Part shown: positions 1-64,000 of the stretch, in pieces
How the letters are laid out: every line of letters begins with the position of its first letter
Numbering within the stretch: the first letter of the stretch is position 1
NCBI GenBank assembly: GCA_965649825.1
Contig: OZ287701.1
Location: 733,101-797,100 of the forward strand
DNA length: 64,000 bases
Source of the DNA: Penicillus capitatus
Lineage: Eukaryota > Plantae > Chlorophyta
Reading direction: 5' to 3'
The notes under the pieces: generated by a model
Seen by the model: only the letters and a program-made list of their open reading frames with translations
The model's database searches: none
What the model was told of the DNA's origin: nothing
Translations under genes and position numbers: made by a program

Positions 1-211
1 CCACTCCAGTGCAACTCCATGTAATAGGTACTGATATCTCGTTGTTTGGCAAAAGCGTTGTTTGGAACGGAAAAAAGAGTCTTGAGGAAAACAAGAACCA
101 ATGCATGAATCCCTCCACTAAAGGACGGTTTGGACGTCGTTCGCTCGCAATCGCGTTTTAGCAATGTGCGCGGTGCGTGACCTTCTTCTGCAACACGCAG
201 GCCAACCGAGA

Positions 212-3200
212 TCAAAACCATAGAGCTGAAGATATCATGGAGATGGATACCTGGTGCGACAAGAAAGCGTAAGAAATCGAGTGGATCTTGTCCAAAAGAT
301 GTTGGGCATGTATCCTGATAGTCCTGAGGCAAATTTTCTGCACACATGTCTGTCCATGAGGCATGGGCAGAAGGAGCATCTTTAACTTACCGAGATTCTG
401 AACACCGCTGTCACGTTGAGCACTGACCACTTTGACCAGCGCCGTGTGATACGTCCACACGCCGCTTCTAAGACATGTTAACTCTTCGTGTTCACACCTA
501 GACGCACAGCATTCAGCTGACGGGGAGGCGTGATGATGATGTGACGGGCCTCTTTTCGAGTTTTTCTGAGAAAAGCACGACACGGGAATACTCTCTGACC
601 AATCTGACCCAAGATTCCCGCTTCAGCAATGATATGACTAGAAACTCTTCTAAAACTATATCTGTGGCCCTTTCCAGCATGTATCTACGCAACAGATCGT
701 CAAAGAGATCATACACTTGTGCCGGTCTCGACCTGAAAAGGCGAAGCAAATTGTGAAACAGACGAAAAACGATTGGTGGCCAGACAGCTGTCTCCCACGC
801 TCCGAAAACGGAGGACTCCATTGGGAGAAACGCATCGAGACATGTATATGCCACCAACTGCGCTTGGGCAAACGAAGGGGAGGAAGCAACGAATTCACCA
901 AGGAGATGTATCACTGCCGTCATCTCTTCCAAGGCACGGATGTCTATTGTCTGGTAATCGAAAATCATCGCCATTCTGTCTTTGGCCCCGGCCAGCAATG
1001 CCAAGTAGCTTTTCGTGTTCTGGTGCTCAGGCACAAATCGACGCACATTGTTCATACCCACAACGGATGGCAAGGCCGTTTCGTTGAGTGGATGGCATGC
1101 GAATTCGTGCATCACTGCTAAAGCCAGATGCATACCCCTTTCGGTGGGAGCCCATCGAATGGATGGCTGTTCTCCCGGAAAGATCTGCCAACTTGGAGCC
1201 AGTAGCTCAGATACGACCAGAGTGGATGGATGTGTGAGCTCTTCTTCATCTTCCTCGGCTCCATCTCTCTCTTCCAGACTCTCATTGAGGAGCATGAAAT
1301 CTCTGGTATTGCTGCATTCTTCGCAGATTTCCGTTTCCAGGTTCAACCGGGAGAACGCACACATGATTTCAAGAATAGTGCATTTGATCGCGAGGGCAAG
1401 GGGCATATCCGAATTCTCCATGGCCTCAGCATCGGCCGGGACATTCCAGGCATGAAGGGTACTCTCTGTTACTGTCCCACCAAAGGACAGATAGTCACGA
1501 TGTGGACTGTTCTGTCCAGTCATCAAAGAACTGGAATGTCCTGCAGCAATGCTTTGTCCATATTGGGCTGCTTCATTTGGCTCAAGATCATCATCAAACA
1601 CGATCGAACGTCCGTCAGGTAAACTAATAGAAGTGTGTGTGGTTGTTGAGTTCGTCGAACGGGCGCCGTCGTGATACGTCAACCAATAGAAAGTCAATCT
1701 TCTCGCACAAAATCAGGTGACGTGACTGGCATTCGGAAGATCTGATCGCATACTTGGGGACGTCTTGACGCTGCTCGTGTTCTTGTAGATCTGCCATGGC
1801 CAGATGCGAAGAGGCATGGTGCTGTTTGGTTTGCGATCCAACGATGTCCAGCGATAGCTTTGAGAGGGTAGTCCCTTCTGTTTCCGTCTGCACCACATGA
1901 TACGTGGAGCTTGGTTGCGGAGCAGTCATTGTTCGATTGGTATCGGAAACGGGAGAGGGACATGGCTTTGAGAATGAACTCGAGTCTGACTCGGCTAGAT
2001 CAGCACAACAGCAATCTCAGCAACAATACCTATCAGCGGGGTGTGCGATGCCATACCGATGGATGGATAGGTAAAGCATTGCATTTTATTGACTTCCATG
2101 TGTGCTTCGGGGAAACTGTTGTTACTATCACTGCTGTCGCTCGTCGAAGACCGGGCAATCATCTGTGTCATCAACTCGTACTGTTCCTGGAGCGTACTGA
2201 GTACATCATGCTGCATGACTGCCTACAATCACAACACCGATTGCAGATCGGCAGGGCGCAGAGAATGGGTGGAGACTTTTTTAACAGCCACATTGTCCAA
2301 TGTGGACGCAAGCAGTTTGTAAACGCCTAGAGACTCAGATCCGTCCGTCCGGATGACGGTTGCAATCGATTCGACAAAGGCAACAGCTGCAGTCTCACAG
2401 TTACCTGAGAAACGAGATCCCATCATCATTGCTCACGCATCACATTTCTTACTGATAAAGGAAAGCGTGGCTTTCTCGATGGCAAAGAACAGCGAGACTT
2501 CATCGCATATAGAAATACGGGCAGATTCCCTTACCAATGATCGCACCGACTCCACAACCCACTGGGTCGTGTTCATCGCGCTAAGCAACAGATATGAGCA
2601 GCTAAGTATGCGCACATAGGAGGAGGGATTTCGTGGACCTTTCAACTTTTTGTCGGCTGATCTCATTATGGAGGTTCTGGACAGTATCGTCCAAAAAGTG
2701 TCCAACTGTCCGACGTGGTCCCGTGTCATCTGTTTCCCAATGCTGATCTACTCGAGCTGTTTCTAATCTTGGTTGAGATTTCGAAGTGTCTCTCGTCCAT
2801 TCGATGCCATACTGACCCCGACGAACGAGAGGCCAATTCGAACAACGTCTAAATTCCGTCAGCGCTTCTTGCAGGGATGTCACTGGCTGATTCTTCTCTG
2901 CTGAGGATGTCGAGAGTGGAGGTCGTTGTCGCGGTGACCACAATTCCAATGTCGTCGGTCGAATACGAAGCAAAACATGCTCTGGCCTCGATGAACCATC
3001 ATGCTCCTTGAACAATACGAAGCCCTCCGAATTTTGGAAAATTGCCAAGGCACAATTCTCTAGTTTCTGTTTAATTAAATCTGCCCCGCAATATCCAATT
3101 CTCACACAAAAGCAAAAGAGTGACCATAGAACGCACCGGGTGTTCTAGCAAATGCTTGATGCTGTTGGACATCATGGAGCAGTTTCTCGACTTTGGCCAG

Positions 3201-3452
3201 GAAACTCTGTTCTATCTCCTGCAGAGTACGAAAATCTCTTTGCGATACATGTATTCGACAATCGATCGAGTCCTGACACGTGCGCTCAGCAAAGAAGGCA
3301 CTTATCACTTGAGCATGTGTCATACTTTGGTCGAAAGCCGTCGATCCTGCGTAGGGACGAGTTTCAGAATCCGTATCTCGAGTGGAGTTGTGTGCAGTTG
3401 AGACTGGAATCTGGCAAAGCAGTAGCACTGAGGTCGGCGTTGCCCTTGCCAA
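212..3452 (-). CDS. Hypothetical multi-exon, largely alpha-helical protein; ends uncertain, may be more than one gene
   Basis: Chain of minus-strand ORFs (3102-3452, 2602-3105, 2433-2729, 2229-2429, 1995-2216, 513-1697) separated by short gaps; the 394-aa ORF has protein-like composition; no family motif recognised. Confidence 0.45.
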
Positions 3453-4147
3453 ACAATGGCATTACCTGAAGGTAAATTTCAGCTGTCCCCTACCGAGCTG
3501 CACCGTACGCTCCTCAATCCACACTCGGCAAAAACACGCCGACGACGACTACACATACACACAGCCAGAATCAATCAATATCCAATCATCGACTCCCACT
3601 GCCTTGGACACGACACATGTCCAAGGCAGATGCATCCATCGCTGCGCTAGACAGTTCATCGTGGCTAGACATCGATGCGGGCGAGAGAAGAGGCATCGAG
3701 ACGCAGCATCGATAGATAGGGTATCCGAACCCTGATGTGCGTCATGGAGAACAGGGCGACGTTGATTCGTGCGGGTATCGTTGCTGGTCAAGGCGTCATG
3801 TTATGGCTTGCGCGGTTACCTGAAGCTGCTCTTCGTTGGCCGCGATCCGGATTCGAATGGCACCTTCGCGTGACTTAGAACTGCTCTTGCGCGGTATGCA
3901 TCCACATGGCGGTTTCTTTACGCAGACTTCACCAAACCCCATTGTTAAAGAATCTTCCAGTCACAAAAAAACAATTGCCCACGGTAAACGCTGTCGTAAA
4001 GCAGTCGAACACGCGTTCACAGAAGGAACGGTTAGAGAAATGTGTACTGACCGACGTATCAAAGTAGGAAGCAAAGTTCGACCGATTGAAGTATCAACAA
4101 CGGGCAAGACTGAAATTCGACTTGAGTGGACCGTCAAGAGTTGAGAA

Positions 4148-4183
4148 TCAGACGATTCCAGACGATTTCAGACGATTTCAGAC
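4148..4183. repeat. Short 10-bp tandem repeat (TCAGACGATT-like, ~3.5 copies)
   Basis: gacgattcca gacgatttca gacgatttca gac visible at 4151-4183, upstream of the stomatin gene. Confidence 0.7.
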
Positions 4184-4417
4184 AACAACCAACTCTCGGT
4201 AACCGCCATCACTGCGCCACCCTGTCCGTGCATCAGACATCTGGTTCGCTGCTTTTGAGCTGAGGACCTCAGAACACCTCTGTCAGTCACCTGAAGAGGC
4301 CTCCATGTCGCCTAGGATTGCCTAGGAAGACCGCTAAAACGAGGCAATCGTCTTCAAGATATGCCATTTATGTGAGAATGTCATAAATGACGGGCATCTA
4401 ACGACAACGACGCGCCA

Positions 4418-5988
4418 ATGCATCGAAGACTGGTGCTTGAAGCGATCCGCCTTGTACCGACCGTTCGTGTCGTGCACTGCCCCAATATCTCGATCCTTTC
4501 GACACCGACTGCCTCCTCGGTGCTCGATCGATGGCAGACGTTCGCTGCGGATCTCACCTGGCGGCCCTACTCGACTCGAGTGACTCCCGACGAATTTATC
4601 CCCCTTCGTCCTCCACCCAACTTCGGAATCCGGTTCCTCCCGCGTGCGGTTCCGCCATCGAGATCGAAGAGAGCCAGCGATCTAGGGTTGTCCCGGAGAA
4701 GAAGGCTTTTGTCGTGGAGCGTTTCGGGAAATACTTGAGAGTCTTGGACTCGGGTTTGCATTTCTTGATCCCTCTGGTGCCGTCTCTTCACATGTCTCTT
4801 GTCTCTCTCATAGCCTTTCCATCTAGGTGGACCGAATCGCCTATGTTCACAGTCTGAAAGAGACGGCTATTCCGATCAATCACCAGAATGCCATTACCAA
4901 AGACAACGTGTCTATTGTTATCGATGGCGTCCTCTATGTCAAAGTCAGGCGACTCCTGATGGATGAGGGGCAACGCAAATGCGTCTGTAGATTGTGGATC
5001 CTCGAGCGGCGTCGTATGGAGTGGAGAATCCTCTCTATGCCATCACACAATTGGCCCAGACGACGATGCGGAGTCAGTTGGGGAAGATGTCGCTCGATCG
5101 AACGTTCGAAGAGAGAGATGCACTCAACGCCGCCATTGTCAAGTACTGGACCTCCGTCTGTAAAGATGTACATCGGATGATGGTGTTTAGAGATATCAAT
5201 GCAGCCGCACAGGCGTGGGGTCTTCAATGTCTGCGATATGAGATTCGAGATATCGAACCGCCAGAGATGGTTGCACGGGCAATGGAACTTCAAGTTGGAT
5301 GGAGTTTGTGAGTGGGAGAGAAAGGAATGCGTGTGTCTGATTGTCCGCAGGCAGAGGCCGAGCGCAAAAAGAGGGCACAGGTTTTGGAATCGGAAGGATC
5401 GAGAGATTCTCTGATCAACGTTGCCGAGGCGAAGAAACAAAATGTGATCTTGGCATCGGAAGGTGCCAAACAGGATCAAATTAACAGAGCCATCGGTAAA
5501 AATGTCACTCTTCTCACTCTTTAGAGATGGGATAGGCATGCAGGTGAAGCCGAGGCAATTTTGGCCAAAGCGAAGGCGACGGCGAAAGGACTCGAGCAGA
5601 TCTCGGAACAGATCCGATTGAATGGAGGGATGGATGCCGCCGCTCTCAGAGTGGCCGAACAGTACATGGAGGTGCCATCTTATCATCGTTTACAATAGAG
5701 TGAGCAAAAGTGTGATGACAGGCTTTTGCAAATATTGCCAAACAGAGCACGACAATGCTGTTGCCAGCCAACACGGGCGATCCAGCATCAATGGTGGCCC
5801 AGGCCATCGCCATTTTTCGACAGGCATCCAATACTTCCATTCCAATGCGACAAGACCCGCCATCAGCAACGCCAAAAACGGAAGGATCAGAGGAGAGAAT
5901 CGAGAGCGAGGAGAGTCTTCAAGAACAGGAAAAGACAGAGACTGTGCAGCAAACGGACACTAGATTTTCATTACAGAAAAAGAAATAG
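4418..5988 (+). CDS. SLP2: Stomatin-like protein 2 (SPFH/band-7 family, probably mitochondrial), multi-exon
   Basis: Spliced motifs [91 protein letters not shown]; GT-AG introns of 53, 50 and 47 nt checked at 4633-4685, 4777-4826, 4944-4990. Confidence 0.93.
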
Positions 5989-6060
5989 TTGACATGGACA
6001 GGCAGACAGACAGCTTTCGATGTCAGCGCCGACCGTTCGAACTGATGAGCCTAAGCCAAA

Positions 6061-7122
6061 TCAGGCTTCGTGCTTCGTTTGCGAATTTTCGAACAGCGGT
6101 GGCGTTTTTGCAAACAAGTCGTCATCGTCGATGTCGATCGATCCCTGCGTTTCGCCTCTAGTCCTTTGAACTAACGTGCTGTTTGTGCAATGAAAGATAG
6201 ACGTAGCGACATGATCGTTTTCTGTCAGCGCGTCGAGTGCAACGAGGGTGTCGACGATGCAGAGGAGTCTCGGACGTCGCGCCAACATAGCAGTCGATGC
6301 TTTTCATCCAGTATATTTATAGGTGCTGGGCTTGTTGGCACTTTCAGAATTTCTGACATCGATCAGGGGCGTCGTCATCGCGAGAGTACTCAAAAAAGGT
6401 GTCTGATTCATCGCGATATCGGTGTTGGTATCAAAACGGCGTCAGACGCCATACATAAGAGAAACGTCATATCGGACAACAACTGTTGGACGGTTGAAAT
6501 GTCGTAAAAATACCGTGCGTGTAACGTCGAGGTCCACCGACGGTCCGAAACGAAACCCTAAGATCATCAAACGGAGCAAATGCTGATGAGAAAACTGAGG
6601 TGGCACACGGTCCTGTCTTTACAGTTCATGTCATCACTCCAAAAAAGTGCGACAGTAGATAGCATGAGAGAGCGCATGCCATATCTGCTAGAAGCACTCT
6701 AGAGACGGACAGAGAGCTGACAAGACGTCCTATGACTCTCTGTCTCGGGTACATGGCTGTGACTGCCAATAACTGCTGCTTCGAATTCAGGTGGGAAACG
6801 GCTCAAATCGACGAGGCGATCGGAAGGATCAGGTATGGAAAAGAACAAGAACTTCTGAGTGAAGTACTAGGCCTCTGCACTTCTGTCTAGCGATGGAGGG
6901 TATCGCGTGTGACATCACTCCAATGTCCAACTCGATGCACACATACACTGATCGAGTCCCCAGCGAAGCATTCCTACTGTGAATGCCGAGAAAAGAGATG
7001 ATCGTTCTGCGTTCGTTAGTTACGTCACGAGACGTGTCGTGGAGCATCTGCCTATAGGATTGCCGCTCATATGGATCCGAAACTGGAATACACAGATCCT
7101 CAATGAGAATACACGCATTCAT
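6061..7122 (-). CDS. Hypothetical multi-exon protein
   Basis: ATG at 7122 about 110 bp after the RdRP-gene stop; exon-like segments (MNACILIEDLCIPVSDPYERQ..., GFVSDRRWTSTLHARYFYDISTVQQLL, terminal ORF 6061-6288); full splice path not resolved. Confidence 0.35.
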
Positions 7123-7233
7123 GGGCCTTCTTAATGGAAGTCAAATCGCCCATGTCATGTCATAGATACAATAGAACCAACGAGTGCATGTCTGGTCTGT
7201 GGAATACTGGACCCCTCTTAGAGATGCGTTGCG

Positions 7234-10200
7234 CTACTGTGTTAGGCATTTGAGATTGTCTGAAAACAGAAATGCCTCTTTCCATAGAGCTTCCATTGCG
7301 TTCTCCACATTAGCACTGTCCAGGAATGGCTCGACGGCAGGAACAATGCGGACTTCAGTGATGTCACGTGGTTTGGCATATTGACCTTGCGCCAGACGGC
7401 ACGTATACTGTTCGGCCTTTCGAACGACCAGAGTATAGGGAACGCCAAATCCCATTTTGCGCTTTGTGTATTTGAATATAGTATACTCTTCCATATAATC
7501 GACGTCTAACTGACTGCTCTTTACATAGAGCTTCTTCTTATCGTCTCTGCCGATGGCATCGACAAAATCCGCTGCCAGTGCATGATCCTCGAGTTCTGTG
7601 ATCTCGCTCATCTGCCATTCAGAGAATCAAAAGAGTTCTGCCAGTACAGTGCAATGGTACCTACCTGCGTTTTGAGCATGAATCGGATGTCCGTTTCGCG
7701 TCCCTCCACTTCATCTTTATGACAGATACATTGCCGTTTGACATCGCTGACGATCCAGCGAAGCGGTGCCGTTTCGACACCGATAAAATTCAGCTTGGCA
7801 TCGTACCGTGCCGTCACGACACCCGTCCCTGTCTGCGCTACTACCTTGACGCCAATTTGATCTGCCTGTCGCGGCTTTGCATCGCCATCTGGTGAAGCCT
7901 CCTTCATTTTCTGTGCCAAAAAGGCGCGTTCTTTACCATCGAAGAAGACAGAAGAGACAAAGGAAGTCGAAATGAATCCTTCACCGCCGTGTTCTCTTCT
8001 AGGTGCACGTCGATGGTATGCTGAATCGAACATCGGATCCACAGATCGTGTTTTTCTGCGTTCCAGAGCCTTTAGCAATTCTTCCGTCGTCAAATGCGTG
8101 GCATCTTCGACGAAAGACTGAGGAGGACTGATGACATAGCTTCGGCCAAACTTGACCTGAATCTCGCATGGACCAGTGATGTCCACTGAATAGTGTCTTT
8201 GGAAGTGAGCCAGTTGACGTCTGAAGTGCTGCCTGAATTGATCATAGCATTCTGTATTGATATGATCCACAGGTGAAGCGGCAGGAAGGTCATGCAGACG
8301 AATCACAAAGAGCTTCTTATAGTCATGCTGCGGATACCTATAGCCTAAGTAAGGCTCCAGGCGAATCGAGGCTTGGTTTCCGGCGGCGGCTTCAATCATG
8401 AGATTGTGAGCACCTGTCACATCTTTTGCGCCCCTGGATACAGCAAACACCGACATCGAACCATGGATCCACCTTTGCCTTACCGAGTGCGCAGTGTCCG
8501 TCCAGTTTTCTGGCGTTCGGCTGCTCGCATGTGAAGACTCTCAATCTGTTTTGCCAACAGATAGAGTTCTGCCTCTGTTCCTGTTCCTTTGACGATCTTT
8601 CCTGGTTGCGAAGCTCTTTCTTGAGATTGAATGTCAACGAATGCTCTAGATCTCCGATGCAGCGTTCTGGCGAGTTCGTCCTCGTTTCCGATCACTTCAC
8701 ACGCTGCCTCGCGCTTGATAAAGAAAACTTTCTCGATGGTGATTTTTGTGAGTAAGACTGAGGCACTGATATGGAGCGACAGGTGCAAAGAGGCTTTGTC
8801 CATTTCGGCTATGAGCAGATCTAGCATTTCCTTTCGTGCTCCATCATTCCATCTTTCCATCTCCAGTGCCTGAAACAGGAAAACGCCATAGGAATGGAGC
8901 AAATGTCGTGATCGTGATGTGACAGACCGTTGCGAGTTCTGGATGGAGGCTCGATTGGATCAGATGCTTGCCTTGCTTCATGAAGGTGCACAGAAGACGA
9001 CCCACTCGACCAGATTTTCCTCCTTCCCAGCGTTCCTCACTGACGTCATCGTTTGGATCAGCCATCAGATTCTGATACAAGCTGTTCCATTCGCTTTGAG
9101 CACCAAAGCAATCGTTATAGAGCGGATTATCATAGAACTTCTCGACCGCCTCAGAGAACTGTCTCGCTGGGATTGGTCTTATTTTTTCCTCCTTCAGACA
9201 ATGATCGATGAACATTAGCGGCACCAGGTAATCTGGCAGGAAAAAGACGCGACCGCCCACCAATCCTGTCGTGTATATCCAAGTGCACAAGACTCGGAAG
9301 ACGGGGAAGAGCCATTGGTTCTTGAAGAAGTACTTCTTGATCACAATCCATTTAACAACTTCAGCCGGATCAGCAGAGAGTCGAGCCCATGTCCTGGGAA
9401 GCTTTCGGTTTAATCGGACTCTGAGATGACACTGTTTGTCATTCAAGCTCTGTTTTGCAAATAGAGAAGAGCATTCGGATTGCACTCTTTCCAACCGCAT
9501 CAATTGTTCTTCCTTGCTCAGGGATGTATTCCTTGAAAAATGCACCTGACCTCTCTTCTTCATTGCCACCAGAACACGCACTTCTCCTCTTGGCTCATCA
9601 AACAGCAGGAGTTGACTGGCACCGAAGAGCACACACGCGGCGACGCGATCACAGGCATCTCCCAGGACACGTGCCAGAGTCGTGTGATCTTTGTAAGTCT
9701 CGTACAATGTCCTACACAGCAGAGTCTTGCCGTCAGGGGAGGAAGGTTAAGGGCGCACTCAATCGTTCCGTCAAAGATTTCTTTGACACTGGCCGAGATC
9801 TCGGAGTAAATCGAGTGCGGAGATTTCGCCACAGAAGCTGCATTGCTGTAGATCTCGGCCAAAAGGTCATTCAGCATCCATGGAAAGCTCAAGAAATAGA
9901 GCATCTCTTTACCTGATACCATACATCTAACACATTTCGAGAAAGGATGTGTGTCTTACCCACAGAATACTGATCGCCATAATGAGGAGAGTAGGCAGCA
10001 TAGTACCAAGCAGACGCTTTCTTTCTCTCTTCTTCTCTGCCGTGATCCACATCCAGTTGTCGGTCGTTGTGAAAGATCGCCTTGTATTTCTTCACGATCT
10101 CCTTCAGCATGAACTTTACGTTCTTCTTGACGTCATCCATTTCGCTTTCGAGCCTGGGATGAACTGAGGCGATGGCTCCAGACCACACCTCTGCCTCTGT

Positions 10201-13200
10201 CTCAATTCCGTACATTCGCATGACGGACAGGATTTCTTGATTGTATTGTTTGAAGAGAATGCAAGCATCGTCTATGTAGTTTTCATATCCCTCGACCCTG
10301 AATGCCTTGTCTGGATGTGGCCGAGTGCTTCGCTCACTTGCTGCAGGATTGACGGTGTCTGTCGCATACTTGTTGCATTCCCTGAACATCGTCCCCAGAA
10401 CACGTATGGACGGATAACTTGGCTTGTCCGTTTTCATCATAAAATCCGGATACTGCTTGAGTTCAGATCTGATATCTGCCGGCAGATGTACCCAGTCTCC
10501 AGACTTAGGCGCATCCACTGCCTGTGCATGAATCTTGGCCAGTTGCAAACAGATATCGCTCTCCAATCCTTGCTGATCTGCCAGTGCCTTGTGTGTATTG
10601 TCAATCGTACCCAATGTGTCATTGGCAATGAACTCGCATATGTAGTCCGCCATTTGACTGAGTCGGACCTCCTCCTCGTTGTTCTTCTTGGCTCTCTCTT
10701 CGTATTCCATGGGCGCTTTGATCGGAATGCTGGGCAACAGGCGTGGATCCCAGATACAGTGATACTGATCTCCATCCAAATCAGAACCGGAGAGTTCGTT
10801 GGGATGCGGTCGCGGTCCCTTCTGGGGAAAGACGACACAGTCGACGAGATGGCGCAGCTGCGGGACATCCCTTCCTTTAAAAGTACGAACGTCCCCTGGA
10901 TGAATGCATGGATTCTTCATGATGACGATCTTGGAGGTAATCACACGGGTGTCTACCCCTGGGCGATGCAGCTGCTTCGATATCTGGATAAAAACCTGAC
11001 CGTACTCTAGCACACCTTCCTCGTCCATCACTCCAATCAACACGCGTCCCTTATCGTCATCAAGGCGGACTCTGGAACGTTCTCTCAGGTCTTTCATTTG
11101 CAGCCTTTGGCAGACGAGGCAACATCAGTCATAAGAGAAGGGATCGTGCAAGAGAGTGTACCGATAGCTTGCGATCATGATGCTGCGGAAGAACGCATCG
11201 GAAGTGAACTGGAATCGCACTCTTTGCAGATGATTGATGTCTTTGGATACAGTTCCCTGAAGAGCTTTGACTGCGGCTTCCTCCTCCACAAACATCTCAT
11301 TCATCTCTGCGATCTTATTCTTCAACAGAGCCTCAAAAACATCGTCTCTCACTCCCACATTGTTCAGCAACATGATAATCTGTATGGCGAAGACGAAGCT
11401 GTCGAGAAGGTGCAATGAAGAGGAATAACAGACCTGTTGGTTGAGATGCAAAGGGAGGGGACGTGTATACTCAAGCACTTCGATGTTTTTGCTCTCGGAT
11501 GGATACTTTGACATGCTGTCCCGTATTACTGGCTCATCGAGTTGATATCTATGTTTCCTGAAGAATTCATCTGGCCAGACAGACACCACGCCCTTGCATC
11601 CTCCGATTCTGATCTGAAATGCAGAAGGGATTGTTGACTGGTCCAGTGCATGCCGCTCCTTCACCTAATATATGAGACGTCACGTGCAGAAGACATGGTG
11701 AAGAGTCGCTTGCTTTCTTAGCCAAAGAGACCGAGATGAACCCAACACCATCGGAGAAACAATAACAACCCGATTCCACATCTGTCTCTTGGTAACACCG
11801 GCTCACAGAGATCGTCCGTGTCGATGTTGAAAATGCCAGTCCCAGTCTTGACATATAACGCGGCACATGTCGAATACCTAAAGATCACACACGACTTTGA
11901 AACGGCGCCCGAAGCCGTAACGCACCAGAAAGGTCTCCAATTGCATTCCGAATTCTCTCTGCAATCTTGTTGTCGTCGTCTTCTCGGATGAAGTAGCAAG
12001 AATGTGCACGTATCTGACTGTTCGATGCGGCCAAGTAGACATATCGATCCGGACCGATTTCTATTCCGTTTATCAAGATATCATGCACTCGATTCGTGAT
12101 GAGGGACAGATCTCCATGAAGACTTGTCAAATTCTCACAGTTTTCATCGCGAATGGCCACGCGAATGAAGATATCGGGAGTGTGCTGCCGCACAATGCGA
12201 TTCGTCTAAGGCACCATTCCATGCCTCACCAACACGAGCGTAAGAGATCGTACTTGGACTAGATCTGGTTCATAGAAGCGAAGTGACGTCGGTGTGATGA
12301 TGACTCGCTTCATGTAAGCATGATTCCAGCTCGGCGGGCTGAACTCTGGAGTAAAGTTTGCTGACTCCCGCTCTCGTATCATGAACCGGACGGGGTCGCA
12401 GAAGAGCTGTTTGGACGTCACCTTTGTCAGCTCGTATATCGCTCTGACGGCTTCATGAGCTTCCATAGAGTTGAGAATCTGATGGAATCGATTGTTGATG
12501 CGTTCGGCAACGAATCCAGGCGTGCTCATGAGACAACGCATTGCGTAGTTCACTTCGGGATCCTGTCTGTGGACACAAGAGCGTGTGAAATTCAGCCATG
12601 CTTCGTCTTCACGAAACGGCCTTGTGTTGCATACTGTCTCCACAGATGTAAAGTGCACGGTCACTCCTGACGATTCCAGCAGCTTCAACACTTCGCGCAC
12701 TCGATGGTCAATGAGATTATGCTGAGTAGATGATCGTGGGTTCGGTATCTCCAGCTTGTAGGTGAGGCAGTTGGAAAAGATATGACGGCTTTCTGAATGA
12801 ATGTATTCATTGACGCGTCGTGCACTTTCCCTGACGTCGCCATCAGACAGCGAGATTTCGCTCAGACGTGGAGTCTGTGCAAAAGTGAGATAGAGAATGA
12901 GAATGGCATCCTCTGTGTTGTCACTCTCTTGAAAATCCACCAAGGCAAATTCCCTCAGGTCTGCGAAGGATGCCTCTATCTGCAACTTATCGTTTACGAT
13001 GATGACAATCCTGTTAGATCCACGTTCTAACCGTAGACTGCTTGCATTTCCCAATCGCATCTGCTGCGTATACAGCCGTTGCCATTTGAGTGACCCCAGG
13101 GATGTCTGATGTAAGCTCAGTCTCAGTGTTGTTGCTCTGGGGAAGTAACTGGGCCGATTCAATACCGTTGTCCAGATGTCGAACTCATCGGACTGAAAGA

Positions 13201-16200
13201 TGTCGGAAGTAAAGAGCTCCAGAATTTTCTTTTCAAAGCAACGTGTGTTTTCTTCATCCGTGTTCTCCTTCAACGTCAGCATGGCTTCTGAAAAATAGTT
13301 CGTGCTGATGGAGTTCTCAATCTTCACTATTTTGTCGATCCACTCGGTGATCTGGAGGACATCGTCATGCGTTCCGCGAATGATATTTTTGATGAAGGCA
13401 ATAGCTTTCTTGTATATCTCATCGTCCGAAACGAAGATGGCAAAACGCACAGCGATCTTCCACTTCTCCGACTCCTCCTCGTCGAGGAACGGTAGCTCTT
13501 CTGGATAGGCGCCAGCGACATTGATTTGATTCATGATGTCCTGCATTTCGTTCAGCTCTGTTTCTGAATATCTGTTCTCTTCTGTCTCTAGCTCTTCGTG
13601 TTGAAATGTCTTCCTGCCTGAAGCTTCTTCCAAGGCCAACACCTTTTTGCTGTGCGCTTCGGTTGGATCAAAACAATAGCCCGGCTGCATCATCTTCTGG
13701 ATGACGCTTGCTTGGGTCTGCATAAAGTTCAAGTAAAACTGTTGCCGACTCTTCTCCTTTTCATTTCTGCATATAATATAGAATTTGCCGTTTGATGCTC
13801 GACAAGCGCGTCCTCGGCTCTGGATAAACTGTCGAAGATTATCGGGCGCCTTCATGCGGATCACCATGTTGCAGGATGGCACATCCAAACCTTCTTCGAG
13901 AATAGTCGTTGTGACCAGCAATCTAATCTGACCACGTCGAAAATCATTCAGGATCTCCTGTTGCTCTTTAAGCAGCAGACCATCGCCACAGATACCTCTA
14001 CCAACAATGACTTGAGGATTGAGTGCCGTCCGAATACCCGATATCTGCGACAGACATCTGCAGAGTTTTTGTGCCGTTCTTCGCATGTCGACAAACACCA
14101 GAATTCGTGAGTCCCTCCCGTTCTCTTCTTTATGCTTCTCAATCATCCCAATCATCCTCTTGCACTTCTCTGAGAGGAGATGGCGTTGGAAGACATCATC
14201 GTTCTTGGTCTTTGAGCGGACGTGCTGAAAAAGAGTCGCGTAGAGAGGCCGACGCGTTTTGAAATCCTTATCGAATCTGCAGACACAGAGCGGGTCCGTA
14301 TTCGATGCTGTCAGAGGGAGGGGCGTCTAAACGGACCCGTGTAGCACTTCTTTCTTCCATTGCTCCTGTCCCGGTGAAGGATCGTCAATGCCGCTGAAGA
14401 CTTTCTTCAACTGCTGCATAGCGATCTCATGGCCAATAATGTTGTTGATTTCATGGACTGCCAAGAGCTGATTCATATGATCTCTCACGGCTTGGCTGCA
14501 GAAAGAGAGATACGTCTACGTTACTGTCTACTGGCAGAGACATACCCATAGCAGATGGCTTCTTTCTGATTGCGGAATTCGGTTTTGTTAAGAGCCTCGT
14601 TCAGTTCATCTTCTATCTTTCTGAGCTTTCCACGGAGTTTGTTGGTGTCGACCTCCTGATTGTCTCCTCCGGTCAATAGACTCTCCAGTTGACTGAACTG
14701 TGGGGCAATTCTTGACAGGCGATGATGTGTCGCTCGAGTGACTTCACGCATGTAGTTATCGACTTGTTGTTTAAACTCGAATTCAGGTTGTTCCTGGCTG
14801 GGATCCACCAGAAAGACAATATCACTTGTGCGATGTATTCCGTTGTCATACGGATCATTCTGACGAGGATAGCAAGGATGGCAGTGTAGCTTCTCGGCTA
14901 TACGACTGATGTCTCTCTTGACCGTTGACCCCGTAGAATCACTCTTCGGATTGTCCAATGGAGATGCCGTCATTCCCATGATCAGAGGTCTGGTGGATGG
15001 ATCTACACTTGTAGCGATTGTTCGAGTAAACAGCTTTGCGTAGGGACTGCTTCCTTTGGCCTCGTGGGCTTCGTCCAAAACCAAGCAGCAGAGATCCTCT
15101 ATCCTTACTGTATTGATCTCGATCAGCGCATTGAGACATGCACATGTGCAGACCAGGATATCATATTGGTATTCACCAATGACCTGCAAAGATGGTATTG
15201 GCATACAGTGAAACAAACAGTCAGCAATAGCATCGCACTTTGAGGTGCTCTCTCCTCTGGTCTGGATCCATCTGACCAGACAGGGTGACGACTTTGGAAG
15301 CGGAGAGTTCAGACTGAATGGCGAAGGACTGCTGCTCGACAAGGTGATTGGTGTTGACCACAAAGACAGCCACTTTGTGGGGATTGATGTGCAGCATCGC
15401 TCTCAAGACACCGGCTGCCACGAGAGTCTTGCCCGATCCTGTTGGCAGACAGAGCAAGCTGTTTTGTCTCAGGCAGAAATTCAGCATCTCCATCTACGTC
15501 ACATCGTCTCACACAAATGAGATCTGTCACATCACAGACTTGATAATTCCGCATCTTCGTAGCGGTGAGTTGCTCCAGGGTATCTTCGGATGTTTGATCG
15601 ACATCAACACGGACCGTGGGATATGTGCGTTTTCCCTCACGACTCCAAAACTTCCGTCCCGTCTAGACGTCACATCTCGAAAATCAGAATGATCATCCAG
15701 ATGACTTGACGGACCCTTCGCATGATGTCTTTTTGTGTGATGGGTGGCACACCACACGTTTCCAAATCCGTCAGCAGTCGTTTCCACTTGTTCTCGCTTT
15801 TCCTTTCGCCATTTGGAAACATCAAGGCAACATGTTTCGGACGGATTTCGTCGTAGGCCGTTTCGGTGACGGCATCCGAGTGACATACGCCGACCTTCTT
15901 CTCGCAGTTCCTAACGATGCGGCTTGAGCGTGTACCGTCTGTCGTTTTTTGCATTTGTGTACCTGCAGTTGATCGTCCAACCGACCTCATCGTTTCCCGA
16001 TTCATATTTTTCGCGTCGAAACGTCGCGTTGCTCTTCTTGAGTGCGACCTGTGCGCGCAACATCTGATGCATCCTTTCGAAGAAATGTCTTGAAGCTGGC
16101 AGCACCTCAGGACGGACGATAAGTTTGTTTTCGTTCTTCAAGATCGCCAGCTGTGTGAACGTATACAGCTCTGCCGAACAGTAGCGGCACTCGACTTTGC

Positions 16201-16210
16201 AAAGCGACAT
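7234..16210 (-). CDS. Giant multidomain RNA-silencing protein: RLR-CTD-like Zn domain + DExD/H (Dicer/RLR-type) helicase + RNA-dependent RNA polymerase + TUTase-like NTase + KH-like + C-terminal domain
   Basis: Helicase Q-motif MRNYQ, Walker A LPTGSGKT, DEAH, TAS, ILVFVDMRRTA, TTILEEGLDVPSC, QSRGRA; RdRP motifs SRLGLAFS, FSDGVG, SAFQIRIGGCKG, KNPCIHPGD, catalytic SGSDLDGD (10768-10782), LSFPW. Junctions traced in frame with GT-AG sites plus one GC-AG. Confidence 0.85.
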
Positions 16211-16322
16211 GGTAAATGACATACACGGCAGCGACGGAGATACATCTGCTTTTAAGGTTCCTCGGAATCCGTGTCCATCACGGAGATGTACGACATCGAT
16301 GACAAACAAGAAACGTATCGCA

Positions 16323-16874
16323 ATGGATGCTAGAGACCCTTTCTATCGTGATATTTTCGACGACGATTGATTCCATGACGTCATCGAGCGAAAGATGGGG
16401 CTGCAAGCGACTCAGTCAGGAGGAACACGATGAGGAAGTGCACTCGATATGTTATTGAATAATATGACGTGGCAAGAACTGTACACGGTGTTGGGTTCAG
16501 GAAAAGATTGCGTCTACGTACAGTTGTCAAACGTCACATCATGTGATGCCGCATCTCACTCTTGGGTCACACTTTGCCGGATCTCGCACCATCGTCAAAA
16601 CACCGACAGAACTTCTGTTGATGCGTCTGCATCAGGTGTGCAACGTCAAAGTGTTGTCAAAATCGACATAATGCAATGCGCCGTATCCTCACTCTTTTGG
16701 AAAAGTGACCTGAGACGAGAGGCGCCAGACAATGGCCCTTTTTTCAGATACAATGTCCATGAGGCGATCAACCTAAGGGAGGAGGGGATCCTATTCACTA
16801 GGGAAGGATTTTACAAAAACAGATCCATTGTCTTCTCCATGTCTTCACAGAATTCGGTACAGCGGAGTGAGTGA
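16323..16874 (+). CDS. Possible small hypothetical gene divergent from the RdRP gene
   Basis: Exon-like segments and ORF 16449-16874; no motif recognised and splice path unresolved. Confidence 0.25.
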
Positions 16875-16892
16875 GAGAGAGAGACGTTCGCA

Positions 16893-17264
16893 TTAGATGG
16901 CTCCCGTCAGACGCGAGAGAATCGCCAGTGCTGCAATGAACAATCCGATATAGAGAAACCAGTTTGCCCCCATCGCCACATTCTCTGTTCCGCCCAGTCC
17001 AACATACTCATCCCGCATCCGATTCCGCATCTCTTTTGACAAAGGCGTTCTCGTTGGCTGCTTCAGATCGTCAATATAGACCGCTTTCTTCTCTTCGGCT
17101 TTAGTCTCCTCCACCGTCGGAGGCGTCTCATCGACGGGCTGCTGCTCGGCCCTTAGGCAACGCGGATTGCGTCGCCGGGGGAGAGACGAGAATCGAAAAG
17201 GGCGTGTGGTTCGACAGGCATCGAACGGGGTAACTGGAATCGAAGTCGAGATCGTCGATAACAT
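16893..17264 (-). CDS. Small plastid-targeted protein with a C-terminal transmembrane helix
   Basis: Intronless 123-aa ORF: Ser/Thr/Arg-rich transit-peptide-like N-terminus, acidic linker, then EYVGLGGTENVAMGANWFLYIGLFIAALAILSRLTGAI. Confidence 0.7.
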   Translation of the reverse strand: MLSTISTSIPVTPFDACRTTRPFRFSSLPRRRNPRCLRAEQQPVDETPPTVEETKAEEKKAVYIDDLKQPTRTPLSKEMRNRMRDEYVGLGGTENVAMGANWFLYIGLFIAALAILSRLTGAI

Positions 17265-17342
17265 CCTTCGAACAATGAATACATGTATGTCTCTTTCATT
17301 GAGACCAATCGTCGTTTGCCCTACATGGTGGCACTTGGAGGA

Positions 17343-18717
17343 ATGCCGATGCCCCTAACCTCAAGGGGTATCCACTCAGTAGCGTCATGCTTTACTCGAC
17401 GCCCATCAGCGCCACAAGGCGGTGGTCTTCGACTGCCCAGGCGTTCAACCGACAGAACCCTTGTTCGCAAGGCGACACATCTCATAGCACGCGCCAAAGC
17501 AAGAACCTGTGAGATGCACGAGGCAGTTGTGTAGAGAGTCTTCAACAGAGAGATGGCGTCGATGGGACAAGATTGCCGACAAAAAGAAATTCCAAGCAGA
17601 GCCGTTTCGCATCTCGCTTTCCTTCTTTTGTCGTATGTCCCTGACCCCCATTTCGGATCTCGACTCCTCGCTAAGGTGGTCGAAGATGCGGCGTGGATAA
17701 GTGGTTGTGTGGCCATGCTCAACCTGATCATCTGCAACGCCGCGATAGCAAGGATGAGATTAGTGGATCTGTCAGATACCGGTCTCTTAGCCAGTGCGTC
17801 CGTCTCACTCTTTTGCGAGAGTGAGGAATGGAATGGAATACAGTTTAGGCTTTCCACTGTCTCCAGCTCTTCAAGGGATTATCACGACATTTCTACTCAT
17901 TCTGTTCTCGGAAGTCGGAGACAAGACGTTCTTCGTGGCATTTATCCTCGCGCTGCAGAATTCCAAAGCAGCTGTCTTTGCAGGCAAGATCTCACACGGC
18001 ATCCATTGCCCAGAGAGCTACAGTTGTGGACTAGGGACATTTGGCGCACTGGGCTTCATGACATTGATTTGTGTGGGATTGGGTCAAGCACTGAACCAAA
18101 TTGTGTATGCATTGCCAGAGAGCGTGGTAGACTTTCCGTTGAGCGATGTCTTAGCCATTGCATTACTGACCTGGTTTGGTCTGCTCGGACTCAAGGTGTG
18201 TATCCACCCATCTATCGTCTCCCTTGACGCTCTCCTCTCGCAACTCTTATGATACATAGAGTGCCAGAAAGGCCGAATCGAAGATCGCTGCGGAACAGGC
18301 AGAAGCAGAAGAAGGCGTCAAGGGTCTGACATTCGGTAAGAAACGATACAGTTCAGCAGTCATCAATACTAAAAGCGGACATTAGGTTCGGGTGGACTGA
18401 TCCTGTCAACTTTTCTTCTGGTGTTCTTTGCCGAATGGGGTGATAAGTCCTTCCTGTCAACCACCGCCCTCTCCGCGGCCTCTTCCCCACTTGGCGTCAC
18501 CATCGGTGCCTCTCACCTTCCATGATCACCGATCGGATGCGCCTTTGATACAGGGGCCCTTTCTGGACACTTTGTCGCCACGTCTTTAGCCGTATTCAGC
18601 GGGTCTATCCTTTCCAACTACGTGTCTGAGAAATCCGTCGAGTACTGTAGCGCATTTCTCTTTCTGTCATTTGCTGCAGTCAAGGCGTATGATTTGGTCG
18701 AGAGAGTCGTTTTCTAA
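17343..18717 (+). CDS. GDT1: UPF0016/GDT1/TMEM165 family Mn/Ca transporter, plastid PAM71/CMT1-like; start uncertain
   Basis: Two signature motifs E-x-G-D-K-[TS] ([20 protein letters not shown]), hydrophobic helices, transit-peptide-like N-terminus; TAA at 18715-18717. Confidence 0.88.
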
Positions 18718-18860
18718 CAACGACAATGTTGATGCTCTTACACAACTTGCTTCTTAATAACAGTGCGACATTCAAGCATTGCGTTAAGGTCGTTCTCGAA
18801 AACTGCAGATCTGATCAGTTACACTTGCCGATTTTGCCTAACACCATAAATGTCTGAATA

Positions 18861-20458
18861 CTAGCCCAAAAAAGTTCCCTGGGAGAAAGAGATTATCTCA
18901 TGCCTGAACATCGCCAGCAAACAGAGATGGACTTCTAGATCCGTCGTCAACTTTGTATCGACCACCTTCGAAGCGTAAAAAAGATCACCTTTGAGAGACA
19001 GAGTTTCATTAATCCATATCGTGCACACGATGGTTGACCTAACATTCGGCAAAGCACTGCCGACCCACAGAAAAGTGACAGCCGACAATATACGAAGGCA
19101 TGGAACGGCTCATACGAAAAGACGTGGAGGCCTTCTCTTTGTGCTCCATTTTCTCTTTGGAACATACATGTAAAGTCGTCGAGAGTCCATTAATCTTCAC
19201 TACTTGCTTAATATTGGAAACATCGATGCCTCTCAAAGACACTTCGAAAAAGGGCTTTCTTCTTAGTGAGTTCATTATTCAGGCGGTAACTTGGGTGGAT
19301 CGGCGGAGAACCGGTGGTTTGCCTTTGTTTTTGTACGTTGGAGTAGTTGGATACTGAGAAGCGACGTCTGCCGCGGTGCTCTTCGCTCTGGAGTTATCAC
19401 CATGCAAGATCCCTATCATTCCACACGCCATCACACAAACCCCCAATGCATGGGATGTTTACCGCTGACAGCGCCTTCTAGCGTTTTCTGTATGACCACC
19501 AACAGGGCGGGAGGCATTTTGTGGACAATATACCAAACAGTGCCACAGAGTAGGAGGAAGAACATCCATGATGGCAGAATCGAACCAGCAAAGATACCGA
19601 TAAGGACACCATAGATCAGCGTCGTGCTCGGCTCGTCCGAAATCAAACTCGCGAGTGAGGGTCCAGATTCAATGCGGATGGCCTGATGTCTGGCCACGCG
19701 TTTCCACAGATCGACTTTGGACTCGAGAACCATGACCAAATCGGCCCATTTTTTCTCAGGCTCTACGTCCTTTTCGCGTCCGTAGATCTCCAAGAAGTGC
19801 TCGCCTAGATGATGGAGGTGTCTTCGGTGATCGAGGTCGATATGTCCTTACCGGCATATTTGCAGACTTCATCTTTGATGGCGTCGAAATCCCATTTGAC
19901 AGCGAGTTCCAACCATTCGGATGCCGCGGTTATCTGGTTCTTTTCCAAATCCGTGCCAATTCCTGGCGCAAGATTCTCGACATTCCTCACAAAGTTCACG
20001 CATCGGCGTGTGATGGAGTGGAACTCGAATTCCTCCGTCATGGCAAAGAGCTTTCGGACTTCGTCCATTCTATCGACCGAGAGCGTGGCTTCGGTTGCGT
20101 AAACGTGGCTCAAGAGCAAACACATATCGTCCACCGAGACGTCCATAAACATGGGCGACGATAGTTGCATGCGTGCCTCAACAGGCGCGTCGCGTTTCTT
20201 TTTCAGACTGGCATTTAGCAGCGAGCGCTTTGACTCTGTCTTAAACAGCTCTCGCTGAAAAACCGGCGACATGCTCATGACATGTTTGTGCACGGGAAGA
20301 TGCTGTTTCTGCACGACGAGTTCAAATTCGGCCGTCGCTGCATAATCCGGTGTCCAATCTTTCAGATAGGAATAGACTGTGACAACGCCTTCTTCCGGTG
20401 TTGATTTCTTCGCGTCCTCGATCTCCGTTTGCTCAACGGCGCCGTTCGTCGAACGCAT
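18861..20458 (-). CDS. BTB/POZ-domain protein with further C-terminal exons; 3' end uncertain
   Basis: FELVVQKQHLPVHKHVMSMSPVFQRELF, DDMCLLLSHVY, helical continuation (BACK-like), then downstream exons 19431-19793 and 19039-19275. Confidence 0.75.
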
Positions 20459-20731
20459 CTTTCAGAACACTCGCGAAAATTTGGCCGGAGAAAAAAAGAA
20501 GTGTACACAATGAACGCGCGAACGCCGTCTCAAACGACAGACGATTTATCCCAACCTTACATCCGTCACCGTCAAAAACACAGTCACCCTTAGCACTCCG
20601 TCGCCGTTCCTGAAGCAACGAACGTGAGACGGCCTGTCCCCTGTTAAACCGAGAGAATATATAGAGCCGCAAGACGGATTCGACCGGACGCGCCGCAGCC
20701 AACGTCCATTCTTTGTATCCATTGAATATCT

Positions 20732-21886
20732 ATGATCGGGATCCGGCCACCGGACGTGGCATCTAAACGCTTCGTGACGTATACTCGGGCCAATGTGGGG
20801 CTCCATGCAGTCACGCATCCTCTGTCGTTACGTGGACGCCTCTGCGGTCGAAGACGCCGACGGGGGTCGGAATTACGTCCAAGGGCATCCTCTATCCCCT
20901 CAGATCCTTATCAAGTCGTTGCATGATGCATGTTTTGAGAGGAAACTGTTTTCTGGAGGGGTTCAGGTTTTGGGAGTGTCGAAGAAAGTGAGTGCGGACG
21001 GTATTCAGCGTGCCTATCGTAATAGACTGAGAGAAGCGCAGATCGCAGGAGATGAAGAACTGGTCAATGTTATCGAACAGGCGCATTCCTCGATTATGAT
21101 GGAACAACTCAAAATGCGAATGAAGGTGGCGCTGAGTATACCATTGACTTCTCTCACACTTTCTCACACTTCCTAAGGGTCAGACAACCGTTTCACAAGA
21201 CATTGCCTATGCCGACAAAGCAGTCTATCTCCCATGGAGACCCAGGCAAGCTATAGGGCAAACCAGGGGAGGGATGGAGACAGGGGCGTGCTGTAGGTGG
21301 TGTTTGGCAGATCGAAAACTGATGTGGATCTCCCTCGCCATTCAGCTGGCGCTTCTGCTCTATTCCGTGGCCGTCGGACAGATGACAGGCACCCAACCTG
21401 TTCTCGCATGTAGATTCCGACATTACTGATCTCATACAGCCCTACCTCATGTGTCTTGTTAGCATGCATTGCGTGTGCAGCCATTGTCTACTTCAAATTG
21501 GAGAAGCTCTTTCCATCGGGTGCAGGAGTGGCCTTCTCTGCAGATGCGAATGAGCGCAAACAAGGTCACTGCTCATCGAACACAGTGCCGTGCCTGACTG
21601 AAGTGACCGTCGCCTTGTGAAGGTGGCAAGAATCTTTTGCGAGCCGTTGCTGTGGCGTTGATGGGGACAGCATCAGGCATTGTCTTTTTCTTCACATTGC
21701 CAGATCTGATTTCGAATAGCATCCTGCACAAGCCATTGCCTTTTTGGATGTATGACTTTCAGGTGCGTATCCCTATCGATCGAATCGGAGGCCGGTGGCA
21801 TCTTACAAGAGGCTGTTTTGTAGGACACTGTTTTGACTGCAGGTGCCGTTTTCATGAATTTGATCTTGTCTATTTTCTTCAGGTAA
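20732..21886 (+). CDS. CPP1: CPP1-like (chaperone-like protein of POR1, J-like domain) plastid membrane protein; start uncertain
   Basis: Spliced DPYQVLGVSKK...IQRAYRNRL...IEQAHSSIMMEQLKMRMK, ADKAVYLPWRPR, followed by TM helices; includes GC-AG intron 21246-21296. Confidence 0.8.
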
Positions 21887-22600
21887 ATTCGAGGAATGGG
21901 TTGACGTCGATTAAATTCTATGTGCCATGTTTATTACAACGTACATTACACATTCATTGCCGATGCATGGCACAGAAAAGAGAGATGCACGCGCACACAC
22001 ATATTCAACAAAAGTGATGAGAGATGCCCAGCAACAGCAACGCAGAGAGACTGTTATCTATGCCCGTGATGCTCGTCGATTGGCGAAAAGAAGACAACAA
22101 ATAAAAGACGGTTAGAGTTATCATCGAATAGACAATTCTGTTGTCCATCTTGGGGGTAACCAGCAATGAAGGGATCTGATGGTGGTCTTTAATCCGCTGT
22201 CTTATTGGGTGCCATGGCAATCGAAGATCAGGGATAAAGATATCACATCAGATTATTGACCCATGTCCAACACCTTGACTGTTTTTATAGATAGATGGAG
22301 AGAACAAACCATACGCTACTGGCCGATGGTATCCATATCATCCGGCAGCAATCAAATCAAGTCGCATGAACAGCCGGTCAACCAACAGATCGCGCATTTC
22401 ATTGCACATCAGCAAACATCCAAATGGCTAACTGATGTTCTTATTGACACAATGACCGGCAGCAAGTGATGAATCACAAGTATATGAAACGTGAGCGAAC
22501 GGATGGTTGTGCTGGAGAAACGACATTTTGTATAGCGGTGGTGGTATTTCGCAGGTAGTTGAAAATGCATGCAATCCCTTGTGCTGGAGTTGCGTTGTCT

Positions 22601-24770
22601 TCATTTTGCTTCTAGACGAGCGGCTACTTCCAGAGCTTTTCGTTGGGCATCTCGTGCGAGGACGGCAGCTTTGTCGGCTTTCCAAACAACTTCGCGAATC
22701 GACCTAGAATATCACACATGTCACACGAGGCGTCATGTATGCATTTATGTATGGACATACCGTTGAATATGACTATCCGTCTTCCAGTGCTCATCGAGGC
22801 GTGACAAACCGACTTCGCCAGCCTCTTGCGATCGCTTACACGCCTCCAAAGCTTTTTGAACCTTTTCGCGGACCTCGGGATTCAGATTATTAATTTCTAT
22901 TTCGGTTCGGTTCAAGTTTTCGACCCAGACTGGACAGCCGTCATCCCATTCACCTGCCCAGCTGAAAAGGAGGACACAACTCAAAGCTGAGAGAGCGATG
23001 GGGCAGAGTACCGTTCCCAGGTCCCATTGGTCTCGACGGTATAGACACAGAATCCATGTTTCTTGCCAATGAGCCATTGTCCCTCGTACTTCTGTCCATT
23101 GCTAAAACGGTAGACGCCTGTCACATCACACCAAGATGTGTGACCCCATGCGAACAACAGAGATTAAATCCGCACCGTATCCATGGGGAATATCGTTGGC
23201 ATATTCCCCATAATACCGATCGCCATTCGGGAAGTTGTACACGCCATAGCCGTGTCGCTTGCCGTGCAAATAATCGCCCACAAAGTTACTTTCGTCTGTG
23301 CACTGCACAAAAAACAAGCTTGCTACGATCGGGGGCCCTCACAGAGGAACGGGTCACACTTGTTGCATGCCACGTCCTTCTCGAATGCCCTCTTTCCATT
23401 GTCCTTCGTAGTAGTCACCATTGTAGTATCGACAGACCCCCCATCCGCTTCGGGATCCCTCACGGTACTGGCCATGGTACGTTGATCCCAGGGCAAAGGT
23501 TTCAGTACCGACGCCTTCGTAGACACCCATGACCCATTGGCCTTCATAATGACCCTCATGGGAGAAAGTATAGAGCCCATAACCGTGCATCTCATCGTCG
23601 TTAAACTCCCCATTATAGAGATCTCCTGCGGATCCATTGCATCCATTCCGGCTGCCGTCGACAAAGAGATGGATTACCGTTTACAAAGGTGTAGACTCCA
23701 TAGCCACATTTCTTTCCGTTGACATACTGACCTCTGTACATTTCGTGATGGTCTGTGTGTTTGCTCTCGTCTGCAAAGCCGATCTGGAACACAGACATGT
23801 GTCAGTGAAGGTGACAGACGGTAGTGTGGGATGTTGTGTTACGGCTATGACGTCTTCTGCTTCTTCGATAGATCCATTGGTACTGATGGCTTTGTCACCC
23901 GATCCACCATAGGACATGCGACTGCGTACATAGTTGCTGCATCCCATTTTCTGAAGCGCTCGCGTCAGAGCGGCCTTCGCTGCTCCCACCTGCCGATTGA
24001 CACAGATCTCGCATTCGCAGGATCACCAAGAGAATGCCGTGCATCGTGCCTTTCTCAAAGCGCTGTCCAAACTGTCGGATTCGTTTCGATCATTCAGTTG
24101 GTCAGAGGTTCCTGTAGGAAGGGTTCCTCGAGGGACAGGATTCACCTGCTCGACTCTGCCCAACTCGTTCACCTACACATAGCTTCCTCACTGCAAACAT
24201 CGTCTCCCAAGCAGCACGCCGCTCACCAATCTCTCGTAGAGTTGCTGATTGTCTTGCAGTTCCCGCTTGACAGCATTCAAGTCGTTCATCAGCGCTCTCG
24301 GCTCAGGTAGTTTCATAGAAAAGAGGTTGCGCGTTGTATCCAACAAGTCGCCAAGTAAGAGCCTACGGACCAGGCACAGTCCCTGTTGAAGACAGCCAAA
24401 AAGAGTGACTGATGTACGAAGTGTGATTCAGTAGAGTGGACATGGCATCTCGCAGGGAATGCAGTTTCGCTCGGCATCCATAGGTGTCCAAACCCGTGCC
24501 GATCTGTTCGATAAGGTTTCTACACAGCACAGTTCGTTAGAGGCAGGTCGGTTGGGATCTGTAAGAGCTCTATCTAACCTGAGACCATCAATGGACTGTC
24601 CGAAGACATTGGAGCCCAGGGCTGCTGCCGTGACGCAATGCGGCAGGACATCTTTTAAGATCTCATCTGCTTCTTGATCAGGCTTGGTGCTCGCCATTGT
24701 CGCTCTTCTGCCTACATTACCAACTGGTTGCGTCGCTGGTTTTGGCGCTCCTTGTTTATTGCTGACGACC
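22601..24770 (-). CDS. MORN-repeat protein; 5' end uncertain
   Basis: Many YxGxWxxGxxxGxG repeats (YEGQWVMGVYEGVG, YHGQYREGSRSGWG, YEGQWKEGIREGRG, YYGEYANDIPHGYG) over several exons; coiled-coil-like last exon. Confidence 0.85.
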
Positions 24771-24839
24771 CCCATTTTGATACGAGGAACGCCTGAGCCG
24801 AGCGCATTGCTGCAGTAGAGATGTCGAAATCGTCCGATG

Positions 24840-25709
24840 ATTACCTTGTGAAACAGAGCCTGGACCAGATGACCTCTGCGGAGTCTGGCGAGGCGGAGAG
24901 GCCATACGAGCAGCAGCCTGACTATTCGCATTTGTCGTTTGCGTTTGTGGCAGGGGAGTGTTTGTCGATCTGTCTGGCTTGATGTAGCGTTTCTTGGATT
25001 TACCGCGACGGCCGGTATCTATCTTGGAGGATACATTCTTGGAAGGCGTCCTCGTATTCGAGATATCCTAACCCCATAGACACCATCGATCGAGGGACGG
25101 CTCTCTATCGACCAACAGCCAAATGCCTTACCACTTTTCTGGGATGCATATCACTCTTGTTCGGATTGTCCGGCTTGTTAGATAGCCATAGAGGAAGAGG
25201 GATTTTGTCGACAATGCCCCCGTTTGCCGAGATTTCTCTTCTCGCATGAGGATCGTAATTGTCTAGGGGGCTGAGTTTGGTCAATGTCACATAAAGCCAT
25301 TGGAGTAGATCTAATAATTCTCCCTGAGAACCTTTGACCAATCCCTAAATGCATCACACATCCTCTGCCACTGCATCGACCCAGACAAGACGCACTTGTG
25401 CTTTGAGGTCACGATCGAAGCCTACGGAAGTGACTCCGGCCTGGAAGATTTTATAATTGGTGAGAACTTCGTAATCTTTTCTCGCTTGAAAATTGACCTG
25501 GGTCAGAAATGCGAGTCTCGAGAGGGTCCGTCTGCGATGGGTGGCATTACTCGATGCATGTTCACGGTGTCGGAGAAGTAAGCATCGATGAGCTGACAGT
25601 AGACAGCGCCATTCGACAATTCCTCCAGACCAACGAGCTGCAGCTCCAAGATGTCATTGACCCACTGGAGCAATTCCGACTTTCCTGTGTAGTAACTCGA
25701 TTCCGGCAT
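24840..25709 (-). CDS. EB1/MAPRE-like calponin-homology protein; 3' end uncertain
   Basis: MPESSYYTGKSELLQWVNDILELQLVGLEELSNGAVYCQLIDAYF, VNFKREKDYEVLTNYKIFQ, LDLLQWL, NYDPHARRE match the EB1 CH domain. Confidence 0.78.
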
Positions 25710-26460
25710 GACAGCGCTCTCTTGCTTTTGGCGAAGATTCCTCCGCGGATACTAACGAACAGACACATCGAAGGAGTTAGACAGAACGGTGATACATAGG
25801 CGACGTTAGCGTCGACAGCCGCCAGCGAAAAGAGTCACAACGCGCGTCCAAAGGTCTAGACCGTCGCAGAAGTCGCAGCGAAAATCTTTTGAATTACTGA
25901 CGGAGGCGCACAGCAGCGACAAACGATAAGGCTTGGAAATGTGACCTCCTGTTCGAAGGAAAGCAAAACGCACGACGGACAAGACAGGGAGAAATCAGAG
26001 AAGGAGAATCAAACGCCCAGACGCGTGCGAAGACGAAGAGACCGAATGTTCATGCCACCCCTAGAGACACTGCACTTGCACACGTGGCGACGAGTGTTGT
26101 TGCTGAAACACGGATGCTCGTTCGCTGCACGCGTCGACCGTATGCCTTGCAGTATTTCTGAGCAGGTTCGACAAATCAACGTAATTGAAAGCCAACGAGA
26201 ATGTATAGGCGCAACAACAGACGATGAGATGTCGCAACGCAAATGGTTTAAGGACCCACCTCGATTTGTTATTTCTCGTTGAACAATGGTTTTGCGAAAA
26301 TATACGGATGATTTCAATCAAAGATGAGGAGGAGGATAGCGCGAGAAGGACGCAGCAGGACGGTTGGGAATCTACATCCGGGGATAGAGACCGGTGTCCT
26401 TTGGTACAGACGTCACATCAAACACAACACCCAGCTTGCGTTGAGAAATCAGTAAACGCG

Positions 26461-27166
26461 ATGTCGGCACAGGAAGAAGAGGACGATGAGATGTATGTCG
26501 TCTGGCTCTCGGCCATGTCTTTCGATGCCACTGTCGAGTTTTGTTGGTCGCATGTAGAATCGAGGCAGCGTACATGGAGGATCCACTAGCTGAACACGTA
26601 CGTCGCTGACTGTCTATGATGGATAGATGGTGAGCTGCTGAGCAGTCGGCAGATGAAGAGATGCCAGACGCTCCTCCACAACAAGGAGTTCAGATCCTGC
26701 AGCATGCACCCGCCCAACCGGCGAGTAGTCCCAGGTGCGAGGTCACTCTTTATCAGACCAACTGACTGAAGTTGCTTTGACAGGATCACATCAAGGTATA
26801 TCACAAAGTATGAGAAGGCAAGGGTCTTAGGCACTCGGGCACTGCAAATCAGGTCTGTCTTCTCGGTATGTCATGAGCGGCGCTCCCGATGTCTTGCCTT
26901 AGTTTGAATGCGCCGTTGATGGTGGAGGCAGATGGTGAGACAGATCCGTTAAAGGTGAGAGACACTATTAGCTGTCACATCAACACCAGATTCTGCAAAT
27001 CAGATCGCAGCAAAGGAACTGAAGGCCAAGAAGATTCCGTTCACCATCCGGCGTTACTTGCCAGACGGAAGGTCGTCACCACCTATTCTATCTACATTGG
27101 ATGGGACAGCTGCACGGTAGTTACGAAGATTGGCGCGTGGACGAACTCGTGGGATCGGATCAATAG
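26461..27166 (+). CDS. RPB6: RNA polymerase I/II/III shared subunit RPB6
   Basis: Spliced [72 protein letters not shown]; acidic N-terminus. Confidence 0.95.
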
Positions 27167-27182
27167 CGACATAGATCATTGA

Positions 27183-29433
27183 CTAAGCGTCCGTGATACA
27201 TCCTCTCGAAGCACTTGTCACTGTCTTGATGTATCGATAGAGTGTGCCTGAAGATGCTTTGAGTGGTGGGGATTTCCATGCGGCTCTACGAGCATCCATC
27301 TCTTCTGCCGAGACATGAACGTTAATGGATCGCTTCTCGGCATCAATCTCGATCACATCGCCGTCCTTTACGAGAGCAATGGGTCCTCCCTCTTGCGCTT
27401 CGGGCGTTACGTGACCGATCACAAATCCGTGAGAGGCGCCAGAGAAACGGCCATCGGTCATGAGGGCGCAGTGCTGACCCAGACCGGCGCCCATAATGAC
27501 GGAAGTGGGATTGAGCATCTCTGGCATACCTGGGCCGCCTTTAGGCCCTTCGTAGCGAATCACGACAACACTGCCTTTGAAACGACTTGGATTCTCGGCC
27601 ACGGCATCGATCATATCTTCTTCGCAGTCAAAACAGAGCGCCTGTCCCTTGAAGTAGAACCCCTCCTTGCCTAGAAATGCGTGACATGAATGAGAAGTGG
27701 CGAGAAAGTGAGACCAGTGATCTTGGCGACGGATCCTTCAGGAGCAAGATTGCCGTAAAGAATCTGGATATGTCCTGTGGGTTTGATGGGCTGCTCCAGA
27801 GGCCGAATCACATCTTGGCCTTCTGAGAGAGGACGCAGGTCTGTCAGATTCTCCTCTAGGGGTTTTCCTGTAACCGTCATGCAGCTTCCGTCCAGCAGAC
27901 CCTTCTCCAATAGATACTTCTGAACCGCAGGTGTCCCTCCGACGGCATGCAGATCCGCCATGACATACTGTCCACTTGGCTTTAGATTGGCCAAATAAGG
28001 CACACGATCACTGATCTTCTGAAAATCATCGATCGTCAGGTTGATCCCTACAGAACTGCAGCAGAATGAGAGAAGTGGCTAAGATGTCGATGTCTCTCAC
28101 TGTGCAATGGCTATGAGATGCAGAACAGCATTTGTGGATCCGCCCAATGCCATCACCATCGTCATCGCATTGTCAAAGGCAGCACGTGTCATGATATCTC
28201 GTGGTTTCAGATCCATCTCCATCATCTTCAGCACTGCTTCTCCTGCCATTCTACCCCAAAGCATTCTCCTGCCTTTCAGCCAGAGAAGATGAAACGCACT
28301 CGCATTCCTTTAGCTTCTGTGGGTCCATAGCGGGAGTCGATGAACTGTAGGGCAGGCTCATTCCGAGCGTCTCGATGGCAGACGACATGGTATTGGCCGT
28401 GTACATACCACCACATGCACCTAAGCAACGCAGCAGTGTCATGACGGTTGGCTCATTTCTGCCCACCTGCTCCGGGACATGCGTGACGGACAACGTCAAA
28501 GCGCTCTTCTTCTGTCATGCGGCCAGAAGAGAAGGCGCCGAATGTCTGGAAAGCTGCTTCAATGTCAATGGGTTTAGCGAGCAGTGTGCTTCTGCCAGCC
28601 TGGATGGTGCCGCCGTAGATCATCAGCGCCGGACGGTTGAGACGACCGATAGCGATCATGGTCCCCGGCATGTTCTTGTCACATCCTGGAACGCATAGAA
28701 GTGTGATGCGCAAAAGAGTGAGAGCAACGCACCGGGAAGAGTGATCAGCGCGTCATACCATTGAGCTGACATGACGGTTTCGACCGAATCGGCGATCAAA
28801 TCGCGCGACTGGAGGCTGAAACTCATCCCATCCGTCCCCATCGAAATGGCATCGCTGACGCCAACCGTATTGAACCTATCATACTCGATCGATCGAATCC
28901 GAAGAGTTATGGCATACCTGAATCCAACGAGTCCCGTCGATTGGACACCTTTCTTAACATGCTCCGAGAGATCCAGCAGATGCATGTTGCAGGGATTGCC
29001 CTCAAACCATACAGACGAAATCCCAACCTCATGGCACCAGTCCTCTCAGGAGTGCCGTATTTCGTATGCGGATCCAACTTGCGGGCGATTCATGTCATCT
29101 TCCACTAACTTTGCTCCATAGAGCATCGCTTGGGAGGCCCCCTGCTGTTTCGGTTGAGTGACACGTTGACTGAATTTGTTAAGTCCTGCACAAACATATC
29201 TTTTTAGATTGGTACACATGGGAACGGATATCGTTGCCGGAAGGGATCGGCTTTTTCTTTTCTTTCTGAGCATCTGGTGCTGTGGCGGCCGCGCGAACGA
29301 TGTGTGGACAGGTGGGGATTCGCGATCGTCGTAAGGCATGATCGTTACGACATCTTCTCCATCGTCCAATCGCACGGCCTCCTTGAAGCCTCCAGATCGA
29401 TGCGCCGACGTTCACAACGTTGGCAAGCGTCAT
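27183..29433 (-). CDS. ilvD: Dihydroxy-acid dehydratase (organelle-targeted)
   Basis: [94 protein letters not shown]. Confidence 0.97.
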
Positions 29434-29676
29434 GTCAAATGATGTGACAGCATAGACGCGGCAAAGACGGTTATGTCAGGCGGCGTTTACGTCATGCTGA
29501 CTACATAGACTTCCTATAAAGAAGCCAGTCGATCGTTATAAAGCGCTTAGACCTTCCTCCTGCGTGTACATCGTTGCCGTCGCTAAGAAGTGTTTTTTAC
29601 GCTCGTGAATTTCGAAAAACAGCGTTATCAAATTTAAAAAACTCCTTCTTCTATCGTTTGTCGGAGTCAACGCAAT

Positions 29677-30764
29677 ATGAAACAACAGAAAGCGACGGTC
29701 GCTTGTTTGTTACTCTTTATCCTCGCCTTGGCGGTCCAAGCATCGGACCTCGGAAAATTTCAACGCCCAAACAGACGCGCTCTGCTGCAGCGAAACGCGA
29801 CAAGCGACGCTCCACCGGACGAACCTCAGTCCGAGGTATGGGAACATACACCCATGCCGCCAGGCGACATTGCTGAACATAACAATCGTTTCTAGGAAAT
29901 CGAAGCGGAGGGTGAAATGGATGATGAAGCAAAACGTGAGGCAGCCGCCCTTGCAGCGTTCGAAGAAGCTCGCGAACGACGAGCCAATGAGAGTGCCTTA
30001 TTGATCGAAGAGGCGTTTGCCACATCTGCAGAGACGGTTCAGGTTTATCTGAGCTCCACTAAGGAGGAACGCATTGAATTGCTGACGGATCTTCTGCGCA
30101 ATGCTGATGGTCTCGCGTTCAAATTCACACTCAATACTCTGGCCTCCACGGATGACAGAACCGGCCGCCTTGCTGTGCGATATGCCTACCGTGCCATCGG
30201 CAACGCTATCCGAGAAGGATTCGCTTCCAATGTGGCTCAAGCTGTGTCCTATGCCTTCACGATCCAGAACAACGAGAATGATCATTTCAACTTCCTTGAG
30301 GCCATCGATCTCAGAAGACGGCGATTGGATTCGTGGAGAAAGGGTAAGTACGTACCATTTCACGCCTAGTACATTAATGCGCATTGATGTGACAGGTGTC
30401 GGATGCCATTTCGTCAAGGATCTCTTCACAGATGCCGATACCTTTGCTGAACAGCGCAGCGAATCGATGACGTTCATTGCCGCGTTCGATGATGAGGTAA
30501 GACACTGAGTTATAAAGAGCCGGTGTGAGATTGGGTGGTTTCTAGGAGTATTTGCCAATGATGGAGTGTTTCTTGGATGCCTGTACAGGAAAGGCCGCTC
30601 AATGCTGTGGATCATCCCGGGCAACGCGAACCGGACGATGCGGCTGCCAACGCAGTGGACGATGTGATTATAATATCTTTGCCAACAGGCCACGTACGAT
30701 CTGGGTCTGCAGCTCCTCAACGTGTGCAGCCAATGAGAAATGCCTGTGTTCTCCTGTTCAATGA
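29677..30764 (+). CDS. Secreted protein with helical core and C-terminal Cys-rich domain
   Basis: Signal peptide MKQQKATVACLLLFILALAVQA, RRALLQ propeptide-like motif, terminal exons with 12 Cys (GCHF...ECFLDAC..CC..CGC..C..WVC..C..CLC). Confidence 0.7.
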
Positions 30765-30909
30765 GACAACACTCGATTCATTGTCTCCACGGCGCGTGGA
30801 TGACGTGACATTGCCATTTCATATTTTGTTGCTCATTCTATGTACGTTATTATGAACTGTTCGTGTTCAAGAACAATCATTAATGTGTTGCCTTTGCGCA
30901 AGAACCGCT

Positions 30910-31060
30910 CGCTGATCGGAATCTCCGATCGGATTCGCCGATCGATCGATTATCGAACGAACACACGCTGATCGGAATCTCCGATCGGATTCGCCGATCG
31001 ATCGATTATCGAACGAACACACGCTGATCGGAATCGCCGATCGATCGATTATCGAACGAA
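30910..31060. repeat. 56-bp tandem repeat (2 full copies plus a third with a 12-bp deletion), palindrome- and GATC-rich
   Basis: Unit cgctgatcggaatctccgatcggattcgccgatcgatcgattatcgaacgaacaca starts at 30910, 30966, 31022. Confidence 0.92.
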
Positions 31061-31224
31061 CGTTAAACAATCAACATCGAAGGCGGCGATGGTTCAAAAA
31101 ACAGATCATCAAGGTTTCTCACTCTCTCATGGTGTTCTGAGATCTCATCTGCCCAAAGCAAAGGCCTGGAAAAGAAGCAAAACAATACGAAGTCGAATCA
31201 AAAGAATCGCTGGCTGTTCTGTTT

Positions 31225-31751
31225 TCAGTCCTCATACACGCGGCATTCATCAGCGTCGGGCTCTTCTTCGCAGTATTGCTCGAGAGGATCCGAAACGGCC
31301 TAGAATGGCATGTCACACTTCTCACTCTAATGATTCTGGATTATCTCACTTGATCTTTCCTGTGTGCCTGAGCAGCAGAGAGTTCCTCGACCTACAGCGC
31401 AGAGGAGTGCATTGATTTTGCGAACGCGACCAGCAGAAGCAGACCATACCGTGTCCCATGCCGTGGCGCATTCGGCAGCGTTTTCATCGGCCTCGCAGGT
31501 CTTTTCAGCGTCCTTTACGGCTTTCTCTATGTCGATGTCCTATACAAGTACAGCGAGATCTTCGCATTCGGTTTCTCGACGAGTCATCATGCGCCGACCG
31601 GTTCGGCATAAACAACGAGCGGCATGCGTCGCTGGACTTGAGGAAGCCGATTCCGACAGAGGAAAGGACGGGCTGCTCCGTGGGGACGGGCACTTTGAAA
31701 CGAGGCAGCACTGTTGACGGTCTTCATCGAGGCGAGATACATCGTCGACAT
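31225..31751 (-). CDS. CP12: CP12 Calvin-cycle regulatory protein with transit peptide (4 exons)
   Basis: Spliced DIDIEKAVKDAEKTCEADENAAECATAWDTVEELSAAQAHRKDQAVSDPLEQYCEEEPDADECRVYED*; AWD-VEEL core and both Cys pairs present; not captured as a single ORF in the track. Confidence 0.95.
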
Positions 31752-32059
31752 GTTGGAGCACGTGATTCGCTCTCGTACGCTGAATACCAAACACAATGCG
31801 GGAAGAGAGGCACGATCCGAACAAACGCACAGACGTGGTGGAGATGAAGGCACTCGATCAATTGCATGATGTCCAAGAATGCTCGCTGCAAGGCACACCA
31901 TCGATCCAACATTAACCGTCTGTTCATGTAAACTACCCGCCGCGTGTCGACCGCTCCAAGCGTTTCTTTAATCGCCTTGGCGAAGGGCACTGCGTTTCAC
32001 CTTCTTTCTTACCACTGCCCCGAACAGAACGAACGTCTCCGTAATAATTTGGAGTTACC

Positions 32060-32824
32060 ATGGAAATGGTCAAGGGTGTCGTGGATAAAGTACTGGATGC
32101 GGTTTCGATTCCCGCGATGGGCGCCGAAGAGGACGTGAAGAAAGCGAGAGAACTTGTGGGCGAAGACGCGACGGTTTATGCCGCCCTTCGCGCGCCGCCC
32201 GAATTCTATGAACTGAACTGCAAAGATTACTGTGCGTTGGCCTTCGCTCCTTGTTTCTGCTACGGAACAGAAATGGCGAGTCGAACAATGAAAAGCTCAC
32301 TCTATATTGTATCCGATAAAGCTGTGAAAGTAAGGAGTCATCGTGGCCTGATGTCGTGCCGATTGACGGCTGCTGTCTGGTCGATAGGTTCACATTGATC
32401 CCTTTAAACCTCCTCTCGGCATCGGCTCGCCAACACGCGACATCCCCGAGATGAAGATCGAAGTATGTCTTTAATAGCGACACTTAATCGCATCCACGTA
32501 TACGAGATGATGTGACGGCTGTAGGAGATCAAGAATGTCCGAATTGTGAGGAAAATTGGCACATGTTGGGATCCAAAACCGAAAACGGGGATCGTTTTTG
32601 AGGAGTCGGGCTTGGAATTTTTTGTATCGGAGCCCGAGAAGCTCGAAGAAGTGATCACGAAGGTCCACACATCTATGGCGTACGATTCGTGGCAATCGGT
32701 GTCGAATTAGGTGCGTCAGTTAAAGGGAGGGGCTGAAGAGGCCGTGGCGAAAATGAAGGCGACAGAAGAACGAACGACACCCGCTGCAGATGAGGGACAA
32801 TCTGCCGCGCCCGAAGGAACGTAG
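32060..32824 (+). CDS. Hypothetical multi-exon protein
   Basis: ORF 32060-32398 plus in-frame downstream exons (VHIDPFKPPLG..., EIKNVRIVRKIG...FFVSEPEKLEEVI) with GT-AG sites; no family recognised. Confidence 0.55.
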
Positions 32825-33233
32825 TTGCCGATCACGATGATGACGATGTCTCGATGCGCAGAAGGCATCACCACTGAAACTATCCTCGCTGAATAATGGA
32901 GTCTTTCATGTTACTTTGCCTGGTTTTTCGGCAGGTCGCTCGCTCATTTTTTGTATAGACGTTGATTCGCTGGCTGGCTGACTGGACTCGTCGACTGACA
33001 TGCGTTTGATCGCTGGATGTGTTTTCGAGATGGCATTGACGTTCTGTGTTTCCCATTGTCTCTCACTCATTGTGACGTGACGTCTCATAACTTTCCGCCG
33101 CTGATGATAGGTGGGTGCATTATGATACGCACCTTTACTGGCGATAAATGAAAAATCTTGTAATCCAAGCGCATCGTGACACGTCGGATGTGACGTTTGC
33201 AGAGGTACTCTCGAACGCACGCACGCGCATACT

Positions 33234-33564
33234 ATGAGCGTCTTCCATGACGAAGTGGAAGTCGAAGATATGGAATGGGACGAAGAACTGCAAGCTTTCA
33301 CTTACCAATGCCCCTGCGGCGACCTCTTTCGTATCACACTTGTGCGATGGTCGCTAATATCACGAGCTCAGGAGATGACACAACTTGTAGGCAGAACTGG
33401 TATCGGGTGAAGAAATGGCACACTGTCCGAGCTGTACACTCTACATTCGTGTGATCTACGATCCAGTCACTGCATCTCCGCTCCTACTCCATAGATAGAG
33501 CGTCTTGACGTAGGAGGATTTTCATGAGATGGAACCCGAGACGCCGATTGTTGAGGTTAAGTAA
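33234..33564 (+). CDS. DPH3: DPH3/KTI11 CSL zinc-finger protein (3 exons)
   Basis: Spliced [61 protein letters not shown]. Confidence 0.95.
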
Positions 33565-34938
33565 GAGACGTCACATCATAGGAAGATGGAAGCCAGTTTG
33601 CAAAAAGGGAAGGGCTGGACTGCAGCATCGCCCATTGTGACTTGTATTCAAAGGACGTAGTAACGTCTCTCAGACATCGATAACGGATGGATAACTGTTC
33701 TCTGGAGAGACGCGACTGAAATGTGTGAGGAATGGACGTGTGAGGCTTCTTTGGGAATTTTGGACTGCCGAGACGTATTCCCGAATTACCCAATGTCACT
33801 TCGTGTACACCTCCACACACGAATCTCTCACTCTTCTCTCCTTCGGTCACACTCTCCGTCAATACACGCGTCCAATTTATGCATGTGTTGGAGCGCTCTT
33901 TGCGCATTGCATCTGAACGGAGAAACAGATCGGCGGGCGGCGGATCGGCGACGTCGATTCGTAGAGGTCTCCATCTAGAAGGCCACAAATGAACCACCGA
34001 AAGTGTGACGACGATCGGGGACTCGAAAGGAGACTGCACTCGATTGGCAAGATGTGCACCCCGTGTCACGAATGCACGTTGCATAGAGGAGCGAAGCTTC
34101 TGAGCACATTGGAGGTGCGGTGTACAGACAATAATGGATGAGAAGTAGAGTGGGTGCGAAAGGAGCGAAAGCATCTGCCTTCCTTGAAATCCAAGAAACG
34201 ACCAACGCAAAATCTTATCACTGCATGACATCGAAGTCGTTGCCTCTCCCTTCCCTAAACACAAGTGTCGATTCGACATCTACCCTGTTGATCATGGCCG
34301 ATCCGATTCGCACCCGGCTTTCGACGTAGAACACCGAGCTGTGGTTGACCGGATTCGACATCGTTTGCTTCGGGAATATTGCCCGTCTCACACTAGAGAA
34401 GAGTGAGAATCGCTAGTACATCGCGGAATGGAGATACATGAATGGGTTTGGCACCGGTGCGCAAAGCGGACTCCGTGTCTTCCGGCATGACGATGGCAGC
34501 ATCGCCACAGGGAGGCTCCGTAACAACCAGATGAAAGGACACGTCGTTTTTTAGCTCAATGATTCCGTGTCTATTGCGACAGAGAAGCAGAGAGTCTTCT
34601 TTGACGTTGCCATCAGATGGGCCATTGTCATCAAGGCTCAGGTACTCGATTTCGCGAAGAACGCAATCGACGGCTGCTCGCTTGGCCAGGACTTCGGCAT
34701 GAGCGTCGTTGATGCGCTGAGGCGATGCCCAGCGACATGGCAGGCACTTTGTCCCTGTCGCCAGCGATGTCACACGTACGTCTTTGCCAGATATCGCGAC
34801 GACCGCTGCAAGGGTGGTGTATTCATGGGCCTGCGGTTTTCCTTTCTTCGGAAGTTTTCGAAACAGCTCGAAAACGTGATTGACGATCGTCGTTGTTGTC
34901 ACGACGTCGTCATTCAATTTTCGTCGTTTCGATTCCAT
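33557..34938 (-). CDS. ADAT1: tRNA-specific adenosine deaminase 1 (Tad1/ADAT1)
   Basis: LATGTKC, DAHAEVLAKRA, PPCGDA, LRRKPGKGEATTSMSCSDKILRW; no dsRBD seen. Confidence 0.9.
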
Positions 34939-34995
34939 CCGAACCATAAACCCAAACATGCACGACGATATCGATGCGATTCTATCGGTCGCGCA

Positions 34996-35225
34996 CGCGA
35001 TTTTCGCACAGTTGATCGATGGGATTCCGATTGTGATTGATAGGCAGTTGATCCATACGATCGCGATTGATGCGAACAAAGTTGATTGCCTTCGCGATTT
35101 TCGCACAGTTGATCGATACGATCGCGATTGTGATTGATAGGCAGTTGATCGATACGATCACGATTGATGCGAACGAGTTTTATTGCCTTCGCGATTTTCG
35201 CACGGTTGATCGATTCGATCGCGAT
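34996..35225. repeat. 97-bp tandem repeat (~2.4 copies) with internal subrepeats, GATC/CGAT-rich
   Basis: cgcgattttcgcac(a/g)gttgatcgat recurs at 34996, 35093, 35190; subunit cagttgatcgatacgatcgcgattg occurs about twice per unit. Confidence 0.88.
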
Positions 35226-36358
35226 CGTTACGCGAGCAATCGATTCGATCAGATATCAATTTTTAAAGAATGCTACATCGTTGTGTATCTTCTAGCGCTT
35301 CTCGATGTCGGCAAACGAAGAGACGGAGCAACGAATCGACCGCCATCGACACATGGCACATCAAATGAAGAGACTGATGTTCGGCCAAGAAAGCGCTAAT
35401 GTATAATCAATGAATGCGATGGATGCTGTCACAGCAGAATAATCATATTTCATGTGCTCTCCATCGGCAATGCTTAAACGTTGTTGTTATCATACCGTTC
35501 TTCATTGTCTTTATGCGTCGAAGGTTGTCGAAAGTGTCAATGAATCTCACGCTACTAAAGAAAACAAACATATTCTTGAGTCTAACTGTGGCACTTCTCA
35601 GACGATCGTTGTCCCGAGCAATGCGATTTCATCATCGAGAAGGTGTACTGTCGCAATGTCTAAGAAAATTGTGAAAGAGCACATTCATTCGGGCGATCCC
35701 GCGGCACATCCATCATCATCCACTTTTCAACAACAACATCGACAGCAACTCAATCCAGTTGACGAGGTGATCGCATGCAAAACTCCGATCAACACTCTTG
35801 CTCAGTTTGGTCCATTAGGTGTCTAAGAATTCATCGGTCGATCAGTCGATCGCTTGGTTGGTCCATTAAATCAATGCCCATCCATGCACACCGTCTAAAC
35901 ATCACAACGACTCTGACGGACAGACTGACTGTTTGTTGGCTGACGGGTTGGTCGATCTTCGTATGTCTAGAAAGCGTCTGGAGTCAGTTAGGATAACTCT
36001 GGCAGTGGTGGTGGTGATGATGATGGAAAAATGAACACCGATAACTGGATGTCGACAACAAAGGTCATACCACCCATATAAGAACCACCCACCCATCCGC
36101 TCACTCTCACCGAAACATGTTTATCGCACTTATTCACTACGAAGTTCAATGAAGATACGCAGAACACACCAGGTGGTGGCTTTTGAAAATAACCACTCTC
36201 AAAACAATGAGCAGACAAGACAGGCAAAAAAACACATTCACAGTGACCCTGCTTTTCTCGTCTCAGATGATGATAGTATGTGAAGTTAACAGAAAACTGC
36301 TCTCTCGACAAATAAAGACAGCAGCAGCAAGCACCCCATGCTGCAAAGTAAAGAGATT

Positions 36359-39100
36359 TTAAGCGACGCTTAGTGACTCATTCTGGACAGAGAGAACATT
36401 CTCTGTCTCCTTGACAGATGTCATACGATGCCCAATCGTTGAGGGCTGCTCGGGACCAGACGTTAAAGTACTGCTGGGACTCGTGCAATGAATAAAAGAC
36501 TCCTTGGCGTGAGACTTACTCGCTTCGGATTTGCGTCTGAAGTCATCGAGAGTGGAGTACTGCTTCTCAATCAGCTCCCGCAGTTTAGGATTCACATGCA
36601 CGTCATGAGATTCAGGGATCCTGCCGTAATGGTGAAACGCCCAGAATTTCTCCAATCCATACAGACTGCCTTGCTCGTAGTCCATCAGGGTCAGATCTTC
36701 GAAATCGCTGTACAGTTCATCATTGAAGCGAGATTCGAGTCCGTAGCTGTAGAAATTGAATAGGCATTCGATACCGTAATGGCCTCCCTCTTCTCGATCT
36801 TCAATGGCAAATTTCTTGAAGTCGGTGTACATCCGTGAATTGAAGTTATCTCTCAGGAAGTAGCACCAGAAGCGATAGAGTGTCCGCATCTCTTCAGATT
36901 TGCCGTATCCTACACAACCAGCTATCTATGAACGATCTGCATCTCTTAGATGCTCGACAGGACCTTTTGAATTACGGTCTCTTATACAACGGGAATAGAA
37001 TTTGTTGTAGTGAACTTGAACAAAGTTCCCGTCCTTTAGGTGTGCGTGACCTGGATGGTCGAATCGGGGAACAGACGTGCCAAGATGTAGACCCTCTACG
37101 GTGGGCGATGTGCCACTGCTACACACGAGACGCTTTTTGTGACAGTGATGATTGGGATACGGTTGCACCTGGGACTGCGATTGTGTGATGAACTGCCAAG
37201 GACCCAACCGACAGACGGTGAATGCCGGACTTGGTTTTCATCAACAGACCTATATACACCGCTTGAACACCGACATAGATCTCATCAGAATGATGTGACC
37301 TTTTACGCAGGTGTGCGGACGTGTTCTTTGGTAAACTTGAAGAAAAGAAATGCTGTCGAGGCTCATGGCCGGGACTCCTCGCAGGAAACGGCTAAACGTC
37401 ACATCATGCTGTATGTAGAACACAGATCTCGTGTATCATTGAGATGCTTGCCTGTATTTGGTCCTGATAATGCGCCAGGCCCTCGTTTATGACGGATGCC
37501 TCTCCTTTGTCAATCGTGCCTCCCTTTGTATGACTCCCTCCCTAAATCCAGCCATTCTCAGTTAGACACCGTTCTCACAATGGCACCGAGAGACATGGCT
37601 TTGAATCAGAACAATCAACCGATCAAGATCCCGATCAACAAACTCATCTTGATGATCTTGAGTTGCATAGTTTTCCTTAGCGCGATCCTAGTCACATCAT
37701 TCCTTGAATAAATGTTCACAAGGCAAGGAGTAGAGCGCACTTCATCGAACTCGAAGACATCCTCCGTGGAGTGCCGGTTCTTTTCTTCGGACGAGTAGGG
37801 TTTCGGTGTGTAGGGTGCGCGTTCGACAGGTACGTGATCCAGTTGCTGTTGATTTTCTGGCAGTACCCATTTTTCGTAGTCTACATCCGCATCACACGAC
37901 GGTTACTCGATTGCCTCAGTCAAGAGCATCTGATGGACCTTTTGTTCGGATGAATGACATGTCTTCAGACACATCCACTTTGTCACTGCTTAGCAGTGCT
38001 TCCAAAATCATGTACCGGTCTGTTGTGATGTGCTGCAACCTACACACAAGTAGTCCATGGATTGCTGCCGGATCTGAGAGCGAGAGAGAGGCGGCCGTAC
38101 ATGTGGAATGTCATAATAAGAGCAAGGGGAATCCAACCATCCTTGTCCATTTTTCCTCTCACATACAGATCTCTGTGAAGATTCTCTTCGCTCATATAAT
38201 ATTCAATTTGTGTTTTAGCAGCTTCTGCAATGCGTTCGCGGGTGAAGGGGGCATGCATTGGCAGTGGATGTCCAGGAGGAAACAGCATTCCTGGAACGGG
38301 TGGAACGGGGGCATATGGCATCGCCGAAATATACATGGGATGCATCATGGGGACATGAGGGTAGATAGGAGGATGCATTCCGGCCGACGGTGGCATATTG
38401 AAATAGATACTGTCATGGGAATGTGACCGAGGCGGTCCAGCCCTTCCCCGTCCCGTTCGACCTCTCCCACTATATCTCCCCCGTCCACGTACCCCCTGCA
38501 CATATCTAACACACCTCACACCCTCAAACCAACACTGGAGGGCCAAACAAACCTGGGAGTCGCATCTCTTGGAGTCTGAGGATGGGCCGTCGTTACCGCG
38601 GGCGACGGCTCCATCGTTCGTTCCACTTCACTAGACTCCTTGTTCTTTGAGACGCCGCCGGCACTAACACTGCCGTTGTTACTGCCGCCATGACTCAGTC
38701 GTATCTCCGTCTGAGTGGACGACCGTCGATGCGATGATTTATCTTTATCGACGTGTCGAAATCCCTTTAGCAATCGATCTTGTTTAGCATGATAGAACAT
38801 CTGATCTCGATCTTCGGGGGCAAGAGGGACACCACGTCGACTCAAGCGCGATTTTCGATTGCGGTCGATGCTGGTAGAAGAAGTCTTGTCCCTTGGTGTT
38901 GATGACCCTTTGGTTGATTTCTTCTTGACATACTGTTCTTGCGATTGACCCAAGGTTGGCCATGCTTCTTCGGAATCGGCAGTCCATGGTACTTTGGCAG
39001 TGGCTGCCGGATGTTTTTCGTCATCGGAACGACTGCAGATGGAATGTCCTCCCGAACTGCTAGCGGATTTTTCGCTTCCGCTGGCTGCTCCTTGTTGCAT
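36359..39100 (-). CDS. LARP1: La-related protein 1 (La motif + DM15 repeats)
   Basis: La motif [31 protein letters not shown]; DM15 [17 protein letters not shown]...[15 protein letters not shown]...[13 protein letters not shown]. Confidence 0.93.
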
Positions 39101-40437
39101 GGCGTACAAACGAACGAACAAACACTTGGAAATGGCAGCCCGGTGTTTCAAAGGGCTATTGCTTCGAAATCCTGACTCAACAGACACGTCAAATGTGGCG
39201 GCGGCCGAAACACGCGCCAAACGCAGGTCTCTTCGACACCGAGTCACTTAGTTAAGTAATAAACAGCTGGACAATACGTCGTTTGTACAAGGAAGGAACG
39301 AGGGTGTCACGTTTAGAACTTCTTCGCTTTGAGGCCGAACGCGTCGCGATTGGTGGACACGTGTCCGTTGCTTGTCGCGTTGCAATATGACGAAAATCGT
39401 GTTTTCGCTTTCCGAGGAGTTTTGTATGTTTACCTCGTGTATGTGCGTTCGTGAGCGGCGGAGTTTCTTGGCACGGTTTGTTGGCGGTTTGCAGATGTTC
39501 TGCGTGTCGTTGCTTTAAAAGACGAATCGAATCGGATGCGTTTGATGCGAATGCACTCCCACGCACGTCGTCTTCGAGAACGAACGATTCCCGCAGAGAA
39601 CGGCAATTGAGTTAAGGTGGAGCTGGCTGACGTGTCGCGTTTACAGATGACGTCATCGATCTGGGCATTTCATGGAGGATTACAAGATAGGAATGCATGC
39701 ATTGAATTCACGCTCTATCATCCTGACATGTAAGGAAATATTGCCCAACATTTGCTCATGCCGTTCTATTATCATACCATAACTGTCCGATCCGTTGTCG
39801 ATGATACTAGGCTGCCCTTACGAAATAGCAGAACAACAATTCCAACTTTATACTCGTATGGATGCATTTGCGTGATAGAGATGTGAAAAAGAAAAGGTGG
39901 TGGGGGAAAAGGAGCCTAGAGATCAAATCAACGTCTTCATGACCAAAAGACCATTTAGAAGTGATGAAATTGTTGTGCCATCAAACATGTATTTGTAGTC
40001 GCAGTCAGCAAGGTCATGTCATCATCGGCAAAACAAGAGAATCGAACTCTTGAGGAAAGCGTCCGAAATCGGGACGTGTATACTAGCAAGGCAGCGCCAT
40101 CCATATATAGTTATAGACAACACAGGTACTAGGTGGCGGCGCTGGGCTTCGTCGTACGTACGTACACCTATTCTGTCTATGTGCAGCAGCATACTTTGTT
40201 CCAGGCACGTAGCTCAACAAGCACAAAAGCGTCAATGGGGGAGAGGCATTGAATGATTCAGAGTCATCTTTCGAATGTATGTCCCTCCCACCGTCTCTGC
40301 TGTTGTTATTGAAGAAACATTCCTCGCTGTCAAATCCTATGTGTGTCATTGAGATGAGTAACTGTTGTTGTTGTTGTCGTCGTCTTCTTCATTGTCATAT
40401 CGACAGGAATCCTTTTTCTGGGATTGGCTCGATGAAA

Positions 40438-42279
40438 TTAGGCAGATGTGGTATCCGTTGCATACATAAGCTCCACAATCTGGCGATAGAATCCGTTCTT
40501 CCTGAATTCGCCTCTTGCGATCCGTTTAGCTGTATCGTTCGTCAGTTCCACAAGATATCGTACGAAGAGCAAATAGTCGCTGGTACTGAAGTACTCTCCC
40601 AAGATGCTTTCGACCGCTCTTCGTGCGACCAGCTGCGCCAGATGCGTGAATGTCTTGCGACTCGGGCAGCGACGACCTCTTCGCGCCTCTGTCTCTCCGT
40701 CTCCGTTGCTGATGTAGGGACCTAAAACAACATTCGAAAAAACTGCCTAGACGGCAATACCGCCCTCGCCTTCGAATCGAATGATAAGCTTCGCCAGTGT
40801 GTCTGTCAGATGATCTCTGTAGAGAGCGCGCATACTTTCAAAGGAGTGCGCATTTGTCGGACAGCGCAATAGAAAGAAACACGCTTGGTCTTCGACAGAC
40901 GGCACGCAACATGCAACATGCTCTGTCGCCCTGCGGCAAAACATAGGTCAGACAAGGGTGATGCCTCACGAGATGCGCGACGCCCTCATGGGGTTCAAAT
41001 GAAGAGATGGTGAGATGCGGAAGAGAACAACGACGCCGTCTCGAGCGTTCTTTACTTATTGGGTCGGGCAGCAACACGTGCATGGAACGTCGCGTTCGTC
41101 ATTGAGAGATAATTACGAGGCGGATAACACTGTGTGTGCAGAAAGCAAAACCGCTCTATAAGGCAACACTCCGGATTGGCAAGCGCGTGGTGAAAGAAAA
41201 CTGATACGGTGACCTTTCAGCCTTCTGTTATGGTAACCGTCAACATCGGATGGGCTTCGATGCGTTCGATGGACAACAAACGAGGCAGTTCTCGCCTGTA
41301 TCGTCCGAAATCCTCTGCATAGACACGAGATAGCCGCAGAAGCGTTGTAGAATGGTTGTAGGTGGCAAGGACTGCCTAGGTTTGTCGATGGCCATTCGAA
41401 ATCGCGTAACCGTGTCATGACTGGACGGCGTCCTTTCCGCGGATCCATCTTTTTTAGCCTGCAATGCGATCATGTGTTTGGACACCACGCAACCGGTTGG
41501 CTGCAAAGCAACGATACAGGGTGTACTGTAAGGCGCCGGTTTTCTATAGAAATCGTGCTGACTTCCTACAGAGCCTTTCAATGGCGCGGCACACGGGATG
41601 TCCCGTCGGATACCCCTCTCGACTGTCAACATGACCATCCACCCGTCCATCGTATGCCCACAACAAGCGCTTCTGTTAGTGCCCGCGTAGACTTGTACGT
41701 TATGGGTATGTGGTTTTGAGATGTCTTGTGTCGAGAGTCACGGGCATTGCGGATGCGTTCTTCGTTTCAAGAATCGCGAGAGTCTCGGAATGATCACTTC
41801 TATCCTTACAGCACGCCTTGTGGACAGAATACATTCATGGACCCGGTACTCGCTCAAAACGACTGCCGAGGTGCTGAGGAACTTCAACCTCCATCGAACT
41901 TCATACCTACGTGTCTGTTCTCGACCTATCGCTTTTCGCCCTGTTCGCTCTGCGTGAAGGGATTCTATCAGCACTCCATTCATCTAGAGGAACCACCTTC
42001 GCCTTCCATCGAGTCTCGTTTGTACGGCACAGTACCTTCACGAATGCGCTGAGTCGCTGGCTGCTCTGACGTGCGCCTAGACATGCCCGTCGATCAAGAA
42101 CGCCAGTATCGACGAACAGCAAAACGAATTGGATCCCTCCCACCCACGTCGCCATCCAATGGCAGGAACAGGCGATTCAAAAAATGGCAGTGGATGCGAA
42201 TGGCATCTGTAGATTCCGTATCGTACTGAGTTTCCCATTCATTGGTATCCCATCCATCCAGGGAAGGTATACCTGACAT
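40438..42279 (-). CDS. Hypothetical multi-exon protein
   Basis: Exon-like minus-strand segments (MSGIPSLDGWDTNEWE..., LAQLVARRAVESILGEYF, AKRIARGEFRKNGFYRQIVELMY*); splice path incomplete. Confidence 0.35.
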
Positions 42280-42437
42280 GGAACATGTGTCAGACAGTGG
42301 TACTTTTCCTAAAGGCCATTCAACCATGCCTTAACAGGAGCCTTATTCTTTGCCTATTCTGAAGATCTTTGCTTCACTGCTCGCAGTCGACTGCCAGCAA
42401 AATGCATCACGTACGATACATGAGAATCATTTTCGCG

Positions 42438-43756
42438 ATGGGAAAGCTGCGCCGACTCGCCATCGGCCGTCACAAAACCCCGAACAAAGCGAACAAACGC
42501 ACTCAGATGGATCCAGAAGATGCAATGGATGTCGAGGACACGACTGAACCGATTCCTGTAGACGACAGGACAAAGGAGACGGAACAGCGCAAGGAACGTG
42601 TGTTGGTGTTATGCACGCGAGGAACGGCGGCTCGTTATCGACATCTGATGCTGGATCTTGTCCAACTGCTACCCCACTGCAAAAAAGAGAGCAAACTCGA
42701 TGTCAAACGCGATTTCAGGATCGTCGCCGATATCGCCGAAATCAAGTCCTGCACCAGTGCCGTGCTGTTTGAGTGTCGGAAATTCAAGGATCTCTACATT
42801 TGGATGTCCAAAACGCCAAATGGGCCGTCGATTAAGTTCGCCGCACAGAACAGTTTGCACTCCCTTCGTGGACCCATCTGAATCTGATGGGACAGTTGGA
42901 TGCTAGTTCACACGATGGAGGAATTGCGGCTCAGTGGCAATCATCTGAAAGGCTCCAGACCTGTTCTTTCGTTTGACAAGACCTTCGATGAACAGCCACA
43001 CTATCGGCTCACCAAAGAGCTGCTGAAGCAGGTAATGCCCTTCGATACAGCATTCCCAGGAGCAACAGTGGTGTTGTGTTCGATCGCGTAGATCTTTGCC
43101 ACACCTGTCCAGCATCACAAGAGCAAGCCCTTCTTTGATCACGTTCTCAGCTTTTCTGTCGCGGACGATCGGATTTGGATCCGAAACTACCAAGTCCCGA
43201 TCCTGCCACGCCTCGAATCGCCGTGCAGCCGTTGATGGTTCAGGTGGTGCCAGAGTATGAAAAGACCAAAGTCAACATCGATGCCACGTCGCTGATCGAG
43301 GTAAGCAATGCGACGGACGATCGTTAACTGCCCCGTAACGCGACGAGCGAAGTGGTCGAGATGTGTGTACAGAGAGCGCGTGTGTCCACCAAGGTATCCT
43401 TCGCGACATCGACAGCGACAGGCGCCGTTCTTTAAGAACAGACGCTAGTGTCTGACAGACATTGCTGTGATGGACTAGGTGGGACCCAGAGTCACACTGC
43501 AGATCATTCGAATCTTTGAAGGTCCATTCGGTGGACGCTGTCTCTTCCACAATCCAGATTTCATTTCGCCAAACACCGTACCGCACGCAGCATCTATGAG
43601 ACATCCTGTCATCGTGCCTTTGCGCAGATTCGATCGGCGTTGCGGAAGAAGAAGGCGAAGAAACAGATGCAGAAACGCGAAAGCAAAGCTGCTTACAAAG
43701 AGAAAATGGAACAGAACCAGATACCAACAGATGTACTGCAGAACGTCTTCCGATGA
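42438..43756 (+). CDS. BRX1: Ribosome biogenesis protein BRX1 (Brix domain)
   Basis: RYRHLMLDLVQLLPHCKKESKLD, PNGPSIKF, HTMEELRLSGNHLKGSRPVLSFD, KSKPFFDHV, IWIRNYQ, EVGPRVTLQIIRIFEGPFGG. Confidence 0.95.
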
Positions 43757-44153
43757 AAAGCAGATGATCATACATCGCCTCGATCTCACACAATGGGCAG
43801 ATCTCCATAGATCTAGTCATCTCTCGCAAAGCGAACGCGCAAACGCGTGCTCTTTATTGTTCGTCGACAGAGGGAAGAGATCTAATAGTGAATTGTATGC
43901 GGATTCGATTAAAGAAAGATCGGCCCTTATCCAGGGCATTCTGCGACACACAGTGACATGACTTCCTTAAATGGACAGTGCACAAGATAGCATCCGTCGC
44001 CGTTTAGCCTCACTCACTGCTCACGGATGCACCCAGTATGAATTCACGAGCTGTCCCTTCTGAAGATGAGACTCCAGTTGTTACAGCAACTAGGCCGCCG
44101 ATTGTCTAGATGCTGTAACAACTGGAATGCATCTCTCCACTGAGAAAATGCCT

Positions 44154-45144
44154 TTACTGCGATGAACTCGAGGACCCTGAGCTTGGAACACTGGCATTCT
44201 CCAGGGGTATCCTTTCCTGACTGAGCCTTGGTGGCATAGAACGCCGCCGAAAATCCGCCATCTCTTCGGTGCTGCGACCATCTGGTGGTGCCCGTGTGAA
44301 ACCAGGTGGAGGTGGTCCCATCGATCGCAAAGACTTTACGGTATCGGGGGAAGCGGTATGTCCTCCTCCATCTCCCTCTGGTTTCGCACCCACACTCTTG
44401 CTCAGCCCATCCACGGAACGCAATCCCTTGTTGGATTCCTACAGAGACACCGTGTTCAACAGAGAACGCTTCTCGTGTGCGATAACTGGAATGAAACGGC
44501 GTGCCATGAGCTTTTCCATATCTTCTGTTCTTATCCGTGCCATGACCGTTTCGTAAGGGATATGATTCCAGAGTCCATTTGGAAAGAGACTTCCGTCGAA
44601 TCGGCCATTATCCGAAGAGATGGATGACTTCTTGCTCTCGGCCTGTAACCACGACACATCTCTATGCAGAAGACTGAGAAAGGGTTCGCACATATGCAGG
44701 AGGCTCTTCCCGGCGGCCTTGATCTCTGCGCACCAGTTTGACTGGCAGGACAGATTTCTTTGAAGGCTGTGATGGATACATCGATGCTGCGTAGGGCGCA
44801 GGCGTTTCTACTCTCATCTGTGGATGAGGCGGATACACCATCGGCTGCTGCAGGGGGCCAGCAGGAAAGACCATTGCGGAATGCATCGATGGCGGTGGTG
44901 GGTAGTAGTATGGTGTCGGGGCCACATTTGGTGGCCATACGTGCGTCGGTGCCGCATACGTTGGACCCATTGTTGATGGTGCACGACTCCTGGGCCTCAC
45001 TTTGAGCGGTAATACAGAAGACGTCTTGTTTGCCTGTCGTGGACTTCCCATGACACTCTGTGACGTGACAGCCTCCCTCTCTCCGGCCAAACGCATTCCC
45101 AAATCTTCGTGACATTCCATGGCTTCGTGATCCTCGTGGCGCAC
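44154..45144 (-). CDS. Hypothetical Pro/Ser-rich, largely disordered protein; ends uncertain
   Basis: ORFs 44662-45144 (PTPYYYPPPPSMH...), 44439-44693 and 44154-44423 look like consecutive exons. Confidence 0.5.
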
Positions 45145-45968
45145 CGCGTTTGAATCTAACAGACAGAGCTGTCGCTTTTGCAGACGTTTTGGAAGACCTA
45201 TGCCTTGCCTTTGTCCGCCTGATATCGTGCGCGGAGCCGTTCGGAGGCCTTGTACCTAACATCACCTTCTTCGTCCATTACACTTTCACACAGTTTTCTC
45301 TGATTCAGTCTTCTCTGTATCCTGGTTCCCACCTACGAGGCAGATATCTTGCTGAACATGGGTGTATATGGGGTGCGTCCTTATGCCTTGAAAGCATTCA
45401 TGCTAACTTCTGAGGCGATGTCTTTGGCGGTGATGTAGTTAGGGTAAGCTTCGACTAGTACCCGGCAAATTTGATCATCTATACTGTCTGCGAACAAACA
45501 AACAACTCTTGTCAAGACGAATACAGAAGGTGCAGTGAATCAGCCGGACCGCTGCTGTGCGCCATATGCGCCAGCTCCGTTTCGCTGATGCTCGAAAAAC
45601 GTTCGTCGGTGTCTTCTCCGGGGACAGGTGTTCGACGTGTCGTTCTCTTCTGCGGCGAATGGAAGACGATGCTGCGTTACTGGTCGACGCGATGTGACAC
45701 GCATGCAGTCGTTAAGTACGCTTCCCTGTGCCGAACGGATAAAGACGGTCCAACGAAAAGAGTGAGGCGCATCGACGCCCGGGCGTTTTACTCAACACGA
45801 ACGATCGCATCACATCGCGACGAGAAGCAAGGCAAGGGATCGGGACGAGAAACGTCACATCACGCGTCGCATGTACCGTTTATTGCCGTTTTCGCTCTGT
45901 GCACACCACCTGCTGTGTCTAAAGCGCTGTTTGATTTGGCCCCTCGAGCATCTCTCGGTCACACTTCT

Positions 45969-46615
45969 ATGGCACCTTTATCGAAACGTCGTCGTAGAGA
46001 ATCGAATGGCTCGCTGTCGTCTCCCAATGTATGTCCTCTCCTTCACAGCTCGTCTCTCCAACAGCGTCTGCGTTTTAGAGAATCGAATCGCCGCTGCAGA
46101 CACCATGGTCAAAACGTCTGTGTCGTGATGAATCGTTGGCGTGCGTTCTCGCTACGACGCCCATCGACCGTTCTCCCCCTCGTCGTGTCTCTTCACGTCG
46201 CGTACCGCCTTCCAACCAGGCCGATCTCATATGGGGAGGAGCTGGCATCCGAACGCGTCTCCTCAACCGCCTCCAGCCGACGTCGTCAGATGCCGAGCGT
46301 CAAGATTTGCTAAGGGGGCTGAAGGACGATGTCATCCAGGCGCGCAAAGAGCTGCGTCAGTTGGTGGATGGTTTGCATGCGGCGCTGAGCCAGTTAGATT
46401 ATCGTCGTTGTCTATTGATCTTGACTTATCTCCTCCATGCCCGACATCTCATTCGGGCAGATGTCATAAACTGCCGAAGATATGGAGAAACGATCGCCGC
46501 GCTGACGCACTTATCGCATCCGAATGTCGCGACCTGTGCCAAGACGCTGATGCAACTCTGGAGATATGGATTGGCGATCGAAGAGCGTTCATCGACGAGA
46601 GATCGAGACGTTTAG
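45969..46615 (+). CDS. Small protein with TFIIS N-terminal (LW/Med26-like) domain; start uncertain
   Basis: ADVINCRRYGETIAALTHLSHPNVATCAKTLMQLWR resembles TFIIS-N; NLS-like LSKRRRR near the putative start. Confidence 0.6.
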
Positions 46616-46704
46616 AAATCGTCGTTCGGCGAGAGATATTGACAAGGAAGGCCTTTTTTCTTTTCTTTCTCGGTTTTTGATTTCGGTCGTGTCACGTCCT
46701 CATC

Positions 46705-48826
46705 TTACAACATGCGATTTGATGGAAAGACCAATTTCTCGCCCGTTTCCAGCAAACCGTCGCGGTTCGTGTAGAACACGCGATAGAGCAGATCGATCTC
46801 GGCGTCAGACATGACAGGGCCTTTGACATTCTCTTCGACCAGACGATCAAAGTCGATGCGGCGGATGTTATGCTTCTCGTGCAAGGCCGAGAGCAAGTCG
46901 TCCAGACCATCTATATGATGACTCAACATACTTCTACAGCAACAACCGCCTCACTCTTCCACTCTGCAAGGAATAGAGCAGTCGAACTTCAATGCTTTCA
47001 TGTCGGCGAGTTGCTGCTGGTGCTTTCGCGTTGGCCTGTATCGATAGTATCCATAGAACAAGACATAGCTCATGACCGACATACAGACACAGGCGTAGAC
47101 GACACTCTGGAATACTCCTGGTTGTGTTTCTAATCCCGTGAACAAGTTCATTCCAAAGAAACCTGTCACATCATCCGAAGACGGCCCAGGTAAAGGGTTG
47201 TGTGCTGCGCGGACTTGCTGGAAGAGTGGAGAGGAGCAAAGAGAAGGAGGCGATCGAGATGGTCAGGTTGATCCGGATGATCCGATTGCGAACACTGTCC
47301 ATTTGCATGTGCCACACTTCCCTGTTGCGAAGACCAAGCATTGCATGTCGCGTCCAATAATATGCTGCTGTCACATCACCTGGCGTCGTCCATGTTGTCC
47401 TCCATTTCCCGCAATGCCCCCTCGATCGTCTCCACCTGTCGCTCATAACTGTCTAAAAGCCCTGACGCCAACTTCATGTGACGCGTCACACCATTCCACG
47501 TCTCTCCGCTCTTTCCTGCGACAGAGAATGATCTCGTCGTCTGGATAATCGAATGGCAGTCACTTACCGGACTTTTGATGTGACGGCATCTGTTGATGCT
47601 CTGTTAGGCAAATGGCGCTCAAGAGCTTCTCATTGTCGACGACCTGTGAAGCCACAAGGCACTCCCACGCATCTAGTCGATGCTATCGTGCAGGATCTCG
47701 CACTTCGGCAATAGCTTCTCGCGTCTCTTTGACATCGAAGAGCATCTCAGTCAGCGCTCTGCGGATCGGAATCAACCTGAAGGGACGCAAACGACTCGAA
47801 GCGCTTGCCCCTTACAGATTACTGACCGTTGGAATTCACTGGAATTGGCATCGGTTCGATGCTGGGCATTGATGTCAGCGATCACACTCTCCAGCAGCAA
47901 TCGAACTCTCTTCGCGCGTTTCTCGAAGTACATCGTCGTCGCTTCCAACATCGCCTCGAGGACGTGCAACTCAAAAGGCACTGCCGAGACCTGAGTCACC
48001 CTCGAAAGCACGTTTTCTACCAACCGAACTGTATCCCCATGCCATCTACCAAGCAAAGATCCTCTCTCGGTCGCTCGAAAGACGGAATCACCGAACTTAA
48101 GTGGAAAGAGGGTCGCGCGTTGCGTCCATATGATCGCTTTGCACGATTCGGTACAGAAGAGAATACAACCGTCCCGTGCAGCGATGGTCGCGCGTTGCTT
48201 CGACAGTCGCGGATTTGAAGTAAACAACGAGACGTCTCGCGGTTGGAGGTGCATTTCGAACGGCGTCTTGACAAGTTCGAGTACCGTCCCGTCGCTCGAC
48301 ACCTCCACGACCTGCATTCGAGGCATACACGCAAACAGCTCAGCTTCTATGCATCCGACTTTGAACGTCGGTCTCCTGGTTGTCTGGGTATTGAAAGGAT
48401 CTGCCCGTAGCTCAGAAATGGATTGAACAACGCTGGGCGAGTCTTCGATCGAATCGTCCTGAACGCGAGGATCCATTCGAGTGCTCGCACACAAGTGCCG
48501 AACCACGTTGCTTCGTCTCTCTGCACAAGAGAAGTTCGAGCATTACCATCTAACGACCTCTCATCACTGCCATGAAGACCTCTTAAGTAAGAGACACTGT
48601 AGACAACGGACGTCCTGGGTAAAGCGTTAGCGTCTGGCCATTTTCCAAGATCCCCATCTGCCAAGGCACCGACGTTGCACTCCGTTGCACACGTCCTTTC
48701 GTTTTGCCTGTCCGCAAGAAGGCGCTGTTGTAGGAGGGGAACGGCATGACCGGTGTCCTGAAGGAAAGCAGGCGTTTCATGCACGGCATCCGCATCGCAG
48801 AGGACTGTCCAAAAACGCGTTGCCAC
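46705..48826 (-). CDS. MRS2: MRS2/CorA-family magnesium transporter with C-terminal extension
   Basis: MHLQPRDV, PFELHVLEAML, MDSVRNRIIRINL, SFFGMNL signature plus second TM helix. Confidence 0.9.
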
Positions 48827-48886
48827 ATAGGTAGGTCTTAATGCAATGATGCAGACCCTAGAGCGTATTCGCCATCATTTTGAGCC

Positions 48887-50817
48887 ATGTCGAACGTCCT
48901 GCGCGTGGCCCCGCTGCGTCGTCCGTTTTTCTCTGCTGCTTTGCGTTTTCCGAGCCTCTTCGGTCAGAGCTTTCGTCCTGTAAACGCCATTTCTGTGCTC
49001 TCCTCTTTGGAAGACTCTAACGACAGGAGAGGAAGACGGATGGCTGTGGCACTCGGCTATCGGCATCGGCGACGGATTATACGGCAGACCTTGTTCCTTC
49101 TAAGAGCCTCGCTGCCTCAGTGACGGCGCCTCCAGCATCGACGAATCCTCACGATGCGATTCCCAGCTATGGTGGGTCAACCGAAAAGACCTGCGGATAC
49201 GTATGCGACGCTGTGGTTCAGGAGGCGAATCAGGAAACGGGAGTCATGCCAACTGGGCAAAACTGACGTCGGAACGGGTACCGACACCGCGTCAGATTTC
49301 CAGAGACCTAGATAAATATGTCATCGGTCAAGCACATGGGAAAAAGGCATGCATGTGTGGAAACGACGAAGAAGCTGTAATGCTGTGCTGATGTGACAGG
49401 TGCTGTCTGTGGCGGTGTACAATCACTACATGCGTATCTCTCATGAAGAAGCGCGACAGAGACAAATGCGTCCGCTGCAAGATGATCCACTGCAATCCCC
49501 AAGATCCGGCAGCCATGCGCACTGGACGCCGCCTATCGGTAGCTTCTTTACAGCTTCCGCTTTCCAAACGCACAAGTGCTCTTTAGGTATCGATATGCCA
49601 ATGGGGGCCAACATGACACGCGATATGGGAGACTACAGCCACAAAGTTTTCGATTCGGGCAGCTATCGCAGTTCAAGTGATTTCAGCGACAGTGATACAG
49701 AACAGTTTCCAATGTTCGATTCGGGGGTCGAGTTGGACAAGAGCAATGTCCTGATCATGGGTCCTACTGGATCTGGAAAGACACTGCTGGCCAAAACGCT
49801 TGCTCGCCTCATCAATGTCCCTATTGCCATTGCAGACGCTACGACATTGACGCAGGCGGGGTATGTGGGCGAAGACGTGGAGTCCATTCTGTACAAACTG
49901 CTGGTGGCTGCAAAGTTTGACGTGGCGGCAGCGCAGACAGGGATTGTGTATATTGACGAGATTGACAAAATCGCAAAGAAAGGCGAAAATCCCAGCATTA
50001 CGAGGGATGTCTCCGGAGAGGGCGTGCAGCAAGCATTGCTAAAGATGCTCGAGGGAACAGTCGTTAATGTTCCTGAGAAGGGCGGACGCAAGAACCCGCG
50101 TGGCGATTTTGTCCAAGTCTGCATTCTTCCTCTGTCATCCAACCTGTTTCATCAGGAGAGGTGTTTGGGTAGGTGGATACGAAGGATATTCTATTTCTCT
50201 GCGGTGGGGCGTTTGTGGATTTGGATCGTCAAGTTGCTGAACGTAAAGCGGAGGCCTCAATGGGCTTTGGCAATCCTGTCCGTGCCAGATACGCCAATAA
50301 TCGCAAAGAGGGTGCGAATGTTCCGGACGAAGCCCTTCTGGAAGTCGAGCAGCAAGATCTCATCAGCTACGGTCTCATTCCGGAATTCGTTGGCCGTTTT
50401 CCCATTCTCTGCGCTTTGCAATCGCTGACGGAACCTGAATTGATGCGTGTTCTGTTCGAGCCACGCAATTCCTTGATTCGCCAATACCAAGAGATCTTGG
50501 CCAAGAGTTGTGCACAGCTACACATTACAGACAAGGCGATGCAGAAGATCGCCAAAAATGCCAAAGCCAAAGGCACCGGTGCACGTGGTTTGAGAGTCAT
50601 TATGGAGAAACTGTTGCTCAATGCGATGTACGAAGTGCCAGATCTGCAAGATGAAGAACCAGTGGTGCTCATTGACGAAGAGAGCGTCATTCACAGAGGC
50701 TGTGCTGGAGGACTGCAATCAGGTGGTGCACGAGTGCTGACAGGAGACGCAGCAGAGCCGTATCGATCTGAAGCAGGATTTCAAGAGTTTGAGGCTGAAG
50801 TAGCAGAAGCCAGTTGA
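48887..50817 (+). CDS. clpX: ATP-dependent Clp protease ATPase subunit ClpX (mitochondrial type)
   Basis: [86 protein letters not shown]; presequence-like N-terminus. Confidence 0.96.
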
Positions 50818-50926
50818 TGAACGTGCCTTGGCAAGTTGTTTGATGTCTGTGTACAAATTTGTTATGTACTGGAGAGAGCTGTGTAGAGTACAAAACAACG
50901 CATATTGTCATCAAGTGTTCATGGAA

Positions 50927-51000
50927 TGCTCCTTCGGGGGATTGAACCCCGGACTTCCGGCTCATAAGACCGGCGCTCTAACCGACTGAGCTAAAGGGGC
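50927..51000 (-). tRNA. trnI-UAU: tRNA-Ile (anticodon UAU), intronless
   Basis: Cloverleaf GCCCCTT TA GCTC AGTCGGTTA GAGC G CCGGT CTTATGA GCCGG AAGTC CGGGG TTCAATC CCCCG AAGGAGC A; A and B boxes intact. Confidence 0.93.
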
Positions 51001-51833
51001 ACACCAGCAGAAACGTCTTACACGTCAACCTGACCTCATGGGCACTGTGAGAGATGGATGGCAATGTGTTGGCAATATGTTTTGCCCGTTTCATCACAGA
51101 GAAGGCTGATCGACGTTATTCCGGCGGCTGAAGAACGCGAAGTCGTTGAATGGTTTGACAGGACCTCCTTGGTTCTCATATAGTGCCTCTTTAGTGTTGT
51201 GCATCTATGTACGAGGCCATGGCCTGCCAACAGTCCAATCCATTTTTGCCTCAGGTGTGTGGAGAAGAACGATGAAGATGGCTATGTCGTGCAGGAGATC
51301 GTAAAAAATACGAAAGCGGCACGTCCGCGACGATAGAGCATGCATTGGTGTGATGACGATTCAACAGCTGAATACGTCTTTCTAGGGAGTCGAAGACTTG
51401 GCGGAAAAAGAGTATCCCGTTGTGCTTTTATGTTTCGATTGTCCTGAATCTGCGTCTTCCCCGACGGCCGAAACGCAGTGAACGAACAATGTTGCCCTGT
51501 AGATGAAGAGAGACAGATAGATCCTTTGACGTTGCATCGAAATCGTGCGTATTCGCTTCCGGCTGATTGTTGATTCGTTCGAAAGTATCAGAATTGCAGG
51601 CCGTCAACGTTGTCAAAATGCGCCAAGGTCGCGGTCGAGAGAGGCCCCTGCTCCAGGATATCCCTGCCAGAAATGAAACCGAGATCTCAATGATCCGTTC
51701 TCGGTCCCCACAGTAACACGCGATTTGTCAGATCAGAAAGCACGGATAGTAACACCCATGCATAAGCTCGACTCACGCCTTCATAGAACAGAATCTCGTC
51801 ACGATGTCCTCGTCTTCGCATTCTTCCACGATA

Positions 51834-52781
51834 ATGAATGTGCTCAAGCGCTCGTTGTATGCGTTTAGCCTGTGGACGTGGCTACTCACAGCGTTCCTCT
51901 GTACACCGTGCGTCGCCGACTCCGTGTCGCTGCGGGCGGAACACCGGTGGGGAGAGAAGGCCTTTTCGGACGCTGGAACATTGACGGCCGCCCTATCCGA
52001 CGACGTATGACGCCATTGGGACGCCAGCATTCGCATCTCTCGTCTCTAGGGAAGTCAGTTCGAGGCTTTTCGCTTCTATCGAGTTCCTTTGACCGAAAAG
52101 GATCTCGAGTCCCTCATCGAGAGTGCTTTTCAGAACAGGCGAGGCACAGATGCCCAGCCATAGCATGAATAAAATGTGCAAGATCTTTAGGATGTACAGC
52201 ATCCGGGTGCAGTCGCTCTCCAGAGACCCATCTGCCATGACAGCATTGGCATCTGTGCCTGCACGCTGCCTACTCGCTTCGAAGTTCTACGAGTCGCTGG
52301 CTCTCGAATTGACGTATGACAATCGTGTGATCGGGGTAGACTACAGAACAGACTGCCGCAACCAATCAGTCTGAAATATCGCTGTCCTGTTCGTTGAGCT
52401 GTAATGACAGAAATGTGGTAGGTATCGATCGATGCGGATCAGGAGAATACCGGGTTCTCATTGGATCCCCTAAGAGTGGACTGCCGATATCCGCAACGTG
52501 CAACGCGGTTGTCCATGGATGAGGTGCTGAGAAGGGCGGAGTCTGTTGAGGGCGCATCGGCAGATGGCAGAGGTCCTGCCCAGAAACAACAAAAGAGCTT
52601 CCTCCAACAGAACTGGCCATTTCTTCTAGCTGGTGCTCTCATTGTAAGCCGATATTCGATCTGAACATCTCTTCTTAATGACACCCTGCTTGTCCAGCTG
52701 TTTCAGATTATGGGTAACGTAGCGGATCCAGCGGCAGGTCAAGGGAATCAAGGACCTGGACAGATACAAGGACGTCGTTGA
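51834..52781 (+). CDS. EMC10: ER membrane protein complex subunit 10-like
   Basis: Signal peptide, MYSIRV...ASVPARCLLAS, and C-terminal QQKSFLQQNWPFLLAGALILFQIMG followed by a Gly-rich tail, as in EMC10 SFW.KYW. Confidence 0.72.
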
Positions 52782-53182
52782 TGATGAGATGCGGATGTCC
52801 ATCTAATAGTTTTCTGGGGACTGTTGAGGCATTGCAGTTCATTCAGTAGCAGACGACCTTTGGAGTCTCGACTTTGGAACTCTTCTTTAACATGACATGT
52901 ACTGTGAAGAAAACAGTGGATAAAGTCTGCACGTTTTCGATCCTCTTCGGCGAAAGGCAAAGCGATTCGGCATACCATTATCACGACCGATAGCAGTTTC
53001 TGAGTGCTCCATGGCAGATCGACGTCCGCTGTTTTTCCTGTCCTTCGCTGTTTAGCATATGTTGCTTCGAGAAGCTAAAGACGTTGTGTGTTCGGTCTTT
53101 TGACGCCGATCTGCATCTGAGACATATCTATCTCATTTAGACGTCTCCCCTTTAGCTGGCAGAAAGCAGCTAGGGCGAACAG

Positions 53183-54700
53183 TTAGGAAGTGGTTAGGAG
53201 AAGACCAGCTGTGTTTCGTGCATCTCCTTGACCCTTACTGAATGACTCCTCCCTGACGATCTCCTTCCCTGCAGTACCACTATTCCAGATCGGCCACGTT
53301 TTCATCTGCATGGAAGATGCGCAGACAACAGCACGGGAGAAAAGTTGACTGGGCGAGACGTTACTTGCCGACCATCGCAAACAGAAAGAAAGAACATACC
53401 GTCATGCGACTCAGAGATCGTTGGATCGGATGGCGACATCATCGACAGGATAGGTGGATGTCCGCGCCGGCTGCCAAGTGGCAGGCACCCTGCGAACACC
53501 GTATGCGGAGTCGAACGAGCAGACAGCCGTCGCCTGAAAACAGACGCTGGTAAACGTAGGACCGCTGTTGGCGTTCTGCGTACTCTTTGTCCATCATCCT
53601 TCTGGCCGGAACAGTTGATAGGTGATGTCGAGTATTTTGTCCAGGGTGCGCCTGTTGGCGGAGGAGCAGCTGCCGTCGACAAGTTGAGAGGCGGCGCCTA
53701 TTTTCCTCTGCGTGACCACGAACGCCAGCGCAGGTGACACGTCCGCATTTAGCGGCGCAGATCATCTTCAACTCCGGAGTCCCTATCTCGCAAAGATCCC
53801 TCGCGGGCCACGTGGACAGGGAACGCGAGTCCGTCCCGTGTCACAAACCAGATATTCTCCGTTGCCGAGGCATAAGCGACAATTGGGCTTTGGTGAGTGA
53901 CTGCATCCTCGCGTCTGGGTGGTCGACTTTGTCCCTGTGAGGGGAATGTAGAGTCCAACCTTCTTACACAGCGATCCTGCAAGGTGGTGGACTGTGTCTC
54001 GTCTCAGAGAGGCTGCCTCGCTTCATGTTCATAAGCGAATGGACGCTAACCGTCGGACTCATGCGCACCTGCCAGAACCAGTCACATCATGCGCACCTGC
54101 CAGAACCAGTCACATCATGCGCACCTGCCAGAACCAGTCACATCATGCGCACCTGCCAGAACCAGTCACATCATGGCTCTCTCGAACGACTGCACGAGGA
54201 TCCTCAGCAATCTCTCCATGCAGCGCCACCTGCTGGGTCGCAGGCGACGGATACAATCGAATTAGATTCTGCGTTCGTCAGCAAACGAGGCAGCGCCGAA
54301 TTCGGACAGGTAGCTTCGCGTTTGCTGTCTGGATTTAGACAGCGATCTCCAGCCGCAATGGTATAAATGCGAGCAGAATTCCCGACCACTGCCATTTCCC
54401 TGTACGCGTTTGTGATTTTTGTCTTTCTGAAGTTCTTCGAATTCGTTTCGAACATCATGTCTGCCAACGCAGCTCTGTTCGCCGTCGCCGCTCTTCTCTG
54501 CCTCTACGCGGCAAGATCCTTTTAGTCTGCCGGAAACCCTCGGTGGCGACTTTCTGTTCTGGCAGGCGAATGCTTATCGCCCAATCACAGAATCCGTCGT
54601 CGACGAAAATGGACACGTCGATGGTAAGCTGTTCAGAAAAGAAGGATTCGTCAATGAAGGCATGGCTGTGTGGCGAGATCATTTCTCCATTGTGTCTGTG
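53183..54700 (-). CDS. Hypothetical multi-exon protein, possibly beta-propeller-like; ends uncertain
   Basis: Exon-like segments VALHGEIAEDPRAVVRESHDVTGSG, HQSPIVAYASATENIWFVTRDG, QLFSRAVVCASSMQMKTWPIW. Confidence 0.3.
54060..54175. repeat. Four perfect 28-bp tandem copies
   Basis: catgcgcacctgccagaaccagtcacat at 54060, 54088, 54116, 54144, then catg; no spacers. Confidence 0.97.
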
Positions 54701-55869
54701 CAGGAGGAGCATTTATGGGTGACAAATATTCAGCTAGACCCGTCTACTTGCTAGTACCCCTGTATGATTGGGAATCGTGTCAAAAGAAAATTTGCAATCG
54801 CACTTCGCGGTCGGGTTGTCAGATCTACTCAGTCGAGTGTCAAATGAGGTTGGCTGTATGCAGGAGAAGTCTTGGTCGCATGGGACTTTTGCTATGACAG
54901 TCATCAGTGCAGAGCATTCACGATGGTACCGCTCTACAAAACGACACGTAACTGTGTGATAGGCCTCTGCCCGCCCAAACGCGTCGCCTAACAAGCAGAT
55001 GAGAAACCGGCCACATTCTTTCCGGCATAAGTTCTAGAGATTTTGAATGACTCTCTGGATCCATCCGGTAACCTGTCAGTGTTCGATTTAATGAAAAATC
55101 GCAGCCGTTTATTGAACTCCGCTTCTCAACGCGCGTCTGTTAAAGCGCCAGATTGACTTCCCTGAGTCAATCACGTGACGATACGATGGTAGCGGCACCA
55201 ATTAGATCGACGACATCACTTCACGTAAACCGCGTCGCTAAGAACACCCCTTTGTGTCCGTCTGGTTGTCGACACTCGCCTGTAATCCGTGATCTGTTTC
55301 CTGTCGTCTGGGCGTCGAAGCGATTACTCCGTTATGGGCCCAAGGCGGCATTTAACAGCGTCTCCGCCGATGATCACCCCAAGCGATCGACATTTATCTC
55401 TTACGGTCGGTAATGATCTCGAACGCACAACAAACCCTACGCGGTGGGCACCTCGAATGCCAAATGAAAGTAGACGAGATAGCGGTCCATCGTAGCAGAA
55501 TCTCTGGATTCAACAGCAGTTGAACGATGACGATGTATGACGAGACAGAGCACTCAGCCATACGCATTGGATCTAGCAGAAGCCGAAGCTCCTTCCTATG
55601 TCCGTGCTTTCTCTGACAGATCGCATCTCATGGATGCGTGTCGATGAGCCGGCTATCACTGCCTATGCGCTGTTACTGCGTGTTTCTACACGACTCTCGA
55701 AGTCACACTGAGAAATACACCCACATCAGCATCAGGCTGTTTGTATTCTTTCTCCATTCAGAATCATGTCTTGCGCAAAAGTCAACAACGAAAGCAAATA
55801 AGCTGCAGAACATCTGAACATTTTCTTTTTGTGCACATCGAGTCGTGCGTCGAAACAGAAAGACATCGA

Positions 55870-64000
<8,131 letters not shown>

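Follow-up and report, generated by a model that had tools for sequence, protein, structure and literature searches.

In S. pombe, RDRC consists of Rdp1, Hrr1 and Cid12, and the RDRCs of Tetrahymena combine Rdr1 with Rdn1/2. C. elegans has an RdRP/DRH-3 module. Helicase-RdRP fusions have been published as Dictyostelium Rrp, Phytophthora RDR1 and the RdRPs of Hydra and Nematostella (PMC4791657). In the literature that we searched, no name had been given to the family's N-terminal sensor, NTase, KH and tunnel domains.

The 64,000-nt stretch of Penicillus capitatus DNA analysed here (the window) carries one intact, intron-rich gene whose 2,716-aa product belongs to the helicase-containing cellular RdRPs (Table 1). 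This family is old; slime moulds, oomycetes and sea anemones were already known to have it. We consider it likely that the protein acts as an RNA-silencing RdRP complex with its parts joined in cis, and that its NTase-like and tunnel domains are non-catalytic.

Table 1. Gene model and domains of the helicase-RdRP gene in the window
Feature	Position	Strand	Extent or remark
Whole gene	7234..16210	(-)	17 exons, 16 introns, CDS 8,151 nt, 2,716 aa
Exons 1 to 6, high to low	16210-15963, 15910-15715, 15662-15540, 15493-15239, 15183-14546, 14495-14337	(-)	
Exons 7 to 12	14276-12254, 12205-11926, 11877-11714, 11664-11434, 11379-11162, 11104-9960	(-)	
Exons 13 to 17	9912-9759, 9711-8928, 8869-8484, 8433-7665, 7611-7234	(-)	
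RLR C-terminal-domain-like zinc module (Yippee/Mis18 fold class)	15769..16210	(-)	aa 1-130, before helicase
RLR/Dicer-type (duplex-RNA-activated) SF2 helicase	13676..15569	(-)	aa 180-740
Acidic linker, clade-specific	13181..13675	(-)	aa 741-905
Pre-RdRP region, family-conserved	12254..13180	(-)	aa 906-1214
Eukaryotic cellular RdRP (PF05183) and head region	9893..12205	(-)	aa 1215-1900
Pol-beta-type nucleotidyltransferase-like domain (GLD-2/Cid1/MTPAP class) and helical partner	8756..9892	(-)	aa 1901-2244
Type I KH-like domain	8486..8755	(-)	aa 2245-2334
Triphosphate-tunnel (Cet1/CYTH/RESC1-2-like) beta-barrel	7237..8485	(-)	aa 2335-2716

The gene starts with an ATG at 16210-16208 and ends with a TAG at 7236-7234, and a second in-frame ATG is located at 16222. 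The spliced CDS is a multiple of three, with its sole stop at the terminus. The introns are 46 to 60 nt long; 15 of the 16 have GT-AG ends, and that at 11713-11665 has GC-AG ends. All nine junctions quoted in an earlier sequence-only reading were exact (QKDIMRR/TGRK, MRNYQ/MEML, LHG/FDK, DLVQ/TNRIV, SYR/LQMKDL, QYSVG/KEMLYF, LAT/ALEME, RTR/GAKDV and LKTQ/MSEI, the slash marking the junction). Seven further introns are located at 15962-15911, 15238-15184, 14545-14496, 11925-11878, 11713-11665, 11433-11380 and 9758-9712. The spliced protein was aligned end to end with the 2,697-aa protein P0001 of Caulerpa lentillifera, its nearest named relative, at 43% identity and 100% coverage. Identity per exon was 22-61% over all 17 exons, and gaps did not exceed 2-3 residues at any of the 16 junctions. 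Because this alignment is collinear and near-gapless at the junctions, the exon joining is not due to chance. The same gene on a related metagenome contig is collinear down to the final residue. The frame open through 16 introns and the full-length collinear homologues bear out the earlier claim of a single polypeptide; frame continuity and the relatives likewise suggest a single mRNA.

From the N-terminus, the protein is composed of an RLR-CTD-like zinc module, an RLR/Dicer-type helicase, an acidic linker, a pre-RdRP region, the RdRP, an NTase-like domain, a KH-like domain and a Cet1/RESC-like triphosphate-tunnel domain. The six domains called previously (RLR-CTD, helicase, RdRP, TUTase-like, KH-like and an extra domain) were all recovered. 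In the zinc module, Cys8, Cys11, Cys82 and Cys85 are conserved. Profile A4, built from 20 sequences, matched the RIG-I CTD (4a2v_A, E 1.8e-4, positions 4-126), MDA5 (E 7e-4) and the DRH CTD (6m6r, E 1.5e-3). When the AF2 model of this domain (pLDDT 82.9) was compared with the PDB using Foldseek, all 50 of the 50 matches listed were DRH-3, LGP2, RIG-I or MDA5, either as isolated CTDs or as full-length chains containing the CTD (probability 1.0, TM about 0.5-0.6). The best fold match among those listed was to DRH-3 CTD structures with 5'-ppp RNA. E-values of these fold matches were modest (about 1e-3), yet the matches were exclusive to RLR/DRH proteins.

The helicase has an insertion separating its two RecA lobes and contains motif I (PTGSGKT, 15445-15425), motif II (DEAH, 15075-15064), motif III (TAS) and motif VI (QSRGRACR, 13822-13799). 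It matched Pfam DEAD (1.8e-17), ResIII (9.7e-15) and Helicase_C (1.9e-19), and its top PDB sequence matches were RIG-I, MDA5, LGP2, DRH and Dicer. The acidic linker is conserved only with Caulerpa P0001, and the alignment of other members starts at about aa 905. The pre-RdRP region was recovered from about 50 family members with jackhmmer; its profile A5 had no significant match to PDB sequences. The catalytic DLDGD of the RdRP is intact (aa 1620-1624, 10782-10768). Pfam RdRP matched three exon groups at 2e-15, 3.7e-30 and 7.2e-78, and the tail of the domain resembles the RDR2 structures 7roz/7eu0 (E 2.5e-8).

Positions 41-120 of profile A3 matched the KH domains of IGF2BP1/2 and KH3 of hnRNP K at E 4e-6 to 1e-4, and Foldseek also gave KH matches for the KH-like domain (TM on the target about 0.7). 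The GXXG loop reads G-N-E-D in the window protein. The extra domain of the sequence-only reading is real and was identified by Foldseek as a triphosphate-tunnel fold of the Cet1/RESC1-2 type. Its AF2 model (pLDDT 77.8, pTM 0.79) matched RESC2/RESC1 (8fn6, 8cdp) at E 6e-11 to 1e-8 and Cet1 (3kyh_A) at 2.7e-3 in the PDB, and giant-virus mRNA 5'-phosphatases in BFVD. The Pfam RESC1_2 CYTH-like match was weak and was found in 2 of 20 members. The 5'-triphosphate of guide RNA sits in the tunnel of RESC2, and Cet1 is the catalytic prototype (PMC10201420).

The tunnel may instead be an active RNA 5'-triphosphatase, which would trim RdRP products to a 5'-di- or monophosphate for loading of Dicer or Argonaute. 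Such trimming of the 5' ends of RdRP products is attributed to PIR-1 in C. elegans. The domain shares its fold class with Cet1 and the giant-virus mRNA 5'-phosphatases. An E-x-E on the last barrel strand is conserved in the family, as are several Arg, Lys and Glu residues. The window protein retains K2429, D2583, R2585, E2677 and an E-x-Q-x-K-F-G strand. However, V, E, Q and R stand in place of the family-conserved E2540, R2632, E2659 and E2679, respectively, so that the second Glu of E-x-E has become Arg, and the proteins matched best in structure, RESC1 and RESC2, are non-catalytic. Hydrolysis by this domain is a possibility to which we give limited weight; judging from the substitutions, the domain is probably a binder and not a hydrolase.

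The TUTase-like fold assigned earlier was confirmed by the aligned homologues P0002 and P0003, which matched Pfam MTPAP-like_central above its curated threshold, and by profile A2, which matched GLD-2 (4zrl_A, E 1.9e-4). The working tailing activity proposed with it was not borne out: the catalytic positions in FGAS...G-E-V-R-V...W-A-R-L are E/R/R and not the D/D/D of the family, so two of the three catalytic carboxylates are replaced. The D/D/D triad is present in 74 of the approximately 110 family sequences covering these sites; Caulerpa has E/N/D and the nearest relative, P0023, has E/C/R. Glu sometimes stands in for Asp at metal sites. On these residues the NTase is probably inactive and the window protein would not tail RNA; alternatively, it may have a rearranged active site.

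It is therefore unlikely that the protein is a fully active sensor-unwinder-polymerase-tailing enzyme with an architecture that is new and peculiar to this green alga, given the E/R/R residues at the three carboxylate positions and the dozens of representatives of the same architecture, some of them already studied genetically. This proposal is consistent with the presence of every named fold, with intact helicase and RdRP motifs, and with literature which, as far as searched, describes the helicase-RdRP part only. It also agrees with the intact NTase triad of most family members, from which the ancestral protein probably tailed RNA. An exhaustive profile search with the C-terminal module (E<1e-3, representatives at 50% identity clustering) returned 246 cluster representatives, and dozens of these have the full-length layout in proteins of 2,300-3,400 aa from several eukaryotic supergroups. 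Hosts include oomycetes, dictyostelids and other Amoebozoa, Paratrimastix, a chytrid, Nematostella, bivalves, liverworts, Mesotaenium and the green algae Caulerpa and Ostreobium. The same architecture spans oomycetes, Amoebozoa, Metamonada, fungi, animals and plants. Membership was confirmed here for proteins of Plasmopara, Pythium, Heterostelium, Acytostelium and Nematostella. The earlier view that the architecture was undescribed has to be given up, since the layout is shared by experimentally studied relatives and the helicase-RdRP fusion is published (PMC4791657).

We also considered a decaying relic, in which the degenerate NTase and tunnel residues mark a gene being lost. Catalytic-type residues are indeed gone from two domains, but the ORF is intact, as are the motifs of the helicase and the RdRP, and the substitutions are common to Caulerpa and other relatives and are therefore old. 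Against relative L001, dN/dS was 0.17-0.26 in all domains, values that are rough with dS near saturation at 0.7-1.1. The NTase-like domain (0.17) was as constrained as the RdRP, and both the NTase-like and the tunnel domain were constrained at a rough dN/dS of about 0.2. Gene loss is thus very improbable. Equally improbable is an artefact in which at least two neighbouring genes (helicase, RdRP and C-terminal protein) were joined in silico: a prokaryotic gene caller breaks the orthologous locus into separate ORFs, but no in-frame stop occurs over 8,151 nt once the 16 short GT-AG/GC-AG introns are removed, no internal start/stop arrangement is conserved, and collinear homologues have one chain. 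Single chains are also seen in Logan contig L002, with one uninterrupted 1,355-aa ORF from the RdRP to the C-terminus that is independent of splicing in the window, and in Endostelium and Cavostelium, with Trinity 'complete' ORFs of 2,418-2,436 aa. The oomycete P. sojae RDR cDNA was cloned using 5' and 3' RACE (PMC4791657).

As an RNA-silencing RdRP complex assembled in cis, the protein may use its CTD-like module and helicase to pick and grip RNA ends or duplexes and to translocate, as DRH-3 does for the C. elegans RdRPs. The RdRP would copy templates de novo and give 5'-triphosphate products. RNA ends would be the task of the C-terminal block, in which NTase-like and KH domains may grip a 3' end or single-stranded RNA and the tunnel may hold the 5'-triphosphate of the product like RESC2 with guide RNA. 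In other family members the tunnel perhaps hydrolyses the 5'-triphosphate. In P. capitatus and its nearest relatives, NTase-like and tunnel domains are most likely non-catalytic RNA-binding or scaffold modules, because of the E/R/R triad and the four replaced charged tunnel residues. Tailing, if required, would be supplied from elsewhere.

Like the GLD-2/Cid1/MTPAP non-canonical poly(A)/poly(U) polymerases, the protein has a palm-domain fold with an hG[GS] motif, and its family matches PF22600 and GLD-2 4zrl; it has E-x-R and R where these enzymes have DxD and the third Asp. The tunnel beta-barrel is shared with kinetoplastid RESC1-RESC2 and Cet1-type RNA triphosphatases (Foldseek E down to 6e-11), but at just 11-15% identity. 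In the window protein this domain is fused to an RdRP and keeps the Cet1 catalytic glutamates in part, and nothing points to a heterodimer. RIG-I-like receptors and Dicer-related helicases also combine a helicase core with a CTD-type zinc domain; here the CTD-like domain precedes the helicase, CARDs are absent, and the output is that of a polymerase and not signalling.

Like the RdRP complexes of S. pombe, Tetrahymena and C. elegans, the protein combines an RdRP, an SF2 helicase and a Pol-beta-type NTase, and the DRH-3 CTD of the C. elegans module is the best structural match, among the matches listed, of its N-terminal domain. Those complexes have separate subunits, whereas here the parts are fused, the helicase is of RLR/Dicer type and the NTase is probably inactive. 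To our knowledge, no triphosphate-tunnel domain occurs in those three complexes. The protein belongs with the helicase-containing RdRPs (RDR-gamma type) such as Dictyostelium RrpA/B/C, Phytophthora RDR1 and those of Nematostella and Hydra, in which a DExH helicase and Helicase_C precede PF05183 in one chain (PMC4791657). Plasmopara RDR1 and the Pythium, Heterostelium and Nematostella proteins are collinear with the window protein; that of Nematostella ends at the NTase domain, whereas the other three also span the KH and tunnel domains. The window protein and those of related chlorophytes differ from these in having a degenerate NTase triad and changed tunnel residues, and the acidic linker is found only in their clade.

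Open segments in shifting frames form a chain across the minus-strand region of the RdRP gene. Listing every possible GT-AG intron proved too ambiguous, and the junctions were located instead with end peptides of adjacent segments as anchors. Every junction quoted in the sequence-only reading was recovered, each with one best intron of 46 to 60 nt, and closure of the frame required seven further introns. The final model has 17 exons; its CDS, 8,151 nt long and free of stops before the last codon, encodes 2,716 amino acids. An in-frame ATG four codons upstream is an alternative start. One of the 16 introns is GC-AG, and the ungapped conserved junction between SVSLAKK and VKER in the homologue alignment supports it. 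The coordinates are collected in the table below.

The earlier observation of one spliced in-frame gene is confirmed by this 8,151-nt frame together with a collinear homologue. In a search of 5.8 billion proteins, a 2,697-amino-acid protein from Caulerpa lentillifera showed 43% identity at 100% query coverage; its global alignment has gaps of no more than 2 to 3 residues at all 16 junctions, with per-exon identities of 22 to 61%. Four lines of evidence are independent of our splicing. The 4.6-kb Logan contig L002 carries an unbroken 1,355-amino-acid ORF, 46% identical, that extends from mid-RdRP right to the C-terminus, and Trinity ORFs classed as complete from the amoebae Endostelium and Cavostelium (2,418 to 2,436 amino acids) contain the same domains. 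For a family member in Phytophthora sojae, the cDNA was cloned with 5' and 3' RACE (PMC4791657). A 687-kb metagenome contig (L001) contains a collinear orthologue, 57 to 72% identical, with the C-terminus at the same position. Origin from a virus or transposon was rejected, as the GC content equals that of the surroundings, the 16 introns are of spliceosomal type and the homologues are cellular.

At positions 3-1016 of L001 (ENA ERZ25074695 ctg340427), the orthologue encodes the equivalent of residues 1061-1364 in a single frame and thus is without the introns that the Penicillus gene has after residues 1214 and 1307. Comparison of the two sequences indicates that close relatives differ by intron gain or loss.

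Coordinates of the RdRP gene, its parts and other features in the window
Feature	Window position	Strand	Residues	Remark
RdRP gene	16210-7234	-	1-2716	ATG to TAG
Alternative start ATG	16222	-
Further introns	15962-15911, 15238-15184, 14545-14496, 11925-11878, 11433-11380, 9758-9712	-
Further intron, GC-AG	11713-11665	-
RLR-CTD-like module			1-130	four conserved cysteines
Acidic linker			741-905	clade-specific
Pre-RdRP region			906-1214	family-conserved
DxDGD catalytic loop	10782-10768	-	1620-1624	DLDGD
NTase-like domain			1901-2244
KH-like domain			2245-2334	loop at 2267-2270
Triphosphate-tunnel domain			2335-2716
BTB-domain ORF	19805-20458	-
A_deamin (ADAT1/ADAR-type adenosine-deaminase) pieces	33557-35106	-		two neighbouring ORF pieces, halves of one domain; probably one spliced gene
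MRS2-like magnesium-transporter fragment	47772-48506	-
ClpX-like AAA+ gene	49400-50817	+		at least two exons
tRNA-Ile(UAU)	50926-51001	-		directly after the ClpX-like gene
HUWE1-like giant E3 ligase	56453-63984	-		HECT, UBM, UBA; extends past window end

Among the other features, the HUWE1-like gene contains an uninterrupted 1,854-codon ORF, for which a 95% identical protein is found on a 648-kb ENA metagenome contig; its top named matches are from the green algae Coccomyxa and Botryococcus. Taken with the ulvophyte relatives of the RdRP, these matches make a chlorophyte source likely, two independent genes agreeing on green algae. The Rfam scan of the window returned one tRNA and nothing else.

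The polymerase and helicase were recognised directly in the window exons. Pfam profile PF05183 matched three exon groups with 56.9, 105.6 and 263.2 bits (curated cut-off 23.8 bits), covering profile positions 16 to 582, and the catalytic loop is present. DEAD/ResIII and Helicase_C domains precede the RdRP in one polypeptide. Helicase motifs I (PTGSGKT), II (DEAH), III and VI (QSRGRACR) are intact, and the top PDB sequence matches (RLR, DRH and Dicer) place the helicase in the RLR/Dicer class. Between helicase and RdRP lie the acidic linker and then the pre-RdRP region, whose profile had no significant PDB sequence match; its best match, Spt16, was rejected at E 0.77.

In the Pfam search the window exons showed no match at the N-terminus or in the final 800 residues, and family profiles and structure prediction were therefore required for both. 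A 20-sequence family profile of the first 130 residues matched the isolated RIG-I CTD nearly over its full length (E 1.8e-4), followed by MDA5, the DRH CTD and LGP2 and then by Mis18/Yippee. The AlphaFold model of this segment has a pLDDT of 82.9, and all 50 Foldseek matches listed for it are CTD-containing structures of DRH-3, LGP2, RIG-I or MDA5. The sequence-only reading was thus right in its assignment of an RLR-CTD, yet the domain is placed before the helicase and not after it. The same N-terminal domain is common to the homologues from oomycetes, Nematostella, plants and amoebae.

For the NTase-like domain, aligned homologues from Nematostella and Endostelium gave above-threshold matches to Pfam MTPAP-like_central (PF22600) C-terminal to the RdRP, and a four-sequence profile that included the Penicillus protein matched GLD-2 (E 1.9e-4). 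These matches uphold the TUTase-like fold proposed earlier. The proposal that the protein also tails RNA is not supported for this copy: of about 110 family sequences that span the three catalytic carboxylates, 74 have D/D/D, against E/R/R in the Penicillus protein, E/N/D in Caulerpa and E/C/R in the nearest relative. Judged from these residues, the NTase should be active in most relatives and inactive in the Penicillus lineage. Relative to the L001 orthologue, dN/dS is 0.17 in the NTase-like domain, 0.18 in the RdRP and 0.24 in the tunnel domain; the values are rough, as dS is near saturation. Both the NTase-like and the tunnel domains are retained, though probably not as enzymes.

The KH-like assignment was likewise borne out. 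A profile of residues 2207-2716 matched type I KH domains (IGF2BP KH, E 4e-6), and Foldseek returned hnRNP K KH3 and PCBP KH1 with a TM score (target) of about 0.7. The loop that in canonical type I KH domains reads GXXG, and binds nucleic acid, is G-N-E-D in the Penicillus protein. In the family consensus only its first Gly is conserved, with Glu two positions later, and degeneracy of the loop is a trait of the whole family.

What had been listed as an extra domain at the C-terminus is real, and its fold can now be named. The AlphaFold model of residues 2207-2716 has a pLDDT of 77.8 and a pTM of 0.79. When the last 380 residues were compared with the PDB by Foldseek, trypanosome RESC2 and RESC1 came first (E 6e-11 to 1e-8) and yeast Cet1 next (E 2.7e-3); the viral library gave giant-virus mRNA 5'-phosphatases, one at E 1.2e-3, and capping enzymes. 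RESC1 and RESC2 are Cet1-like tunnel proteins, and the guide-RNA 5'-triphosphate is held in the RESC2 tunnel (PMC10201420). Because of these matches, and because RESC1/2 are tunnel proteins, the modelled domain is a triphosphate-tunnel fold of the Cet1/CYTH/RESC1-2 type. Pfam DUF7636 matched 4 of 20 family members.

Such a tunnel could hydrolyse the triphosphate rather than just bind it. Residues conserved in the family are K/R2429, E2540, D2583, R2585 (84 of 85 sequences), R2632, E2659 and E2677-x-E2679; at positions 2540, 2632, 2659 and 2679 the Penicillus, Caulerpa and Logan proteins have V/T/S, E, Q and R, respectively. Triphosphate tunnel metalloenzymes have metal-binding glutamates in motifs a and c (ExE...ExE) and basic residues in contact with the phosphates. 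In the sequence alignment the Penicillus protein reads E-I-Q-V-K and, against E-x-E in many relatives, E2677-x-R2679; the basic residues K2429, R2568 and R2585 are kept. Hydrolysis by this copy is unlikely on these residues.

The solved structures closest to the C-terminal domain are those of the kinetoplastid guide-RNA binders RESC1/RESC2 (PDB 8fn6, 8cdp). In the family alignment the TUTase-like domain adjoins the RESC-like tunnel domain within the same RdRP. This raises the speculative idea that some of the RNA-editing machinery may have its origin in this module.

Scoring of 1.84 billion cluster representatives with a profile built on the last 850 residues gave 246 proteins at E<1e-3, with 114 at E<1e-10. 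Dozens of these are 2,300 to 3,400 amino acids long and have helicase, RdRP and C-terminal block in identical order. Named members come from oomycetes (Pythium, Plasmopara RDR1), Amoebozoa (Heterostelium, Acytostelium, Cavostelium, Endostelium, Pelomyxa), Metamonada (Paratrimastix), Fungi (the chytrid Physocladia), animals (Nematostella, Ostrea, Argopecten), streptophytes (Riccia, Marchantia, Mesotaenium) and ulvophyte green algae (Caulerpa, Ostreobium), the last being the closest named RdRP relatives. All three C-terminal segments were matched by proteins from Plasmopara (RDR1), Pythium, Riccia, Mesotaenium and Heterostelium. Helicase-RdRP fusion has been published for Dictyostelium, peronosporomycetes, Hydra and Nematostella (PMC4791657). 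Since dozens of family members have the layout and the fusion is already published, the architecture is neither new nor special to the source alga, and by sequence the gene is a further member of the known helicase-containing RdRP family. Of the earlier interpretation, then, the domain parsing stands, and the claims of novelty and of tailing are not supported. Our literature searches found no description of NTase, KH, CYTH or RLR-CTD domains in these RdRPs, though an earlier one may exist; one paper mentioning a 'nucleotidyltransferase domain' was set aside as irrelevant to them.

We infer that the Penicillus protein is an RdRP complex in cis. The CTD-like module and helicase would recognise RNA ends and handle RNA with ATP, and the RdRP would synthesise the complementary strand. 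In the C-terminal block, the NTase-like and KH domains would hold a 3' end or single strand and the tunnel the 5'-triphosphate end. Tentatively, the eight-part layout (RLR-CTD-like sensor, helicase, linker, pre-RdRP region, RdRP, NTase, KH and tunnel) could be the ancestral form of one early-eukaryote RdRP lineage, a complete one-chain RDRC in which sensor and tunnel were undescribed. The tunnel would then connect recognition of 5'-triphosphates with the RdRP products, and RESC1/2 might derive from it; the chlorophyte copies would be a natural experiment, a polymerase working with a dead NTase.

Taken by itself, the window yields a well-supported annotation, that of a large putative RNA-silencing gene in a probable chlorophyte green alga; the chlorophyte model Chlamydomonas is not known to have such a polymerase. 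Genetic work on Dictyostelium Rrp and Phytophthora RDR1 goes back twenty years. Folds are now assigned to the N-terminus and to about 900 formerly unlabelled C-terminal residues of the family. Three ideas thereby become testable: template choice by these RdRPs may involve an RLR-type end sensor; RNA tailing may be an activity of most of them; and a Cet1/RESC-like tunnel may let them read or process the 5'-triphosphates on the RNAs they make. Copies from green algae, in which the NTase is constrained yet apparently dead, show which parts catalysis can do without.

Like Dictyostelium Rrp, oomycete RDR1 and cnidarian RdRPs, the Penicillus protein has its helicase before the RdRP (PMC4791657). A part in siRNA production or transposon silencing, a further mark of that family, may be shared as well. 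With RIG-I-like receptors and DRH it shares the zinc-binding CTD fold and the RLR/Dicer helicase core. In RIG-I-like receptors, however, the CTD is C-terminal to the helicase, and RIG-I and MDA5 have signalling CARDs, for which the Penicillus protein gave no Pfam match; it thus falls outside the RLRs, to which it is related only in parts. Its Pol-beta palm fold is homologous to that of Cid1, GLD-2 and MTPAP, whereas at the places of their hG[GS] motif and DxD...D carboxylates it reads FGAS, E-V-R and R, so that the set of three catalytic carboxylates is not preserved. The tunnel beta-barrel is common to Cet1, CYTH and RESC1-2 proteins and, by structure-model match, to this one. In the S. pombe RDRC, Rdp1, Hrr1 and Cid12 are separate subunits, whereas the Penicillus protein is one chain, and its likeness to that complex is one of functional analogy, not of membership.

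Follow-up and report, generated by a model that had tools for sequence, protein, structure and literature searches.

A TENT-fold nucleotidyltransferase domain, predicted to be inactive, within a giant single-chain helicase-RdRP protein

Results

One minus-strand gene joins a helicase, an RdRP and a three-domain extension

The window, a stretch of 64,000 nt, carries a large gene on its minus strand that was spliced manually into a single open frame (Table 1). All 16 introns have GT..AG borders and are 46-60 nt long. The least certain part of the gene model is its 5′ end, with the ATG at 16222; the exon junctions of the 3′ half match P0001, an uninterrupted 1,355-aa ORF from a relative, with 40% identity across 99% of the 793-aa extension that lies C-terminal to the RdRP head. 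The P0001 ORF, which runs uninterrupted through both the RdRP and the extension, confirms that the two are one protein. A 27-nt intron (9715-9689) that would join the frames upstream of the nucleotidyltransferase (NTase) motifs was rejected in favor of a 47-nt intron (9758-9712), because the latter fits the other introns in size and is consistent with the alignments to P0001 and P0074. The gene has its closest copies in ENA and Logan metagenome assemblies. A HECT-ligase query matched land-plant UPL1 (37-40%) and, over the HECT domain alone, an amoebozoan sequence.

Table 1. Features of the gene, in window coordinates
Feature	Position	Strand	Details
Whole gene	7234..16222	-	17 exons and 16 introns; product 2,721 aa
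Dicer/RIG-I-like SF2 helicase	13796..15548	-	DEAD aa 191-356, Helicase_C aa 589-704 (Pfam)
RdRP domain PF05183	10375..12298	-	aa 1204-1760; Pfam E 1.4e-154, full-length model match
RdRP catalytic DLDGD, intact	10782-10768	-	aa 1625-1629
RdRP head region	9812..10374	-	Last residues LSFPWML (9892-9872); contains intron 9959-9913
TENT/Cid1-type NTase-fold domain, predicted inactive	8744..9811	-	aa ~1933-2253; introns 9758-9712 and 8927-8870
LFGAS, degenerate hG[GS] turn (G1980-A-S)	9615..9629	-	Aligns with FGSS of P0022, P0040, P0057 and P0062
GEVRV, strand beta2	9573..9587	-	E1993 and R1995 at both catalytic Asp positions of DxD
WARLSAD, strand beta5	9369..9389	-	R2060 at third catalytic Asp position
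Central-domain helix-loop-helix WLFPVFRVLCTWIYTTGLVGGRVFFLPDYLVPLMFIDHCL	9195..9314	-	Most conserved block of the domain
KH type I domain	8510..8743	-	aa ~2254-2331
KH GXXG loop, degenerate	8695-8675	-	G-N-E-D
Triphosphate-tunnel (TTM)-like beta-barrel	7237..8411	-	aa ~2348-2721; contains intron 7664-7612
Motif-a-like CEIQVKFG, degenerate	8168-8133	-	ExQxK
Candidate motif c ITEVRIV	7362-7333	-	ExR; assigned by strand order
Conserved LRWIVSDVKR and ETDIRF of TTM-like barrel	7763-7665	-	

From the N terminus, the protein consists of a Dicer/RIG-I-type helicase, the RdRP, the RdRP head, an NTase-like domain, a KH domain and a triphosphate-tunnel-like domain. Searching the spliced product against Pfam returned DEAD, Helicase_C and one continuous RdRP match (1-582 of 582 model positions). 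The helicase motifs PTGSGKT, DEAH and QSRGRACR are all intact, and the best PDB sequence matches of this region were an ancestral Dicer helicase (E 1.4e-39), LGP2, Dicer, Dicer-2, MDA5, RIG-I and Dicer-related helicase. An N-terminal CxxC...CxxC region had no sequence match in PDB or Pfam.

A preliminary description of this DNA placed a degenerate NTase domain directly after the RdRP. The two do belong to the same protein, but the RdRP head, of approximately 170 residues, intervenes; the corresponding family (PF26253, RdRP_head) was recorded for the identical ORF at the ortholog locus L003 (96-98% identical). The NTase-like domain was likewise found at the place proposed for it, but is wider than the given coordinates, extending over about 9811-8744 and across two introns.

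The region following the RdRP head belongs to the TENT fold

Direct searches did not reveal an NTase. Neither the raw ORF nor the spliced 793-aa extension matched Pfam, phmmer found no match to the extension among PDB sequences, and a three-sequence profile produced two PDB matches only, both at chance level. These results are the ones that favor a chance motif match within some other fold. The link to NTases came solely from an exhaustive profile search with a profile of the extension (A1), which found 67 proteins; word-indexed protein searches yielded few relatives (2 in one run and 11 in another). Among the proteins found were P0022 (E 8.5e-26), P0028, P0040 and P0057, all of which exceed the Pfam gathering threshold for PF22600 (PAP/TUTase palm), and P0040 also exceeds the threshold for PF01909. 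Relatives above the PF22600 threshold carry GSS...DxD...D. When the window clade was compared by hhalign with the Pfam-validated NTase clade, the two aligned over 201 columns (Prob 99.5%, E 1.5e-22), with "GEVRV" placed on "SDLDL" and "WARLSAD" on "LSCDISAD."

The AF2 model of the domain has a pLDDT of 90.2 and a pTM of 0.91; the underlying alignment contained canonical NTases, which may bias the prediction in favor of their fold, but the homology is significant independently of the model. A Foldseek search of PDB with this model gave 63 matches with E≤0.001, and the best 50 of the 63 were all GLD-2, TbTUT4, Cid1, MEAT1, mtPAP, URT1, TUT1 or TUT7. TM-scores were moderate (~0.55, rmsd 6-9 Å), so there is no tight superposition, as expected for a two-lobed enzyme in which the opening of the lobes is variable. 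Absence of an NTase-fold match had been named beforehand as the refuting result, and a match was obtained both by profile and by structure. Chance resemblance is refuted by hhalign and Foldseek; with transitive profile E values down to 1e-26 and best structural matches that are uniformly TENT, we assign it a negligible probability. The NTase-like region is a genuine member, by descent, of the TENT fold, that of the non-canonical poly(A)/poly(U) polymerases Cid1, GLD-2 and Trf4.

All three catalytic aspartates are substituted

The model shows a Pol-beta-like palm followed by a helical central domain. All of the NTase motifs fall in exon 14 (9711-8928), where both peptide strings of the preliminary description are present in one frame with the spacing that it claimed (G-A, 11 residues, E-V-R). 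LFGAS comes after strand beta1 (model strand 46-50). At the hG[GS] turn the Gly is kept, Ala replaces [GS] and a Ser occurs one position later, and the equivalent positions in relatives read FGSS, FGAS, FGPS, TGMT or HGPA. GEVRV, where model strand 66-74 begins, aligns with SDLDL, SDIDL and SDVDL of canonical relatives, bearing out the earlier suggestion that E-V-R stands in place of D-h-D. The third catalytic Asp is also lost, to Arg: WARLSAD corresponds to model strand 130-134 and aligns with LSCDISAD, LCVDLCAN and RIDITAD. Another candidate for this strand, "HLRVRL," was displaced by WARLSAD on alignment with the canonical relatives. In the alignments, E1993, R1995 and R2060 stand where canonical relatives have the aspartates that bind metal, and the full set of carboxylates, [DE]h[DE] on beta2 plus [DE] on beta5, is not present. 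A D/N four residues past the third catalytic position is kept as D2064.

The WLFPVFRVLCTWIYTTGLVGGRVFFLPDYLVPLMFIDHCL block spans model helices 156-170 and 184-195, and the three deepest clade members agree at 25 of its 40 residues. The central helix lacks the basic residues of canonical relatives, reading LCTWIYTTGL here versus LVRWAKVAGL in the Pythium protein P0056 and LLRWGRDSGL in P0022. The missing residues probably correspond to K193 and K197 of Cid1, which lie on the first helix of the central domain and bind the triphosphate of the NTP.

Within the clade, the catalytic positions read E-V-R/R (window), E-V-C/R (P0003 and P0074), E-V-N/E (P0001), D-V-S/I (P0002) and D-V-S/D (P0006 and P0007). 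The domain could be imagined as an atypical but active tailing enzyme that uses E1993 together with D1988, E1989 and D2064, or one-metal chemistry. Such an enzyme would account for the E or D found at the E1993 position in nearly all clade members, for the invariance of D1988 and D2064 in the three deepest of them, and for the two of three triad carboxylates that P0006 and P0007 retain. It would, however, have to work with two arginines at metal-ligand positions, a changed G[GS] turn and no basic residues on the central helix, and in Pol-beta-type NTases mutation of any single triad residue generally abolishes activity. We therefore consider an active tailing enzyme improbable; some weak or unusual catalysis may persist, because the E1993 carboxylate remains and sister proteins keep two of the three.

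The degenerate domain is under purifying selection

Relative to the syntenic ortholog, dN/dS was 0.32 for the NTase exon and 0.07 for the RdRP exon. The NTase exon is under purifying selection, yet is clearly more relaxed than the RdRP. The approximately 4.5-fold higher ratio, the lost catalytic residues and the variety of their replacements among clade members would all suit a remnant that is drifting toward loss and has no function of its own. We consider such decay highly improbable: dN/dS is well under 1, the exon contains neither frameshifts nor stops, and the window protein still shares 37-43% identity with its two deep relatives, P0001 and P0002; in the central domain, invariance extends over long runs of residues. 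AF2 modeled the domain with very high confidence, and it is present in every full-length relative recovered. Because the catalytic positions are lost while the exon remains under purifying selection, the NTase-like domain is most likely a pseudo-enzyme. The preliminary description had offered this reading alongside an atypical tailing enzyme, and the substitution of all three catalytic Asp together with the dN/dS value supports it.

C-terminal extensions of this kind were found on RdRPs from bryopsidalean green algae, from a scallop and from an oomycete. Some relatives retain an intact DxD...D triad, so an active NTase is probably the ancestral state.

The C terminus contains a KH domain and a triphosphate-tunnel-like barrel

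The region following the NTase-like domain has the secondary structure beta-alpha-alpha-beta-beta-alpha (model residues 33-109). Compared with PDB sequences, the family profile matched IMP1 KH3-4 (E 4e-8) and hnRNP K KH3 (E 4e-4), and Foldseek returned the KH domains of PCBP2 and hnRNP K with target TM-scores of ~0.7. No family member alone passed the Pfam KH_1 threshold. In the GXXG loop, which joins the two helices, the family consensus is G-s-E-x versus G-K-G-G in IMP1, and the degenerate loop weakens an RNA-binding reading of this domain.

The AF2 model that covers both the KH domain and the barrel has a pLDDT of 83.6 and a pTM of 0.84. With the barrel as query, Foldseek placed the trypanosome proteins RESC2 and RESC1 first (8cdp and 8fn6; E 5e-12 to 1e-8), the individual values being 5.3e-12 for RESC2 (8cdp_B; target TM 0.60) and 4.6e-10 for RESC1; Pct1 (6.8e-6), T. 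cruzi Cet1 (1.9e-4) and Cet1 (1.8e-3) came next. At the sequence level, the family profile had no detectable similarity to RESC1/2 when compared with PDB, and none of the family members matches any Pfam family in the barrel. The metal ligands of Cet1p are E305 and E307 in motif a and E496 in motif c (PMC10201420). The window protein does not have ExExK and ExE intact at these motifs, with ExQxK at the first and a candidate ExR at the second. The relative P0005 has a canonical motif a, ELEIKFG, and P0056, P0051 and P0068 have ExE at what is probably the motif c position, judged by strand assignment. Amphioxus has the barrel by itself, as a stand-alone protein.

Discussion

The data make it likely that the window encodes an inactive TENT-fold domain that has been retained under selection, that is, a domain stripped of its catalytic machinery that persists as a pseudo-enzyme within a giant single-chain RdRP complex. 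Such a domain would no longer add nucleotides. The cleft between the palm and the central domain may have been kept as a binding site, of which the helix-loop-helix is the most conserved part. The likeliest ligand for the cleft would be the template's 3′ end, presented to the RdRP, a role filled in trans by Cid12 or Rdn1 in other systems. We put forward RNA 3′-end binding tentatively, as a proposal with slightly less than even chances. The KH domain would grip single-stranded RNA, and the TTM-like tunnel would, as RESC2 does, hold rather than hydrolyze a 5′-triphosphate end, possibly that of a de novo initiated RdRP product.

The conserved cleft may instead contact another part of the same protein. 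More broadly, the NTase-like domain could be a purely architectural module that packs on the RdRP head, the helicase or a partner, or that dimerizes, with no binding of RNA ends; the RESC1-RESC2 barrels, which dimerize, offer a model for such a role. In human TUT4/TUT7, an inactive N-terminal NTase copy is a Lin28-binding platform and provides a precedent. The loss of both the catalytic residues and the canonical basic residues fits an architectural role, and the most conserved surface (GLVGGR..FLPDY..FIDHCL) could equally serve as a protein-protein interface. That conserved block is, however, within the cleft-forming central domain and not on an outer face, D2064 is retained, and the neighboring domains all handle nucleic acids. 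We regard a solely architectural role as less likely than not. Our preferred reading is still of a catalytically dead TENT fold retained under selection, with binding as its proposed role.

A more speculative proposal, which we would expect to prove wrong more often than right, is that NTase, KH and TTM together are an RNA-end cassette of ancient origin in eukaryotic RdRPs, that both enzymatic domains have become pure end-binders in this lineage, and that RESC1 and RESC2 descend from an RdRP tunnel domain. Such a cassette would couple the handling of the template 3′ end to capture of the 5′-triphosphate end of the product. To our knowledge, the kinetoplastid guide-RNA binders RESC1 and RESC2 have so far been reported without sequence homology outside kinetoplastids.

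The RdRP complexes of fission yeast, Tetrahymena and nematodes need two separate subunits, one a helicase and the other a tailing enzyme. Fusion of helicase, RdRP and NTase into one chain serves as independent evidence, of the "Rosetta-stone" kind, for an old and widespread partnership, and it offers a single polypeptide in which to study how template-end recognition, tailing and RNA synthesis are coupled. The occurrence of dead and intact NTases among the relatives amounts to a natural experiment on whether catalysis or binding matters in such complexes. The KH domain and the RESC1/2-like tunnel hint at an unrecognized step in which the RdRP itself handles 5′-triphosphate ends, and they may also indicate where the guide-RNA binding proteins of trypanosomes came from. 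Our literature search found no description of an RdRP-NTase or RdRP-triphosphatase fusion, although an earlier description is possible; the KH and triphosphate-tunnel module, which has no Pfam match in any member, was also not described in the literature searched.

Comparison with known systems

GLD-2, Cid1 and TbTUT4 share with the NTase-like domain the Pol-beta palm and helical central domain, the strand order and the motif positions. They differ in sequence (9-16% identity), in the triad (D/D/D versus E/R/R here) and in the turn (G-S/G versus G-A-S here), and here the domain lies inside a 2,721-aa protein. The likeness to TUT4/TUT7 is that a catalytically dead TENT fold is kept as a binding platform in an RNA-processing enzyme; the differences are that in TUT4/TUT7 the dead copy shares its chain with an active NTase and that their partner is Lin28/pre-let-7 and not an RdRP.

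By model comparison, the best structural match of the TTM-like barrel is the trypanosome guide-RNA binder RESC1-RESC2 (GAP2/GAP1). RESC2 is an inactive Cet1-like tunnel in which the metal ligands are missing, and it binds the RNA 5′-triphosphate without hydrolysis (PMC10201420). The RESC proteins are stand-alone, heterodimerizing and mitochondrial, whereas the barrel described here forms the C terminus of an RdRP, and 5′-triphosphate binding would be by analogy.

Fusion of DEAD and Helicase_C to an RdRP has been described in Dictyostelium (RrpA-C), peronosporalean oomycetes, Hydra and Nematostella (the RDR-gamma group), and the published Pfam-based architecture consists of helicase and RdRP only, with no mention of an NTase-KH-TTM-like extension (PMC4791657). 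The protein described here has the same N-terminal DEAD and Helicase_C fusion. The C-terminal module is shared with an oomycete protein, Pythium insidiosum GLD92068.1 (P0056), which keeps D-L-D...E at the catalytic positions, unlike the window copy.

The preliminary description also drew a parallel with the Cid12 and Rdn subunits of RdRP complexes, which proved apt given the Dicer/RIG-I-type helicase on the same chain. The S. pombe RDRC consists of the Rdp1 RdRP, the Hrr1 helicase and the Cid12 NTase, and the Tetrahymena RDRCs combine Rdr1 with the uridylyltransferases Rdn1 or Rdn2. As in the window protein, a PF05183 cellular RdRP is associated with an SF2 helicase and a TENT-type NTase. Here, however, a single polypeptide holds all three, the helicase is of the Dicer/RIG-I type, the KH and TTM-like domains have no counterpart in RDRCs, and the NTase triad is lost, whereas Cid12 and Rdn1 are active enzymes. 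Because its Dicer/RIG-I-type helicase shares one chain with the RdRP and the NTase fold, the protein resembles a single-chain RDRC.

A single spliced gene joins helicase, RdRP and C-terminal extension

A chain of minus-strand reading frames runs from ~16.2 kb to 7.2 kb in the window's ORF list, and pieces of it matched Helicase_C and RdRP (PF05183) in Pfam; the 287-aa ORF carrying the peptides singled out in the preliminary description had no Pfam match. Joining the frames via 16 introns, all GT..AG and 46–60 nt long, produced a single 2,721-aa open frame, of which the start codon is the least certain point. In the spliced product, the RdRP was recovered as a single full-length match, and the peptides fell in exon 14. 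That the RdRP and the C-terminal extension (793 aa) belong to a single protein follows from the relative P0001: its ORF of 1,355 aa, which is uninterrupted and lies on an assembly contig of 4.6 kb, aligns collinearly with the RdRP and, at 40% identity, with 99% of the extension.

The N-terminal helicase belongs by sequence to the Dicer/RIG-I family. The best matches among PDB sequences were a reconstruction of an ancestral Dicer helicase (E 1.4e-39), LGP2, Dicer, Dicer-2, MDA5, RIG-I and Dicer-related helicase. The helicase ATPase motifs and the RdRP DLDGD motif are intact. The ~150 aa before the helicase, which had no sequence match in Pfam or the PDB, contain two cysteine motifs that suggest a putative zinc-binding module. 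Pfam matches in the ~500 aa between Helicase_C and RdRP were sub-threshold only.

Elsewhere in the window, the two halves of an A_deamin (PF02137, editase) domain lie on adjacent ORFs; they belong to an intron-split ADAT1/ADAR-like gene, another RNA-modifying gene. A HUWE1/UPL1-like ubiquitin ligase gene (UBA, UBM, HECT) is very large and includes a single 1,854-codon open stretch, and its best long matches were to land-plant UPL1 (37–40% identity). A tRNA-Ile gene with anticodon UAU was the only Rfam/ARAGORN match within the 64 kb.

Table. Positions of features in the helicase-RdRP gene and of other genes in the window
Feature	Residues (aa)	Window position	Strand	Evidence
Whole gene	1–2721	16222–7234	-	Spliced open frame
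Region before helicase, with CxxxCxxC (aa 8–15) and CxxC..C (aa 85–95)	N-terminal ~150	15963–16222; 15715–15910	-	Sequence motifs
DEAD	191–356		-	Pfam on spliced product
Helicase_C	589–704		-	Pfam on spliced product
Helicase_C–RdRP interval	705–1203	12254–13795	-	
RdRP	1204–1760		-	Pfam on spliced product, E 1.4e-154
Exon 14		9711–8928	-	
LFGAS (exon 14)		9629–9615	-	
GEVRV (exon 14)		9587–9573	-	
Central helix block (exon 14)		9314–9195	-	
KH type I domain	~2254–2331	8510–8743	-	Beta-alpha-alpha-beta-beta-alpha fold in model
Triphosphate-tunnel-like beta-barrel	last ~375	7237–8411	-	Model and Foldseek
A_deamin ORF pair		33557–35106	-	Pfam
tRNA-Ile (UAU)		50926–51001	-	Rfam/ARAGORN
HUWE1/UPL1-like gene		56453–63984	-	

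The extension begins with a nucleotidyltransferase fold

As a single sequence, the extension matched nothing in Pfam or among PDB sequences, and a three-sequence profile also had no match among PDB sequences. An exhaustive profile search recovered 67 relatives from 1.84 billion representative proteins; many of the 67 are C-terminal parts of RdRPs. Four (P0022, P0028, P0040 and P0057) passed the gathering score that Pfam sets for the MTPAP-like palm domain, PF22600, and P0040 passed that of PF01909 as well; within one set of domain sequences, 6 of 24 matched PF22600. The relatives that passed have textbook motifs, e.g., FGSS..SDIDL..CVDLCAN. When the profile of the window's clade was compared with that of the canonical clade by hhalign, the two aligned over 201 columns (probability 99.5%, E 1.5e-22). 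Three canonical relatives also produced sub-threshold matches to DUF7752 (PF24934) in the helix region of the central domain (e.g., P0022 433–481 and P0057 233–285); DUF7752 may represent the central domain in a related group of NTases.

The AlphaFold2 model of residues 1929–2263 (pLDDT 90.2, pTM 0.91) has the expected order of helix, beta1, turn, beta2, helix, beta3–5 and helical lobe. Foldseek returned 63 PDB matches with E<=0.001, and the best 50 of these, with TM-scores of ~0.5–0.57, were all polymerases of the non-canonical poly(A)/poly(U) type, namely GLD-2, TbTUT4, Cid1, MEAT1, mtPAP, URT1, TUT1 and TUT7. Because profile and structure searches were both positive, the NTase fold proposed in the preliminary description stands; a chance resemblance is the least probable of the alternatives considered here.

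The NTase-like domain has lost its catalytic residues and is under selection

In the family alignment and hhalign, E1993 and R1995 align with the two DxD aspartates, as the preliminary description had proposed for this E-V-R, and R2060 aligns with the third catalytic aspartate. The preceding turn is G-A-S versus canonical G-[GS], and the first central-domain helix has C-T-W-I-Y where canonical relatives are basic, as in the R-W-A-K of the Pythium protein and the R-W-G-R of P0022. Triad positions vary within the window's clade (E-V-C/R, E-V-N/E, D-V-S/I and D-V-S/D), the pattern expected after selection for catalysis has ended. Residual, unusual catalysis by the domain is less likely than a purely architectural role. 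Several distinct family branches (P0022/57/62, P0040, P0028 and P0049) have an intact triad, so the active state is probably ancestral; the triad of the Pythium protein P0056 is D-L-D...E.

Decay of the domain, with which loss of the triad might also fit, is a less likely explanation than unusual catalysis. Between the window and the syntenic ortholog L004, dN/dS was 0.32 for the NTase exon and 0.07 for the RdRP exon, and 25 of 40 residues in the central helix-loop-helix are invariant among sequences only 37–43% identical overall; the domain is therefore not decaying. We therefore regard it as a pseudo-enzyme that selection maintains, inactive to judge from its residues, which agrees with the earlier reading of a degenerate domain. 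It is a TENT superfamily member by descent that lacks the catalytic residues of the enzyme family, and very probably an inactive TENT-fold domain.

A KH domain and a tunnel-like barrel complete the protein

A second model, of residues 2224–2721 (pLDDT 83.6, pTM 0.84), contained two more domains. The first, a KH domain between the NTase-like and tunnel-like domains, was undetected by Pfam on single sequences; a family profile detected it among PDB sequences (IMP1 KH3-4, E 4e-8; hnRNP K KH3), and Foldseek matched the region to KH domains of PCBP2 and hnRNP K. Its GXXG loop is degenerate (G-N-E-D). In Foldseek, trypanosome RESC2 and RESC1 were the closest structures to the barrel (E 5e-12 to 1e-8), and the RNA triphosphatases Pct1, T. 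cruzi Cet1 and Cet1 ranked next. At the position of the ExExK of Cet1-type enzymes, the window barrel has C-E-I-Q-V-K-F-G and that of the relative P0005 has ELEIKFG; the probable motif c is E-V-R in the window versus E-V-E in some relatives, with the strand assignment inferred. None of the 29 members of the KH-barrel module had a Pfam match at E<=0.01. RESC1-RESC2 were described as Cet1-like tunnels that bind the 5'-triphosphate of the guide RNA; of the three glutamates that bind metal, two are missing, and sequence homology outside kinetoplastids was reported to be absent (PMC10201420).

Among named relatives, the C-terminal module is present in bryopsidalean green algae (Ostreobium, Caulerpa and Bryopsis), a scallop (Argopecten) and an oomycete (Pythium insidiosum). 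Its parts apparently occur on their own, too: Branchiostoma P0063 (XP_078591657.1) is a 403-aa tunnel-like barrel protein, and P0040 and P0028, each of ~390 aa, have an intact NTase triad and, after it, the first part of the KH region; these two are either separate genes or exon-level ORF calls. The closest copies of the gene, which are syntenic (L004 1–17056 and L003 1–6864 versus window 4800–18300), lie in two ENA metagenome assemblies, ERZ25074695 and ERZ26696514; across the NTase exon, L003 is ~98% and L004 ~77% identical to the window. Both neighbors, GDT1-like upstream and Band_7/stomatin downstream, are present at L004, and Band_7 is also present at L003. Given these two copies, at least two related species carry the gene.

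Discussion

Helicase-RdRP fusions were surveyed earlier in oomycetes, Dictyostelium, Hydra and Nematostella, and only helicase and RdRP domains were listed (PMC4791657). In the literature searched, we found no RdRP described as having an NTase, KH or tunnel domain; a prior description is possible. Here, an apparently active helicase and RdRP share a single chain with three further folds: an NTase that lacks catalytic residues, a KH domain and a tunnel whose set of metal ligands is incomplete. This is a natural helicase-RdRP-NTase fusion with dead and live NTase versions among its relatives; unexpectedly for an RdRP, it ends in a tunnel domain resembling RESC1/2.

Binding of RNA 3' ends by the NTase-like domain is a tentative proposal, with a purely architectural role as its main rival. 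Under the binding proposal, the dead NTase would hold the RNA 3' end in its conserved cleft for the polymerase and not extend it, the KH domain would make single-strand contacts, and the tunnel, by analogy with RESC2, might hold the 5'-triphosphate end. Known RdRP complexes include Rdp1-Hrr1-Cid12 in fission yeast and Rdr1-Rdn in Tetrahymena; in nematodes, the RdRP acts with DRH-3, and the NTase MUT-2 lies upstream. The window protein may be a one-chain equivalent of these fission yeast, Tetrahymena and nematode assemblies.

Follow-up and report, generated by a model that had tools for sequence, protein, structure and literature searches.

The window, a 64,000-nt stretch of Penicillus capitatus DNA, encodes on its minus strand one polypeptide in which a predicted zinc module, a Dicer/RLR-type DExH helicase, a spacer, an RdRP (DLDGD) and a tail follow one another, and sequence comparison confirmed this order, in which known parts are joined in a new domain architecture. 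The module comprises residues 1-129 of the predicted spliced protein (window 15715-16210, minus strand), and profile searches together with a structural model confirmed its assignment as a predicted zinc beta-tent with four cysteines, belonging to the RIG-I/MDA5/LGP2/DRH C-terminal domain (CTD) family (PF11648). From sequence, model and analogy, the module probably acts as the RNA-end-binding part of the helicase-RdRP, which would be a single-chain DRH-3/RRF-1 equivalent, a reading to which we assign a probability of about 0.7. Literature searches returned no description of this architecture.

The gene starts with an ATG at 16210 and was modelled with 18 exons and about 2,698 aa from its GT-AG sites, the logic of the reading frame and the sequences of relatives, as listed in Table 1. 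The in-frame intron 1, regarded as probable in the initial annotation, was verified by introns at the same position in the relatives L004 (56 nt) and L001 (43 nt), which are both frame-shifting, and L002 (48 nt), and the second CxxC of L001 is recovered only after its 43-nt intron is removed. Reading through the 57 nt, which separates the Cys pairs by 70 residues and gives a PF11648 score of 24.3 bits and a low-confidence helix, was ruled out by the same three relatives, and removal of the intron raises the score to 30.2 bits and eliminates a region with pLDDT <50. Intron 2, likewise proposed earlier, also stands, as its read-through meets a stop and introns of the same position and phase are found in L004 and L002. 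Introns 3 and 4, which the initial annotation did not contain, separate the module from helicase motif I (residue 187), and three clades share an unchanged P, D, L and R.YQ in the linker of about 40 aa. The homologs of all clades begin 3-10 residues ahead of the first Cys.

Table 1. Predicted features of the helicase-RdRP gene in the window.
Feature	Position in window	Strand	Remarks
Exon 1 (M1-E35)	16106..16210	-	Start codon; C8xxC11 at 16189-16178
Intron 1, 57 nt	16049..16105	-	In frame, GT..AG; GTGCTG...CACAG
Exon 2 (V36-C63 plus 2 nt)	15963..16048	-	Basic loop region; third zinc ligand C63
Intron 2, 52 nt	15911..15962	-	Phase 2; GTACAC...GTTAG; splits second CxxC (TGC AG|G AAC TGC)
Exon 3 (R64-R129)	15715..15910	-	C66, G71, R87, K105-W106-K107 (15792-15778 region); module C-terminal helices
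Intron 3, 52 nt	15663..15714	-	Frame-shifting; same position in L002, L004; conserved linker confirms downstream frame
Exon 4 (T130-Q170)	15540..15662	-	Module-helicase linker; ends RNYQ
Intron 4, 46 nt	15494..15539	-	
Dicer/RLR-type DExH helicase, exons 5-8	13700..15493	-	Pfam DEAD, ResIII, Helicase_C
Helicase motif I, PTGSGKT	15445-15425	-	
Helicase motif DEAH	15075-15064	-	
Helicase motif TASP	14970-14959	-	
Helicase motif QSRGRA	13822-13805	-	
Helicase introns	15238-15184, 14545-14496, 14336-14277	-	
Family-specific spacer, ~460 aa	12311..13699	-	Conserved in P0001, P0002, L004, L001
Eukaryotic RdRP (PF05183)	9872..12310	-	Five short introns; DLDGD 10782-10768
Post-RdRP tail, ~800 aa	7234..9871	-	Stop codon at 7234; exons conserved in every clade

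That the module lies outside the helicase-RdRP protein, as a small gene of its own, an untranslated leader or merely a set of chance cysteines, is highly improbable. The locus model comes from DNA alone and the public calls of the contig are fragmented prokaryote-style ORFs (P0030), which leave room for such a separation, but module and helicase occupy one uninterrupted ORF in the homologs P0002, P0033 and P0034 and are joined by the conserved linker, so that the placement of the module N-terminal to the helicase in the same polypeptide, as first proposed, is borne out. Moreover, the intron positions are kept in four related genomes, the frame-shifting introns need splicing, and nothing is encoded from 16211 to the neighbouring gene, which ends at 16893. 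The cysteine arrangement is not a product of chance, because the module passes PF11648 (RIG-I_C-RD) with 30.2 bits against a gathering score of 25.6 (E 5.8e-7), the match spanning model positions 2-109 of 117.

Similar PF11648 scores above the gathering score were observed in relatives (31.9 and 35.2 bits) and Ostreobium (31.3 bits), with two other relatives below it (24.8 and 16.8 bits), and all 11 members of an earlier family alignment match this model. The two Cys pairs of the spliced module, C8xxC11 and C63xxC66, are separated by 51 residues, against 50 residues from C813 to C864 of human RIG-I, which upholds the RIG-I-like spacing described earlier, and C8, C11, C63 and C66 align with RIG-I C810, C813, C864 and C869. 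All four Cys (12/12 family members) and G71 (RIG-I G874) are invariant, and K105-W106-K107 aligns with RIG-I K907-W908-K909, in agreement with the RIG-I/MDA5-like terminal segment (K.W) noticed at the outset; the cnidarian clade displays Leu in place of the core Trp at the W908 position. The identity of the module to RLR CTDs amounts to 15-19%, and single-sequence queries with the module (word-indexed search; phmmer against PDB) gave no match, profiles alone being successful. A profile search of 1.84 billion proteins detected 14 family members and no RLR at library-wide significance, and the link between module and RLRs is based on Pfam, PDB-sized searches, hhalign and the fold. In hhalign, 12 modules matched four animal RLR CTDs with a probability of 93.3% (E 2.8e-7), and the 12-sequence family profile matched in PDB the CTDs of duck RIG-I (1.6e-7), MDA5 (8.9e-6), DRH-1 (5e-5) and DRH-3 (4e-4), with Mis18 (0.012) and YPEL5 (0.76) below them.

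The AlphaFold (AF2) model of the module, a predicted structure built from a 14-row alignment, displays a pLDDT of 82.5 and a pTM of 0.76. In Foldseek, each of ranks 1-28 is taken by a CTD of DRH-3 or RIG-I (TM 0.60-0.67, with an rmsd of about 3 A across about 112 columns), the DRH-3 CTD being the best structural match (6m6r, 6m6s; TM 0.62-0.67), and Mis18 (rank 29, E 4.6e-4, rmsd 6.7 A), cereblon (rank 47, E 4.7e-3) and YPEL5 come behind them. The module might instead be a generic beta-tent of the Yippee/Mis18/CULT kind, concerned with oligomerisation or protein contacts, as in Mis18, or with a small ligand, and not with RNA ends; this seems unlikely. Yippee/Mis18/cereblon CULT/MsrB domains exhibit the same superfold and zinc site, and their weak sequence matches are those predicted by PMC4287342, in which the RIG-I_C-RD and Yippee/Mis18/CULT-type families are near in sequence space; Yippee-Mis18 (PF03226) is always the second Pfam match, from 18.7 bits in the window to 25.4 bits in the best relative, which is 1.2 bits under the gathering score of 26.6 that none passes, Mis18 and cereblon do appear in the Foldseek list, and several RIG-I RNA-contact residues are absent from the module. 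On the other hand, RIG-I_C-RD is ahead of Yippee-Mis18 by 6-12 bits in each member tested, the profile matches cover the full domain for RLR/DRH CTDs and about 30-40 residues at the second zinc knuckle for Mis18 and YPEL5, and the Foldseek ranks and rmsd values favour the RLR/DRH CTDs. The module is further fused to the helicase family that bears this domain in RLRs and retains the RLR-specific K-W-K and the basic K888 position, whereas the Yippee/Mis18/CULT/MsrB domains score lower throughout, match partially, lack helicase association and are without the K-W-K tail. Membership of the predicted module in the RIG-I/MDA5/DRH CTD family, and not in Yippee/Mis18/CULT, is supported by Pfam, profile, hhalign and Foldseek results alike, and the initial annotation withstood the check it had set itself, as its best structural match is neither Yippee nor cereblon.

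The RIG-I triphosphate and end contacts (H847, K858, K861, K888, K907) and the stacking residue F853 were compared with the family. The window protein keeps basic residues at the positions of K888 (R87) and K907 (K105), which are basic in 10/12 and 11/12 family members, respectively, while RIG-I K858 corresponds to V57, K861 to T60 and F853 to a gap; the K861 position is basic in 7/12 members, and the H847 position is K49 in the window protein and Asn in most members. The module may bind an RNA terminus or duplex end via its conserved basic face (R87, K105, K107 and loop 39-48), and module and helicase together might constitute an end-clamp and translocase holding the RdRP on the template-product duplex, in the manner of a single-chain counterpart of the nematode DRH-3/RRF-1 partnership. 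The end so recognised could be a 5'-ppp, 5'-p or blunt duplex end, of either the template or the product. The earlier suggestion that 5'-ppp or blunt dsRNA ends would be selected as RdRP templates is unproven, and it appears at least as plausible that the module would bind the product of the RdRP at its 5'-ppp end. Such binding has been proposed for DRH-3, whose CTD has a preference for 5'-ppp, a group that marks RdRP products (PMC8464030). The term sensor, in the sense of an immune receptor, is unsupported, since the protein contains no CARD or other signalling domain; it begins 7 residues ahead of the first zinc ligand, with no upstream exon.

A role of the module as an intramolecular regulator, gating the helicase ATPase or the RdRP without end choice like the repressor domain of RIG-I and LGP2, is about as improbable as a generic beta-tent. 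A regulatory ('repressor domain') role of this kind is described for the RLR CTD (PMC4287342, PMC8464030), the short conserved linker would permit docking, and the triphosphate pocket is incomplete; yet regulation and RNA binding are coupled in one domain in RLRs, so this role is compatible with RNA-end binding, and the conserved basic positions favour a nucleic-acid surface, while an autoinhibited partner such as a CARD is absent.

The helicase was assigned by its sequence to the Dicer/RLR (duplex-RNA-activated ATPase, DRA) type as a whole, with ATPase motifs intact; in phmmer against PDB the ancestral Dicer helicase (1e-39) and LGP2 (8e-31) are followed by Dicer, MDA5, RIG-I and FANCM. An insert of about 230 aa separates the RecA lobes, from TASP to the second lobe. 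The family-specific spacer has no Pfam match. The RdRP is an alpha-clade eukaryotic enzyme with an intact DLDGD at residue 1602, matches PF05183 along model positions 1-582 of 582 (E 2.4e-155), and has its closest named sequences in Ostreobium (44%), Porites (39%) and plant RDR1 (about 38%). The last approximately 770 aa of the tail, searched as the window protein and as a 4-sequence profile, show no Pfam or PDB match at E<=5, and in these searches the candidate assignment of the tail as a nucleotidyltransferase was likewise unsupported. Separately, the sea-anemone homolog exhibits a nucleotidyltransferase-like region after the RdRP that recalls Cid12.

Small-RNA amplification by a eukaryotic RdRP with a coupled SF2 helicase is also represented by Dictyostelium RrpA-C, in which a Dicer-like helicase is fused to the RdRP, and by S. 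pombe RDRC, which consists of Rdp1, the helicase Hrr1 and Cid12. To our knowledge, no RLR-CTD-type zinc domain has been reported in RrpA-C or RDRC, and neither was among the close relatives in protein searches. The RLRs share with the window protein a CTD-type domain joined to a Dicer/RLR-type helicase, a two-sheet beta-tent (predicted for the window), a C4 zinc site, two knuckles of the CxxC type spaced by about 50 residues, a Gly after the second knuckle, the K-W-K near the end and the basic K888 position. Unlike the RLR CTD, which is C-terminal and follows the pincer, the window module is N-terminal without a pincer leading in, and the protein, from a non-animal host, has no CARDs, continues into the RdRP and lacks equivalents of RIG-I K858, K861 and F853. 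RIG-I and MDA5 signal through N-terminal CARDs to MAVS, with LGP2 being without CARDs. No second CxxC pair or PF11648 match was found downstream of the helicase in the protein, and the description of the module as permuted is valid as a statement of domain order but not of an actual permutation event. In C. elegans, DRH-3 (and DRH-1), which are RIG-I homologs, work with the RdRPs RRF-1/EGO-1 in 22G-RNA synthesis, a partnership with the same functional trio: CTD, DRA helicase and RdRP. The nematode complex is assembled from a helicase-CTD protein and a separate RdRP, whereas the window protein is one chain with the CTD position reversed, and DRH-3 has its own N-terminal domain and a long extra C-terminal helix. 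The DRH-3/RdRP analogy is drawn from PMC8464030 and PMC3590228, and the protein would represent a 'Rosetta-stone' fusion of this partnership.

Three related eukaryotes from metagenomes have the same architecture, as do the green alga Ostreobium and the sea anemone Actinostola, and it is conserved as a whole in L001, L004, Ostreobium (L005) and Actinostola (L006); a single-protein query of JGI metagenomes found no relatives. Public gene calls for the family, including the Ostreobium and Actinostola annotations, are fragmented or truncated, so that current databases do not reveal the architecture. Two further genes of the window, a CPP1-like gene and an IlvD gene split by introns, show that the host is not an animal. 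Its location outside animals, as first stated, is right for this host and for Ostreobium but not for the family, as Actinostola, an anthozoan cnidarian, has the same architecture. The RIG-I regulatory domain had been described as detectable in animals only (PMC4287342), and the domain family is now present in a non-animal eukaryote and a green alga, in reverse order and RdRP-fused. A possible but doubtful scenario is that the pair of RLR-type zinc end-binding domain and Dicer/RLR-type helicase comes from an RNAi-amplification machine serving an RdRP, either older or exchanged between algae and cnidarians, and that animal RLRs and nematode DRHs are derived from or sister to such an RdRP cofactor, their domains having been reordered and the polymerase either lost or detached. 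If true, the RLR-type helicase pairing would not be an animal invention for interferon-style sensing. For the origin of RLRs, the family supplies phylogenetic material on a possible descent of RLR-type sensing from RNAi amplification, and it also offers a concrete, expressible protein for studying RNA-end recognition coupled to RNA-templated RNA synthesis. Other genes observed in the window are ADAT1-like, LARP1 and HUWE1-like, and tRNA-Ile was the sole match of the Rfam/tRNA scan.

The zinc module is encoded on the minus strand, with its ATG at 16210 and the reading MSLCKVECRYCSAELY... from there. Once spliced, it comprises 129 aa with two cysteine pairs, C8xxC11 and C63xxC66, and 51 residues between them; in human RIG-I, whose sequence agreed with published residue numbers, 50 residues lie between C813 and C864. 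The initial annotation had proposed two introns here, of 52 nt and 57 nt (in frame), and both are real, as judged from the stop codon met on read-through of the first and from same-site introns in relatives. The 52-nt intron interrupts the second cysteine pair, and introns matching it in position and phase were observed in two related metagenomic loci, L004 and L002. The 57-nt intron lies at a codon boundary that follows RPE, RPD, APE or HPE across relatives, where L004, L001 and L002 carry introns of 56, 43 and 48 nt, respectively, those of L004 and L001 being frame-shifting; the second CxxC of L001 (C-M-N-C) is recovered only once its 43-nt intron is taken out. A reading of the module that leaves the 57-nt intron unspliced was ruled out by comparison with these three loci. 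The gene model, curated by hand and guided by relatives, has introns of near-uniform length (46–60 nt), with G at +5 in 10 of the first 14, and several of them (57, 54 and 48 nt) are stop-free multiples of three and are therefore read through silently. Public ORF calls on the window contig and relatives (P0030, P0032 and P0041) are fragmentary or contain a translated intron.

Features of the helicase-RdRP gene, its predicted protein and the neighboring genes in the window
Feature	Position	Strand	Details
Helicase-RdRP gene	16210-7234	minus	18 exons, 17 GT-AG introns, 2,698 aa
57-nt intron	16105-16049	minus	GTGCTG...CACAG
52-nt intron	15962-15911	minus	GTACAC...GTTAG
Further short intron	15714-15663	minus	module to helicase motif I, via conserved linker
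Further short intron	15539-15494	minus	module to helicase motif I, via conserved linker
Tail exons	7234-9710	minus	four, beyond RdRP, ~770 aa
Zinc module	residues 1-129		first part of protein
Linker			between module and helicase
DExH helicase			PTGSGKT 187, DEAH 292, TASP 327, QSRGRA 673
Region of ~460 aa			between helicase and RdRP, without match
Eukaryotic RdRP, full length			DLDGD at 1602; PF05183, E 2.4e-155
Tail of ~800 aa			after RdRP, without match
123-aa ORF	16893-17264	minus	Ser/Thr/Arg-rich N-terminus resembling transit peptide; C-terminal membrane helix
CPP1-like ORF	20778-21173	plus	near threshold (28.0 bits, cut-off 28.4); chaperone-like protein of POR1, chloroplast family
Dihydroxy-acid dehydratase (IlvD)	27186-29045	minus	intron-split; PF00920 + PF24877 (ILVD_EDD_N, ILV_EDD_C)
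ADAT1-like adenosine deaminase	33557-35106	minus	A_deamin in two exons; no dsRBD seen
LARP1 HEAT/DM15 region	36359-36889	minus	
ClpX-like AAA ATPase	49400-50428	plus	
tRNA-Ile	50926-51001	minus	anticodon TAT
HUWE1/Tom1-like E3 ligase	56453-63984	minus	very large (UBA, UBM, HECT); includes single 1,854-aa ORF

By sequence threshold, zinc ligands and predicted fold, the module is assigned to the RIG-I_C-RD family. It scores 30.2 bits against the Pfam model (E 5.8e-7, positions 2–109 of 117, curated cut-off 25.6) and 18.7 bits against Yippee-Mis18, under the cut-off of 26.6; the corresponding pairs of scores are 31.9 and 21.0 bits for L004, 35.2 and 25.4 for L001, 24.8 and 18.5 for L002, and 31.3 and 19.0 for the Ostreobium protein P0001. 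All four cysteines, L15, G71 and L113 are invariant in the 12-sequence family alignment, and the profile built from it matched the PDB entries of duck RIG-I CTD (1.6e-7), chicken MDA5 (8.9e-6), DRH-1 (5e-5) and DRH-3 (4e-4), whereas Mis18 (0.012) and YPEL5 (0.76) matched around the second zinc knuckle only. The hhalign comparison with four animal RLR CTDs agrees (93.3% probability, E 2.8e-7, 102 columns), and the RIG-I/MDA5-CTD-like character first annotated is upheld; the family alignments are shallow (12–14 sequences), and identity to RLR CTDs is 15–19%. The AlphaFold2 model of the spliced module (pLDDT 82.5, pTM 0.76, no segment below 50) was used to ask whether the best structural match is of Yippee or cereblon type, the outcome that the initial annotation had named as refuting an RLR CTD: Foldseek ranks 1–28 in the PDB were exclusively DRH-3 and RIG-I CTDs (TM 0.60–0.67, rmsd ~3 Å over ~112 columns, 17–19% identity), with Mis18 at rank 29, bacterial cereblon at 47 and YPEL5 at 48, so the RLR-CTD assignment is not refuted by the predicted fold; the ordering was unchanged for a model of the unspliced version.

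The module and the helicase-RdRP appear from their sequences to be one polypeptide, with the module N-terminal to the helicase as initially described: the module, helicase and RdRP start lie within a single uninterrupted ORF in the homologous proteins P0002, P0033 and P0034, the module-helicase linker holds residues invariant in three clades, and the frame-shifting introns of relatives make sense only when spliced. Upstream of the module there is no exon, the end of the next gene being at 16893. The nearest solved relatives of the helicase are an ancestral Dicer helicase (1e-39), LGP2 (8e-31), Dicers, Hef, MDA5, RIG-I and FANCM, which places it, by similarity, in the Dicer/RLR group of duplex-RNA-activated ATPases. 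The tail exons are kept in L004 and L001 and mostly also in the Ostreobium loci L005 and L007, and neither Pfam nor the PDB yielded a match to them at E<=5. The equivalent gene model of the sea-anemone locus L006 has NTP_transf_2 (weak) and MTPAP-like_central behind its RdRP, and hence the family may extend to a Cid12-like nucleotidyltransferase.

When 1.84 billion representatives were searched exhaustively with the profile, only 14 proteins were returned, every one in the module-helicase-RdRP family, and these form three groups: the window clade, an Ostreobium clade, and a clade in which the sea anemone Actinostola is the sole named representative. In the window clade, the window is placed on ENA metagenome contig ERZ25074695 (777 kb); L004, whose contig measures 1.67 Mb, is an ortholog (60–80% identical), L001 is a Logan assembly, and L002, another ENA contig, is a 1.2-kb fragment that stops inside the first helicase lobe. 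L004 and L001 exhibit the window's domain order (zinc module, DEAD, Helicase_C, RdRP). In the green alga Ostreobium quekettii (L005; GCA_905146915.1, CAJHUC010000358.1, regions 1-3894 and 10001-24126), the annotation of P0001 (1,187 aa) stops before the downstream RdRP exons (16195-24126), and a paralog of 2,571 aa, divergent but likewise with DEAD, Helicase_C and RdRP, is arranged head-to-head upstream; its introns span hundreds of bases, as against 46–60 nt in the window. The Actinostola locus (KAK3698051.1) is annotated as two gene models, the downstream one with RdRP and weak nucleotidyltransferase matches. Either vertical descent or alga-cnidarian transfer could account for this spread. 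According to an earlier study (PMC4287342), the RIG-I regulatory domain can be detected in animals only. The window protein differs from RLRs in its reversed domain order, lack of a CARD and attached RdRP, and is not an RLR. The literature searched did not describe an architecture that joins an RLR-CTD, a helicase and an RdRP, an absence that is not proof; the component domains are of known kinds.

The RNA-end contacts were compared by aligning the family with human RIG-I. Retained are the zinc ligands and G874 (G71); R87 occupies the K888 position, at which 10 of 12 members are basic, and K105-W106-K107 correspond to K907-W908-K909, with K or R in 11 of 12. In the window protein K858 (V57) and K861 (T60; basic in 7 of 12) are lost, the end-stacking F853 falls in a gap, and H847 is replaced by Lys in the window and Asn in most members. 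Because some contacts are kept and others lost, a nucleic-acid-binding face is plausible, but 5'-triphosphate specificity is not readable from the sequence. In function, the nearest precedent is DRH-3 of C. elegans. This RIG-I homolog binds the RdRP RRF-1, 22G-RNAs depend on it, and its CTD has a preference for 5'-ppp, which marks RdRP products (PMC8464030, PMC3590228). Since the three activities of DRH-3/RRF-1 sit in one chain here, we favor a role in which the module would act as an end clamp, tying RNA synthesis to recognition of the end and to translocation by the helicase; such a clamp might select templates through 5'-ppp or blunt ends, as the initial annotation proposed, or might hold the 5'-ppp end of the RdRP product.

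Because the window contains IlvD and the near-threshold CPP1-like gene, an animal host is excluded and a photosynthetic one is probable; the branched-chain amino-acid pathway, including IlvD, is not known from animals. By their predicted features, the CPP1-like ORF and the 123-aa ORF are both hints of photosynthesis in the host. In both L001 (3270-3554) and L004 (18455-19084), genes for ATP-synthase epsilon and a RING-finger protein lie near the helicase-RdRP gene, a pattern suggestive of synteny conservation across the window clade.
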